From Gnetum montanum (Eukaryota > Plantae > Gnetophyta), in contig MNCI01000690.1 in assembly GCA_015680685.1 (NCBI GenBank), positions 584,319 through 648,206 on the forward strand: DNA of 63,888 nucleotides, in the 5' to 3' direction. The position numbers were made by a program, and so were the translations under genes. This document shows, in pieces, positions 1 through 63,888 of the stretch. A model generated the notes under the pieces. It ran no database searches. It saw nothing but the letters and a program-made list of their open reading frames with translations, and was not told where the DNA came from. The stretch's first letter is position 1; the number at the start of each line of letters is the position of its first letter.

Positions 1-559
1 ACCCTGAACCAATGCAACCTTGGTTACCAAATGCTATTCATTACTAGGATCACCAAGCGTAACGCACATGCTCAAAGCAGTCGTACTGAATCCACTTAAC
101 TATGGGAAAACGGTTGAGAGAGGTTTAATTAACTAATAAAGAATTTAAATGATAAACAATAAATAACAGTAATTAAAATCCTAATTAGCTTAGTCCATGC
201 ACTGCAAGGTTTATCCAAGAAGTTCGTCTTTATTTCCGTACACAAACTTCTGTTCAGGTACAATATTTTCTCGAATGAAGATCCATTCACTTTGGAGCTC
301 CTACTGCAGGCACATGGAAATTATTCTATCTCTAGAGAGGTAAAACTACCAGATTTTTGCTACAGTTTAGGCCTAAACTATGAAACAAGGGAGAGCCGCT
401 TCTTATTTATAGATTTGATGGTGCACTGCGATATCGCGTATGCGATATCGCAGGGGAAGATGTGATATCACATACACGATGTCGTGGGGGATGCGATATC
501 GTGGCGGACACTATATCACATACGTGATATCGTGGCCCATGCGATATCGTGTCCCATCA
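1..559 (-). mobile_element. LTR fragment (Athila-like gypsy), truncated by window edge
   Basis: Ends in ...GTCCCATCA (TGATGGG on minus). Minus-strand TATA (tatttatag ~404) and a GCGATATCGC repeat cluster at 428-550. Positions ~200-550 align visibly with the LTR-like segment at ~56200-56500 (tgttcaggtaca, ctcctactgc.ggcac.tggaaa, tatttatag, gatatc repeats). Confidence 0.65.
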
Positions 560-749
560 ATGAGTAAAAGAAAGGTTGTAATGGATAAGTAAAAATGCAA
601 ATGAAAGTAGCAACTTAGGCTATATGCATAAAGAATAAAACAAAGTACATAAGAAGGTATAACAAATTAAGACAGAAAGGTTAGGCTATGTGGCTATCAA
701 TTCATCTAGTTATAAGGGCATGGAAAGGTTAATGTGCACTTCATTTGCA

Positions 750-1113
750 CAAATTCTTCTTAATCTTTGAAAGATTAGGGAATGAGTAAGGTCTACTTTG
801 CACAAGTTTATATTCCCCATCAACTTCACTAATGATGTTAAAAGGGAGTTCATCCCAAAATGCATCCCATTGCTTATTATTGTTAGCATTAGGTTGTTGC
901 TCTCTCTTAGGTTAACGGACTTTGTAACTAGGAGTTTCCTCCTACAGCTCCACCTTATACCCTTGCTCTATGTTCACATTGTTGATAGCGAAGGAAACGG
1001 TGCTATCATCATGGATAATGATTTCACCTCTCTCGTAAGAAAGGTGAATTTCTTGATGGATGGATGAGCAAATGGTTCATAATTTAGCCAACAATGATCT
1101 CCCAAGGATAAGG
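750..1113 (-). pseudogene. C-terminal part of Tat/Ogre aspartic protease region (left of nested insertion)
   Basis: Minus translation LILGRSLLAKL*TICSSIHQEIHLSYERGEIIIH resembles the NLLLGRPW..(STLHQKLKF) protease motif and joins in frame with the sequence right of 10861. Confidence 0.7.
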
Positions 1114-1118
1114 TTGAA

Positions 1119-1628
1119 TGTGACATCTTGTTTTCAAATGTCGTAAAAATACAAATGCTTAATTTATTACATTCACTATTTTCTTAGATAATATATCGAA
1201 AACATTATAAATACTTAATAAATGAATTAACTAATAAATAAATAAATGGTACTAAAGAATTAAACAAGGAAAATGGAAAAATTATATTAATGGAAGAGAA
1301 TACTGTAACACCCTTTTGGGTTGTCTTCCTATGTTATGTAAGCCTTAGAGGAAATCTGCCACTACCACCATGGTTAGGCTATCCTACCAAAGGGGTGATC
1401 AATATCTTTTTGTCCCACTTCACCTGACTCCCATTACTTACCTTTTCCAGCTCCAAAACTCCATGCCCAACACGACCTCTAATCCCCACCTTAAATGGCA
1501 TAGGTCAAACCCTTTTCCAAGGGATACATGAATAATTGTAACCCCTCATAACTAGGCGCCCCTTCATTAGAAGGTTAATTACATTGTTTACAATTGTTTC
1601 CACCCTTAACAAGGGATGGGACATTACA
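1119..1628 (-). repeat. 3' LTR of chromovirus element
   Basis: TG...CA termini. Colinear with 10347-10856 at roughly 85-90% identity by eye, mostly transitions. Confidence 0.95.
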
Positions 1629-1630
1629 AT

Positions 1631-1640
1631 CTACCCCCCT
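1631..1640 (-). other. Polypurine tract (PPT)
   Basis: AGGGGGGTAG on the minus strand, 2 nt before the 3' LTR TG. Confidence 0.85.
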
Positions 1641-4600
1641 TAAGCATCTAGCTTGTCCTCGAGTGCTTCTTCTATGTCCAGCTGCTCAACTGCTGCTTCA
1701 TCATTATGCTCTTCAACTTGAATTCCTTTATTTTCCTCATTATCATCTATACAAATAAAAGATCAAAAATTATAAACATAATTTATTACAGCCATAACAA
1801 ATACAATTTATTATTTAATATCATGATGTTCAAAAGGTTGAGGATAAGTATTTAAAATAAACTTCCTATTTTCCCAAGTCTGTTGATCANTGGTTTAACT
1901 TCAAAGCTGGTGTTGGATCATAATGGTAAACTATTCCAATATAACACATATGGAACATCATTTTCATGAAATTTCATTAGCAAACTCACATAAAAAACTA
2001 GATGAATTTTAAACATTTCTAAAAGATTCAATTGATATGCTACTTCACCAATTCTTTCAGAAATTTCAAAAGGTCCACAAAATCTAGGTGCCAATTTAGT
2101 ATATTTTTCCAATTTAAGAGAACTTCTAGTAGGTTTTACTTTCAGTAATACTTCATCTCCTACTTGAAATTCTTTTTTAAGTTGATGTTGATTTGCATAT
2201 CCTTTATATTTATCTTGGGTAACTTGTAAATTTTGTTTTACTCTTGTGAGAATGTTTTCCATAATTTTCATTTCTTCTTTCTTCCATTCCATTCTTAAGG
2301 TTGGATTTACCCAGGTTATTGGTGTACGGCAATTACGTCCATATACTACTTCGAATGGTGTTTGATGTATGAACCTTGATAATTGTTATTATATGAAAAT
2401 TCTACCAGATGTAAATGATTCTCCCACGTTTTTGGTCTACTCCCAACATAGCTTCATAGGATATCTTCTAATATTCTATTTACACATTTAGTTTGTCCAT
2501 TAGTCTAAGGGTGATAAGTTGTGCTAACTTTTAACCAAGTTCCAAGCTCTTTCAAGAAATTTCTCTAGAATTCAAATATGAACTTGGGATCTTTGCCGAA
2601 GTGATAGATTTTGGACAATCATACAATCGAAATACTTCACATACAAATTTTTGGGCTAACTTTTTGTTGTGTTTCTAGATTTCAAAGCTATAAAATGTGT
2701 CATCTTTGATAGACGATCAACTACTATGAAAATTGAGTTATTTCCCTTTTTGGTTATTGGCAATCCTGCAATGAAATCTATAGTGATAACTTCCCATTTC
2801 CAGGTTGGAACTTCTAGAGGTTGTAATAATCCACTAAGTTTTTTCTATTCATCTTTTATTCTTTGACATTATGGAAAATTTTTAATGTATGAGGACACAT
2901 CATTCTTTATTCGAGGCCAAAAATAAGATTTGTGAATTATCATATAGGTCTTAATATAACCTGGGTGTCTTGCGTATGGTACTTCATGTGCTTCACATAA
3001 CAACCTTAGTCTCCAATTTTCTTCCAGTATGCATACTCTTTGACCTTTCATTGATAAACCATTACAAGTAAGTTGATATTGAGGCTCATAGGAAATATTT
3101 GTTAAAATCTTTTTAAAATAAGGATCATCTTTTATTTGTCCCTTGATTTCTTCTTCCATAGGAGTTGTTACGACACCTATCATTAAATTCCACATTCGAC
3201 TGAGGGCATTTGCTACCACATTTTTCTTATTGAGAATATATTTGATTTCAAAATCATATTCAACCAATAATTCCATCCATTGCCTTTCACAAGTATTCAA
3301 AATAGGTTGTCTTTGCAAATATTCTAGACTTTTATGTTCTATTTTTAGTACAAACCTTTTTCCTCAAAGATAATGTCTCCAGACTTTCAGAGCATGAACA
3401 ATTGCTAATAATTCTAAATCATAGGTTGAGTAATTTACCTTGGCTCCTCATAATTTACGAGATTCATAACATACCACTTTATCTTCTTGTGAAAGAACTG
3501 CACCAATTCATATTTCCCAAGCATCTATGGATACTTCAAATGATAATTCTTCATCCAAAATTATCAAAATAGGTGTTGTTGTAAGGAGCATCTTTAATCT
3601 AAGAAAAGATTCCCTTCATTTTTCATCAAATTTTAACACATGTTTCTCCTGCAGGTCAGTTAATGGGGCTACCAATGTGGAATAATATTTAATGAAACAT
3701 CAATAAAAATCAACTAAACCTAAGAAACTACGAACTACTATAACATCTTTTAATTTAAGCTAATCCCAGATCACACTAATTTTTGCTAGATCTAGTAGCA
3801 ATCCTTTTTTGGAAACTATATGTCCTAAGTATGAAACTTCTTCCTTAAAGAGTTCGCATTTACTCAATTTAGCTTTTAGTTAATGTTCTTTAAGAATTTC
3901 CATTGTAATTTTCAAATGTTTGATATGTGCTTCTCTTGGCTTAGAATAAAAAAGTATATTATCCATAAATACTATAACAAATTAATTAAGATATTCATGA
4001 AAAATATTATTCATTAATGTCATGAATGTTGTAGGTGCATTAGTTAATCCAAACAACATCACAAAAAATTTGTATAATCCATATCTGGTTCTAAAAGTAG
4101 TTTTCTCAATATCTTTCTCCTTAATCCTTATTTGGTGATAACCAAATTTTAAATCAGTCTTTGAGAAATAACATGCACCCATAAGTTGATCAAATAAATC
4201 ATCGATTCTAGGTAAAGGATAAGTATTTTTAATTGTCACTTTATTCAATGCTCTATAATCGATGCATAATCTTAGTGTACCATCTTTCTTTTTAATGAAT
4301 AAAACTAGTGCATCCCAAGATGATACACTTGGTCTAATTTTTCCTTCTTCTAATAATTGGTCTAATTGTACTTTTAATTCTCTTAATTCTAAAGTAGAAA
4401 ATCTATAAGGAGCTTTTGAGACAGGTTGTGTACTAGAAAAAATGTCAATGGCATGCTCGACAATTCTTTTTGGAGGTAGTTCTCTGATTCACCAAATACT
4501 AAATCTTTATATTTCTTAAGTTCATTCCAAATCTCAACACTTGAAAATTTTTGAGGTTGGGCTACTCTAACAAACAACATTATAGCACCTTTTTTTACTA

Positions 4601-6254
4601 ATCTTTTAGCTTGCTTAATAGTTATCATATGAATTTTCTTTGCTGTTCCTACCCCCCTTAGAACATTGACTCCATCAGTGGTTGGGACATTTAAAATATG
4701 AGTTCCAAAGTGGGCAATAACATCAAAGTTTTACAAAAAAGGCATTCCTAAATTGCATCAACATCACCTAGTTCAAATTCAAAAAAATTCATCAACAGGA
4801 GGCATGTTTTGCAAGGTAATGTTAATTTCTCCATACCTGGTATGTTTGCTCACACTTGTTCCATCTACCAATTCTATCTTAATAATTTTCTTAGAAGGTA
4901 AACTTAATTTCAATAAATTAATTAACTTTGGAAAAATAAAGTTATCACTCGCACCATTATCAATCAAAACTTTACCTTCAATTGAACCTTCAAAAATGAG
5001 TAAAGCAAATTGAAATTTATGCAAACCTGATTTAGTTTATGCAAATATCTTCTTCATTGTTATAGTAGTGATTGAATTTTTCCCTTTACTCATGTTTGGG
5101 TTCGATTTTGGATTTCTAATTTGGTTGGTCCTTTGTATTTTTGCTCAAAATTTTGGGCAATCTCGTTTGAAATGATCTTCACCACAAATAAAACATATAG
5201 ATGCTGATCAAGCTTTTTTCGTTGGTGTCTCTTCTACCATTACTTGTGGAAAAGTAGTTTGTCGAAGAGTTGTTTATCGAATGGTAACTTGTATCTTATT
5301 TGATTCCTCATAATCCTTAGCAATTCTATATGCTTCATCAATGGTTTGAGGATTATGAGCTCGTGTTTGGGGATGTAATTGAGCATGTAGTCCTCTAATG
5401 AATTTTAAAGCTAATTCTCTCTCATCCAGGTGACTTACATACTAACAAAGATCTTAGAATTCCTTATAGTAATCATCTACAAATCACCCTCCCAACCTTA
5501 AGGAATCAAATCTCATTTTTCACTCTTTGAGAAAATAATCAAGAACAAATTTTTGTTCAAAATCTCGACAAAAATTAAGCCAATTTGTAATTAAACCTTG
5601 AGATCTTAGTCCATTCCACCATGTTACCGCAAGTCCTCTTAAATACAAGGAGATAACTTCTAAATGTTCATGGCTTGACAAATTCCACATATCAAAGTAA
5701 TTTTTTATTATATCAAGCTAATCCTTTTCCTTAGCACTAGATCTAAGGGCTCCATCATAATGATCTAATTTTACTTTCTTAGCATGAACTTGTATCAACG
5801 ATTCTCTAGGTGAATTAAGCCAGTTCCCATGTCCCTCATCTTCAATTTTAATTCTATAGCCTACAGGAGGAATTTCGATATCCTATCCACTAGTAGGTAG
5901 AAGTTGTGTTTGGTGTGGATCCTTAGAAGGGAGTTGATCTTGGTGTTGATGTTGTTCCCTAGGTAGACTATGGGTAGGTTTTGAAGGTTGAATAAGATGG
6001 TCAATTAATTGTTTGACGGAGTCTGCAAAGGAATCCATCTTTCCTTGCACATCTGACCATTTATCTTCCAAACTTTGAGATAATTTCTTAATTTTCTTAG
6101 ACATATTTTGCATCTCTATCCTAAACCCTTGGTTTGAGTGACAAAGTTCTTCTTGAACACCCTTGATCTCATTAATTTAATCTTCAAGGGAATTCATCTG
6201 ACAATTGACTCAAGCTTCCATTTCTCTCCAGTTTATTCTTTGGATTCCAAACAT
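1640..6254 (-). pseudogene. gag-pol (gag, protease, RT, RNase H, integrase, chromodomain) with stops and frameshifts
   Basis: Protease [32 protein letters not shown]. RNase H WMELLVEYDFEIKY..NVVANALSR. Integrase Zn-finger HEVPYARHPG and GPF motif KLAPRFCGPFEI. Chromodomain remnant QQTWENRKFILNTYP (~1845-1890). Start position approximate. Confidence 0.9.
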
Positions 6255-6844
6255 CGGTAAGTTGAAAAAATTAGGTATGTTAATAATCCTCAGCCTCTAT
6301 GGCCCTTTTTATGGGATTTGAAATCATTTAGTTAGTTGTGGAAGAAGTTGAAACTGTTATGGATTTCTCACCGAGTACTGAATCTTAATTATTTTTGGGA
6401 CCTAAAACAATGAATTAAATGCTAATTTTCTATAGTCCAAAAGCTAAATCTAACTATTCCATTGAGTCCAAAAGGTTCAAATCTATTAGAATCAATTTTT
6501 TATTTGGTTGAAAATGGACTCAAAATTCAAAAGTTATAGCTATTTTAAGTTTTTTCAACTTTCACATTTTTCAAGACTTTCCAAGAGCTTACCCATCTCA
6601 ACTCTACTCTAGAACATGCACACTTAATGATAAAATTTTTATTTATGTTGTTACCGTAGCACCAATTTAAATTTTTGTAAATAATTGAGGACATTTTCTA
6701 TTTAAACTAAAACTAACAGGCACAAATTTTTTTTGAAAAATTTTCGTCAGTTCACGAAAATTTCAGAATTCCTGTTAATTATCGAAAAAATTCAATTTTT
6801 CCATCAATTCATGGACGACCCATTTCAGGTCCACACGATGGCCA

Positions 6845-7100
6845 GAAGGTGATGATGGGATGGCATAGCAGACAGTGATGAATGACATGAGAGGTGATGA
6901 TGGATGGTGCGAAAGACAGTGATAGGCAACACGGAAGGCAATGATGGACCATGCAAGAGGTAGTGATGGGTGGTGTGGAAGGCAGTGATGCGTGGCTCAG
7001 GAGGTAGTGATAGACTACACGAGAGGCAGTGATGAGCGGTGTGGAAGGTAGTGAAGGATGGCTTTGAAGGCAATGATGGTAATGACGAGAAGGCAGTGAT
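6845..7100. repeat. Degenerate ~22-bp periodic array (core RGGYAGTGATG, ~12 copies) in GC-rich leader segment
   Basis: Cores at ~6845, 6870, 6890, 6913, 6934, 6957, 6978, 7001, 7023, 7044, 7066, 7088. Looser GC-rich repeats continue to ~7500. Confidence 0.8.
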
Positions 7101-7918
7101 GGCATCCACAGTTGCAAGTGACGTGCAATTGTAGGCAGTGTGTAGTTGCAGGCGATGGTAATGCTGCACGATGTAGGGCAGCAGGGTTGCACACTGTAGA
7201 GTGACAAGCTATGCAATGGTGGAAAAGGCATAAGAGATAGCGGCAGCAATGGTTGCGCAAGAGATAGCGACGTGGGCAACAATAGGCGACAGCAGGATAG
7301 TATGACGAACAATGGTGCAACAATGGTAGGTGATCGATAGCAATGTGAGCGAAGTGGGCGGTTGATGATGACAAGGATATGCAGGTGTGGGTTTCTTTTC
7401 TAGTCCCTTTCTTGGGCTAGCCTTAAGGGCCAAACTTATCAACCACGGCCTTGCGACCTGGCCGCAACCTTGCCACTACTCGCTGTGACTTGCTACAGCC
7501 TTGCTGCAAGCCCTGGCATTTTTTTTTAATAATATTTTTTAAATGATTGGGGCTTCAGTTTGAACCTGAGACCCCTTGTTTTATTAATTTTTTTAATTAA
7601 AAAAACATTTTTTAAAAAAAATTAATAAAGATAATATATATATTTTTAAATTTTTTTAACTTTAAACTACACGAAAAATGAACATATCCTTCAAATTTTG
7701 ATGAAATTGGTACCGTTGGAATCATCTCAAAGAGTGCTTTGAGTTAAACTACAAATAATTCTACTTTAATAAACCTAAAAATCCAAAAATCCAAAAAAGT
7801 GAACGTTAACTTTTTCTTTAAAAAGTATACATTAGCTTTTATTAAATCTTTGGTTATCTTAGGTTATACTTTCTCTAGGCTTTAGAGAAGCTTGAAGATT
7901 TTCTATTATAAAAAATTT

Positions 7919-10111
7919 ATGGCTTCCAAATGTCAAGCTTCATCTTAAGCCCCTTTCAGTAGCTCTTTATTGCCTAATATTTTTTTTACACCAAAATAAT
8001 GTCCTTTCTGATTGGGTTCCTAGCTTGCTTTGTAGAGACAGTTTTCAGCTCCTTACCGCTTCTAGATTGGCTGATTTACTAGTTTTTTCAATTTTTAAAC
8101 TTTCCCAATGCAAGAGTATTCTTTCGAAGTGGTTTGAGTAGCATGATAATGAGAAAAGTTCTATTTTTCAATTAGTTTTTGAAGCAATAACAATCCTTCC
8201 TCTTGATATTAAAGTGATCTTAAGTTTTCAGCTAGGAGATGATTCTTTAATTCTTTCAACTCATTCTCAACAATTTAAATCTTTTTGTAAGAAGGAATTA
8301 TCCAATTATGTTACTAATTCTGCCATTCACAAAAACCAATTTGCTCGTAAAGATTTCGTTAACGATGTTCATTTTGAGTTATGTCTATTCATCAATAGCA
8401 AGGTTTTATGGTATAGATAATAACCTAAAGTTAATTCTTATTCTATTTTCATACTTCATGGTGTCATAACTAGTAGAGTTATGATTGGTCATTGTCTTGT
8501 TTTTCTGGTTGGTATACTGTTATGACTAAAATTACTATTTCCCAACAAAATCCTTCCAAATCTTATATCCTATGTTGTATATCCTTGATCATGTGTATGA
8601 TCCTAAGTTATGATCATCCCAAGAAACTTTTTACTCATTACAATCCTTAGTTGTGCCTTGAATTTCTTGAAGATGAGGGGGTTATAAGGATCAAGATTCT
8701 ACATGCCAAGAAAGGTCAACTAGCTTTACAACAAGCTTGGAGTCAAGAAGAAATTAGTGAGGTATTTTCATGTTTCATTATTTTTTTGTTTGTTGATTAT
8801 GTTTTTATTTTATGTATTTGACAATGCAATCTGAGCTGCAGAATGAACCAACGCAGAGTGTTAAAACTACATAGGTTGAAGAAATTCAAGGTACTTCATC
8901 CTTTGGTATGGTTCAATCACAAGAACAGATCTCACTCTCTATTCCCAAGGTATATATATTTAAATAAAACTTACTTAGTTTAATGTCTTATCTCTATTTT
9001 TTTTTCTAATAATTTTTTTTTATATAGAGGCAATGTACTAGGCAAAGTTCTGGTAGTCCAGTTATTATAAGACAACAAACCCAACAACAGGCTCCACAAT
9101 AATCCCAACAAATTCAGTAGAGTTTAATACAAGATAAAGGAAAATAAGCAAAGGTTAGTTTTAGTTATTTAAAGGTTAAAATACTTCCCTTATTCCTTTT
9201 TATGATGTTGATTTTTAATTTTATTTTTCTTATTTTTATTTTTATTATTATCTTTTTCTGTTGTAGAGGTCTATGAAGCAACAATACTTTATCCAAGAGA
9301 TGGATAGAGGTGATGTAGGTGTTACTTCTGCATAGACTCCCAATCTACCACCTAGATCACCAGTCGTGCCTTCTTTTTTTGTGACACGTGGAAGAGGTTT
9401 TCTTTCATAGGTAGCACCAACATTATTTTCTGAGTCTATTTCAATGACTTCTTCTTTCTCAATCTCAAGATCTTCTTATTCAATAGAAAAAATAGTGGTA
9501 GCTGCTAAAGAAAAACTTGTGCTTCTTCAGCGCATTAGCCAACAAATCTCAGATAATAAACCCTATTCTATTCGTGAGGGCGTCTACCATCTATGGGAAT
9601 CTTGGTCATGTGACTTCAAGGAAAGTTATGATTTAATACAAGCTGGAGTTCCATCACCTTTTCATCCAATTTCTGAAGATGCTCCAAATGTTGTAAAAGG
9701 TCTGGAGCAACTCTTAGAAAAATTGGAAAGTGCAACGCACTATGCTCGCCATTTAGTAACTTGTTAATGATTTTTTCAAATTCATAATGATCAATTTCCA
9801 CGTAATATTTATTGTTATTTTTTTTATATTTGTTTGTTGATTTGCTTAGAACTCATAATTTAAATCTTGTTTTGCAGAGGAAAGAGAAAGAATGGCAAAA
9901 AGACATAGATGATCGATTAATACAAATGGATATGTTACAAACCTAACTTAAAGAAAGGAGAAGGCATGCAACTAAATATATTAAACAATTGTGTGATGGA
10001 CTAGCTAGATGCAAAGTAGTGCTTAGCAAGGTAGATGCTACTACTAAAGAAAGAGAATCCCAATTGAACATAGTTATAGATCTTCTTGAATCTTTTGGTC
10101 ATAAAAAATAA
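7919..10111 (+). pseudogene. Five-exon antisense accessory gene of the retrotransposon: PMD/MAIN-like N-terminus, Q/S-rich linker with DKGK, coiled-coil C-terminus
   Basis: Exons 7919-8761, 8842-8949, 9028-9153, 9267-9755, 9878-10111 (1800 nt). Four T-rich GT..AG introns of 80, 78, 113 and 122 nt, all phase 0. Exon 4 is in frame with ORF 9444-9767. Internal stops are TAA/TAG (interpretable as CAA/CAG), plus two compensating frameshifts in exon 1. AATAAA signals at ~10215-10300. Confidence 0.8.
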
Positions 10112-10332
10112 TCATAGTTGTCTTGCTTACATTTTCCCATTCTACTTCTTTTCCCTATTCTTCTTTTTCTATAGCCTGCTATGTACTTCCTCTCACTCCC
10201 CCTTGATTACCAAAATAAAATAAAATAAAATAATTTTTTCCTGTACTTTCTTATTTTTCTCAAATGTACTTGTGTTTTTCAATAATAATAAAATAAAGTT
10301 TTTCTTCCACTTTGGCTCCTGAATTATGGTTT

Positions 10333-10344
10333 GCTCTTATACCA
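10333..10344 (-). other. Primer binding site (tRNA-iMet type)
   Basis: TGGTATAAGAGC, one mismatch to TGGTATCAGAGC, 2 nt from the 5' LTR end. Confidence 0.9.
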
Positions 10345-10346
10345 AA

Positions 10347-10856
10347 TATGACATCCCGTTCCTGGATGTCATAAAAATATGAATGCTTAATTTATTACAT
10401 TTACTATTTTCTTAGATAATATACCGGAAACATTATAAATACTTAATACATGAATTAACTGGTAAATAAATAAATGGTACTAAAGAATTAAACAATGAAA
10501 ATGGAAAAATTATATTAATGGAAGAGAGTACTATAACATCCTTTTTGGTTGTCTTCCTATGCCACTTAAGCCTTAGAAGCAATCCAGCACTGCCACCATG
10601 GTTAGGTTGTCCTGCCAAAGGGGTAATCAATCCCTTTTCTTCCTACTTCACCTAGTTCCCATTACTTGCCTTTCTTGGCTCCGCAACTCCATGCCCAGCA
10701 TGACCTCTAACCCCAATCTTAAATGGCATAGGTCAAACCCTTTCCCAAGGGATACATAAATAATCGTAACCCCTCATAACGAGGTGCCCCTTCGTTAGAA
10801 GGTTAATTACATTGTTTACAATTGTTTCCACCCTTAACAAGGGATAAGACGTTACA
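10347..10856 (-). repeat. 5' LTR of chromovirus element
   Basis: Direct repeat of 1119-1628. Ends ...GTTACA followed by TSD TTGAA. Confidence 0.95.
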
Positions 10857-10861
10857 TTGAA

Positions 10862-13800
10862 CCCTAGCATCTCCTCCACCACCAAGAAATTGGCAGTTGT
10901 GGGGAATTTCTCCCTTATAAGGAAGTTTAAGAAGACAGACCCCTTGACAGTGACCCTAGATTCATTAAAAGACTTAAGGACACTTGTTGATGTAGGTTGT
11001 ATTTGCTTAGTTAGGCCCAAGCTTTCAACAATCATCAACATGCACTTGATACACTTTGAACTACCCTACATGTATGGTTATGAATAAAGGAGCCCTAGTT
11101 ACTTTGCCATTTTGGGGATTAACCTTGATTTCACTATCGCTAAATACTAGGAGTGTTAACTTTCCTCCCTTGATGATGGAGGGACCAGCACTACATGGAT
11201 GGCTTCCTCATTAGTAAGGATGTCCTTACTAATGGGAATGGAAGTTAACATTTTGACTAACACCTCACAATGTGTGCGGAAGTCATGATTAGGTCATATA
11301 AGCTTATAGTTATGTTCTTCTACTTGAGGGATTTCTTGACTTGACCCATCCCACTGAGGAATTTTTTATCATTGGTTGTGGACTTGTTGTCCTAGATGTA
11401 CTTCACTTCCTCCATGTTTCCCAAAATGCAAACTTTAGCTTTAGGTTGTGGTTGTTGGGGCTTTTCCTCATTCTTTTGATTATGGTATTAAGGATCCTCC
11501 TATGGCTTATTGGTTGAAGCAGATTGAGCAGAGGAGGTCGTGAGTATAGCCGAGAGGGAAATGGGCTTTAGTAGGCCTACTTCCTTTCATGCCTTCATCT
11601 GCTTGTCACCCTTGTTGCTAGGATTTTTCTCATAGTTCTTCCTTTGCTTAGTTGAGGTTTTCTAGTTATCAGTCATTGGTTGTAAAGAAGAGGTAGTAGC
11701 ATTAGCCATCACAAGAGGTCATTGTGCAATTGGTTGGGCTACAATTGGTTGGGTTGTGTTAGGCTACGATATTCTAATGACAAAAGTTTTCCTTAAAGGT
11801 ATTCGTGATGTCACTCTTATGAAAAAGAGGGATCTAGAGTTGGTGAAAGCTAAAGAAGCCTTTTCATCACAAGGGGATACTCAGATCACATATGGCTCTC
11901 TTACAAGTCACCGATCATCATCGAATGCATTCAATAGGTCTTTGTACACTTGCATCAACTAATTTTGTGACTAGACTAGCTTAGAAGCATATAAGACCAA
12001 CTCCCTCCTATCTATCATCCACTACAGGTCATCCTTCAGCATAAGGCAAAAGTATGTGTCATGACCAAGCAATTGGTAATAATGGCAAAAGATATCTAGT
12101 TTAAAGTACATAGGTAATTGGGGATCATCCTTTGTTGCTTGAGTGGGATCCTTGACTATTTCACATAGCCACTCATGCTTCTTTCAAATGGTTTCAATCA
12201 TCTGTTTGTATTGGATGCACCCACTCTTCAAAAGCTAATCTAGTAACTTGGATGGTTTCAAAGGTAAGGCAATGTATTTACTTTAATATTTATTATCAAA
12301 ATTTGGCTAGTTGCAATTGATGCAATGGCCCTAAATGTTGATGGTTGTCTATCATGGCTATTAGTGAGAGCCTTGGGTAGGTTGTTCCTTGGCCCCTAGT
12401 TAGTAGTCTTTCCTTCTTTGGTCACTATTGCTATGGCCATGTTGTTTTGTTTGTTCTTTTCCTTATCCCTCTGTGTATGTTAATTTTTATATGCTATGTA
12501 GGCTGGATCATGACTAGCCTCCACAGCATCCTTTATGTTCTTGGTTTGGGAAAACACTTGGCTAAGGGACCATGGATCAAGATAGTAAAGTTTTGACTTG
12601 ATAAAGTCATTCACTGCCCCCTTGAATATGGCTAAAAGGTGGTCCTCAATGATGGATTCTAGTATTTCATTCAACAACCCATTTCATCATTGAATGAACT
12701 TCTGTATAGGTTCTAGGGGTCCCTTCTTGACCTTCATGAGTTGGTCAAGTGTAGTGTTGGGCCTCAAGTTATACTTGAAGTAGTTGATAAATTGGGCTAT
12801 CAAGTCCTCCAAAAAGGATATGGATCCTCTAGGTAATGTGCGGTACCAATCAAGTGCTTTCCCAATCAAAGACATAGGGAGAATCCTCATGATAGTATGA
12901 GGCCACAGTAGCAATAGCAAGCACTTGGATCTAAAGGTTATAAGGTGAGCATTGGGATCACCTTCTCCGTTATACTTACTAAACTAGGGAATAGAAACAC
13001 CAAGAGGAAGTGTCAACAATGGGACCATAGGACTAATGGGATCATCCTAGTAGAAATCCATGATCTTGACAGTTTGTGAAGTAGAGGCTTTAAGCCCCTT
13101 CAACTCCTCCATTAGGCCTTGGATCATCTGGAAAGATTGATCCAGGCCTTGTGGTGGCCCTATTGGCTGTGGGGTTTGCACATATGGTTGCAACATTTTT
13201 TGTGAGGCTTGTGGCCTTGCTATGAATTGTAGGATGGAAGAAAGAGATTATGTTATGGTTGTAGCTTATGGACCAAACAAGGAAAAGGAAGTTTGTGCCA
13301 ATACATGAGACACAAATGGGATAAAGAAGGTGTGTAACCCCTAAGTTGATTAGGTTCCTATGGTGGATCCCCCATGACTGGTCCATGGGCTAATGGTAGT
13401 AGCTACCACCATCATTGGTCGAATTAACCTAGGTTGGGTAGCAAGGGGCATGGAGAAGTGAAAGGTGGTTGGCTATAACACTGATTATGCTTAGTGTGCA
13501 ACGATGGTTGGTGTTGGCCCAAACATGATTAGGAATGATGGGAATGAAGGTGGTGGGACATGCCCATAGGAACAGGCCAAGGAGATAGATATGGGCATCA
13601 TGGCCTTGGGGATCCCTTATTGGAAAAGTTCCCTCAATTTTTCAGATTCAGACTCTACCATGAATTCACTTTTCCTCCTCTGGTTTCCCCTCAGAGGTAA
13701 CCTTCTGGTTATCCTCATCAACCTCAATGAGAAGGGCTAAGACACTAGCATATATGTCATTAAGGGGTATTTGGTCATAAGAGGGAATACACTCCTTTCC

Positions 13801-13914
13801 ATCATGATGGATGAGCTCAAACTTCTGTTTAGCCTCTACTTCCACTCGTGGGATTAACATGCTAGCCTGGATCTTGGCACAAATGAAGTTATATTGTTCT
13901 TCATTTATTGTCAT
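10862..13914 (-). pseudogene. Tat/Ogre-type gag and N-terminal protease, degenerate
   Basis: Retrotrans_gag-like motifs (12480-12960), Pro-rich linker, a CHYHQLLGHDT-type Cys/His motif near 12060-12090, and protease LKSFNESRVTVKG..FLVVEE. Confidence 0.75.
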
Positions 13915-14777
13915 GGAACCAAGACTTTATCCTCTAATTCTAAGAGATTACCTTCATTCCATTATAGTAGGGTCTTTGGGATCATAAACCCTCATGTGTT
14001 GTTGATCTAACCCATTGTCAGTGTAGTTATAAGGCAACTTGGTCAATTGTGAGAGACACATGGCTAGTTCCTTTAAAATGGCTTGAAATAGGCTATAAAA
14101 AGGAAAAAATAAAATCCAATCCTAACATGTGGAATTTAAAAATGATTAAAGGAAGTAAAAATGGCTAAAAATGAAGCATTTTTTATAATTAGTAAGTAAG
14201 GGGTAATGGGGGTTTACCCCTTTACCAAAAATAGAAAAGAAATGTTGGTGTTAAGCCTCACCCACACGCCTCCCAACTATCTCTATGTTGGGTATGTTAA
14301 GGGGGAAAAGAAGGGGAGTGAGACAATGGAAATCTCACACCTTCTAATCCAATGTTGATGAGGGGGGAAAGAATAAAAACCAAAGTGGAAATTTGGTGTT
14401 TTTCCACTAGAATTTGATTTTGGTAGGCTACCAATTTTCTTAACTAGAAAACATGGGGAGGGGAGCTAACTTCCAAAAGTTTGATGGTTTTCAAAAGGGT
14501 TGCACCACCCACCTTGGAAACTAAAAAAATTGGCAGCAATAAGGAAAACGAATGAAGGGTTTCAATGATGGCTTTGGGCTAAAAAATTCATTGCAATTAC
14601 TATGAAAAGCCAACATCTAACCATCTGCAACTTCCATGCTACAGTTTTGGTCAAAGGAGGGAAGGCACGACATTGATTTTTCAAAGTTTTAACTACAAAA
14701 AATCAAAAAAAAAAACCTGCAAATGGTAATGTTGGCAATGGAGAAAAATAGATCTAGTCACAGAAATCAGGCAGAGG

Positions 14778-14794
14778 CTCTCCTTCTAGCACCA
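14778..14794 (-). other. PBS of Tat/Ogre-type element
   Basis: TGGTGCTAGAAGGAGAG shortly after the LTR end (..CACAACA-ATTTTC). Resembles the TGGCGCTAGAAGGAGGG PBS seen in Tat-clade elements. Confidence 0.7.
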
Positions 14795-14800
14795 GAAAAT

Positions 14801-16382
14801 TGTTGTGACCAAAAAAATTAATCTCTAGAAAACCAGTGTATCCAATGCATCAACCTCAACCTAGAATCCCCAAGGCCTCTGAAAAATGAAATTCCAAGTA
14901 ACCTGGATGATTCAGCATATCACCCAGGAACTTACAGAATGCAAAATGAATGATGCAAAATAAGAAATACAAATCTGAAAATCAAAAGTAAAATATTTTG
15001 CATACAAATTCAAATTTTAAACTTTCTGTAAACAAATAAAGAATAAGTTTAGGGGTGTGTATAGGTGTTTCCCTTGAGAGAGCAGAAGAGGGTTCACTGG
15101 GACAGGCTTTTAGAGCCCATTGAAGCTTATGTGATCTACTTCATGATGATGCTCAACCACCCCTGGTGTTGTCAAACCTCCTTTGCTACAACTCTAGATT
15201 TGTAACTTAGGTTACTACTGGGGATGAGAAAATTGAGAAATCTAGCTACCAAATTGCTCCATGTTGGGGGGTTTGGGAGTCCCTGAAATGCAATGTAAAC
15301 ACCAAAAATCCACAAGTATCAGGGGGATTGCAAATGCTATAATGCTTCCACGTTAGGATTCACAAGAATGCAACCATGGGAGATTGCAAGAGCTCTTGAG
15401 TGCTTGAAAATGCCCATGTGTAAAAATTCCAAAAGTCTCCAATTGTGAAAAAATGTAGAACTGTGAAAAATTGCTCAACCTAAAAATGGTGTTTGAAACT
15501 AGTTTTTATAGGTTTAAGGCCACGAATGGTGCAACAAAATGATTGTAATTTTGCTACACAATGACTACAAATTGGCTATAATTTTGCTTCAAATTTCTAC
15601 CTCATACAGGTAAGATGGTTGCCCAAATTTGGAGGGTTACCATATATAGTAAGTGCCTTTCCCCATGACCATTTTGTTTACTATAAATAGTAATAGAGAC
15701 TCATCTTCTATGTTGGGGATAGGTCTTCCATGTTGAGCCTTCTACCATCCTTGCTGAAGTGGCTGGTCAACGTTGGAGTGCATTGAGTGTTGAAATCTGG
15801 CTTTTGTGGCTTCCATGTTGTGGGCATGTCGTTTCCACTTTGGGGGAGGGGGGGAATGTTTCCATGCTAAGGAGGAAACCCCCATCCCTCCACACTAGGA
15901 ATAGGTAAGATTTACCCCCTACAAATATTTCTAGCATAGAAAAGTATATATTCTCCATAAAAACCCATCAAATTAACATTTCTGACATTCCAAAAGGCAA
16001 TTTTAATCCTCTAATGCCCAAATATAAATACTAGATTACTTTTTCACTTGGGGAATTTTGACCACTTATAAGGCATTTTTTAGCCCCAAAAGTATGGAAT
16101 ATGTACTTCCTCATATGAGATGCCTATTAGGCTAGCATTATGTACTAGCTCATGTGGAAAAAATAATATAAAAATATTTTCATAATTATAATTTATTTTT
16201 AATTTATGTTTTTTCCCATGAGAGCTTCTACCCAATGTTGCCAAATGATTTCTGGAATATAAGCTTGATCACTATTTCGTGAAAGAGCATCCTTTTACCC
16301 TATCTTACCAGCATCTATGAGGTAGAGCCACAGAGGAAGATTCCACTAAATTGGAGAGAGAGCCAAATTTATATCTTCACTA
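14801..16382 (-). repeat. 5' LTR of Tat/Ogre-type element
   Basis: Starts TGTTG adjacent to the PBS. Minus-strand TATA (tttttatagg ~15503). Right end estimated from aaatttatatcttcacta. Confidence 0.6.
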
Positions 16383-16399
16383 TCAACCAAGAATTATGA

Positions 16400-18000
16400 T
16401 AAGCAATATTTCCATATCTCATTTTAAATTTCTTACCTAGATTCCATCATTAATCTACAATTTTACCTAAGATTCGAAGACTAGTTGGGAGATCGAAGCC
16501 ACCTAAGGATCCTTGCTACAGTGATTATAATTTCAGGTAGGCTAATTTGGTGTTTTACACCTTTAGGTTTTGGTAATTTTGATTAGTGTAAATTATTTAC
16601 CTTTTTTCACTTGTTCAATAACTATTCACTGAATTATCTAATTTCTCACATTTGAATATTTTAATATTATTTTCTTTACATTGGTTATTTTTGAGATTTA
16701 TTACCATGCATGGAATGTTACTCAACATTTTGATCATGTTTTGACAAAGTTTGACATACTTTTTTGTTCCAAATTCTACCAAAAATTTAACTATATAAAT
16801 AAGGTTTCAAGACATTTTTCAAATTTTTAATTCCCAAGATGATCCTAGATGTTAACAGCCTAAAAGAAAATAATATCTAGCATACCAGCACAAACCATAA
16901 GGCACTCTCTATTATCCATCATAACTTGGTCATGACATAATTTATTCTATTTTTGAATTAGAATAACTAAGTAACTTTTTTTCAGAGCCCCTTGGCCTTC
17001 GAGCAATGTAGAATTATCAAAAAACCCAAAAATATACTTTTTAGAGCTCCTAGAATGTTTGAAAATTTAAAATCAATAATTGATGATATAATAATAGTTG
17101 TAGGAATTGTCTTGAGAAGATTGGATTCCCATTTTTGAAACATTTTAATTTTTTAGACACTTATCTAATCCTACATTTTGATTTTAGCTTTATTTGGCAT
17201 ATTATAACCTACCATTTGATAGTTCAATACCTTACATTTATTCTCGTTTAGTTCATGCAATTGGTTGGATTCATCTCCCCACCACCTAGGGATTTGTTTT
17301 TTACAAGATTTATTTAATCATTGGATTTTAGTTTAGTTTCGCTAACTATATGATTATATGTGGGTTCTAGACTCACCAATTATTATTATATGTGCATTTT
17401 AGAGTCACCAAGCATATGTGAGTTTCAAACACACTAATTATTTATATGTGAGTTTTGATTCACTTATCATATGTGGGTTTTTGACTCATCAATCATTTAT
17501 ATGTGAGTTTTAGACTCATCAATTATATAAAAGAAATATAGGCTTTAGACTCATTATCATTGGAAGTTGATCTATTTTTCGGTTGAATCATGGGTAGTGG
17601 TGGAGTTTTTAGTTTATAACTAACTATTGGTTTGCCCAATTATCATCATTATTTGTTTGCTTTAGTTAATCTTTGTTTGTAGCTACCCATGTGCATGACT
17701 ATCCATCTACCTAATGCCTCCAACCAAAACCATGAGTGAGTATTTTTACTAGTTGTTTTACCCTACTCAATCTTAAGACTAATTTCCTTGGTTTTTTTAT
17801 GCTTCTTAGGTGATTATATCAATTTTGATGAGGAGGATTTAACGGAGGTAGTTGATGATTAATCTTTATCTTTTAGAGATTTTAGCTGATATTATAATTC
17901 TAGTTTAAGTTTAATTCTATGTTGTAATATTCAGCTAGGATTATGAATTTGCAATGTATATGGGATTTGTACTATACTTTTGCCAACCTTAAGTGTAACC
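16400..18000 (+). mobile_element. LTR-like remnant (Tekay-like) with internal tandem repeats
   Basis: Non-coding. Contains ~7 degenerate copies of tatgtgRgttttagactcaYYaa at 17358-17555. Boundaries not defined. Confidence 0.4.
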
Positions 18001-18759
18001 AAACTCAAATTTGAACTTAGTTACATTGTGTGGTTTCTTACATTTTATTCAATTTGACAGTTATGCAACATTTAAGTCTAATGTCTTTCTAGATGCAAAT
18101 GTATTTTCAATCTCATATTTCCATATATTGGATCAAGTAGTTTGTTCACGTTTAATTTAATCTTGCACAAGTTAATTTCAAGATTTATTTTTATGGATCT
18201 ATTATTGTTAATTTCTAGCTTGGGCAATTGGTTCTATCCTTTTTCTGGTAGTCAATAGATTAGGTTTGATATGCATGAGGCTATTTTCATTATTTTTAGA
18301 ACATTTCACATTTTTTTCTATATTTTTTTGCCCCTATGCACCTGCTTTCTTGGACACCTACTACTTAGACTATTTAATTTTCTTGGCATCCATTCAATTT
18401 TTTCAAGCAACATTTTACTTTTTTACAATTTATATTCTTTATATAAGTAATGCTTTCCCAACCTAAGCCTAATAGCAAGGTTTTACATATCGAATGTATT
18501 ACAAGCCTGACATATTCTATAATGATATTCATTAGCAGTATTCATCTTCATTTTATTTAAATCATCTTCATAAAATGTTACTTTCTTAACTTCTAAATAA
18601 ATTAACCCCTCAAACTTAACATCTAATTTAGAAGAATAATATAGATTATATGAGTCATACAAGCTTACAAATATATTAGAATGAAAATACTTCAAAATTA
18701 ATGAAAACTCCTTTTTAGAGAAAATTAGTAAGAGATCTCATCATACCTATGACTCGGTG

Positions 18760-20200
18760 ATTTTTAGTTAATGTCATAGAAGGGAATAGAAGTATCTAAA
18801 TCTTTAGAAATGCTACTACATTTGAAGTCACATTAGTTAATGCTACTATATGGTTAGTCAAAAGTTAAGGAGCTACATTAGTTATGATGCAATAGGAAGG
18901 AGAGTAGAGACCTATAGAACTTTTGACTAACCATATTAAAGATGTTCTCAACATTCCAGCAGTACCTCCAACTATTTTTACTAAATTGAATGATGGTCAA
19001 CTAATACTTGGAGCTAATGATAAAGGAAAGAAAATAATCGATGTAGACTAACATGAAAGTATATTAAAGATACTAGTGCAAGTAAGGAAACAATCCAAAA
19101 TATTTTTAACATTCCTATAAATGTCATTATAGCCTAGTTTAAGTTGATTTCTACAAAGAGAAATTTGATCATTACAGAATTGAGACTCCAACATGCTAAG
19201 TTGAAAATCCAAATTACAAGATAAGCTAGCCCATCTCAAAATCCAAATACAATACCATGTAAGGTACATTGCATTGGAGTAATTAGAATACTTTAGAACT
19301 GAACAAGTTAATGAACTTCTGGTGAAACATCACTAGCTAGAAATGGAAAAGCAACATGGGATGCCTCAACTACAAATGAAGAAACCTATGCCTATTGCAA
19401 AGCCAGTATTGCGTTAGAAGAGAAAAATAAGAAACTTGCTATTAATAATAGAAGATTAGTTAATATAGAGAAAAAGAAAAATTAGCTAGAAGAAAGCCTT
19501 AATAATCTAAGAAAATAATTTACCAAAGTTAGTGTGGACATCAATAAACTAACTAGAGAAAACAAAAATCTGTTAATGGAGGAAGTTCACATGATCTACG
19601 AAAGTCTACTATTGAAACTACTACATAGCATAATAAAGTAAACATGAAAACTTGAACACAAATTTTAGAGCACAAACGGGCATGCAAAAGCAAGTAAATG
19701 AGGCAAAATTAAATTAGAAAATGCTAAAATCAATGTTGTAGTATAACAAATGCCCAAATTATAACCAATCTTTGACAGCATGACAATGATTCACTAGGTA
19801 AAGATTAAAATGAAAGAACTACAGATTGAGTACATGACATAGTATATGGAGTTATCCAATCTTAGATATCTGAACCTAGTAATGTTAATAGTAGGAAGTT
19901 AAGAAAACAAGCTTGAGAAGCAGTTGGAATCCATGTATCTACTATACGAAAAGAAGCATAAGGATTGCAATAAGGCATAGCAAAAATCACATATTATCAA
20001 TGCAAAGCTATATGTATTAAAAACAAAGTATGTAGATCAAACAAATGTAGCAAAAAATTTGGAAAAATAACTTTCAGGCACTAGTAAAAGCATTTAATAC
20101 TAAAAGAAATAAATTTGCAACTTGGTACATTAAACTTAAGAGATTATTCTCACAGTTGTCATGTCCTTGGAAGGTGCTAACAATATCAAAACTTACTAAT
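18760..20200 (+). pseudogene. Degenerate ORF with DKGK motif and long coiled-coil, probably TE-derived accessory ORF
   Basis: Reads ...HIKDVLNIPAVPPTIFTKLNDGQLILGANDKGKKIIDVD*, then (from 19378) EETYAYCKASIALEEKNKKLAINNRRLVNIEKKKN*LEESLNNLRK*FTKVSVDINKLTRENKNLLMEE. Multiple stops and frameshifts. Confidence 0.45.
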
Positions 20201-21959
20201 TTAGCATGGATAGTGAGTGATCCTAGGATCAATGAAGAAAGGATGAGGATACTATTGAGCTATTTTCACATGAAACGATTTGTAGCATTGGGTAAGTAGC
20301 CTTAGTGATGAAATGTCAATAACATAACTACATCAATGCAGTCCCATCGATGTATCCCCATCTATGCATCTTAAGATGCATTGATGCAAGTACATTCACA
20401 CTAGCATAGGTATTGCCAATATAAATGTACATAACCCTCACATTTATGGCACCTTTCAGTCATTCCCTTAGCTAGACTCTTACAGTTTCTTCCCATAGAA
20501 ATTAGAATATTTTTCCTCTAGGTACCTACAGCATGATTTCAAGTGATTGTATAGCATTTTATTTAACTACATATATACCTAAACACACTTGCATGAATGG
20601 AAATAAAATTGAAATTTCTTCCATTCATCGCAGTACTTGAATTAGCTTAACTTTATTTTCCAGCAATTTACTTTAAATGCAATTTACTTTCTTATTATTA
20701 AGCAATTAATATTATCATTTATAAGCAATCTGAGTACGACACTTTGAGCATAATATATTAATGCTAGATAATCCTACCTGTGGATACTTGGTATGCCCAG
20801 TAGTAAATACTTGGTAATCCAGCAACATTAGTATATGTTTAGGATGTGTACAAAAAGTAGGAATGGATACTCCATGTATAGGCTAGTTAGTTAATTAATT
20901 AGTTAACTTAAATATTAAATCTTCAATTATTTAACCATTTCATAAACAAAGAATATGATAAAAAGTATTAAAATAAATGTCTTACACCTCAACCACACTT
21001 AAACATATGCATATATTGACATAGGTATTGATTGGGAAGACCATGACTAATGACTACATATTTCACCATCTAGGAATATCGGCCACTTAGGTAAATGAAG
21101 TCCACAAAATTCGACATGATCATGCATATATGCTAGTGATTCGTATGGTTGGGCACAGGAAATACCTACTGGTCATCATTGGCATCATTACTAGGAACTA
21201 ATTTAGTTAAGTGCACTAAGTATTAGTAGACAATGAACTCATATAAAGATGTTGTAAGGAGAAAATAATGTATTATCTTTCAAAAAAATAATAATAATAT
21301 TTTATCAATGCACACTTTATCAAAACAACTAAGATGGCTTCTTCTTGCAAGAATGATTCATCACCACTTGTCGATGACTCTAACCAGCAACATGACAAAT
21401 CCAAAAGGACTACTGATAAGTGTTCGTGAGCATTTAGGACCACCAACATTTTTCTTCTGTCTTGTGACTGGGATCATGGGAAATGAAGGTGTTCCTTCAA
21501 AACTTGAGTTTAGGTGTTTGCTAGTCTCTATAAATACCAAGGCCCAAATACCTCCAAATAAACTCAATGGTAATAGAGCAAACTAATCATAAATGTGTGT
21601 TTGTTGTTATGAATGCTAAATTGCTTGGGTTTCTGTATGAAACTAGTAACTGGCTATTATAACAAAAATTCAGCTAACCTTGTTGAATACTATGAGTCAT
21701 TAAAGATTTCTATTTTGTCAAGTCACTTAGTCTGTATAGTCCCTATAGTATGTTGCTTGAAACAAATAAAATTTCACCAAAATGCTTAACACAATTCTGC
21801 AAATATGTCTTTTGTGTTTAATGTTTAAGATCTTGTGCACTATCATGGACCAGTTGATGAGAATACCATACAAGATAGCATCGATAAGTTGAAGAGGGCT
21901 ATTGATCAATCCAAGACTTCAATGGAGAGGAAGGCAATCGTGCTCAAGTGGAGGAAAGC

Positions 21960-23214
21960 TTCTAACACTTGGGGAGTTAAAAGGCATGAATATTTTATCC
22001 ATTAGAAGGATCAATTCGTTGATGATGCTATATGGATCCATGAGACCAAACTTGTTGAGTGAGGAATCACTTCTACCCCTACTCCATTGCTCAACTAAGT
22101 TTACATTTTGAAGGGTGGGAAAGCTAGTGTAGGATCACCTCTCCTAGTTTCCTTGTGCTTTGTCCTACAACTTGTTTTTGCAGGTTTTAGGCTTGAAGAA
22201 GATGTGAATGAGTATGTCTTGATAATGTGTGTCTTTTTGTGTTGATTTTTGTTGATGATGATTACTAGATATTTCAGCATGTTTTGGGATGTTTTGGGCT
22301 CATTTTATTGAGTTTATAGGGTTCCAAGGTCTATGGGAACTTGTTTAGAGGCATCTAGAGGTTCTAGAATTCAAAACAAGCATTTTTGTGTTTGGCCCTA
22401 CCAGGTGGGACGTCCCAATTGAGATGTTCCAACTATGCATGCAACATCTCAGGTGAGATGTCCCACCAGAAACTCAAAAGTCCCAAGACCAAATGGGACA
22501 TTCCAAGAAAAATAATAGACATCTCAGCCAAGAGAAAGGCTTTTGCAAGAGACATCCCAACAAAGTTAGAGACAACCCTGACGAATTGGGAAACTTCTGA
22601 AAACACCCATCCCAATTCAAGAAACAACTAGAATGCAATGGATAAAGATGGAAATAGCTAGGGAGAAGGTGAGAAAACTTGGGAAACATCTAGAAAACCT
22701 CAAAGTAGGTTGAGGAAAGGTTTCTAGGGTTCTTATCTTCTAGTATGACATAAATATTGAAGTATTCATCATTCTTGGGATGATGATGAGTGAGAGAAAA
22801 TTCTCTTGAGAGGGAGAGCTGAGCAAGAAAGAGTGGGTAACCACATTGGGTAAGCGCAATTGGTGATTGTAGCTCCAAGATTAGCTTGTGATATGTTGGT
22901 CTATGTGTTCTCCTCTCTTGTATCTCACTTGTGAGTTGAGATCTCAATACCAGGTTATGGGAGAGATTTCTATTAGTTGTTTCTTGCATTTAGGACAACC
23001 AATGTGTAGTTGTAGAGCCTCATGCTTTGCAATATTGGTTGAGTGTAATAGGTTTTGGATGCTTGTGGGTTTTGTGAACCTTGTTGTAATCTTCTAATAA
23101 ATTAATTGAAGATAGCTAGTTTTGTTGTTTTCTAGCAAAAGGTTTTGTCTTTGCATAATATTTGGATTTAGTGTGTTGAAGGTGATTTAATTGCAGAGTC
23201 AACCTACTCCAACA
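21960..23214 (+). mobile_element. 3' end of a chromovirus: chromodomain, PPT and 3' LTR (22128-23214)
   Basis: Chromodomain-like GVKRHEYFIH*KDQFVDDAIWIHETKL, PPT GAAGGGTGGGAAA (~22110-22122), and LTR TGTAGG...CCAACA. The LTR 5' part is homologous to the reverse complement of 32394-33251. Confidence 0.75.
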
Positions 23215-23581
23215 TGAAAGCAACTTCACGTGTGAAGCAAAAATTCTTGAAGCAAAGGAGTCTCACCAAATAAAATTTTCACCAACCTTTGCTTAAAACC
23301 ATGTACATATGAGTTACACTAAGACTAAAAACTTCAAGCAGTGTTGCAATAGATGAATGAGTCTTCCATGTTGCAAAGTAGACATATAGGGCCATGAACA
23401 CTCAAATGAGAGTGGTGAATACCAACAGGAAATCCTTGATAAATCTAATACCATAAAAAATGCTTAATTTTTTAAGTATTTCATATCTTTTGAATTTTAT
23501 ACTTCTATAATTGCACATTATAGTTGACATTCTATATATAATTGAATCTTGATCAAACACTAGTATTAGAACTAATAATAG

Positions 23582-25500
23582 TATCACACCCCAAAAATTA
23601 TACTTAATTCATGGGGCATGATCATTAAAAACTTAACCACTTAATAAATCCTTAAGCAAACTTGAATACTTATAAAACCATTTAAGCATGCAAAACAACT
23701 TGGAAACTTAATAACTAAGGAAACACATCCATATTAGCATATTTATGCCCACTTAGGTCTCATTACAATATTACATCAAAGTTCAACAAAAAATCCATAT
23801 TCATAGCCAAAATAGAAATCCATTCAAAGGCCACAATAAAAAATGAAATACATAAATAGATAATCTTTCTCCAATGTTAATCCATCTTCTAGTTCTTTCT
23901 TGACTAGCTCCAAAGCTTTCCTACTAAATCTACATGAAAATACATGTAGGAAGGATTAGAACACCTTCATAGTAGAGAAACTCCACATTGAAGTATTCTA
24001 GAACAAGACTAGAAAATGGGGCCTACGTTGCAAAGCACACTATTAGAACCAACAATAAAGCTAATTAACAAATTCATTAATCAAAACATAGACCATTAAC
24101 ATAACCATTAATAATTAGAGTTAATGCTTTAATCTACAATTATTCCATGATTTGCTCTGCCCATTGATTTTCCGTGAGATTTCCAACATCATATGTTTGA
24201 AATATCTAGAAGGCTAATACCAAGTTACATTAGCCATCAAGGACTGTTTGGTATCATACCTTACCTATCTAAGCCAACCCTCATGTATGACAATATCCAA
24301 CTATTGAATTACATTATGGCTTCTATCAACCCTATAGTTACCCTAGATCCTAGATCCTTACTACTACCTTAAAAATTAGGTTTGATATTGATTACATGAA
24401 TAATCACAAAGGTCAAGTGTTGAATTGCATCCTCCACAATGCTTGCTCATTAATCGACTAGATATTCTTGTATCAATTACCTTGCTGAAACTCATGTCAG
24501 TTAATATAAATAATTGTAATATAAATACACCCCATGATATATTATTCCAATTAGAACTTTATAAATCAACATTACCTACTAGAATTGCACCCGTGACTTG
24601 ATATTTATAATTTTCAATTACCAAGGAAGATCATTTGCAAAGGAGTTTTTTGTTTTAATTTATTTTTGAAGTCAATTTTTGTAGAAAGATTTTTCATCTC
24701 TCAATACTTACTCTTTCTTTTACTTTGTATTTTATCGAGTTATCCTGATGCAACAAATATTCCATGAATGATTGTGGTACTTTTATCACATACTGAAACT
24801 ATTTAGCCCATACAAAGTCAAAATACATCTACAAGAAGGTGCTAGTACCAAGTTTTGAACTCAATACCTTTGGATGCAAAGCAATACAAGGTATTCAACT
24901 TGCTAATGGTCATGCTCTTATGTACATTCTTCAATTAACCAACAACTAAACACTTACTTAAGGTTGTCTATCTAACATGATGTTGAATAATCACGCAGTT
25001 AAGAATTGTTTATTTTATTTCTTTGCTTTGTGAATGTTGTTACTTGTCTTAGCAAAATAAAAACTTCATCATAATACTAACCCAAAATCACATATCTGCC
25101 ACACTTATAAATAGTTTAATTCATTAACTAACATCAACAAATCAAAGTAAACTTGTGATTTTAACCTAATGGATTTCAAAACTCCAAGTTATGGGTTTAT
25201 AGTAATATTAGTTATAAATCTCTACAAAAGCTTCCCATGGTTATATGTCCAAAGGGTACACAAACTTTTACCAATCCCAAAATGAGGTAGAGTTTCAAAT
25301 CCCTTAGGAGAAAGTCAAGCTAGTGGACAAGGCCTTGGTAAATTCAAGTTCAAAGAACAATGGTAAGATATTTCATGTTCGCCCCCGACATATAGGTACC
25401 TATCAACTTAAGAAAGAGAAACCAAAAATATCATCCTCATCTCTATTAACATTTAGATTGCAAACTTTCCATATAATCTCAACCCAACCTTTTTCATGTC
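23582..25500 (-). mobile_element. Possible degenerate Tekay-like LTR
   Basis: Starts tatcacacccc (compare TGTCACACCC). Non-coding with LTR-like composition. Right end unclear. Confidence 0.3.
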
Positions 25501-26754
25501 TTTTTTAACTAATGCTTCGTAAAAATGGAAAGAGAAAACACGCTAATGCTGCATGCTAATTATTCTACCGCTAAATAATTATAACATGATTATCATCTTC
25601 ACTCACTGTAAATGCTGAAGGAAAAATTTAATAGCTGAAATGGAAAGTATTAATCAGAATAACACTGCTTTAACATGGCCACCAATCGATCTCGTTTGTT
25701 AAATTTGGGTTACATTATGATTAATTTTAGAATAATCTAATATTCGATTGAAATTATATCCCCCTTAAGATTTATGTTAGTTGCACTTTCTTTACAAAAT
25801 TCAGCAACTTCTGCAATGGTTTGATTACAAAGTACCAATTGCATATCATTTTTTGTAGCAAGTACATTTCCTTATTTTCTGCGGCAAGTATATTTCCTTG
25901 ACCCTTTCCTAATTTCCATGCCAGAAACGAATTCGAAATTGGCGTGCAGTTTCAAGTAGTGTCAAGCAAAACAGCGTTTCAACTTGCTAGATAAATTGAT
26001 TAGAAAAATCACATAGGAAGTGCATAGATATCAAACAGTAAAATAAGTGAGCATTCAATGCATAGAAATTAAGAATACACAATACAGAAAACATTCACCA
26101 ATCATTTCAAGCAGAAGGAAAGAGCTGTAACATGACGGCAGTGCTTTTATCAACTCAACAAACACCATAGCATTACCATGGTAAATTAACCATCATCTGA
26201 AATCATATGGATCATCAACATTTCTAGGCAGACTAACCAAGACTCAGTAAGACGGAAATTCAATGGAGTAACCCAGGTATATTCAAAGATCAACTACTTG
26301 AGACACCACATTAAACCCACAATAATTTTGGTGATATGAATCAATCCCAAAATACTTGAACCACATTTATGAGTGTACCCTAAAATTTTGTTGCTTCTAG
26401 CAAAGTTTCAGAAATGAGTGTCATTGCCAAAAAAAATCTTGTACATAATTATCTACAGACACAATCATCAGTAACGCAACTTCGCTAGAAAGATAAATCT
26501 CTTTTTTCAGACCTCTTCTCTGAAAGTATCTGGTTAACATTTTTTTACTTTTTTGACTCAAACAATTGGAAATCTCTTATAATGGCTGAAAATTCTCCAC
26601 AAGACTATTTGGAATAGGTTAGCAATAGTTCTGAAACAGAGTGAAAGTGGTAGACGAACCATAAGATATCATTCCTTTTGAACTTTTATGAACCTTGGAC
26701 ACATCAGATAAGCCAAGCAGTCAACAATGCAACAGCAAAAGGAAGCCATAATTA

Positions 26755-27239
26755 TTATGGTTCTTTTACACTTTGTTTTGGAGAAAGATGTGGGGACTTA
26801 TGAGAACCATTAGGAACAGCAGGTGAAATATCATTCCCTAAAGATGCTTTGTTTCCATTATGTCTGCGTGAATGGTGGGATTGCTGATTTGGCTGTATGG
26901 ATTGATAATTGAAGGAGGCGCTAGCCATATCCTTCAGATTCATCAAGGGGGTAAGAACTTCAACAACATCATTCATTGTGGGCCTAGCCTTTGGATCACG
27001 GCTTAAGCAAAACTGGGCTAACTGAGCTGTCTTTTGAGCACCTTTGATCGAATAGTGTCCATTCAAACGAGGATCTACGAGGCGAAAAACCCTTCGTTTC
27101 TCTGTAAGATAGGGCCGTGCCCACTCAACCAGGTTCTGCTCTTCACTAGGCCGACTTTTATCCATGGATCTTCGACCAGTTATCATTTCCAAGAGGACAA
27201 CTCCAAAACTATAAACATCACTCCTTGATGTTAAATGCC
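26755..27239 (-). CDS. PBL34-like: PBL kinase exon 6 (last)
   Basis: [42 protein letters not shown]...SVKEP* after acceptor TTCCAG|. Confidence 0.95.
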
Positions 27240-30200
27240 CTGGAAGCATACAGGAAAAGTGAATTATAAAAGATTGTGACATTTCTGGCACCATTTTCTC
27301 CTTTAGTCGTTTTTATGTTTTAAAATGCTTTCACAAGGTTTTATTGCTTTTATCTGTATTCATTTGCTTGCATCAGTAGAAATCTTGTAATGACAATTAT
27401 CCATTATCCATCACCGCAGATTTTACTATATAACATAATAATAATAATAAAATCCATAATGTCACATCTTCTTGCCGTTGCTATTTGTAAAAACTGACAA
27501 ATAAAAACTACATGGAGAACACAATAAGTAATCACATTAAATATCAGAATCGAAATAGATTCCAATTGTACATAGCAAAACAGAACGGATATGGAACACA
27601 TTCCAAAATAATTGAACATTTAGAGTTGAGGCTTTATTTTAGCTTAGGCTGTTTATGTTGTAAGAGACTTGCTAGGTACAAATAAATAGAATCAGCACAT
27701 AGAATGCTTCTGATATGCTTCATATGGTTCATGACGACAAGATGATAAATAAAATATTAAATTTCTGTATGGGAAACGAAAACCTATAACTACTATTTGC
27801 CTGGTCACTGTGTTTACCCAATCCCAAAACCAATGATCATGATTAAAACAAACAGGCCCGTGCCATGCTTTATTTTTTTCACTTTACATTATTAATATTT
27901 CTTTAATTTTGCATTTGTCCATTATAAAATGATAAATTTCCAAAAAGGAATCTATAATCTATCAAATAAAGGAACATAAATCCAAATATTTTTCACCCTA
28001 GACCCCAAGAACATATCTTGTTAATTTCTCCCACTAGATCCCCAAGTATACAGTTAGTTAATTGCTTCCACTATGCCCAGTACTCAGACTCGATAATTAA
28101 ATCTGTAAGCCAATAGTGAACAGTGCTAAACACGCCAAAGGCCTCTGTCCTAGCCTTATACATTATAAGAAAATCACCAAAGATGGAAGACAGTTTTCCA
28201 TAAAGTGAACTTGGAGTTTCAATACAAAATGGGTTGCTGAGAGCTAACTTGGAGCAAATCATTGCAATAACATATCGAGGTGCAAACATTATAGGCACTA
28301 CAATTAGAGGTACATGTACTCAAAAAAATTGTCAGCTGAAAATCAAAAACTGACAATTGCCTATGACCTGATTAAAATGTCTATATAGGAGTTATAACCT
28401 TAGATTTATGATACAGTTGATTTTGGTGAAAGCCAACCATAGAAAATCATCTTCAAATTCTTCACCTACTTTAACAGGTTAGTCCATAGTGATGAGATAG
28501 GAATTGAGACAGTAACTGTCATTGCCACTGCTGCTCAAGTTGTATCTGTGCATTTGATATTGCATTTCTATTTAAAACAGTTTCTCCAATCATTGATTAT
28601 GTTATCTAAAATAACATCATAATTGTTTCATAGGGGTTTCTTCGCTATTTATGCTTTCCTACTCGTTTAATTTGGATAACCATTAAATCATTGTCTTTTC
28701 ACTTGTTACATTTTACTTTTAAACAGCTTCTTCAATTATTGTTTCTGTTATCTAAAATAGTATTGTAATTGCTCCAAAAGGCTTTCTTCACTATTTACCC
28801 ATTCCTATTCAGTAAAAATGCTCTCTTAATGATTTATCTATTTACATTTTTGAAATTAAGCTTTAGCAAGTCCTAAACTTGTACCTCTCTCAAAGGCAAG
28901 TTTTGTTGAAGATTGTGGTTTCTATATTTGACTTACCCTTCCTGAATGCATGTTCCAAACTTCTACTCTTACTTTGATACAACCTCTGGATGTTGCCCAA
29001 CATTCTCAATTTTTGTTATCTTCCAGTTAATGACTAAACATCATAGCTTTTCGGAGCTTCTATTTAAAATTATTCCTTTCATCTTCCAGTATAGCAATAC
29101 CATATCTTGATTATATGTACCTACAAGACATATAACCAACCTCATACTTTCATAGAACATACAGAGAATATAAAGGTGCCTCAAGTATGACTCAAACTAG
29201 GAAGCTCTTTCCAGAAAATCCTTGTTAGATGATGAGATAACCACTTGAGCTACCTGCCATTCACAGCATACACCCAATTTGCCTAAGCTTGGTATTCTAC
29301 ATCACATAATTTTTAGATTTCTCACATGGTCAAGTTTCAGCATCAATCTTAATGCCCTCTCCAAAATGACTGTCAACCAACAATGATAAGCCTAACTCTG
29401 TTGTTGCATTGTAACCCTTTCACTAGAAACTCCCAGCATTGAAAAATGACAATGAATTTTAACAGGACAAGGTGACTCTTGGACAGGTTCCAAGAGAAGG
29501 ATCTAAAGTGATACTTCCTTGTAATGATTGTGAACCAACAAAAGGTTATCTACAAGAGTATTGCAAAAATATGGCATCAAATGTCAAAAATGGGTCAAAT
29601 TAGATTGATGCTAGAGCACAGGTTCTCAATGACATATGGTAAGCAAAAGCAGACAAAATTAAACCTTGCTTCACTTCGAAGGAAAGAGCCATAAATATAC
29701 AAGTTTAATTGAGCAACAGACAGCTATTTAGCCTCATTTATATAATCAATTCACATATCCCACTGATAGGCATTCACTGGAAAAGTGCACAGAAAAATAA
29801 TTGATTTTATGATTATTTTTAAGTATAAGAAAGTTAAATAATCTATACAACGCTTTTGAAGGATTCCATAGATACTTTTCAAATGATTGAATGGCTTAGA
29901 TGAAATATAGCAGCATGGGCATATTAAAAGAATTGGCAGCATCCAATAATATGGACTCAATCATACATTTTAGAAACAAGTCTTTGCTTTATATATATAT
30001 ATAAGAATTGAAACAAACGGTGAAAAGACTTGGACAATATTCACAGCATCAAGTTAAATGACAAAAAGCTTTTGTATTCAAAAAGGAAAATTTAGAACAA
30101 TGGAGGTTGTATTTACAGGAACTACTAAACAAAGAATTGCCTAGAGACAAAGTTGAAGATACCAAATCAAATGTAGTAACGACTAACTATATATATGCCT

Positions 30201-33200
30201 TTGAAGTAAAGAAAGGCCTTATGAAGATGAAGAATGGTAAAGCAACTGGACCAGTTGGTATCCCTATAGAGGTATGAAAGTTGATAGGAGATACAGGGAT
30301 CACTTGGTTGATAAATGTATTCAACAAGATTTAGGAGGGGAAAATGCCAAATGATTGGAAGAGAAGCATTATAATACCATCTACAAGAACAAAGGACACA
30401 TACAAAATTGTGGGTACTGTAAAGGCATCAAGCTTATGACTCACATCATGAAGTTATGAGAAAGAGCTATAGAATAACATTTAAGGAAAGAATCAACTGT
30501 TTTTTGAGAATGAATTTGGTTTTATGCCTAGAAGATCAACTATGGAAGCTATCTTCTTGCTAAGACAGTTGATGGAGAAACTTTAGTGTAAAAAGAGTAA
30601 TCTGCATATGACTTTCATTGAGTTTGAAAGAGCTTATGAGTTCCCCAAGAGATTATTTGAAGGATGTTAAAAAGGAACAATATTCATCTTGGGTATATTA
30701 AGCCTATCCAAGATATGCATGATACAGCAACTAAAGTTTGCACAATCTATGGAGACTATAAACATTCCCATGAAGGTAGGGCTACACCACAGATCTGCTC
30801 TAACACCTTATTTGTTTGTCATTATTAAGAATAAGCTAACTAGAGAAATTCAAGACAATATACTTTGTGTATGCTCTTTGTTAATGATATTGTTTTGATG
30901 TATAAAACTAAGGAAGTCCTAGCTGCAAATATGGATATTTAGAGAAACACTCTATAATCAAAAAAGGGTCCAAGATAGTGAAAGTAAAACAGAATACATG
31001 GAGAGCTTTTTTAGTGGAAAATCATGTGATAAAGACATGTAAGCAATTTAGATACTTGGGCTCACTTGTTCAAATGAACAGTGAGATTAACAATGATATG
31101 ACAAACAGAATTCACAATGGATGGAAAAAATGGCAAGAAACAACGCATATGCTCTGTGATAGGAGAATCCCTGCTAGGCTAAAGGAAAAGTTCTATAAAA
31201 CTGCTATCAAACTTGCAATATTTTATGATGCAGAATGCTAGGCAATTCTACAACATCCACCAGGTCAAGTATTCCCCTACAGGGCAATAACTAACGTAAT
31301 TTTCAGATTGACGGGCTTGAAGTTACAATCCACCATTGTGGCACTGTCCATGGCAAATACTTCCCTAGGTCCTAACCAGTAAAGATAATAACCCTTGCAG
31401 GTAAACTTATCATTATATTGCAAACTTGCAATTCCTAATGTTACTGCTATAGTAAACCAAACATTGCTAGTTCTAACTTTTGAAAGATGAAAGCTAAACG
31501 TTGATAGTAAAAGCATACAGGGAATATGCACGATCTGAATAATAACCCTACTGCTATGTCTAATACATCATTGATTGACACAAGAGATGTACTCAAACTT
31601 CAGAATAACAAGAAAAAGACTTGTCAACATACAAATTTACACCATGAAAACACAGTTTGCACTCCCAAATAAACACATAGTATCTATATATGCAATTAAT
31701 AGCTAATCATTAAAGTTCCAAATATGATCATAAACTTTATTGATACTTCCAATGTCTATAACGATTATCATCTTAATAACCTAGAACATATATTAGCCAG
31801 GCAAAGACTTATGCATATATCTCTGTTCTTTCTTAGTGATATGAAAAAACTGAATTCAAAAATAATAATAATAATAATAATAATAATGTGCAGCTAATTG
31901 TATGCAAATCAGTTTGGTAGCATTCAGAGAGATGTTACTTAATAATGCAATGAAACATCATTTTCCGTTTATTATATATAATAGTAACCTTCCTTGTATT
32001 ATGGTTGTTAAGGTCTCCAACTCTCATATGTGAGGACACAAGTTTAATTTATTGGGGAAGGATTGGACCATCAGAAGAAATATCAACATAGTTTGTTTCT
32101 GAAAAGGTTGTGGTTACCCATCCCTCTTATCCTCCATAAATGTGGGAGATAAAAATAAAGAACTGTAGCATTTAGTAATCCATAAGAATTTGCATTATTC
32201 AACCATGTTTAGAAAGATGTGTGTGGCCTCAGATAATCGATAAAATCCTGTAGGATATTGGCAACAACTTATCATCCAACAAAAACAAAATGGTAAGAAG
32301 AAACCTTCTAATCACTTTAGCTTGCTTGGCAATTGATCTAAATTTAGATACTTTGTTAAATGTGAATTACAAACTTACTACCAGAAGTATTCATGGTGTG
32401 GTGCCTCCCTCAATAGACCCCAAAAGGACCCATTCCACAAGCTTCCTAAGCAATTTCAGCTTAGAAGCAAGAGCAAGACAATGAATTGGAGAAAATTCCC
32501 CTGTTTATAAGAAAACTCTCAAAATGTAGAGAATTACATAAAAGATGAGGAGCCAAGTTCAACTCACACCTCTCCCAAGGATCTCAGAGGCCACACATGT
32601 CCCCTCTCAAACCCCAATTGCTCAGAATGGAGCCAAAGCTCAAGACAAAACACTTATAAGAGATTTTCTCAACCTCCCTCAAGTACTCTCCTTTGACTCT
32701 CACTCAAACTCTTCTCTTCTTGCACAAGTTCTCAAGAGACTTCTCAAATCTCTCTTCTCTCACTCTCACCCAAAGTTAGGTCTTGGACTCTTATTTATAG
32801 CTTCTTGGTGTGACCTTTCGTCTTCTCTCCAATTTGCCATTCAATTTGATGTCTATTAAAATCCATATGAGATGTCTTGGAGAAACAAGAGAAGTCTTTC
32901 CTACAACAGCCAGATCTTAGAGGAGACGTCTTGGAATTGAGGAAGGCATCTTGAACGAGATGTCTTGCATGATGGGGAGACATCTTGAACATAGAGGAGA
33001 CATCTTGGGCCTAGAGGAGACATCTCTCTAGACAGGCCAAATTTTCAAGATCCTTGGTTTGAGGTCTAGAACCTCCGGATGTCTCCAAACAAGTCCCCAT
33101 GCAACCAGAACCTCCTAGCCTCATCAAAATGAACCCAAAACACCTTGGAAGCATCATCAAAAGGTCAACACAAGAACACACACACAAACAAGAGATACAT

Positions 33201-36200
33201 ACATCCAAGATACATTGAGGATTACATAAGGGCTAGGTGATGTTCCCATCAATTCACTATGAAATTAAAGAGGTAAGCTTAATCAATTAACCAACATTAG
33301 ATTGCGCAATGGGTACTAATCAAAAATATCATGCTTCTTAAGTTGGATTATGCAAAAATTTATGATAAAATGCAGTAGGCATTTATTATAACCATGTTGA
33401 GATAAAATGGAGTGGTCATTTATTATAGCCATGCTGGAAAAATAAAGTTTGGACTTCTCTTTTTAAGCCCATGTAGCAAAGTAATTTGCTAAAGTTTGTA
33501 TCGTCAAAAACTGTTCCCCACCTGTGATGCAAGGTTGTCCTCTTACTCTTTACCTTTCTATTTTTGAAGCTGAGATTTTTTGGGTATGTTCTTAAGCATT
33601 TTTGTAATCAAACTAAAATCAAAGAAGCATCCTTGCCTTTCTCCATATGTCAAGCTATTAAAAAGCACTTTGTCGGTAACAGTTTTCTTGTATTACAAGA
33701 ATTAAAAAATCCATTAATACAACTCTTGATATGCATTAAGATTACTGTAAAGCTTTTGTTGTTGGGATGAAATGAAATAGAACTCAAGCAATGAGAACTA
33801 AAGTTAGTAAGCATCCAGTATGTTCCATCAGTATCCTTGGAACTAGTCTAAACCTTACGATTTTACTGTAATCTATGTTATTTTATAAGTTTGGGAATTG
33901 CAAATCTGAAATCAAGCTCAGATCTTCCCATCCAAGTAATCATATAGGATTTTCTCTTGCCCAATAAAATATATTCAGCTGCTAACCATGAAATATAAAT
34001 AAATTAATATTAGCAGCTCATAATATTAGTTTTGTTTGTAAATACACTTTAAAAAATTGCATTGTTTTTTCTGCTGCTCATGAACTTAATAAACCAAGTG
34101 TTGCTATTCTTGTTAATAAAAATTGAACTGAAGAAGTTTTGAATTTTGGTTTTGATAACCTTGGAAAAGTTATTTGGATTATTTGTCAGAGTGAAAAAAA
34201 TGATTTTAAACTCTGTAATATTTATGCTCCTAATCATTAAAAAGATCGATCAGAGGTTTGAAAATATATTTTATCTCTACCTAAAATTCCTTGGATTGTT
34301 GAAGGTGATTTCAATATGGTTGAAAGTCATTTAAATAAACTTGGTGGTGTTCCTTCTACTATGTCTTCTTAAGAAAAAGAAGGTTGCTGCAATTTCAAAA
34401 AAAAAAAATATTTTCTTTCTGATGTTAGCTCTTTACTCTCATCTCATTTAAATGAAAAGCATTATACTTGGTGTAATTATTAACAAAGAAATGATAGAAT
34501 TTATTGTCAATTTGATAGATTTTACATCTCTGGTGTTTCCTTTGGAAGCCTACAAGGAACGTAAAAATGCATACAGATGATACTTTATTATATCATTTTC
34601 CTATTAGCATTTTTTTCTCTGATATTAATTCTTCATCCTTTCAAAAGCATAAGCTTTTTCAAATGAATGCTAATATATTCATAGGACCCAGTCAAAAAAA
34701 TATTTTGAAGTCTTTATGGAATGCAGGAAAAAAGCCTACAGGTGATATTGATTGGATTGACTAGTGGCAACATACTACTTGTAAAGTGAGAAATTATGCT
34801 AAATGGTTTGGAAAATACTTTCTAAGTACCTAAACTAGAGTCACTTTATATAAATGATTCCATCATTACAAATCCTAAAATTATTAACAGTTTTTTAGCA
34901 AATAATTTTTCTTCTATTTTTTTCTTCTAAAGGTTTTAGCGATAAATCCTTCCAAGCCTCTAGTACGCATATTCCTCATCTTATAACAAAAGCGCATTGA
35001 AGTATTCTCAAGGCAGAAAATTACAGCAGAAGATATCATAGTAGCGGCCTTTAGTTTAGCATATGGTAAAGCTCTAGGTTTTAATGGTTTTCCTATTGAA
35101 TTTTTGAAAAAGCATTGGGATATTGTGAAAGATTTTCTTTCATGTTTTCTAAGAGGCAATTAAAAAAGTTTCTCTTAGTAAAAATATTAATAAAGGTGTG
35201 ATTTGTCTTTTTCCTAAAAATGGAAATCTTCAACATATTGGTAATTTGAGGCTATTACTCTTTTTAACAATACTTGTAAAATCTTAGCTTCCACCATAAA
35301 AAATTTTTGTACTTCAACATATTACGGTAATTGTACAATTGTAAAAATTTTTGTACTCCAACATTATTTGCAGAGCTTCTACCATGTAAAATATTTTTAA
35401 CGTAATTAGCTTCCACCGTGTATGCTGGCTGGAGGGGAAGGTCCCTCCATTTTTGTAATAACAGACTTGGCAGCATGGTAGAGGACCCTGTTTATCCTGG
35501 TGCAGTCACTGCTTTTTCTAGAAGCCATCTTGTCCTAGGCTTTTGGAGTTGTATAGTTGTTTCTTATTTCTACTTATTATTATAATTCAAACCCTCATGC
35601 AAAAAATTTGACACCAGATATCTGGATGTGCAAAACGATAGAAGGATGATCATTTCAATAACCAAAAGCCAGGCGCTTCGGTGCACTCATTCAAAGAATG
35701 AACACCCAAGGGATCCTCATTGTAACTCCTTGTGAAATGCACGGTTCAATTCAGTATTCAGGGCAACTTGGAAGAACATGCTACTGAAAAACTTTATTGA
35801 GACAAAAATGCCCGTAATCACGCTAATCCAGTATGATGTAGATAGACACTAGAGATCCAAGGCCGAATACCAGTGTCGTTTACCAACTTCCCTCCCTCAC
35901 GAAATAACAAAAGAGCGGCATCTCACTTTAGATTCTAATTGAAGCATAACGTCTTCTAACATGTGGCCCTATTTGATTGCATAGTCAATATTTGTTTTAT
36001 TTTTAACATTTTTTATCTTGAGCTTTTTAAAATTTCATAGTGTTAAATGTACTTCAATTATTCATTTACCTTAAGGAGATTTAGCTTGTTCATAAGGCTT
36101 GTGAGTTTACCCTACAAATCACCGGTTCAATCCTAACAAGTTATACCAACTTATTATACCGATTGTGCATTTCCTATGTTACAAAGATAATTTCCATTGA

Positions 36201-39200
36201 TTTCCAGCATACCACATCTTTGTTTGTTATTGGCATTGACTTTTATCCTTAACTTTCTATAAACTCCCTTGCCCTAGAAATCATAACACACAATTTCCAA
36301 ACAGCTTAGGACATTTCGGCGATTAATCACAGTTTATGAGTTGGGCCAATCAGAAAACAGATCAGCCCAAATCATTTATATTTTTTTTTTTAATTTTCTT
36401 CTATTGTGTCCATGTCCATAGTTTTAATAGCTACTATTAATTCCATGTAGCATATATTGACTATAAAAGACCTGAACACTAGATCAGCAGGCTTATTTTG
36501 CATCTTATTTCAGAGTTATTTAAGATCATGATATATACAGTTTTACACTGAAAGTAAAATTCATTATTTTCATTTTCGTTATTCTAATAATAATTTTCAT
36601 TATGTCATGCCAAAGTTCATAAAGTAAAAATTTCAATCACTTCATAAAGCAATATTCTCTTGCCATGGCTCTTCACAAAAGTACATGAGGTAGGCATGGA
36701 TACTAAAATCAATAAAAATGTCTCAATTATTATCCTAGGAAGAAGAGATGTCAATGACTCTTATTCTAGAAACACTTAACAATTTTAGAACAATCACCCT
36801 TTTTTATGTTTATAATTACTTCAAAATTCAGCAACCTTAAAACTCAGACTAAATCATGTTATTTTAATACCTTGGTCCTTTGGTTCTTCCTTAAAAAAAA
36901 CCTTAACTACCACATCATATCCATTCCTATATAAATGTCAAATAAATGTCAATTAATACACAAAAGACATATTATGTTGCCACTTTGCATTGTTTTTCTT
37001 TTTTTAATGTTCATCATCAACATCAAAGAAATACTAATCGTTAATTTATTTTAAACAAGGAGCTTGGAAAGATAATGTAAATCATGGTAACGGCAAAGCT
37101 GCATTTCAAACCTCAAAATGGATTACGTTAAAAATTACTGATATCAATCTTTTTGTCCATCGATGATGATGCTTACCAGTCATCACGTACTCTGGAGCTG
37201 CATAGCCATATGTTCCCATCACTCTAGTAGATACATGAGTCTTATCTCCCTCAGGACCATCTTTTGCAAGCCCAAAATCGGAGAGTTTAGCATTGTAATC
37301 CTGGATCACAGAGTTCATATATGCATGTTATACTAGGTATTTTTCAATAATTTAAAAACCAATCACTTAAGAGATTACTGTGCAAACCGAGTCTAAGAGT
37401 ATATTGGATGTCTTGAAATCTCTGTATATCACAGGTCTTTCAGCTCCTCCATGGAGAAACGCCAAGCCCTTTGCTGCACCTAATGCAATCTTTATTCTAG
37501 TATTCCAAGGCAAAGGGAGAGCTCCTATAGAAACAAATAGCAAAAGAAATTAAGTTTTGCAATGTGCCAAGAAAAACAAACGCGTACTCTTAAACATTTT
37601 GAGGGATTTTTAATTTAAATGATCCAGCTTACAAAAAGCTAGACATATAAATTTGGTTTAAAGAAGTCAAAGCATAGGATCAGCCAATGATATAATTGAA
37701 GGATGTGAAACCTCACAGATCCTAATAAAACAGCTACTCCCAAATTGATAGAATAAAGACTGAGAAGATCACCACTACGGCTATAAACAACATCAACGAT
37801 AATTACAACACTATTTAGCAGCCAATAATTTAGATGATGCAAATTACAACACTTCAGACATATGAATTTGCTGAAAAGAAATCAAAGCATGGGATCAACC
37901 AATGATATGATTGAGGAATGCAAACCCTCACAAATGCTAATAAAACAGATACTCCTAAATTGATGGATTAAAGGCTAAGAAGACAACTTACTATAAAAAG
38001 AAATAAACACATGGATCCACATAGCTTCTCCTAAAACACCAAGCTTCACTTTGAGAAATAAAATCAATGCTATACACAACAAGCCATGTAATACACGTAG
38101 AATGATATTAAAAAAGATATACATTCTGTAATGATCATGATTGTTGCATAATAGACAACTTTGAGTTGACATTATTAAATGTTTGAAACTGTACCAAACA
38201 GACCTGAGACAAAAATGAGAGCACATATTAATTGTCATTTAACATGACTGAGTGTAGCATAATATAATCACATTATTGATATTCATCAGCCATAAAAACC
38301 CAACTATTCTACTGTTTTACTGCAATCTAGTATCAAAATAGTCTGTGAGCATAAAAGATTCATACAATTGTATTTCATTTATAATGTGTTACAGGATTTG
38401 GAACAAGAAATTACAGAAATGCAATATGTACTGTATTTGAAATGGAATTTTTTGTTTCAAGAAATCCCTGAAACAAGGTAGTGCATGCTAAAAAGTTTAT
38501 TGATCAATTTTTTGATTGATTTCAAGCACAGATCTGGAGATTTCTTATCTTAATATAACACCAAATAAAAATAAGTTGGTTTTTAAAATATGGTAAACTT
38601 GTGCTGCTTTGATAGTTGGAAAAAGAAAACAATATTTAAAGAATTCTAAGCCTTAAAAATTTTAGCAAAAAGTTTTCAGTTAAAATATAACAGTTTAAAG
38701 ATTTCCTTTTTATGTTATGTTTAAGATGGTATGTTAGATTAGTGTTAGAATAGATAGCAATACCAACAATCTTAGCTACTAGACAATTCTATATGTTTCT
38801 AGGTAACTGGAGAACATGTCAAGGTTCAATGAGCCTTAGATTAGCTTAAAAGCAATTACGTGTATAATTTGAAATGAGAAGTAATGGAATTGATGGCCTA
38901 AGTGTTTGACTCATTTGGGTAGGGGCTTAGGACTTACTTACAGTTTCTTACTGTTCATAATGGCTTTGAATGTGTGGTTAGTTTTGTTTCTGTTTTGCTA
39001 ATCTATTGTACAAATTTTTATTTAAATCGCAGAATCAGTTCTTGTTGATAGGTGCTAAGAGTTAATCTAGTAAAGATGAAGTTGTTGGTTTGAACCTTGG
39101 GATTTTAGGCATATTTATTGGTGTTGGCTTTGTTATTGCTGTGACTTTATGTTCTACCTAAAAACAGCATCACCCAAAGGCTCTATGCTTATCCCACCAT

Positions 39201-42200
39201 ATCGGGTTCTAGAAGAGTATGTGGATGTGTGAAAGCCTGACCTCTTTGTGAGTGGCTACACCTAGGCTAGAAGGTCTTACAACTTAAGACACAAGCACCT
39301 TACCATCACTCCAAATATTGTGTTGGCTATATGTCCTGGAGGAAGATATAGCTATCTAGTTTCAATTCTAAGAACCCCAAAAATTAGTGGGAGACTAGTG
39401 TAGAAGGGAGAAGGCTACATAAAGGGAATATTTTCTTTGATTGAGATTCACATCAAACTATTTAGGTAAAGGAGTGTTTGAATTGGTTTTAATTAAGGTT
39501 TTCTTTGTGTTGAAGAAAGGTTTTCTCCCATTGTTTCCCGTGGTTTTTGATTCTATCTTAACATTGTAGATTTCATATATTTTTATTGGTTGTGATAAGT
39601 CTTAGTTTTAATGAATCAGGTTAAAGCATAAGGTCCTAAACTCTACAATGTAAGTCTCAAGCCTGAATATGAAAGAAGGAGGGCTACCATCAAGTCAACA
39701 AGTAGCTATAAAACCATAACAAATCCCATTGATAGGTTCTCTTTTCAATTTTGCAGATGCTAGGTCATTTCCCAAATGTGATGCACAGAAGTCACAAAGA
39801 TTGGTTGTTGTAGAAAATGACAAGTGCTTGCTAGAGTATGTTCCAAAAATAACATAGCAAACAATGCAGGTTAAGTTTAAAATCTCAACCACTACTGACT
39901 ACCTACAACTAAACCTTCCCCAACGTGGCAAATTTCTTTCCACTGTTTCCAATTCCACGTTTCTGAATTTTTCTCATTTTTTCACGCTAGCATTGTCTTC
40001 TACCAATTCTTGCTAGTAATTGCAGTTGGTACTCTTTCTCCAATGATGAATTTCAAATGTTGTTGAAGCTGTCAAATGTGAATGCAAAGCCACTGTCAAA
40101 TGTAAATGCAGAGCCATTGTCAATGTAACCGCTATCAAATGTGAATCCACAACCATTGTCAATGCAATTTTCTCATTGAAAATACAGTTGCTGTTTTATT
40201 AACAGCTTTGATCATGGTAGTCGCTTCTTCCATATTGCAATATATGTTTCCCAGGAAGCCATAATAATGGGCATTGGCAGCAAAGGAAGAAAGAGTACCA
40301 ACTGTAGTTAAACAATTGTCAGAAGACAATGGTGGTGCTAAAAAACAAGAAATATTTAGAAAGGTGGAACCAGAAACAGTGCAAGGAAACTGGCCACATT
40401 GTAGAAGGACCAATAATAGGTGCTGGACACCCATTTCCTATACTGTTCCTATCACATGCAACATCAATGCCCAAATGCTATGGAAAGCGGGTGAATGGTA
40501 AAAGAGAACTCATGTAGACACACACTCATCCCTCAAAAGGGAAGTTATCGGTTCAATAGCTACCTTCCTTTATGGGTGTGTTTTAATCATTTGCTTATTG
40601 CATTTCATGTCATGGCAGATACATGTTTTTTTTTTCTTTAAAATTTAATGAGGGTGTATGATGGTGGAGAATAAACTAGAGTAGTGGAACCAATAAAAGA
40701 AAGGCAAAATGAAGAAAAATGACAGAAATTGAAGGTAAACACTTGATGACAACTGAAATGACGTATCACGATCACTGAGCAAGTGCTGCCACATCACAAG
40801 TCATGACCAATGCAACTCACAATGATCGTCGTGATAGAAGACAACTAGAATCATTTTAAAGACCATTAAAACAAGTGCATTCTGAAGAGATTATGTCACA
40901 ACAAATAGCAAAAATAGTCAAATTTGAAGAAATCCCATACTTGTATTGCAGAAACAAAGGATGGTAACTAACTATTAAACCATAGAGAATTTAGCAACTG
41001 TTGGGGGCGAAGATCAACAAGAAGACTGACAACAATTTGGTTAAGTACTGTCCAGAGAAGTGGCTTCAGGATTGTATCCATCTACAAACTTAAGGTGAGT
41101 ACTGTCACTACCCACTAGGGTAGTGGACACTAAATTAGGTTATCATGGAATTTAAAGCAGGGCACTAGATATGTCATGATGCAATAGACTCAAGAGTGGC
41201 TCTTCAGGTCATCATCATAGATGTCGGATTTGCAGAGATCTCTTCCTTGAATGCAACATCAAGTTAGGTAGTGTTGTGTTGTTTTGGCCCATTTTGACTA
41301 ATGTTTCTTGTAGGCCTACAGTAAAGAACACGGGTGTGATGTATGGTATGTGGTTAAGATATGATTAGAAGTTACTAATGAGGTGTTAGCCTAGTAGTAA
41401 GAATCTTTATTTGGAAGCTCCAAGTTACAGGTTCAATTCTAGAGGACAATGCTAAGTTCTAATTTAACTAAATGTCTTGGGGGTAAATATTGTTTTAAAA
41501 AACAAGGTTTCAGGTTCCAAAACCCCCCTATAGTTAGAAGTTACTTTGTGGATATAAAATATGAAGAGCTAAATACATATGGTTGGAACGTTGTACAATG
41601 TTACAATTAGACCGGAATTAGAGCATACTTGTGGTGTTTAATGTTTTCATTTAGATTAACATGTGTTAATGGCTATCTAATTCTTTGAAACCTGTCGTTA
41701 GCATTAAAATTTGCTCCTAATGGCTCAATTTATGATTGATGATGTTGTACAATTTAGTTATTATTGAAAATTTTGGAATGATGTGAAATGTCCATTTTGC
41801 TGGAAACTTCCTCTCATATTGATTACATTTGTATTGATTTTGCATACTTGAACAATGATTTATCTTTCCATGGAACCGTGATTTATCTTTGATTTAGAAA
41901 AATCTTAACTTTACATGTGATTGCTGACCTTTTAAATTATTGTCTACCTTGCAAAGGATTTTCTTCTTGGTGGGCTTAGGATGACCCATTCTATAAATTT
42001 TTCAATATGTGCAGAAATCTTGTGGGGAAGTTTGTAGGATTTGGCTGTCTAGAGGAAGCAACGGAGGCAATTGGCTATAGTATGCAGGGAACCTTGGTAT
42101 TAATATATCAGAGTTTGAATAATTGTTTATTAAGTTAATTATTGAATTTGAATTGTAAGCTTTTTGAAGGCAACCAGAGTTGCGATGTAACATTTAATCT

Positions 42201-45200
42201 TGATTCCATTAATCTTGAGAACAAGCATTGGTTATCTTTAAGTCATATTTCCCTCTTCTCTGAGAAACAGACAGGCATTATATGAAAACCCAACCCCAAA
42301 AAGCTACAACAAAGGCCCTTGAAAAATCTGCAAAGCAGAGAAGTCATTTGGGAAAAGGGAGGAATTTACAACCACAGATGGGCTTCTCTTGACCATGAAC
42401 TCTATCCACAACAATGTGCTCAGCCTCAGAGCTGGTATAGTTGGCAGCCTCCTACAACCTTTGAAAGCATTCCTCCCTCGCTTTTTTCTGATCCTCTTCA
42501 AACCCATGTGCCTTGTCAACGTGTAGTGTTAATGACGTGCAGATAACATAGGAGTGCAAAGGCATTTTACTATTAATACCATGCTCGGCGTATGGACATC
42601 TACCAGCCTGAAAACAATGACAAGTATTAATCTCATGGTGCTCTAAAAATTGGTCTGATTTCCTCTTAATGTCGTTCCTCTTTCTGTCGAATCAGCCTCT
42701 CTTGCTGGGCCACCCATCTAGCCTGCACCTCCTCTTCCTATGGTATTCGCTCTTCAAACTCCTGCCCCTCAGCCTCCCTTCTCTGTTCTTCAACTTAACG
42801 AGTGCACTCCTGCTCCACCTCCTAAGCGTCTCACATCTTTAAGTCAGCCTCCCTTCTCTGTTCCTCAACTTGGCAAGTGCACTCCTGCTCCACCTCCAAA
42901 GCATCTCACATCTTTAAGTCAGCCTCCCTTCTCTATTCTTCAACTTGGCAAGTGCACTCCTGCTCCACACCCTAAGCATCTCACATCTTTAAGTCTTTGT
43001 TACCATTGGGATTTGATTAAATTTCATTCATTTATTAATTATGATTCTATATGTTGTTATTAATAATTGTTATTATTGACCAACTTAAGGTTGGAATTGT
43101 TGCCAGCTTTCATATAATTCTGTAGTTGGACTAGTTTTAGTTTAATAAAAACCACTAGGAGCATTGGATTGTTACACAAAAACTATAGGAAATGGACACA
43201 TTAGTTTGTCCTCAAGCTAAATCTTTCACTCCATGCAAGGACCAAAAATAGTTAAATCATGGGCTCAAACTTTTTCTTTTCTTTCTTTCTTTCTTGTTTT
43301 CGTTTTGTTTTGTTTTTTTTGTTTTTTGAAAAAGGTAGAAAGAAAACTGATCAATAAAACATAAGACCAAGTACAGCCCAAAAACAATGATAGTGATAAT
43401 AAATGAAATAGACTAATCATCTCAAGGTACAAATCCATTCCTGACCTTGGATATGTAAATTTAATCCTGTAAGATTCAAAATCCTAGGAAATCAAATCCT
43501 ATGTTATATTTCACATTCTTGTTTTTTACTCGTATCTATATTGTTTTCTATTCCCTCAAAAATTCATTAATCTCTTTCATTCTTACATTCAAACATCATA
43601 TGTACTAGCAAAGAACTCCACATTTTATTACATTTTGTTCTCTAATTCATGTCCAAGTTGTAAATTCATTAAGTTCTCTCATTCATACATTCAAAGATCA
43701 TATGTACTAGCAAAAACCTCCACACTTTATTAGATTTTGTTCCCTAATTCATGTCCAAGTTGTAAATTCAATAATTTCTTTCATTCTTACATTCAAAGAT
43801 CATATGTACTAGCAAAGAACTCCACATTTTATTACATTTTGTTCCATAATTCATGTCCAAGTTGTTTCCATCTTGAAGAGATTTTGACATTATAAAAATG
43901 TTGATTAGTAGTTGCCCAAACATTATTCTAGGTATCAGCAACTGAAACATAATTCATGAAGTCATGGACATATGATTACCATCCTCACAAGCACTCCTAC
44001 AAAAACATCCATTAATTATCATCATCCTCATTTCATCAAAGTATCTATTGTTAAATGTTTCTTGCTTTTTAAGATGTCTACAAAAACAGATAAACATTAG
44101 GAATCAAGCACACTTTCCTCCAGCAAATAGCTTCTTTATATAGTTAATCTATGCATAAAATCCCATATGCCTTTGCAATTTGGTATAAGTTTCTAGTTTT
44201 CCATAACAAATTTTCAGCATCCTAAGATTTCATACAATGATCTTTCATCCATGTATGCATTTTCTCAAAAGACAGATTCTCTCTCTATATTATCAAAAAT
44301 AATATGCAGTCCTTCCAAAAATTCTTCTAGTTGATTTTAAAAGGAAGGAAGCTGGTGTTAGAACATACACCTTTTTTTATCAATAATATTTACCCCAAGA
44401 CATATAGCCAATGCAAAACTTTGATTTATAACTCAGCACTGCCCACTGAAATTGAACCTATAACTTGGACCCATAACCCAAAGCATGAGAGAGTAAGTGA
44501 GTAAATAAGCATGAGGGTGTCGGGTGAGGGAGGTATCGTGAACACAAAATAATTTGACTATAAATACACACTAAGGCATATAGTCAGTATGATACTTGAA
44601 AGGAATTATAAAGGAATATAAAAATATCTTAAGTGTGACTCAAATCAACTAACTCTTACCTACAAATCCTTGTCAAGCAATAAACTAACCACTTCAACCA
44701 ACTTTCATGAGCACTATCATTTTTAAAAGCACCTCATAAAGCTTAAAAAAAAAAAAAAGAGATCATCACCCAAGTATCAATGCTCATCTTGCCAAGCAGA
44801 GTCCCAAGAGAGTTAGTAGATGAGCAATAGCTTGACCTCTTCAAGTGGCTGCACCTAACTCAAACATCTTACCATCACTCCAAACAAGCACCTTATCAAG
44901 TTTTAGAAACTAAAAAATCATCTTGAATTTTATTATAACATGAATGTTCAAGCATGATGGTTTGTATCACCCATAAATCATTAAAAATAAATCTAATAAT
45001 TTAATGAATAATCCTTTTCTACATGAACTTCTTTGAAAATTTCATTATATCAAAAACATGTTTGTGGAAGCACTATTTTTATTAGATATCAAGTCCTTTA
45101 AACAATAAAGGAATATGCTTTAAACAATAAGGAATAGCTTATTTGGTCAGAACATGTCGCTTGGGATTGAGCAAATCATAGGTTTGATTCCTTGGTGTAT

Positions 45201-48200
45201 GCTAAAACCATAATTGTAGAATGCAGATTGGAATCTTGATTCCAAAAATCCAAAATCTCAATTCAGCTCACTATGATCTCGATTGGTGTTGGAATCACAA
45301 TTCCAAGCGATTTCAAATGATTCTAAGCAATTCCAAATGATTTCAGGTGATTTTGGGACTTCTGTTACATTTTGTTAACAAAGTATATATATATTTCAAA
45401 ATTCTTTTCTTGTGACCTGCATTGTTGGCCAGCCACTTTTTAGACTCAATATTTAACTTTCATGACTTAAATATAATGTTTGTCCAATAGATCCTTTGGG
45501 TTTTCAAATATAATAAAACTTCACTTTTAGTTTCAAATTTTATATAAATCTGGTAATCTAAGAACAACACTGATTCATTCATACATATAACAAATGAAAT
45601 CACTATGCAAAACTTATGGAAATGTAATTATATTTGTGATGTTAATCCCAACGGGGATAATATGTTAGTCCTCATAATCAATTTGACAATAAACATTAGA
45701 AACTATGACTAAGATATATGTCATCTACGAACACAATAAAAACATACATTTAAAAACTATGGTGTCCGGTAGGGAGCTAACCATAGAAAAATCATAATCA
45801 AATCCTTTGCCTACATTAATAAGCTATTCCATGCTGGGATAAAGGCACCAATATGATACTGAAATGATTGTAATACAAACATGTTCTACTTTAAAGTTAC
45901 TCTTGTCCTATTTCTGCCAAAGAGATTTGCAGAAAAGATTACGAATGCATCCCTTGACATATTCACATATGATTATAAAAATGTTTCACTACCCAAATTT
46001 CTCAAATGATCTACCAACTTACCATCAATGTGTAATTCATCTAAAACAAAACTTTGAAAGTTTACTTTTAAAAAAAAGGAAAACAAAAAAAGCTGCAAGT
46101 CAGGAAACAGCTTTTAGCTTACTAAGGTACCATGGTGAATCTGCATTCAACACATACAATGAAAAGAGAGAAATCATCATCATCATCATCATCCTAGCCT
46201 TGTCCCAACAAAATAAGGTCAGCTACATAAGTTCTTTTTCGCTATTCGCCTCTATCAAGAGCTCATAAAATAGTTTAAATAAATTGGGTCTAAAAAGTGA
46301 CCAGCCAAATTCCAACAGTCTTCACTATTAGATACCACCAACGTAGTTGAAAATGCTGTCAAAACCACCAAGGATACAGGAACAATCCTAAGAACTATAA
46401 GAAAAGAAGTAACGCTTTGCATCAGGAGTGGTAAAAATTTCTAAATGATGATGCATGTAATGCAGTTAGTAGTGGCATCTAATGTCTAATCCATGGCACA
46501 TGGCTATGATCACCAATGAAACCAACATCGTGCCCATGTTTCACTCAATTTGGATACTTCTGGTAAATGAAACCAACTCCAATAGTATCCAGATGCAAAT
46601 AGGCCATGACAACAAAGCATAGAACTATGGAATTGTTTAGATTCAATTCTAAACTGTGATTCTGAATCATGTTTTTTTTTTTTTTTTGGTCGTAATGCAT
46701 TCAAAACTGTGATCCCAATTCCACATTTTTAATCTATGCTTTCAACAATCTTTTGCAAAATGCTTGTATATCTCAATGACCTATTAGAATTGAACCTATG
46801 ACTTGTAAGGTACAAGTCACATGCCTATTGGAATGAAGCTTAATCTATTCTTCCAATTTACTTTTAGTATACTCATGTTTTGAATTTTTTTGTAACTTTT
46901 AAGAAGTATATCTTCTCTTTGATATTATTAGCAATTGAACCAATAAACCAGAGATCTGGCAACATTCATCGAAGAAACCCCTTGACTTTATTTCTAATCT
47001 TTCTTTTCACAAATATGATTTATCATATGATAAAAGATGAAATATAGGAGACAAAGTTAAAGAGGGTTTCCCCTCTTGGATCTGGAAGTAATACATCACT
47101 CCCTTTAAAAAATCAATCACTAAAGTGAGAAAATATTTTTTCATGGTGTTCTAGGTTGCAGATGAATTAGAAAAAGTTTGTGCTTTCACATGTTGATGGC
47201 TAATCTCGAACAGAGTAAATCTTGAACATTGGATATAATACGTAGAAGCTTCCTCTTCAACTTTTCTAAAAAGCTCAATTTGTAGTAATTGTTGGGCTAT
47301 TTTTGGAGAACTATAAGCTTGAAGGTAAGCTCAAAAAACATTAGAAAGTTTGAAGGTAATTCAGTTTCAAATTTTCTCTCAAAGCGTGGCATTTGAATAG
47401 ATTCATGACGAATAACACCAAGTTATAAGGTATAATGTGTGAGGAAAGATTTGGGTGAAGAAGATATAAGAGAATAAACGTTAAAAAAACAAATGTGTCA
47501 CAACAAATGAGGCTCATGTGCAAGAGCCCATGGAAGCTTGGTGTGAAGGTTCAGGAAGAAAGCTTCAACACTAGAACCAGGGAAGCTTTGATGCACAAGC
47601 TTAAGGAAAGCTAGCAAAAAGGGTTTGAAAGAACTGGCTAAATCAATAAATCAAATAGGAGCTTTGACATGAGAGGTCAGTTGGGTTTATTAGATGATAT
47701 TGTAAGAAAAGCTTATACATGAAAGTGATTGCCTGTCTTACTCCAACAAGAGAATCAAGAAAGCTCTGACACAAGAAGTTATACCATCCCAATGCAAAAA
47801 GCTCAAGCTACTCCAATGCAAGAACCCTACTGGTTAAAAAAAGGTCTGATATGCTCTGAAGAATAGAGCCAAGTAGATGCAACGCAAAGAACGATAAACC
47901 TTATATTTGTAGAACTCTTGCATGAGCATTCATGAAACCGCAGTATTTACTTCTAAAGTTCTGGATCAAGAGTCAATTGCACAAAGATAGAACTTATATT
48001 AAATTAATCAATGATGGTTTAAATAAAAAATATTGTGGTTATAATAAGTTATTATCTTAACACACTTCTATTCCTACCCTTAACAGCTGTTAAAGGTCAA
48101 ATACCCTAAATTCTAACAAAATTTTACAAAGAAGTTATCTAGAAACAGCATATCACAAATGTTGTAACTTTTTAAAATATAATTATAAAATATTTAAATA

Positions 48201-50060
48201 GAACATGCACATAAACACATGATAATATTTTCTAACACTGAATGAGCTTACTAGTTGAATTGCCAGTTGTGTACACAACTGAAAATTGAACTTCTGGCCT
48301 CATACTAGAGATACTTTAACAACACATGCATAACTAACTCAACCATATAAGATAATATGCTACAAAGAAATGAACTTCTGGCCTCATACTAGAGATACTT
48401 TAACAACACATGCATAACTAACTCAACCATATAAGATAATATGCTACAAAGAAATAAGTGAATAAGTGAAGTAAAAGAAAAGATCTGCATAAATACATAT
48501 AATAATAATATGTGCAAATCAAAATACAAACAAAAAAAAATTTAATAAAAGATACCTAAATCAATATGCAATATAACATATAAAACAAAATTTTCATTAA
48601 CACAATTTTAAAGCTTTTGATATAACATATTTCACTCTTGTTACTGCACCAAAACTTGTATAAATAATAAATAACCATAAAATATGGTCATGTTAGTCAA
48701 CAGGGCTTCACATGCAATAGTGAAAATAATACAAACTAGTGTCATTGAAAACATCAAATCTCACAAAAAACGTTTAACTGCAACGCAGTGACTTTATCAA
48801 GACTTGAAGCTCTTAACGGTTAATACTATCTAGTCTAGCTTAAGAATATTTAAGAGAGAATTTGATAAAGCAATTTTATACATTAGAAACTTTATCAGAT
48901 TTCTTACTTCGGAAAAGGTGGTTTTCCAAACTTCCTCTTGGCATATATTCATAGACAAGCAACCGCTGTTCATCTTCCATGCAATATCCAATAAGTTTAA
49001 CTAAGTTTGGGTGATGAAGTTGACCAAGAAAGTTAACTTCTGCCTGAAAATTTTCAAAACAACTCAGTTTCTTCTAAGGTATGTATTTAAAAAGAATACT
49101 TCATGTCATTCAACTAGCTTGGTAAAATATAATCTAACCTAACAACAAAACCATAGTAACAACCTCTGATATATCACCAGGGAAATAAATGAAGAAAAAG
49201 AAAAAGTTTTAAAGAAATCTCGAATGTGTGAAATACTACTTTACCAGCCATTCCTTATGACCCTGTAAGCCATCTGGATTAAGGGTTTTGACTGCTACAG
49301 TAAGGCCAGTACCAGGTTTTACAGGCGCTGTACCATTTTCCTCGATCCAGCCCTTGAATACATATCCAAAACCACCTCCTCCAAGAACACTCTCTGGTCT
49401 GAAGTTCCTGGTAGCAGCTTTAAGATCATTGAAAGCGAATTTTCTCAACTGTGCAGCTGCTTTGATTTGATCCTCCAACTTGGGGGTAGACGGAATACTA
49501 CTCTCGGTATTTGTATTGATGGTGACACCCGAAGAGGAGGAGCATGTCTGAGAGCCCCCCAAATGCTTGCTCCCATCATTAGGTGTCTTCAAACCAGCTG
49601 TATATTTCACATAAACAACAATCTAGTTTACTGAATACAAGAACTGAAAACCTCATGTGATTAACCGAAAACAAAAAAGTCCTACCTATATGTAATCAAG
49701 CTGACCGTAACGTTTCAAAACCAATCAATTTAGCTGCTATATATATAAAGTCACCGAAACTTTACAGCATTGGAAAGAATGTAAATTTTATTTCGATTAA
49801 ACCCACCCACAAAATGTCGCTGATGGCAGGTTCATCACCAAAAGACAGAAAACCAAAAATCCTGTCCCCTTTACAGAACACGAAACATTTTGGAAAACAA
49901 CGCCAAAAATCCGAAAACAGGCACAAATCCAAACTGGGTAGTCGGCATTTCAACCAGATCAACGAGGTGTGAAGTTAATCTTACCGGATTGAGATTGAGT
50001 GCCTGTGCTAGTGGTGATGGAAGTATCAACTTTTGACCTAGAAGAGAAACAGATGCCCAT
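26755..50060 (-). CDS. PBL34-like: Receptor-like cytoplasmic kinase RLCK-VII, PBL34/35/36 clade (6 exons, 436 aa)
   Basis: Join 50060-49985, 49597-49245, 49043-48908, 37524-37388, 37300-37177, 27239-26755 = 1311 nt open frame with all GT-AG introns. Kinase motifs GxGx[39 protein letters not shown]. Clade motifs [36 protein letters not shown] and LKDMAS. Confidence 0.95.
29175..29262 (-). mobile_element. tRNA-derived SINE-like fragment
   Basis: Minus strand GGTAGCTCAAGTGGTT (A box-like) ... GTTTGAGTC (B box-like). Confidence 0.45.
30170..31250 (+). mobile_element. RTE-clade LINE reverse transcriptase fragment (intron 5)
   Basis: [86 protein letters not shown]. Typical plant RTE motifs, with stops and frameshifts. 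Confidence 0.9.
32394..33251 (-). mobile_element. Solo LTR (858 bp) with TSD ATTCA, related to LTR 22128-23214
   Basis: TG...CA termini, ATTCA at 32389-32393 and 33252-33256, and minus-strand TATA (tatttatag ~32792). Confidence 0.88.
34040..35590 (+). mobile_element. L1-clade LINE ORF2 remnant (APE endonuclease + start of RT, internal deletions)
   Basis: Endonuclease [31 protein letters not shown]. Then [22 protein letters not shown] and [10 protein letters not shown] (RT N-terminus). Right end approximate. Confidence 0.8.
37177..37300 (-). CDS. PBL34-like: PBL kinase exon 5 (124 nt, activation segment)
   Basis: [41 protein letters not shown]. Acceptor CCAG| and donor |GTAAG. Confidence 0.97.
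37388..37524 (-). CDS. PBL34-like: PBL kinase exon 4 (137 nt)
   Basis: [45 protein letters not shown]. Acceptor TATAG| and donor |GTTTG. Confidence 0.95.
37641..37985. repeat. Diverged direct duplication (~130 bp, copies at ~37641 and ~37857)
   Basis: agacatat.aattt...tcaaagcat.ggatca.ccaatgatat...ctaataaaacag.tactcc.aaattgat occurs twice. Confidence 0.8.
38732..39563 (+). mobile_element. Probable solo LTR carrying an Au-like SINE
   Basis: TGTTAGA...TCTTAACA inverted termini. Flanks TGGTA/TTGTA give a 4/5 TSD match. Confidence 0.5.
39160..39315 (-). mobile_element. Au-like SINE
   Basis: Minus TTGGAGTGATGGTAAGGTGCT head and T-tail. Second related copy at 44745-44895. Confidence 0.55.
40070..40165. 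repeat. ~24-bp degenerate tandem repeat
   Basis: ctgtcaaatgtRaatgcaRagcca units. Confidence 0.7.
41378..41500 (+). mobile_element. tRNA-derived SINE (family also at 44381-44490 and 52546-52670)
   Basis: GAGGTGTTAGCCTAGTAGTA (A box), GGTTCAATTC (B box), and 3' atgtcttgggggtaaatatt shared with the 44381-44490 copy. Confidence 0.6.
41660..42130 (+). mobile_element. Possible L1 ORF2 C-terminal zinc-binding remnant
   Basis: DVKCPFCW /frameshift/ [10 protein letters not shown], then EVCRIWLSR. Resembles CxxC..ET..H....C..W.IW..RN. Confidence 0.4.
42770..42994. repeat. 3 x 75-bp tandem repeat
   Basis: Units 42770-42844, 42845-42919 and 42920-42994 are near-identical. Confidence 0.95.
43561..43865. 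repeat. 3 x 102-bp tandem repeat
   Basis: aattca...catatgtactagcaaa...aattcatgtccaagttgt starts at 43561, 43663 and 43765. Confidence 0.92.
44381..44490 (-). mobile_element. tRNA-derived SINE fragment
   Basis: Reverse complement aligns with 41420-41495 (aagtta.aggttcaatt...tgct.agtt.taa...atgtcttggggtaaatatt). Confidence 0.6.
44745..44895 (-). mobile_element. Au-like SINE, second copy
   Basis: Shares catcacccaa...tgacctct...gtggct.cacct...cttaccatcactccaaa with 39160-39315. Poly(T) tail on the minus strand. Confidence 0.55.
46173..46265 (-). mobile_element. RTE-type 3' end with (GAT)n tail
   Basis: (atc)n-ctagccttgtcccaac...ggtcagctacat resembles the reverse complement of plant RTE 3' termini. 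Confidence 0.55.
48287..48454. repeat. Perfect 2 x 84-bp tandem duplication (intron 3)
   Basis: Identical units starting at 48287 and 48371. Confidence 0.95.
48908..49043 (-). CDS. PBL34-like: PBL kinase exon 3 (136 nt)
   Basis: [45 protein letters not shown]. Acceptor TTTCAG| and donor |GTAAG. Confidence 0.95.
49245..49597 (-). CDS. PBL34-like: PBL kinase exon 2
   Basis: Acceptor TACAG|CT and donor CTG|GTAA. Encodes [20 protein letters not shown]...HKEWL. Confidence 0.95.
49985..50060 (-). CDS. PBL34-like: PBL kinase exon 1 ([25 protein letters not shown])
   Basis: GTCATGG start with in-frame TGA at -9. MGxCxS acylation motif. Donor G|GTAAG. Confidence 0.88.
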
Positions 50061-50928
50061 GACCCATCAATCAGATTAAGCTCTCCTCAAATTTCTTCCT
50101 CAATTCGGAGCCCTCCTAGGCATCCATCCAACAATCAACAATAATGTCTTTAACAACAACACAGGGCCATCGCAGCAGCGGGTTACAGCGCAGAGGAGAA
50201 AACCAGCAAAGACAACCAACCATTAGACCTTGGCCCCCGCTCACCTTCTGATTGGGATTGGCATGACCCTCGTTCCAACTGCAACAGAGAGAGAATTCAT
50301 TCCATCCAGCAAACCCAAAAATTTATAAAAAAAAAAAACAATTGAAAATGTTTCTGTAATGCTGTCCGGATGATTTGCAGTGAACAAGAACCCAATTTTT
50401 TTAGTGTTATGTTTTTCTTGGGTCTTCAGAAAAGACAAGTGGGCAAATCCATGGCCAAGGCCTCTCTCATTCGTTTGACTCGGGGGATGGATGGATGGAT
50501 TAGCAAAAAAAACAAACAAAAGCCAAAAACACAAAAGCATGACAGAGTGTGAAACGCTTAAGCCAAGTATATTCTCCTGCTCTGGCAACATATCCTTGTT
50601 TGGTAGTGCTGTTTTTAACCCATTTTTATTTTAGATGCAAGCAAAGGTCGGACTTTCGTGGAGGCTCTTTTTAACTAATTGTATAAATCAATCTATCGTT
50701 TTTCAAACTTGTCTCTATCTATCGTTGATCTGCTGAACTTGTTCGTCTTGGGATTGAGAATTCATTTTTCGGTTGATTGATTGATACCTGTGCATATGCA
50801 TAATCCTCTGCTGCCAATGAAAGCGCTGGTGATAAGATATTGTCATTTTCCCGGCTCTTTTAAATGCTTCCTCTCTCACTCTTGCAGCACAAAATAAATA
50901 TGCATATTTTTAACGTTTATGCATGTTG

Positions 50929-50945
50929 TGACGTGCATCACGTCA
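50929..50945. promoter_or_regulatory. Inverted pair of TGACGTG bZIP sites upstream of PBL gene
   Basis: TGACGTG-CAT-CACGTCA, ~870 bp upstream of the ATG. Confidence 0.45.
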
Positions 50946-51167
50946 TTGCATTCTACTTTGCTTTTAAGCGGTTGCAAGGATCTACAGTTTAAATACTTTG
51001 TGTGTTTGGAAGTTAAATTTCATTACATTTAGAGTGGTGCTGTATTTTAAAATATTTTTTACTCTACGTACCTTGGGGTTAAGTGCAATTCAATCTTCAC
51101 TTGCAAATTCTTGTTAAATAATAGATAATCACTTAGCTATCTTTCATTGGGAAATTTCATGGTCTCG

Positions 51168-51231
51168 TAAAGCAAGAGGTTATTACTTTGAATTACGTAT
51201 AAAGCAAGAGGTTATTACTTTGAATTACGTA
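51168..51231. repeat. Perfect 2 x 32-bp tandem duplication in upstream region
   Basis: taaagcaagaggttattactttgaattacgta twice. Each unit contains TACGTA. Confidence 0.92.
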
Positions 51232-52380
51232 CAAGACGTTGTTATATTCTTCTATAATTCTTCTAAATTATCGTATTGGCTATATATCTTGGAGTGTATT
51301 TATAATCATTCTTTTAGGTTCTTTTTCTTTTTTTTTTTCTTTTTTTTTGCATTTAGAAGTGTCTTTCGTTGCTTGTTCTCTATTTTATTTGGGAGCTTCA
51401 ATGCCCAATTATTTCCGAGCAACAAAAGCATGACCATGAGCTTTCTTCAAGAGTTAACTAATAGATTCTTAACAATGTCACTTTTCAGTTACAACTTCAA
51501 GTAAATAAACTTTTAGTAAAAGTTGAACAATTAATTTATTTCCTATGGTATTAATTTCACTTTGTTTTCGAAGCTCAAGTTAGGTAAGCTTTTAGCTTTT
51601 GTTGCTATTTGTTCATTATTTCTGATTGATGTTTTCTTTTATCTTTAAAGAGTTTTCTTTTTCGCTTTACAAGAAATCCTCCAGTAAGTGAAAACCCATG
51701 AGTATTCTTTTGAATAAGAACAAGGTTTAATCCTTTTCCCAACTCAAAGAGCAAGGTTTTTAGGATTGTTTGTAAGGCTAAAAATCCAAAAATGCATCCC
51801 AAAACTATTAGGCCTTTTCTTAAACATTTTATTTTATGCTATTGATCTCATGCATTCTGAATTATTATTTACTATTATTTATTTATTAGAATCTAATCTC
51901 CACTTCATCTACTTAAAACAAAACAAGTCATTCTTTTAGGATTTGGCATCCCCTTGTTAGATAATAATTTATACTTTTTTATGTCTTTAAAGTCAAATTA
52001 TAAATGTATGATAATAAGTCATAACTATGTATTGTTAAGGGCTTATGTAGTCATTAGAGTCAAAGGTTATGTCTTGAAATAATGAGTTATGATTCCTTAG
52101 TAAGTCTTAAAGTGCTAGGCACGGTACAATTAAAAAGTGTGTGAAAGTAAGGAAAAAAAGTGCATTTTCCTTAAAAGGAACAACTATTGTGACCAAAAGG
52201 TTAAGACAAAGATAACTTACTATACCAATTTTTGAAGATCAAAAAAGTTTGTTTTTCATCATCAAGAACTCTATTTATTCTTTATGTTGATTTCAACATC
52301 ATTGTAATACAAGCTTTCTTCATTTACCTTTTTATGATCCTATAAAGTAATAGGATTTCTATATGGCATTGGAGAAGCAT

Positions 52381-54961
52381 TGTAATACCCTTTAACTAAG
52401 CACCTTGGTAAATTGTTATTGTGACTCAAACCTATATTGTTTACGAGTGTTGGAATCCAAATTTATTTATTTATTTATTTATTTTGGGGGGGTGGGGTGG
52501 GGGGTGTTGTGTGCTAGGGGATGCGACGGATGGTGTTGGAACTTGAAATAATTGAAACATAGGTACACACCAAGATTTATAGAAGTTTATAACTCAATGC
52601 TGCTTACCAGAATCAAACATGTGTTATAGGATTATCATGCCAAGACTCGTACCACTAGGCTAACACCTCATCATTAGAATCCAAAATAATTGAAACATAG
52701 GTATACCCCAAGATTTCTAGAAGTTTATAACATAGTGCTACCTTATGACAATCTTTATCAGTAGTGTGGCAATTATTAGCTAAGAATGCAGGGTTGTATG
52801 ACATGTATAGATATATTATTTTAAAAATATGCTAATAATTTTTATTGTTTGGTAATTTTGTTTAAAAGAATATTTTTTAATTAATTTTATTTTACATATT
52901 TTATGTGTACTAACCATGTGAGGTTATGTAGCCAAGCACCTTTAATTAACAAATATAACTCATGTGATTTATCATTATCCTGCAAATTACTCTTCGTATT
53001 TTTATTGGCTTATGATGACTTGACTTACAAATGGTAACAGAAATGGCTATTTCATAAGTCAGCATAGGATGAGATGAGATAAAGAATCTCAAGAAACATG
53101 TGGAAGTTTCATGTCAAAAGAAGAGTGAGATTTAGTATTTTTATAAGTAGCACATAGAAACCTATAGGAACATTTGACATATAATAGTAATCAAACAAGC
53201 AAATATTGATGGAGTGTTAGAATGTTCTAAGGTATTGCAAAGATTATGAAGCATTGAAGGATTTTGTTGTAGCGGTAGTTGGGAGTGCATAGTAGTAGCA
53301 TTCATGCTACTACAAATAGTTGGAAGCATGTAGTAGTGGTGGAGGTTTTGTGAATAAGTAGACATCAATGAGGAGACAATAAAATATGAAGCAATGCCAC
53401 ATTACTTGACATTCTTGTAGATCAAACCACGTAGGTTAATGTCATCAAGGTTTTGTGGCTTTTTGATACAATAATGAGGATTTTGTGTTCATTTTAATTT
53501 TTCTATAGTTATTTAAAATTTTGTCAAATTAGTGGATTTAAGGTAGTTGATAAGTCATTTTGAAATCCTAAAAATGCCATGAAATTTGTCTTGAAGAGTT
53601 TTACATGTCTAAAATTTTAATTTATTTTTTAAAATTTATGTCCAAAGTTTTTGGTGGAGTCTTACACTATTATGAGTTTTTGCAACAAAGTGTAGAATAC
53701 ATGGCTAATTCCTAGTTTTAGGATAGAAGAGTGAATATGTTAGGGTTTATTTTGATGAGATTTCTATTGTTAGAACTCTTTTTAAAAAAAGTATTTTAGA
53801 TTTTTCATGGGTCTATGCATATGTGCAAAACTATAGCTTTTTGATGTCTCAATGAGGGTACGTCACTAGGTGAGATGCCATCTAGAAAGTTTCTTCCTAT
53901 TTGATATTTTTAGTAAGTCTCATCTTTACCCACCACTAGATGATTTGATTAAACATAAAAAATTTTAATGCTCACATGACTACTTATATCCTAATATAAG
54001 AATTTGACAAGTGTTGGTATTATGATTATTATTTTTGAGGAGATAGCACCAAAGGGAAATGGACTAATAGATTGTTAGAAGCCCTAAAGATGGCTTTTGT
54101 AGGCCTCTCTATTGATTGCAATTATGGAATCTGTGTTTGATGGACCCTAACTTGGGTTATGAAAAGAGGTTAAGACTTGCTACCCTATCCTTTAGGGAAG
54201 ATATCTTCTACAGAATGATCATAGTTTCAAAATAGTTTTGCATAGCTAGACTATGATTGCCAGTCAAGAGTATTAATCAAAACTAAAATGTAACAAGCTT
54301 GTAGACAAGTAGATAAGTAAATTTATCAAAGTGCACATGTCAACTAATTCATGTAATACATAGAGTATGGCGGTGCTAGCTTCCAAAATCTTTATCTGCT
54401 GGTGGTGGTGGGCAGTCATTGGAACACTTGTTCGATCTTGTGAATGACCGCTTGATCTTGTTGAATGGCTTGATTTTACTACCACTTTTCAATAGTTTTT
54501 TAGCTCATTATCTTTCAATTAATGGTTCCTTGCTAATGATATTAATAGAATTTCTAGTAATGTTTCCTTCCTCAAGCTTCTTAGATTGATTCCCTTTCTC
54601 TTATTTTCTTTTGCATGTAAGCTTCAAGATCTTAGTGATGCATGTGATGCTTAAGAAGCTAGATGTAGTTGTATAGGGTGTAGGCTTGTAGACTATTTAG
54701 TGTTTCTTTTAATATGGAATGTTGTTTAATGTGTATCAAATGAACTAAATGTCTCTCTTATTTCATACATGTCTTAAACTTATGACTTTCAGCTAATGTT
54801 AGAATTTCTTGTATAGAATAATACTTGCTAGTGAATCATTTTATTTTGCATATTTTAGCATTACACGACTTCCAAATACTTTGCATTTATCATGATCATT
54901 CCTTGGCTTTGTTTAATTTCTATTTGACATTTATTATGCCTACTAAGTTTGAGGTGTTACA
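52381..54961 (+). mobile_element. Probable Tekay-like solo LTR (~2.6 kb) with SINE insertions
   Basis: TGTAATACCC...GGTGTTACA termini. Flanks AGCAT/AGGAT give a 4/5 TSD match. Non-coding interior. Confidence 0.6.
52546..52730 (-). mobile_element. SINE copy plus adjacent partial duplicate
   Basis: Minus ATGAGGTGTTAGCCTAGTGGTA head matches the 41378 copy. aaataattgaaacataggta...agaagtttataac is duplicated at ~52546 and ~52684. Confidence 0.55.
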
Positions 54962-56062
54962 AGGATGAAAGTAAGAAACATAATGATGGGAAAAACAAAC
55001 TCCAAAGAAAGATTTCAAAAAGGATAACATGAATAATGTAGTGGATCTTACCAACTTCATATACAACATTTCATTAAGGATGAAGTTAAGAATTTGTTAT
55101 GATCCCTAGTAAATAAAATAGTCATATTAAATTCTTACAAGTTTATGATGAAGAATTATCATACATGAGCATACAAAATGAAGATAATTTTTAGAGCAAG
55201 TCAAATATGAATTGTAGTTTCCAACATAAACTTCTAGCTCGATGCTAGTTGAAAAAGATAGCAAAATGACATGTTGTTGAGCATATTATTTATAAGCATC
55301 TTAAAAGACATATCCAATCTGGTTTACAGTATAGATACAACTACTAATAAACAATGTTTTGATGGGCTATAACATTGTGGCTACGTCGTCATAGCCTACA
55401 AGGCTACGTTGATGTGGTAGTAATAAATGCTTATAAATATAGGCCACCTGCTATAGTAATAATACTCATTAATGCACTATGTAGTAAAACTCTTGTAGTT
55501 TGTTTTTATAGCTTTGATAATAGTTAGCAAATGCTCACAACATGGTGTAAAGCAATTAAACAAATCTTTATTCAAGTGCATTGTACTTGGATACCTTGCA
55601 TGATAATAATAAATATTGAGATTGTTTCCCTTCGTTGGGGCATTTTGACATACCTTAGACTCTACTATTTTATGTCCTTTGCTTTCCTGCTGATGAGCAG
55701 TGAGGTACCCCTACACCCAACCATACGAATCATAGGCATTCACGTGCGATCCGGTCGAATTCTGCAAACTTTAATTACTAAGTACGCTAGAGCTAAATGG
55801 TGAGTTCATGTTGTCCATTTGTTGTCTTCCCAATCTCACTTGTGAAATGCAAGTGTATGGTTAAGTGTGACTAAGGCATAAGATTTTCATTATTTTGTGT
55901 TTTATCAATTTGATAACCTAAAATAAGAATAAAAGTGAGAGTAATTAAGTGCTAAGTAAACTATTGTCTAATCTAGCCTAACACCCCACTTCTTGGACAC
56001 ATCCTGAACTTCATGTAAACACTGCTGGGTTATCAAACGCTAACCATTTCTGAGCTACCAAG

Positions 56063-56720
56063 TGTCACACGTATGTTCGAAGGGGTCATGCTTGTGTATT
56101 CTAATTAGTTGCTTAATTAATCAAAATTAATTGCTAAATGAATAACATTAATGTAAACTACATGAAATCATGGTATGTAAATGCATAAAGAAAGAAAGTC
56201 TCAAGTGCTACAAGGATGAATCAAAGAGCTCGTCTATATTGCCAACACAATGGTGTGTTCAGGTACATCAATGCTTGAATAAAGATCCGATCACACTTAG
56301 ACCTCCTACTGCGGGCACTTGGAAAATATTCTAACTCTAAAATGAACAAATTGCAAGAATTTCGCTACTTAACTTCAAAAACTACTCTTGAATCGTGTGC
56401 CCAAGGGCTATATTTATAGGCCTGAGAGTATCCTGTGATATCACATGCCTGATATCGCATCTTGGGCCACAATATTGCGTACCCAATATCGTGGCTACTT
56501 TGATATCAGAGCTTATGAAAAAACATGATTTATCATACCCCCATGACTGAATGAAAACTCATCCTTGAGTACAAAAGAAGAGGAACAAGTCCCTTATAAA
56601 ATATATTAGGAGGTATGAAATGTTTAACTGACATGTAGAGTGACACAGAGGACACAGATAAATACAGAAGTGCCCGATCATACATCATTAAGTTGCGTAC
56701 AAAATTGGGTGTTCATGACA
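56063..56720 (-). mobile_element. LTR-like segment, same family as 1-559
   Basis: TGTCA...TGACA termini, shared blocks with 200-550, and minus-strand TATA at ~56411. No TSD found; end uncertain. Confidence 0.55.
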
Positions 56721-57219
56721 ACAGGAAAGAACACCCTTGGATCCAATGGACATCCAACCCCTCTTAGTAATAGAAGAATGAGAGAGAGGTAGAAGAGATC
56801 CAGTGGTCATGAACAATCTCCCATGAGTGATATTGCTGCATCATCCTTGGAGAAGACAATCCCGCTTCCAGTCCATGCTCCCCACTACAATCACAATAAA
56901 AGCAAGGATTAGTATATAAAGTGTACCACATAGCGGTTGAATACCTTGTCTCGTCAATGATTTTATCTAGCTAAGTTGTGATTATGGTAGATTGGTTACT
57001 TGTTAATGTTAGTGGGAAGACTGACAAATGGGTTAAGTGAGAGAAGTAGTCCATAAAATTCAGAAAAAGCTTAATACAAGGAATACTAGAAAGAGGGTAT
57101 CTAAATTCACAACAATAAAAAGAAAGAATTTACTAAAAATAGTTGTGAAGATGCACACAATTGGATGGCATTAATGGGGTAAATAAAAAGAATTTGATTG
57201 TAAAAAATGTTTTAAGGTN

Positions 57220-57557
57220 AAGTCACTGAAAGTGGTTGGTTTTGATTTGGACTAAGGATGGATCCTACTAAGTCATTTAATCATGAACTCCACAAGGGAC
57301 TTTATGTGACCAGAATAAGGAACTCCATTATATTCTCTCTCTCATCCATTTATGCTTTTCATGCCTCACCTCACTACCANGAATCAAAACATGAAACTGG
57401 TAGTGAGGTGAGGCATGAAAGGCATAAATGGATGAGAGAGAGAATATAACGGAGTTCCTTATTCTGGTCACATAAAGTCCCTTGTGGAGTTCATGATTAA
57501 ATGACTTAGTAGGATCCATCCTTAGTCCAAATCAAAACCAACCACTTTCAGTGACTT
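57220..57557. repeat. 160-bp inverted repeat (57220-57379 vs 57398-57557, 2 mismatches); likely assembly artefact
   Basis: The left arm is bounded by N at 57219 and N at 57380. Confidence 0.9.
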
Positions 57558-58488
57558 CGCATCGACATTTTAAGACTAGTCCATCCCCTGAGACACAAGA
57601 ATGCTCCCACAAAACAACCACCATTCTAATTTGCAGAAGAAGTGGGAAGTGAGAAAGAGCCTTAGTTAGAGGAGACAAGACAGGTCCCATAACCAGTGCT
57701 TGTAGCCCTTTTATTTGGTCTAAGGGGTGTTCTTTGAATTCCCATATTTTTGTTTGAATGGGAACCACACCATGCAAAGACCCATGTGTTTTTGCATTTA
57801 TGTTGTCCAAGGGATGTGCTTTGAATCCTCATCTTTTTTTTATGAGGACCACACCATGCAAGGACTTATTTGACTTCCTATTGGGAAATGACATAGAACG
57901 GTGAGAAGCTCATGAGAACACCCTCGCACACAGGAAAATGGAAAAGCATGAAGAATATCACATCCCTTTGAAGCCACACCTTGTTTGAACCTTTGATTCC
58001 TTCCCAATTTCAGAAACTACACAAGTCACAAATTTATTAAGATTATATCAATGAAAAAGAGACTGCATGTTTCCAAAATAAGGAAAACCATAGAGTGTGT
58101 GGATGGGTGGATGATGTGGACTCACTGCTTATTACATGAAAAGAAACCATGTCTTAGTTATCAGTGATGACATTCAAAGTTAGAAACCAGACATCAACAA
58201 TCAAATCACAAATGATACATACCATCATCGAGTAGCATATTACCATTGTACTTAGCACCTTATTAGCAAAAAGAGTAGAGAATTACACCAAACACAAGAA
58301 AATATAGAAGAAAGTAAAAGAGTATTCAAGAAATACTAAATATACTAACGATGGTGTAACACAAAAACTTAGAAAAGATTAATAACTAGAAAAACAAAAA
58401 GATGTAAAACAAAGAATATGAAAAGAAAAAGTTATAAAACCATAAATGTGTAAAAAAAAGTCAAAAGACTAAGGAGCTGCGTAAAGTG

Positions 58489-61400
58489 TTAGTATGGATG
58501 ACCATCTTCTCCATGACTAAGTTGGAAGGGGGAGACTTGAAAGATTGAGTGTGGTTGTCCATCTAGTGAGATGTTTGTTGAGTTCGTAGGCTTGGGTTCA
58601 TGGAAAGGTTTCAGTTGTTGGATGTTGACTAATTGCTTCTTATCTGGGCTATCAGGTTTATATATAATCATGGCCCTAAATCGAAAATTCTCTTAAATAA
58701 TGTAAGGTCCTTCTCACAACGTTTGAAATTTAGTTCGTTGAGGTATGTGTGTAGGATTCCAATAGAGAACCTTGTCTCTTGATTGAAACTTGACTTTCCT
58801 TATTTTGAGGTCATGGCGTTTCTTATTGGATGCCTTATGCATTTCATTGGATGATAGGACCATTAATTGATTTTTATCTAGCAAGTTGAGGTTCGTTAAT
58901 CTTTCCTTTTGTGCTAGACTTAGATCCATGTCAAGGTCATAGCCTGTAGAGAGTGTACAAAGCTCAAATTGGATGGGCAATGTTGGTAGTTTTCCGTACA
59001 TGAGCTCATAAGGAGAATAACCTATGGAAAGCTTCCATGTGGGATGATAGGCCCAGAGGGCATCATTTAATTTGGTGCTCCAATCCCTTCAGTACTTGTT
59101 AATAGTAAGCATTAGAATTTTTGTAATCTCCTAATTAGTGACTTTAGCTTAACCATTGGTTTAAGGATGATAAGGTGTTGTGACTTTGTGCTCAACCCCC
59201 AAGTGCTGCATAAGTTTTGGAAAAGTGACACCTATGAAATGAGTTCCATTGTCAAAAATTAATGCACGAGGCACACCAAACATGTTTATGATATTCTGTT
59301 ATACAAACCGAGTAGTAGTAGTGGATGTGCAGTCAATGATAGCTGCTGCTTCTACCCACTTAGTGCAATAGTCAACTGCAACTATTATATACATCTTTCC
59401 ATTTGATAAAGGCATGATGGGACCCATAAAGTCAATGCCCCAAATATCGAATGGCTCGAGAGGTTGAATCCATTGTTGTGGCCCCTCCATTTGAGCTGTC
59501 ATTCCACTATCCCTTTGACAATGATCATAAGCATGGAAAAATTGGTGTGCATCCTTGAAGATTGTTGGCCAGTAATATCTTACCATGAGGATTTTTATGG
59601 CTGTGCATCTCCTAGCATAATGGCCCCCACAAGGGCCTTCGTGAGCATCCTAGAGAAGGCGTACTTGATCTATGTCAAGGAAACACTAGCGTACTAGGCC
59701 ATCAAGACATACTTTGTAAAGATTCCTATTAATTTTCATGAAATGCTTAACCTAGTAAAGAAATTGTTGTTTCTTTCGGGTGTCCAATCCTTGTGGTAGT
59801 TCTTTCTTGAGTAGATAAGTGAGAATGGTGTCATACCATCTTGGTTCATTGGGCATTTGTGCATTAATAGCCCCTACAAGGAGAGATTCATTAGTAAATT
59901 AATCAGATAAGGGGCTCTCTTTCTCCTTGTTGTCCCATCTTCGTCATGATAAGTGGTCAATGATCACATTTTCCACATGCTTTCAATCTACCATTGTGAG
60001 ATTGAACTCTTGCAAAATCATGAGCCACCGTATGACACGGGGACTCACCATTGGTTTATTCATTAAGAACTAGATGGCACTATGATCTGTGTGCATGAAC
60101 ACTTTATAACCAAGCACATAGTGCCTGAACTTTTCTAAGGTAAACACCACCGCCATTAATTCCTTTTTCGTAGTGGTGTAGTTCAACTATGCACTTGCGA
60201 TACTTCGACTTGCATAATGAATGTAATATGGACATTTTTGATCATCCAGCTATGTGAGCACTACCACCAAAGCATAATTTGGTGCATCAGTCATCACATG
60301 AAATGGCTTGGACCAATTGAGTACTTGTAGATTTGGGATTTCAACAAGCTTTTACTTTAATTATTGAAAGGTTGTTTCACACATAGGGGTCCAGACAAAT
60401 GGTGCATCTTTCTTTGTTAATTTAACCAATGGCTTAGTGATTTTAGAAAAATTTTCAATGAAGCATCGATAGTAGCCAATATGACCAAGGAATGTCTACA
60501 CTTCTTTAACTGTTTCCAGTTGACGGGTTATTCCTTGGATGACCCTTATCTTTTCAAGGTCCACTTCAATTCCTGCTTTTGAGATATAATGCCCCAAGAT
60601 TAAGCCTTCTTGGACCATAAGATGGATCTTTTACCAATTGAGCGAGAGGTTTGTTTTGATACATCTCCTTAACACCTGCTCAAGACAGTCCAGGGCTTGC
60701 TCGAATGTAGCTCTGTAGGTAGAAAAGTCATCCATGAAGACTTCTACCTCACTACCAATTTATTATTGGGAAATGCTAAGTACTAATCATTAAAATGTAG
60801 CTAGGGTATTACATAGACCGAATGACATCAAAGGGTAAGCAAAAGTCCCCCAAGGACTTGTGAAAGTCATCTTCACCTGATCCTCTGGTGCGATCTAGAT
60901 TTGGTTATAGCCACTATAATCATCCAAAAAGTTGTAGTAGTTGTAATCAGAAATGGTGTCCAACACTTGGTCAACAAAAGACAACAAAAATTATCTTTGA
61001 AAGTTGCCATATTGAGTAGTTAGAAGTTGATGCACACCCGCCATTTGCCTTCTTTCTTGGGCATGATCACGAGTGGACTAACTTACTCACTATCTGTAAT
61101 AGGGTGGATGAATGCTGCCTTGAGGAGTTACTCGATCTCTTCTTTGAAAATTTACTTTAATTTGGGATTCAAATGCTGCTGCGGTTGTCATTTCGGCTTG
61201 ATGACGGGGTCAGTGTATATCCAGTGCTGGCATATTCTTGGATCTATTCCTATGAACTTGAAATATGATTAGGCAAAGGCTACTGACCATTTTTCCACAA
61301 CATTCATCAACATCTTCTTTTGTCCTATAGCAAACTTGGCATTAATAATGACAAGCCTTCCATTTTTCAAGAACACATACTCCATTCTGGTCAGTAATGT

Positions 61401-63888
61401 CTTTAATTCAAGAGGTTCTTGTTTGAAATTATCAAGAATCTCCAAATCTTCCCAATTGATATAATCATTTACTCGCTTGGAGAGTTGGTGATGAACTTGC
61501 TCAAGTTCATCCATACTTGCAACATATTCACATGTTAGGCCCTCAGTAGGTTGCATGCACAATGTACTGTTGCTAGAATTAGCTATCAACCACTAGGTGC
61601 CTTCTTGTTTTGTGGCTGTTGTGTACAGACATCTTTGGATTTCAACTTTTAGTGCACACTGCTTACATGCAAAGATAGATGTTTACTTCACTAACCATAG
61701 CTTCTACACATAATGGCATCCTGAATCATTGTATGCAATACATGGAACCCTCTTCTTCTCAATCTTTCCAAATTCATTTTCTTTAGATATCTCTAAGGAA
61801 AGATCTCTAATGCCCATTTTGGCATCAACAGAGCTTAACCATGCCCTTCCCATAATAATTGGTAAGTCTCCCTTATAGTTCTCCACCTTGATTACTAGGA
61901 AGTTGGTAGGATATGACTATCCACAAACGATGGTCATGATGTCTTCTACCAGTCCTAATGGAATAGTGATGGACTGGTCTACCAACTCTAGCCTGATGTT
62001 GCTCTTATTCAAGGGAGGAAGGTTCCACATAGTGTGTATCTCATGTGAGATCAGATTAACACCAAAACTAGAGTCAAGAAGAGCTTTACAAGGCTCATTC
62101 CCAAAAATTTGCAAATATACTAAGGGACTCCCTAGATTAGCTAACTTCTTGGGAAGGTTACCAACTCGAATCCAATTAGATACAGCATGGGTCAACATTA
62201 CAATGTGGATTTAAGAGGGATTTTGGTTTGAAGGGGACTCAGATAAAGGTGAGGTAGAGGAAGGTGGAGGAGTAGGGCTACCAACCACTGATGTGTTTGA
62301 GGGATTTCATGGACTGTGAGGTTAGAAGAAGGATCTTTTCTTTGATCATAGTTCTGACTTGCTTGCTTGGTTAACTAGTTGCAAATTAACCACCCTCGTA
62401 GCGTTTCTTTGTTGTGGTTGGGCAAGCAATTCACCTTGCATGGATGGAGTAGGTGGTAGCTATGTAGTAGGTGGAGGAGTAGGTGCAGGAATAGGAGGGG
62501 CATGAGGATAGTAGGTGGTGTCCCTCCTTGCATATGGTGGTTGGTACACTTTAAGAGTGTATTCGTAAGGTTGGTAAGTAGCAACATGACCAGAGGAGTC
62601 CCATTGAGATGAAGTTTGCTAAACATAATAACCATAGGGATCTGGTTGCTAGCAGGGGTACTGTTGTCTTGGAGGTACCAACGTCCATGATTGTGGTTGT
62701 TGCTACTGCTGGTACAATTCATAGGGTTACAGTGGAGTTCCACTTGGATAGTACTGTTGTGGTTAGTGAAACCATCGAGAGTTTCCTTGTGGATAAGGCA
62801 ATCTTTTGGGTGTTTTCCTTTGTGAAAGTCATGGATGTAAGGTATATACCCCAAATTCCTGCAAGTGTGACACAATTGGATAGCATCCTTTTGGATGTTC
62901 ATATTGGCAGACATCACATCTACCATCATCATCTAATTTGCTATCCACTACCATCATCATTTAATTTGCTATCCACAACCATCTCTATCACAACCATCTT
63001 ACCCTTACCCTTACCTTTGGATATGGCATGTTCAGCTTCCTTACATCTCCGGTGCCCATGCTCACCACTTTGCTCCTTGGACTCTTCAGTAATTTTTAAA
63101 ATAGCTTAAAACTTATTGTCCATGGAGTCCCATAATTGTTCAACCTTAGCCATGATTTCAGATTGCAATTTCTGGAGTGGTAAGGTTTTCTGATTAGCTA
63201 CCTCATCTCTAGTTAACTCATCCTCGCTATCACAAAATCAAACCTCCCTTTTATGAATAGAAGGGTCCCTATTGTATTCCTTTGTATTTTCTTGCTTTCT
63301 CAATTCTCCCTCATCCTTGGCTAACTACTCAATTAACTTTTGGTTCCAATGGACGCTTAACTCTATCAATCTCCCTTGAGCATAGACACCAAGGGTTTTT
63401 CTTGTTTCAGACCACAACTTGTCTATGATAGAAGTTGAGAGTATCCATGGCTGGGACACTTATTCACAAATAGTAGTATAAGCCAATTGTAGCATCCAAG
63501 GGCTCATGGTTTTCTTGTTTCCACCCTTTAATTTGCTTTCTCAAATTGGACACTTGGGAGTATGTTTGATATTTGTCATTAGACAATTCTAACATCGTAC
63601 TTCATTGCCTGATTGATTTCGGTTCCAAGGACCAGTTGTAGTTTTCTACTTCTTTAATGAGTGTCCTTGGAAATAATGTCAAATTCTGCCAATCATTCTC
63701 AATATTTTGTAAGGCACTTGCATCCTGGAAGGTTTGGAGATGATTTTGTGGATCAACGTCATATCCTCCCTCAAATTAAGGGATGTTGTTCATGTTTAGC
63801 CTTTTTATTCTGCTATCCTTTACATGCCTTGTTGAAATCCTCATGACCACTACAATGTTTACCATGCTTCGAGTGGCAAGTAGAGGTT
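58489..63888 (-). mobile_element. Athila-type Ty3/gypsy gag-pol, degenerate, continues beyond window
   Basis: Integrase YYWPTIFKDAHQF..CQR, FDIWGIDFMGP, YIIVAVDYCTKWVEA. RT FLDDYSGYNQI and FMDDFS. RNase H YTTTKKELMAVVF. Protease ALLDSSFGVNLI and PIIMGRAWL. No extra RNase H between RH and INT. Confidence 0.9.

Follow-up and report, generated by a model that had tools for sequence, protein, structure and literature searches.

A predicted five-exon antisense gene relic in the leader of a Ty3/gypsy retrotransposon from Gnetum montanum

The element and the antisense gene in its leader

A complete LTR retrotransposon of 9.7 kb is directly observed on the minus strand at 1119-10856 of the window (the whole stretch of 63,888 nucleotides of Gnetum montanum DNA analysed here), and between its primer site and gag, on the strand opposite to the element, sits a decayed gene that is predicted to be spliced. 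The parts of the element are as follows.

1114..1118, no strand: left target-site duplication, TTGAA (identical 5 bases at 10857-10861)
1119..1628, minus: 3' LTR, 510 bp, TG...CA ends (LTR comparison)
1629..1640, minus: polypurine tract, beside the 3' LTR (sequence)
1811..1920, minus: place of the expected chromodomain, broken by an assembly N at 1890 (sequence)
1918..4488, minus: pol, decayed, with RT, RNase H, integrase zinc finger and Tf2-1-like SH3 (Pfam)
4782..6254, minus: gag and protease, decayed, gag start at 6254 (Pfam)
10333..10344, minus: primer binding site, 2 nt from the 5' LTR (sequence)
10347..10856, minus: 5' LTR, 510 bp (LTR comparison)
10857..10861, no strand: right target-site duplication, TTGAA (matches the left copy)

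The hallmarks of Ty3/gypsy elements are present (two LTRs with TG...CA ends, target duplication, primer site and polypurine tract), and the domain order given by Pfam, gag-protease-RT-RNase H-integrase, is that of Ty3/gypsy. The LTR pair shows 65 differences in 510 positions, 54 of them transitions (87% alike, K2P 0.144), and decay has altered the first two bases of one LTR. Pfam matches comprise RVT_1 (E 1.4e-33), RT_RNaseH (2.7e-24), Integrase_H2C2 (5.4e-14) and SH3_Tf2-1 (8.8e-19) in pol, together with Retrotrans_gag (E 1.8e-12) and Ty3_capsid (8.9e-5) in gag, the closest database relatives of which are only 21-24% identical. The primer site, with one mismatch, is presumably of the Met-tRNA type. 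The element sits inside an older gypsy-like element (10862-20100 of the window), the target sequence continuing to the left of 1114; a gag match of the older element (E 0.006) lies on the minus strand near 12600-12900.

The element is probably a chromovirus of the Tekay lineage, an assignment based on primer type, size, the missing extra RNase H and RT motifs. The traits tabulated for Tekay fit (a presumed tRNA-Met primer site; a 5-bp duplication; a length of 9.7 kb within 5.6-20.7 kb), as they also fit Reina, CRM and Galadriel, and the RT motifs are, we presume, Tekay-like. No chromodomain was matched by Pfam on flanks of 25 and 40 residues, the assembly N at 1890 falling inside its expected place; the remnant near 1811..1920 may resemble a chromodomain end. 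A Tat, Ogre or Retand identity was ruled out because there is no second RNase H among the Pfam matches; in addition, the integrase zinc finger follows about 80 residues after RNase H, and the primer site is not of the Arg/Lys/Asp type.

The antisense gene and its candidate 3' signals occupy the plus strand.

7919..8761, plus: exon 1, 5' end uncertain, with a weak PMD-like stretch at about 8050-8300 (frames)
8762..8841, plus: predicted intron 1, GT-AG, 80 nt (splice-site ranking)
8842..8949, plus: exon 2, S/T/Q-rich linker (frames)
8950..9027, plus: predicted intron 2, GT-AG, 78 nt (splice-site ranking)
9028..9153, plus: exon 3, Q-rich linker (frames)
9154..9266, plus: predicted intron 3, GT-AG, 113 nt (splice-site ranking)
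9267..9755, plus: exon 4, 163 codons, 2 stops (frames)
9756..9877, plus: predicted intron 4, GT-AG, 122 nt (splice-site ranking)
9878..10111, plus: exon 5, charged helical tail, possibly coiled coil, TAA end (frames)
10214..10297, plus: AATAAA copies, candidate poly(A) signals (at 10214, 10219, 10224, 10287 and 10292)

An earlier, sequence-only reading had proposed these five exons (7919-10111, plus strand) between the primer binding site at 10333 and gag at about 6254, joined by four T-rich GT-AG introns in phase 0 and followed by poly(A) signals just before the primer site. On rechecking, the coordinates were correct, every intron starts with GT and ends with AG, every exon length is a multiple of three, and five AATAAA copies are present, the last ending about 40 bases from the primer site. 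This exon-intron pattern is directly visible in base composition, the introns containing 52-61% T and 13-25% GC, the exons 20-39% T and 32-38% GC. In a simple ranking, three of the donors come 1st, 2nd and 4th of 126 GT sites and the fourth 12th; three acceptors come 1st, 2nd and 5th of 64 YAG sites, with that of intron 1 outside the top 12, so that the intron 1 acceptor and the intron 4 donor are the weaker sites. The reading frame of exon 1 changes at least twice, first inside the ten codons that follow the ATG at 7919 and again between 8462 and 8483, its open stretches (7896-8462 and 8477-8761) being in different frames. Because of these changes and of further acceptor-like sites upstream at 7862, 7878 and 7885 (ranked 4th, 8th and 7th), the 5' end of the gene is unsettled and a fifth intron is possible. 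The coiled-coil tail of the sequence-only reading fared less well: exon 5 is indeed 47% E/K/R/Q/D, but its heptad score is matched by 18 of 150 shuffles and argues only weakly for a coil. The equivalent score for the last 60 residues of exon 4 is matched by 4 of 150.

Stop codons are depleted in the spliced frame, exons 2-5 containing 7 in 318 codons compared with 22.4 +/- 4.4 in shuffled sequence (P=1.5e-4 from 20000 shuffles, a value that is somewhat generous since the frame was chosen by the earlier reader). The observed signal comes from exons 4 and 5, in which the spliced frame has 2 internal stops against 11 and 12 in the other frames, and 1 against 8 and 10, respectively; exons 2 and 3 are too short for a frame preference (1 stop against 0 and 3; 3 against 2 and 3). 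The open stretches of exon 1 hold 3 stops in 161 codons and 1 in 95. Were the exons a chance reading of AT-rich leader DNA, the missing homologues and junction reads (described below), the lack of frame preference in exons 2 and 3 and the frame changes needed in exon 1 would all be expected; the depletion of stops, particularly in exon 4, and the U-rich blocks ending exactly at top-ranked GT/AG sites that join open frames in phase make this explanation highly improbable. The locus very probably retains the relic of a real spliced gene in antisense, its introns being predicted from the DNA.

A later nested insertion of a DNA transposon is argued against, since the last poly(A)-type hexamer lies about 40 bases from the primer site and the antisense gene has no long terminal inverted repeat on its flanks; likewise, no transposase remnant was found near it by Pfam. 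Elsewhere in the window a decayed coiled-coil ORF at about 19260-20060, with weak Pfam coiled-coil matches, lies upstream of the older gag on the opposite strand and is possibly a second antisense extra gene; this region bears no likeness to the antisense gene described here and is not among the top PMD-like segments of the window.

Relationship of exon 1 to the Plant Mobile Domain

The sequence-only reading had recognised in exon 1 the motif order of the Plant Mobile Domain (PMD), and proposed a profile check against PMD (PF10536) and DUF1985. That check was negative, with no match to either at E<=10 on any exon frame, and by Pfam the antisense gene is not a member of PF10536. Other searches were similarly blank. 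With the first part of exon 1 plus exon 4 as query, phmmer returned no match at E<=0.001 among 1,835,955,588 proteins, and word-index homologue searches returned none from 230 and 33 candidates. There was no homologue in the PDB, where the search by sequence gave no PMD relative, and no related locus was found; a PHROGs search gave no homologue (best E 0.05), an Atlas search with two stop-free stretches reached at best 0.76, which is below use, and PMD patterns found nothing in viral contigs.

For a more sensitive comparison, PMD references were collected from metagenome contigs (at least 120 loci, of which 3 were dropped as chance or cut matches and 117 kept). Among the listed loci, 107 gave at least 90 residues; 36 sequences below 80% identity were retained for a profile and 20 were aligned. 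As a control, all 20 aligned PMDs match PF10536, two of them also matching DUF1985 weakly; the 36-sequence profile represents canonical PMDs only, diverged branches being outside the sample. Divergent PMD sequences do occur in these metagenome loci (L018:1758-2207 and L113:217-597), and in the long PMD-bearing loci no gypsy pol was found within 8 kb, among the matches listed. Of 852 pieces put through an unfiltered HMM search with the 36-sequence profile, none from exon 1 did better than E 3.4, and a local, frameshift-tolerant PMD alignment scored 16.5 bits against a window median of 15.3, a score equalled by 41 of 150 column shuffles.

Unguided hhalign comparison placed residues 45-128 on PMD columns 55-135 and a second frame on columns 206-251, in order and on the motifs named in the sequence-only reading. 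The N-terminal alignment extends over 81 columns, nearly gap-free and in register (E 0.17-0.25). E values for the two exon-1 frames were 0.17 and 0.45, equalled by 7 and 13 of 60 shuffles, respectively, and on one profile the reversed query outscored the real one; global-mode alignments were out of register and were disregarded. When segments were matched end to end to the first 70 PMD columns, exon 1 ranked 1st of 160 window segments in all four settings; for the whole PMD core it ranked 2nd to 26th of 160, and for the second half 99th to 149th, with 47-56 of 60 shuffles as good. The best N-half setting (22.3 bits) was reached by none of 600 codon shuffles and none of 150 column shuffles, and beat 1179 of 1181 segments of other plant DNA, the two exceptions (72 and 91 bits, both in L027) probably being a second PMD copy. 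This N-half test was picked once the hhalign outcome had been seen, and the columns it spans contain the motif with which the profile sequences were fetched; over ten settings between 0 and 197 of 600 shuffles were as good, depending on the setting, and the score of 22 bits compares with 112-139 for true PMD members (in-sample). A single-sequence structure model of the gene was unusable (pLDDT 39), and forcing the fold onto the PMD alignment was rejected as circular.

Of the motif order originally described, then, about 70 N-terminal columns align in register, if weakly, and the C-terminal motifs do not score. We regard the PMD likeness as suggestive only, and consider the chances evenly balanced that the gene encodes a remote fold of the PMD/DUF1985 type. 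The blank standard searches and the silent C-terminal motifs are what would be expected if this were the family's own spliced antisense accessory gene with some other fold, or with a role other than anti-silencing: one of many unrelated gypsy extra ORFs, acting for example in nuclear import, integration targeting or transcription control. Such diversity has precedent in REXdb (PMC6317226), which describes 314 groups of Ty3/gypsy extra ORFs, with 21.4% of extra-ORF proteins matching a known domain and no listed domain match for those of Tekay. Set against this are the 81-column in-register alignment and the first rank of 160 in end-to-end matching, and we judge a non-PMD accessory gene possible, if not favoured.

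Decay of the gene and possible traces of sister copies

The gene relic is dead and has decayed along with pol. With 11 stops in 574 codons it carries the same load as pol (10 in 599, counted over 2692-4488), and all 11 internal stops are TAA or TAG, a pattern consistent with decay driven by methylation. When decay was simulated forward over half of the LTR distance, the gene acquired 5.6-10.3 stops and pol 4.5-6.7. On this basis most or all of the stops in the gene would postdate insertion, and the simulation together with the equal stop load suggests a gene that was still open, or almost so, at the time of insertion. We regard it as probable that the element family carried the gene and that it was open at insertion.

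Alternatively, a host gene or a MULE/CACTA-type accessory gene may have been captured once with its introns, in antisense, and carried without benefit, a multi-exon structure being typical of genes and of the accessory genes of DNA transposons. PMD is known from both host genes and MULEs (PMC5418596), which suits such a capture, as does the fact that the segment is seen in one element copy. The similar decay of gene and pol, the completeness of the gene, with its 3' end 40 bases from the primer site, the lack of terminal inverted repeats or a transposase remnant nearby and the lack of a conserved host homologue in 1.84 billion proteins all speak against passive carriage.

RNA reads bear on the same point. 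Reads of four of the six raw-read runs were aligned at 80% likeness (26% of X16 and X18, 2% of X13 and X14), and of the 654 aligned only one was at least 95% alike to the window copy. Among these 654 reads none spanning a splice junction reached the listing threshold, and most of the 625 from X13 and X14 were poly-T fragments matching the T-rich introns and were set aside. A few diverged reads (about 80-95% identity) fall on exons 1, 4 and 5; up to seven reads from four starts in X13 and one in X18, from another study, carry identical differences between 8563 and 8582. Within X13, first mates of the reads at 8519-8700 and 9975-10156 all map to the minus strand, as would fit sister copies read in the direction of the gene, if the library is stranded as usual. 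We take these reads as weak evidence pointing to sister copies, with a location inside LTR elements as a candidate; under passive carriage they could equally come from a host or DNA-transposon paralogue. Reads from X16 and X18 that share the LTR and primer site depart from the window sequence before 10301. Accordingly, some relatives have another leader and form a related subfamily, an observation that favours capture of the segment. The gene itself was examined in a single copy, sister copies resting on the handful of reads above, and no paralogue was found within the window or in 664 kb of metagenome loci. In a search of read sets by sequence words no RNA set was listed, and eleven DNA sets from four studies contained 5-44% of the words; the same locus explains this as well as a family does, and these sets were not used. 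On balance we consider passive cargo unlikely.

The phased array and comparison with known systems

Two further features lie between the gag start and the antisense gene.

6700..7500, no strand: island rich in GC and CpG (composition)
6848..7100, no strand: array phased at 22 bp, in which a 10-bp motif recurs about 12 times between variable 12-bp spacers (repeat analysis)

The island has a GC content of 44-52% and a CpG o/e of 0.63-0.67, compared with 0-0.56 elsewhere in the element, and is likely to be a promoter region. The array is directly observed, one repeat search counting 10 copies spaced 22 bp apart; it went unmentioned in the sequence-only reading and falls where the GC and CpG content of the element is highest. 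The motifs bound by VANC proteins are short and stand in tandem arrays in non-coding stretches of the element to which each protein belongs (PMC5735166, PMC10398659); tandem arrays are also common in plant gypsy elements, where they have no known function (PMC11963269). The layout of array and gene fits a VANC-like system, the array being a trait that is not specific to such systems. Separately, 55/30-bp tandem repeats occur in the older element at 17350-17530.

The relic may, in our preferred but tentative reading, to which we give somewhat less than even confidence, be the family's own accessory gene for a very distant PMD/VANC-type nuclear protein that binds the phased array against silencing. 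A promoter in the island at 6700-7500 would drive a transcript away from gag and towards the 5' LTR, which would be spliced and would receive its poly(A) tail shortly before the primer site. A retroelement can keep introns that lie opposite to its genomic RNA strand, and those predicted here would survive retrotransposition because they have this orientation. In the protein, a PMD-like and helical head would be joined through a low-complexity linker to a charged helical tail serving dimerisation, which is the layout of VANC; the protein would bind the motif array of its element and so hold off silencing. Anti-silencing through the array is a tentative suggestion, and it is doubtful that the full combination holds, i.e. 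a plant chromovirus with its own VANC-like system made up of a spliced antisense gene of diverged PMD fold and a phased target array beside the promoter.

The architecture had been called unusual in the sequence-only reading. Its position is less so: REXdb (PMC6317226) lists antisense 5' extra ORFs in 12% of 782 Tekay chromoviruses. For the combination of splicing and PMD likeness we found no precedent; the literature searched yielded neither a spliced nor a PMD-like antisense gene from the leader of a plant chromovirus, although subscription papers may hold one. The Tekay ORFs resemble the present gene in position, orientation and, as far as tested, element type, but they are unbroken whereas it is spliced, the two being likened by position and description only. 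Extra ORFs were called in REXdb by getorf as unbroken ORFs of at least 250 codons, and spliced accessory genes would escape for this reason.

Listed PMD matches in REXdb concern Ogre only (431 antisense 3' and 3 sense 5'; PMC6317226). These extra ORFs (PF10536, in PMD-A clades according to PMC5418596) are, as here, borne by gypsy elements and mostly antisense. They belong to the non-chromovirus Tat lineage, lie 3' of pol and have a clear Pfam match, whereas the gene described here is 5', spliced, without a Pfam match and in an element lacking the extra RNase H. A nearer parallel in organisation is VANC of VANDAL MULEs, which is a multi-exon accessory gene with a PMD-related fold, a coiled-coil dimer region and motif arrays; VANC (DUF1985) and PMD are structural homologues and VANC21 dimerises through a coiled coil (PMC13547354; for the former also 10.1101/2024.09.27.615353). 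VANC systems, in contrast, are found in DNA transposons of eudicots, and the present gene has no DUF1985 match, likeness in binding or demethylation being by analogy only. Antisense 3' genes are known from Retand, Grande and the fungal element Boty; like the present gene, brtn of Boty/BcGypsy1 (Botrytis) and the Retand and Grande ORFs are antisense accessory genes in Ty3/gypsy elements. The brtn gene is itself reportedly spliced. Retand ORFs can bear SMC-like coiled coils beside tandem arrays (PMC11963269). The comparison also draws on PMC9289625, PMC8365987, PMC7156037, PMC8616336 and PMC13317346.

To our knowledge, no function is established for the extra antisense genes of plant LTR retrotransposons. 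The five-exon example described here shows what surveys of unbroken ORFs overlook, and a 2020 review (PMC7264820) has called for a search for antisense and spliced transcripts. Sequence-specific anti-silencing has so far been shown for DNA transposons in the literature examined, and would reach retrotransposons if the PMD/VANC-like fold and the array target were both true. In that event the question whether PMD genes originated in transposons or in hosts, described as open in PMC5418596, would gain a new branch. Were the VANC-like reading true, this would be the first such protein-and-target pair in a retrotransposon, and the gene one of a class of spliced accessory genes missed by ORF-based surveys.

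The remainder of the window holds a receptor-like cytoplasmic kinase gene whose exons extend across about 23 kb (26755-49622, minus strand), with several tandem repeats in the long introns, a 160-nt, 99% inverted repeat at 57220-57557 beside Ns at 57219 and 57380, which is probably an assembly artefact, and a further decayed gypsy-like region with pol and gag at 58400-63800 on the minus strand.

Follow-up and report, generated by a model that had tools for sequence, protein, structure and literature searches.

The host element

The window analysed here is the whole stretch of 63,888 nucleotides taken from one contig of Gnetum montanum. Its composition is AT-rich, full of repeats and plant-like. 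On the minus strand, at 1119-10856, lies a complete, decayed Ty3/gypsy LTR retrotransposon. Between its primer binding site (PBS) and gag, on the plus strand and opposite to gag-pol, sit an antisense gene and its introns. The parts of the host element are:

1114-1118, unstranded: left copy of the target site duplication, 5 bp, identical to 10857-10861
1119-1628, minus: 3' LTR, 510 bp, pairs with the 5' LTR
1629-1641, minus: polypurine tract, a purine run adjoining the 3' LTR
1650-6250, minus: decayed gag-PR-RT-RH-INT with a chromodomain-like tail, placed by Pfam domains and the upstream gag frame; the gag start is approximate
6870-7121, unstranded: degenerate 22-bp tandem array of 10 copies between gag and the antisense gene (repeat scan, TRF)
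10333-10344, minus: primer binding site with one mismatch, from the element boundary analysis
10347-10856, minus: 5' LTR, 510 bp, pairs with the 3' LTR
10857-10861, unstranded: right copy of the target site duplication, identical to 1114-1118

The two LTRs align without gaps and are identical at 445 of 510 positions (87.3%), a K2P distance of 0.144. Pfam matches on the minus strand are Retrotrans_gag, Asp protease, RVT_1, RT_RNaseH, Integrase_H2C2 and SH3_Tf2-1. The order gag-PR-RT-RH-INT is that of Ty3/gypsy elements, and LTRs, target site duplication, PBS and polypurine tract are all present. The element is dead, with 8 stops in 300 codons of gag. A Pfam search of the integrase C-terminus gave no match to the Chromo domain. 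The tail is called chromodomain-like because of a weak alignment (E 35) to the last part of a polyprotein annotated with Chromo, which is collinear with a strong match just before it.

Database proteins share no more than 70% identity with the reverse transcriptase (RT). In a tree made from 30 of 120 matches, with no lineage-labelled references among them, the RT clusters with 22 others, most of them from named seed plants, with support 94/96. We take these neighbours to be of the Tekay lineage. The PBS is presumably of the initiator tRNA-Met type. This PBS type, the 5-bp target site duplication, the size and the lack of an additional RNase H are all compatible with Tekay, and are also common to other chromovirus lineages. 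The element is probably chromovirus-like, and Tekay-like.

The DNA around it (10862-13900 and 1-1113, minus strand) is an older gag-bearing element that hosts the nested copy (Retrotrans_gag E 0.001). This older element is presumably Tat/Ogre-like.

The leader of the genomic RNA, 6300-10345 on the minus strand, is about 4 kb long and contains 55 ATGs before gag. Ordinary scanning to gag is therefore implausible, and translation of gag-pol must rely on an internal start, on a shunt or on splicing. A donor-like site is found at 10130 (minus), 19 nt past the stop codon of the antisense gene, and the T-rich acceptor at 7775 (minus) is the only such one in the leader on that strand. The candidate sense-strand intron 10130-7775, defined by this one donor motif and this one acceptor motif, may excise the whole antisense gene from the gag-pol mRNA. 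If it does, it would shorten a leader that is otherwise both long and crowded with start codons. The stop-free frames at 6809-7416 are due to the 22-bp tandem array.

The antisense gene and its introns

The gene and its surroundings, all on the plus strand, are laid out as follows. Contig depths refer to the two DNA runs described further below.

7805-7878, plus: candidate fifth (upstream) intron from the intron scan, weaker than the other four and outside the contig-mapped stretch
7896-8761, plus: exon 1 remnant, a putative folded domain, hydrophobic and about 290 codons long, by stop map and composition; no start codon assigned
8762-8841, plus: intron 1, 80 nt, phase 0; contig depth 5869 and 10253 at 8796
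8842-8949, plus: exon 2, by composition an S/P/Q/T/G-rich linker; frame without independent signal
8950-9027, plus: intron 2, 78 nt, phase 0; contig depth 2821 and 4692 at 8951
9028-9153, plus: exon 3, by composition a Q-rich linker; frame without independent signal
9154-9266, plus: intron 3, 113 nt, phase 0; canonical donor letter at +3 in most contigs
9267-9755, plus: exon 4; 2 stops in 163 codons, P 0.004
9756-9877, plus: intron 4, 122 nt, phase 0; good acceptor, doubtful donor, where depth falls and loose ends diverge
9878-10111, plus: exon 5, through the stop codon, with a predicted coiled coil; 1 stop in 76 codons, P 0.003
10214-10292, plus: four matches to poly(A)-signal-like hexamers past the stop, weak evidence in AT-rich DNA

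The candidate intron at 7805-7878 lies a little way before exon 1, and a first exon with the start codon may precede it.

All four introns run from GT to YAG, measure 78-122 nt, are 52-61% T on the plus strand and lie in phase 0. The same four intervals read on the minus strand run from CT to AC and are A-rich. When the whole 64-kb window is scanned on both strands, 10 intron-like clusters come up, 4 of which are these introns, at thresholds that were chosen after the introns had been seen. The choice of thresholds has little effect on the region itself: all 6 sets tried give 4-5 clusters at 8.7-9.95 kb on the plus strand, and none on the minus strand. In Markov resamples of the region, strict thresholds never produce two or more clusters (0 of 300, where 4 are observed), and loose thresholds produce 4 clusters in 4 of 300, again with 4 observed. 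Frame preservation taken alone is modest evidence, since 459 of 9216 alternative GT/AG boundary sets leave equally few stops, which is a P of about 0.05.

Exons 4 and 5 each have a frame signal of their own, and the coding signal reaches upstream to about 7896. Exon 1 has a single stop in 174 codons over 7896-8417 (P 0.0004). The stop map places a frame switch in the present copy somewhere around 8.42-8.55 kb. For exons 2 and 3 the frame signal is P 0.48 and 0.68. A minus-strand ORF as the cause of the low stop counts at exon 1 was ruled out by the stop analysis. The whole coding remnant comes to about 605 codons with 11 stops, longer than first noted. It can be compared with the decay of its host, where gag has 8 stops in 300 codons and RT-RH has 8 in 233. 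The gene is no more stop-ridden than gag-pol, and therefore was probably still intact around the moment when the present copy inserted.

The initial annotation had proposed four introns between LTRs, facing away from the genomic RNA and keeping a reading frame, in a separate mRNA from an internal promoter that would overlap the 5' LTR transcript, with potential for dsRNA/siRNA or interference. The anatomy is borne out, and the mRNA, its promoter and any dsRNA role are putative. The introns are there as T-rich, phase-0 intervals with GT..YAG ends, beyond what the resamples lead one to expect. The target duplication, PBS and polypurine tract confirm that the LTRs are true ones, and the CT..AC ends, the A-richness and the position of gag-pol on the minus strand confirm the orientation. 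The convergent overlap of more than 2 kb is correct as geometry. The reading frame needs more care. All introns are in phase 0, and the joined exons from 8654 to 10105 have 7 stops in 353 codons, where the other two frames have 24 and 33; but the frame is not open, and exons 2 and 3 do not add a signal of their own.

From the letters, the layout of the protein would be a putative hydrophobic folded N-terminal part, a linker rich in S, P, Q and T, and a C-terminal coiled coil. In exon 5 the best heptad phase has hydrophobic residues at 71% of a/d positions. A single-sequence fold of exon 1 was unusable (pLDDT 39.5).

The gene product has no relatives in the collections searched. A phmmer search against 1.84 billion representatives gave 0 matches at E 0.001, and a word-indexed protein search gave 0 of 6918 and 0 of 208 candidates, which had lengths near that of the query. 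There was no credible match in Pfam and NCBIfam. An astrovirus profile matched at E 0.03-0.1, under the cut-off of that profile, and was rejected. The best E in the PDB was above 1.7, and the ESM Atlas had no usable match to the stop-free part of exon 4. Among 599 metagenome stretches and 2 viral stretches no related locus was confirmed, a junction pattern search gave 0 matches, and so did Rfam over 1-14000.

Two short stretches of exon 1 resemble what we take to be motifs of the PMD domain. The PMD profile (PF10536) and PMD proteins gave no match by Pfam or phmmer, with a decayed query searched in pieces. Membership of the PMD group, suggested by these motifs, was rejected, though a remote relation is possible.

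Copies and expression of the family

In an archive look-up, 11 DNA runs from four studies contain part of the stretch; the same look-up found no RNA runs that do. Contigs from two of the DNA runs, labelled as different organisms, were mapped at 80% likeness to 7900-10200 only. This placed 6087 and 6978 contigs, with 30 of 30 bins covered in both runs. Depth within introns 1-3 is 1247-10253 at the places listed. Of 51 joints, 15 were listed; none of these removes an intron, and each has a depth of at most 20. At position +3 of the intron-3 donor most contigs (61 and 43) have the canonical letter, so the family has a better consensus than the present copy.

The situation around the start of intron 4 is different. 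Over 9748-9824 the contig depth falls by a factor of more than ten, to around 145, between bins of 2200-4700, and three joints there show replaced sequence. A line of loose ends from 14 contigs differs from the present copy at the donor, which is not common to most contigs. On the acceptor side the loose ends retain the T-rich tract and YAG. The intron-4 donor may be specific to the present copy, or it may be misplaced. The expectation that family copies keep the introns thus holds for introns 1-3, at high depth and with no intron-less joint among those listed, but is doubtful for the donor of intron 4.

No contig among those listed spans the whole of 7900-10200, and the linkage of the gene to LTR and gag-pol in other copies is thus putative. 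DNA contigs rarely continue into unlike sequence (0.05 and 0.04 in the two runs). The copy was also compared with the family majority: among 40 differences listed, with 833 more existing, 4 are intronic and were left out, and 7 of the 36 exonic ones are synonymous. This share is what neutral decay of the present copy would give, and does not bear on selection in the active lineage.

Two RNA runs were searched. The first holds 8 reads in 12.6 million records, and the second 516 reads, nearly all partial poly-T matches. Neither contains a spliced joint; with almost no real reads, and for an old silenced family, these runs are uninformative on expression.

No terminal inverted repeats frame the gene beyond AT-rich noise, among the 25 longest of 70 pairs. 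The combination of terminal inverted repeats and a transposase domain that marks DNA transposons (CACTA, MULE, hAT) was not found.

Comparison with known systems

Antisense genes in retrotransposons are not new. The papers cited here were available in part, and the comparisons apply to those parts. Antisense extra ORFs have been reviewed, including their own promoter and a possible role in dsRNA (PMC7264820).

Extra ORFs in the 5'-reverse position (eORF-5'R) are reported from 12% of 782 Tekay elements by Neumann et al. 2019 (PMC6317226). These are uninterrupted, at least 250 codons long, and were found with getorf (PMC6317226). The Gnetum gene has the position that defines this class: antisense to gag-pol, upstream of gag and within the LTRs. 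Compared by description only, the likeness includes antisense coding upstream of gag, a tRNA-Met PBS, a 5-bp target site duplication and a length of 9.7 kb, within the 5.6-20.7 kb given for Tekay (PMC6317226). Their ORFs are uninterrupted, however, whereas at least four introns divide the Gnetum gene, which is without known homologue.

The aORF-3R genes (maize Grande gene23, rice RIRE2, Silene Retand, bean PvRetro13) are likewise antisense to gag-pol (PMC7264820; PMC11963269). They are family-wide, an internal promoter has been shown for gene23, and a dsRNA role has been proposed (PMC7264820; PMC11963269). Unlike the Gnetum gene they have their place between pol and the 3' LTR, and the available text describes no introns in them; that of the Retand paper uses the word 'intron' 0 times. 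The extra ORFs of Tat/Ogre elements with a PMD and a coiled coil share the layout of a folded N-terminal domain, a linker and a C-terminal coiled coil (PMC4408406; PMC5418596). The Gnetum gene, in contrast, has no PF10536 or phmmer match and its host is chromovirus-like, not Tat. It also differs from the aORF-3R genes in having no TRP28 or PMD match.

The brtn gene of Boty-like elements in Botrytis is reportedly spliced. Its discovery (Zhao et al. 2011, cited in PMC8365987 and PMC7264820) is a further case of an additional antisense gene in Ty3/gypsy, but a fungal one, placed between pol and the 3' LTR. HBZ of HTLV-1 is a spliced, polyadenylated antisense gene in an element that replicates through RNA; it differs in belonging to an animal retrovirus, in transcripts that begin in the 3' LTR, and in an unrelated protein (PMC1459196).

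Plant LTR retrotransposons are described as mostly intron-free, with sense-strand exceptions (PMC12786077). Ogre, EVADE and the sunflower elements Tyran and Varan do contain introns, but these have the same sense as the genomic RNA and persist by partial splicing (PMC12786077; PMC7730604). Retrotransposition reporters use the same logic of intron orientation in reverse (PMC12786077).

The novelty claimed by the initial annotation was overrated. Antisense extra ORFs with their own promoter, the dsRNA idea, 5'-reverse ORFs and a spliced antisense gene in HTLV-1 had already been published. New here are the several introns, the 5' leader position and the orphan protein, while antisense accessory genes and the eORF-5'R position class were already known. 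The literature searched contains no case in plants of an element whose 5' leader holds an antisense gene with several introns; subscription journals fell outside it, and Steinbauerova 2011 and Zhao 2011 may describe such cases.

Interpretation

The introns interrupt a decayed plus-strand gene in the 5' leader. This was likely a family-borne accessory gene, the introns of which were copied intact because they lie backwards on the genomic RNA. We put the probability of this reading at roughly 0.7. Intron retention through antisense orientation to the genomic RNA is textbook logic, and the mechanism is not new. The introns would persist through retrotransposition because they are CT..AC on the genomic RNA, and so invisible to the spliceosome there.

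The transcript from the 5' LTR would read the gene backwards, and every new copy would inherit the introns. A separate plus-strand mRNA, spliced and polyadenylated, would be made from an internal promoter near 7.5-7.8 kb, and would end near the hexamers at 10214-10292, just before the PBS. Such an antisense mRNA would be without the LTR ends needed for reverse transcription, and therefore the spliced form would never replace the intron-bearing form. Head-on transcription over the leader would be a by-product, which may time or dampen the output of genomic RNA.

If the gene is real, the leading candidate for its protein, at somewhat less than even odds, is a nuclear accessory factor that served the element in trans, by analogy with Grande gene23 and the PMD-coiled-coil ORFs. 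It is possible, if rather doubtful, that the family is the first example of an overlooked class of accessory genes in plant chromoviruses. Such genes would be antisense and multi-intron, would sit in the 5' leader and code for an orphan protein family, and would have been missed by long-ORF screens.

The gene could also be a passenger without function for the element. A captured piece of a host gene, or a nested DNA transposon or Helitron, may have landed backwards in the leader, and may have been amplified with the element or be abundant by itself. Several short phase-0 introns do resemble those of an ordinary nuclear or DNA-transposon gene. High contig depth is by itself no proof of linkage to the element, and the differences between copy and family hold no selection signal. 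This origin is nevertheless unlikely. Had a host gene been captured recently, or were this a transposase, a match should have turned up among the 1.84 billion representatives, which contained 0 homologues, and no terminal repeats were seen among the 25 longest of 70 pairs. The 3' end of the gene reaches to about 220 nt from the PBS. A neutral passenger that had been carried along for long would have more stops, yet the stop density is comparable to that of gag-pol; and the shares of DNA contigs that continue into unlike sequence are low (0.05, 0.04).

It may be that the RNA mattered and the protein was secondary, with spliced antisense RNA that covers the leader and the PBS region limiting the element through dsRNA/siRNA or interference with LTR transcription. 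The overlap does span the genomic-RNA leader, such a role has been proposed for antisense ORFs (PMC7264820), and Ty1 is restrained by antisense RNAs (PMC12786077). Against this, around 600 codons of frame and the coiled-coil pattern suggest that selection acted on a protein, and we regard an RNA unit as improbable. We give hardly any credence to the idea that introns and frame are accidental patterns in AT-rich leader DNA. The post hoc scan thresholds, the missing frame signal of exons 2 and 3, the absence of RNA support in 2 runs and the lack of a homologue would all sit well with chance. Strict resamples that reach 2 clusters in 0 of 300, where 4 are observed, would not; nor would a strand-specific signal, or three exons that each have independently low stop counts.

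That a high-copy family has an antisense gene with several introns suggests that surveys for long uninterrupted ORFs undercount accessory genes. A 2020 review points to this gap and asks that antisense and spliced transcripts be looked for (PMC7264820). As for where the gene came from, several short canonical introns suggest that genomic DNA or a nascent RNA was captured, or that introns were gained later, rather than that a spliced mRNA was transduced.

Elsewhere in the window

The window contains a second, more distant Ty3/gypsy pol at 58700-61200 on the minus strand, and a protein kinase domain fragment at 26755-27312, also on the minus strand. A near-perfect inverted repeat lies at 57220-57557, with 160-nt arms that are 99% complementary and an 18-nt loop. 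It could represent a MITE, a hairpin RNA or a fold-back in the assembly. Young tandem repeats are found at 42769-42995, 43560-43865 and 48284-48451, with units of 75, 102 and 84 bp.
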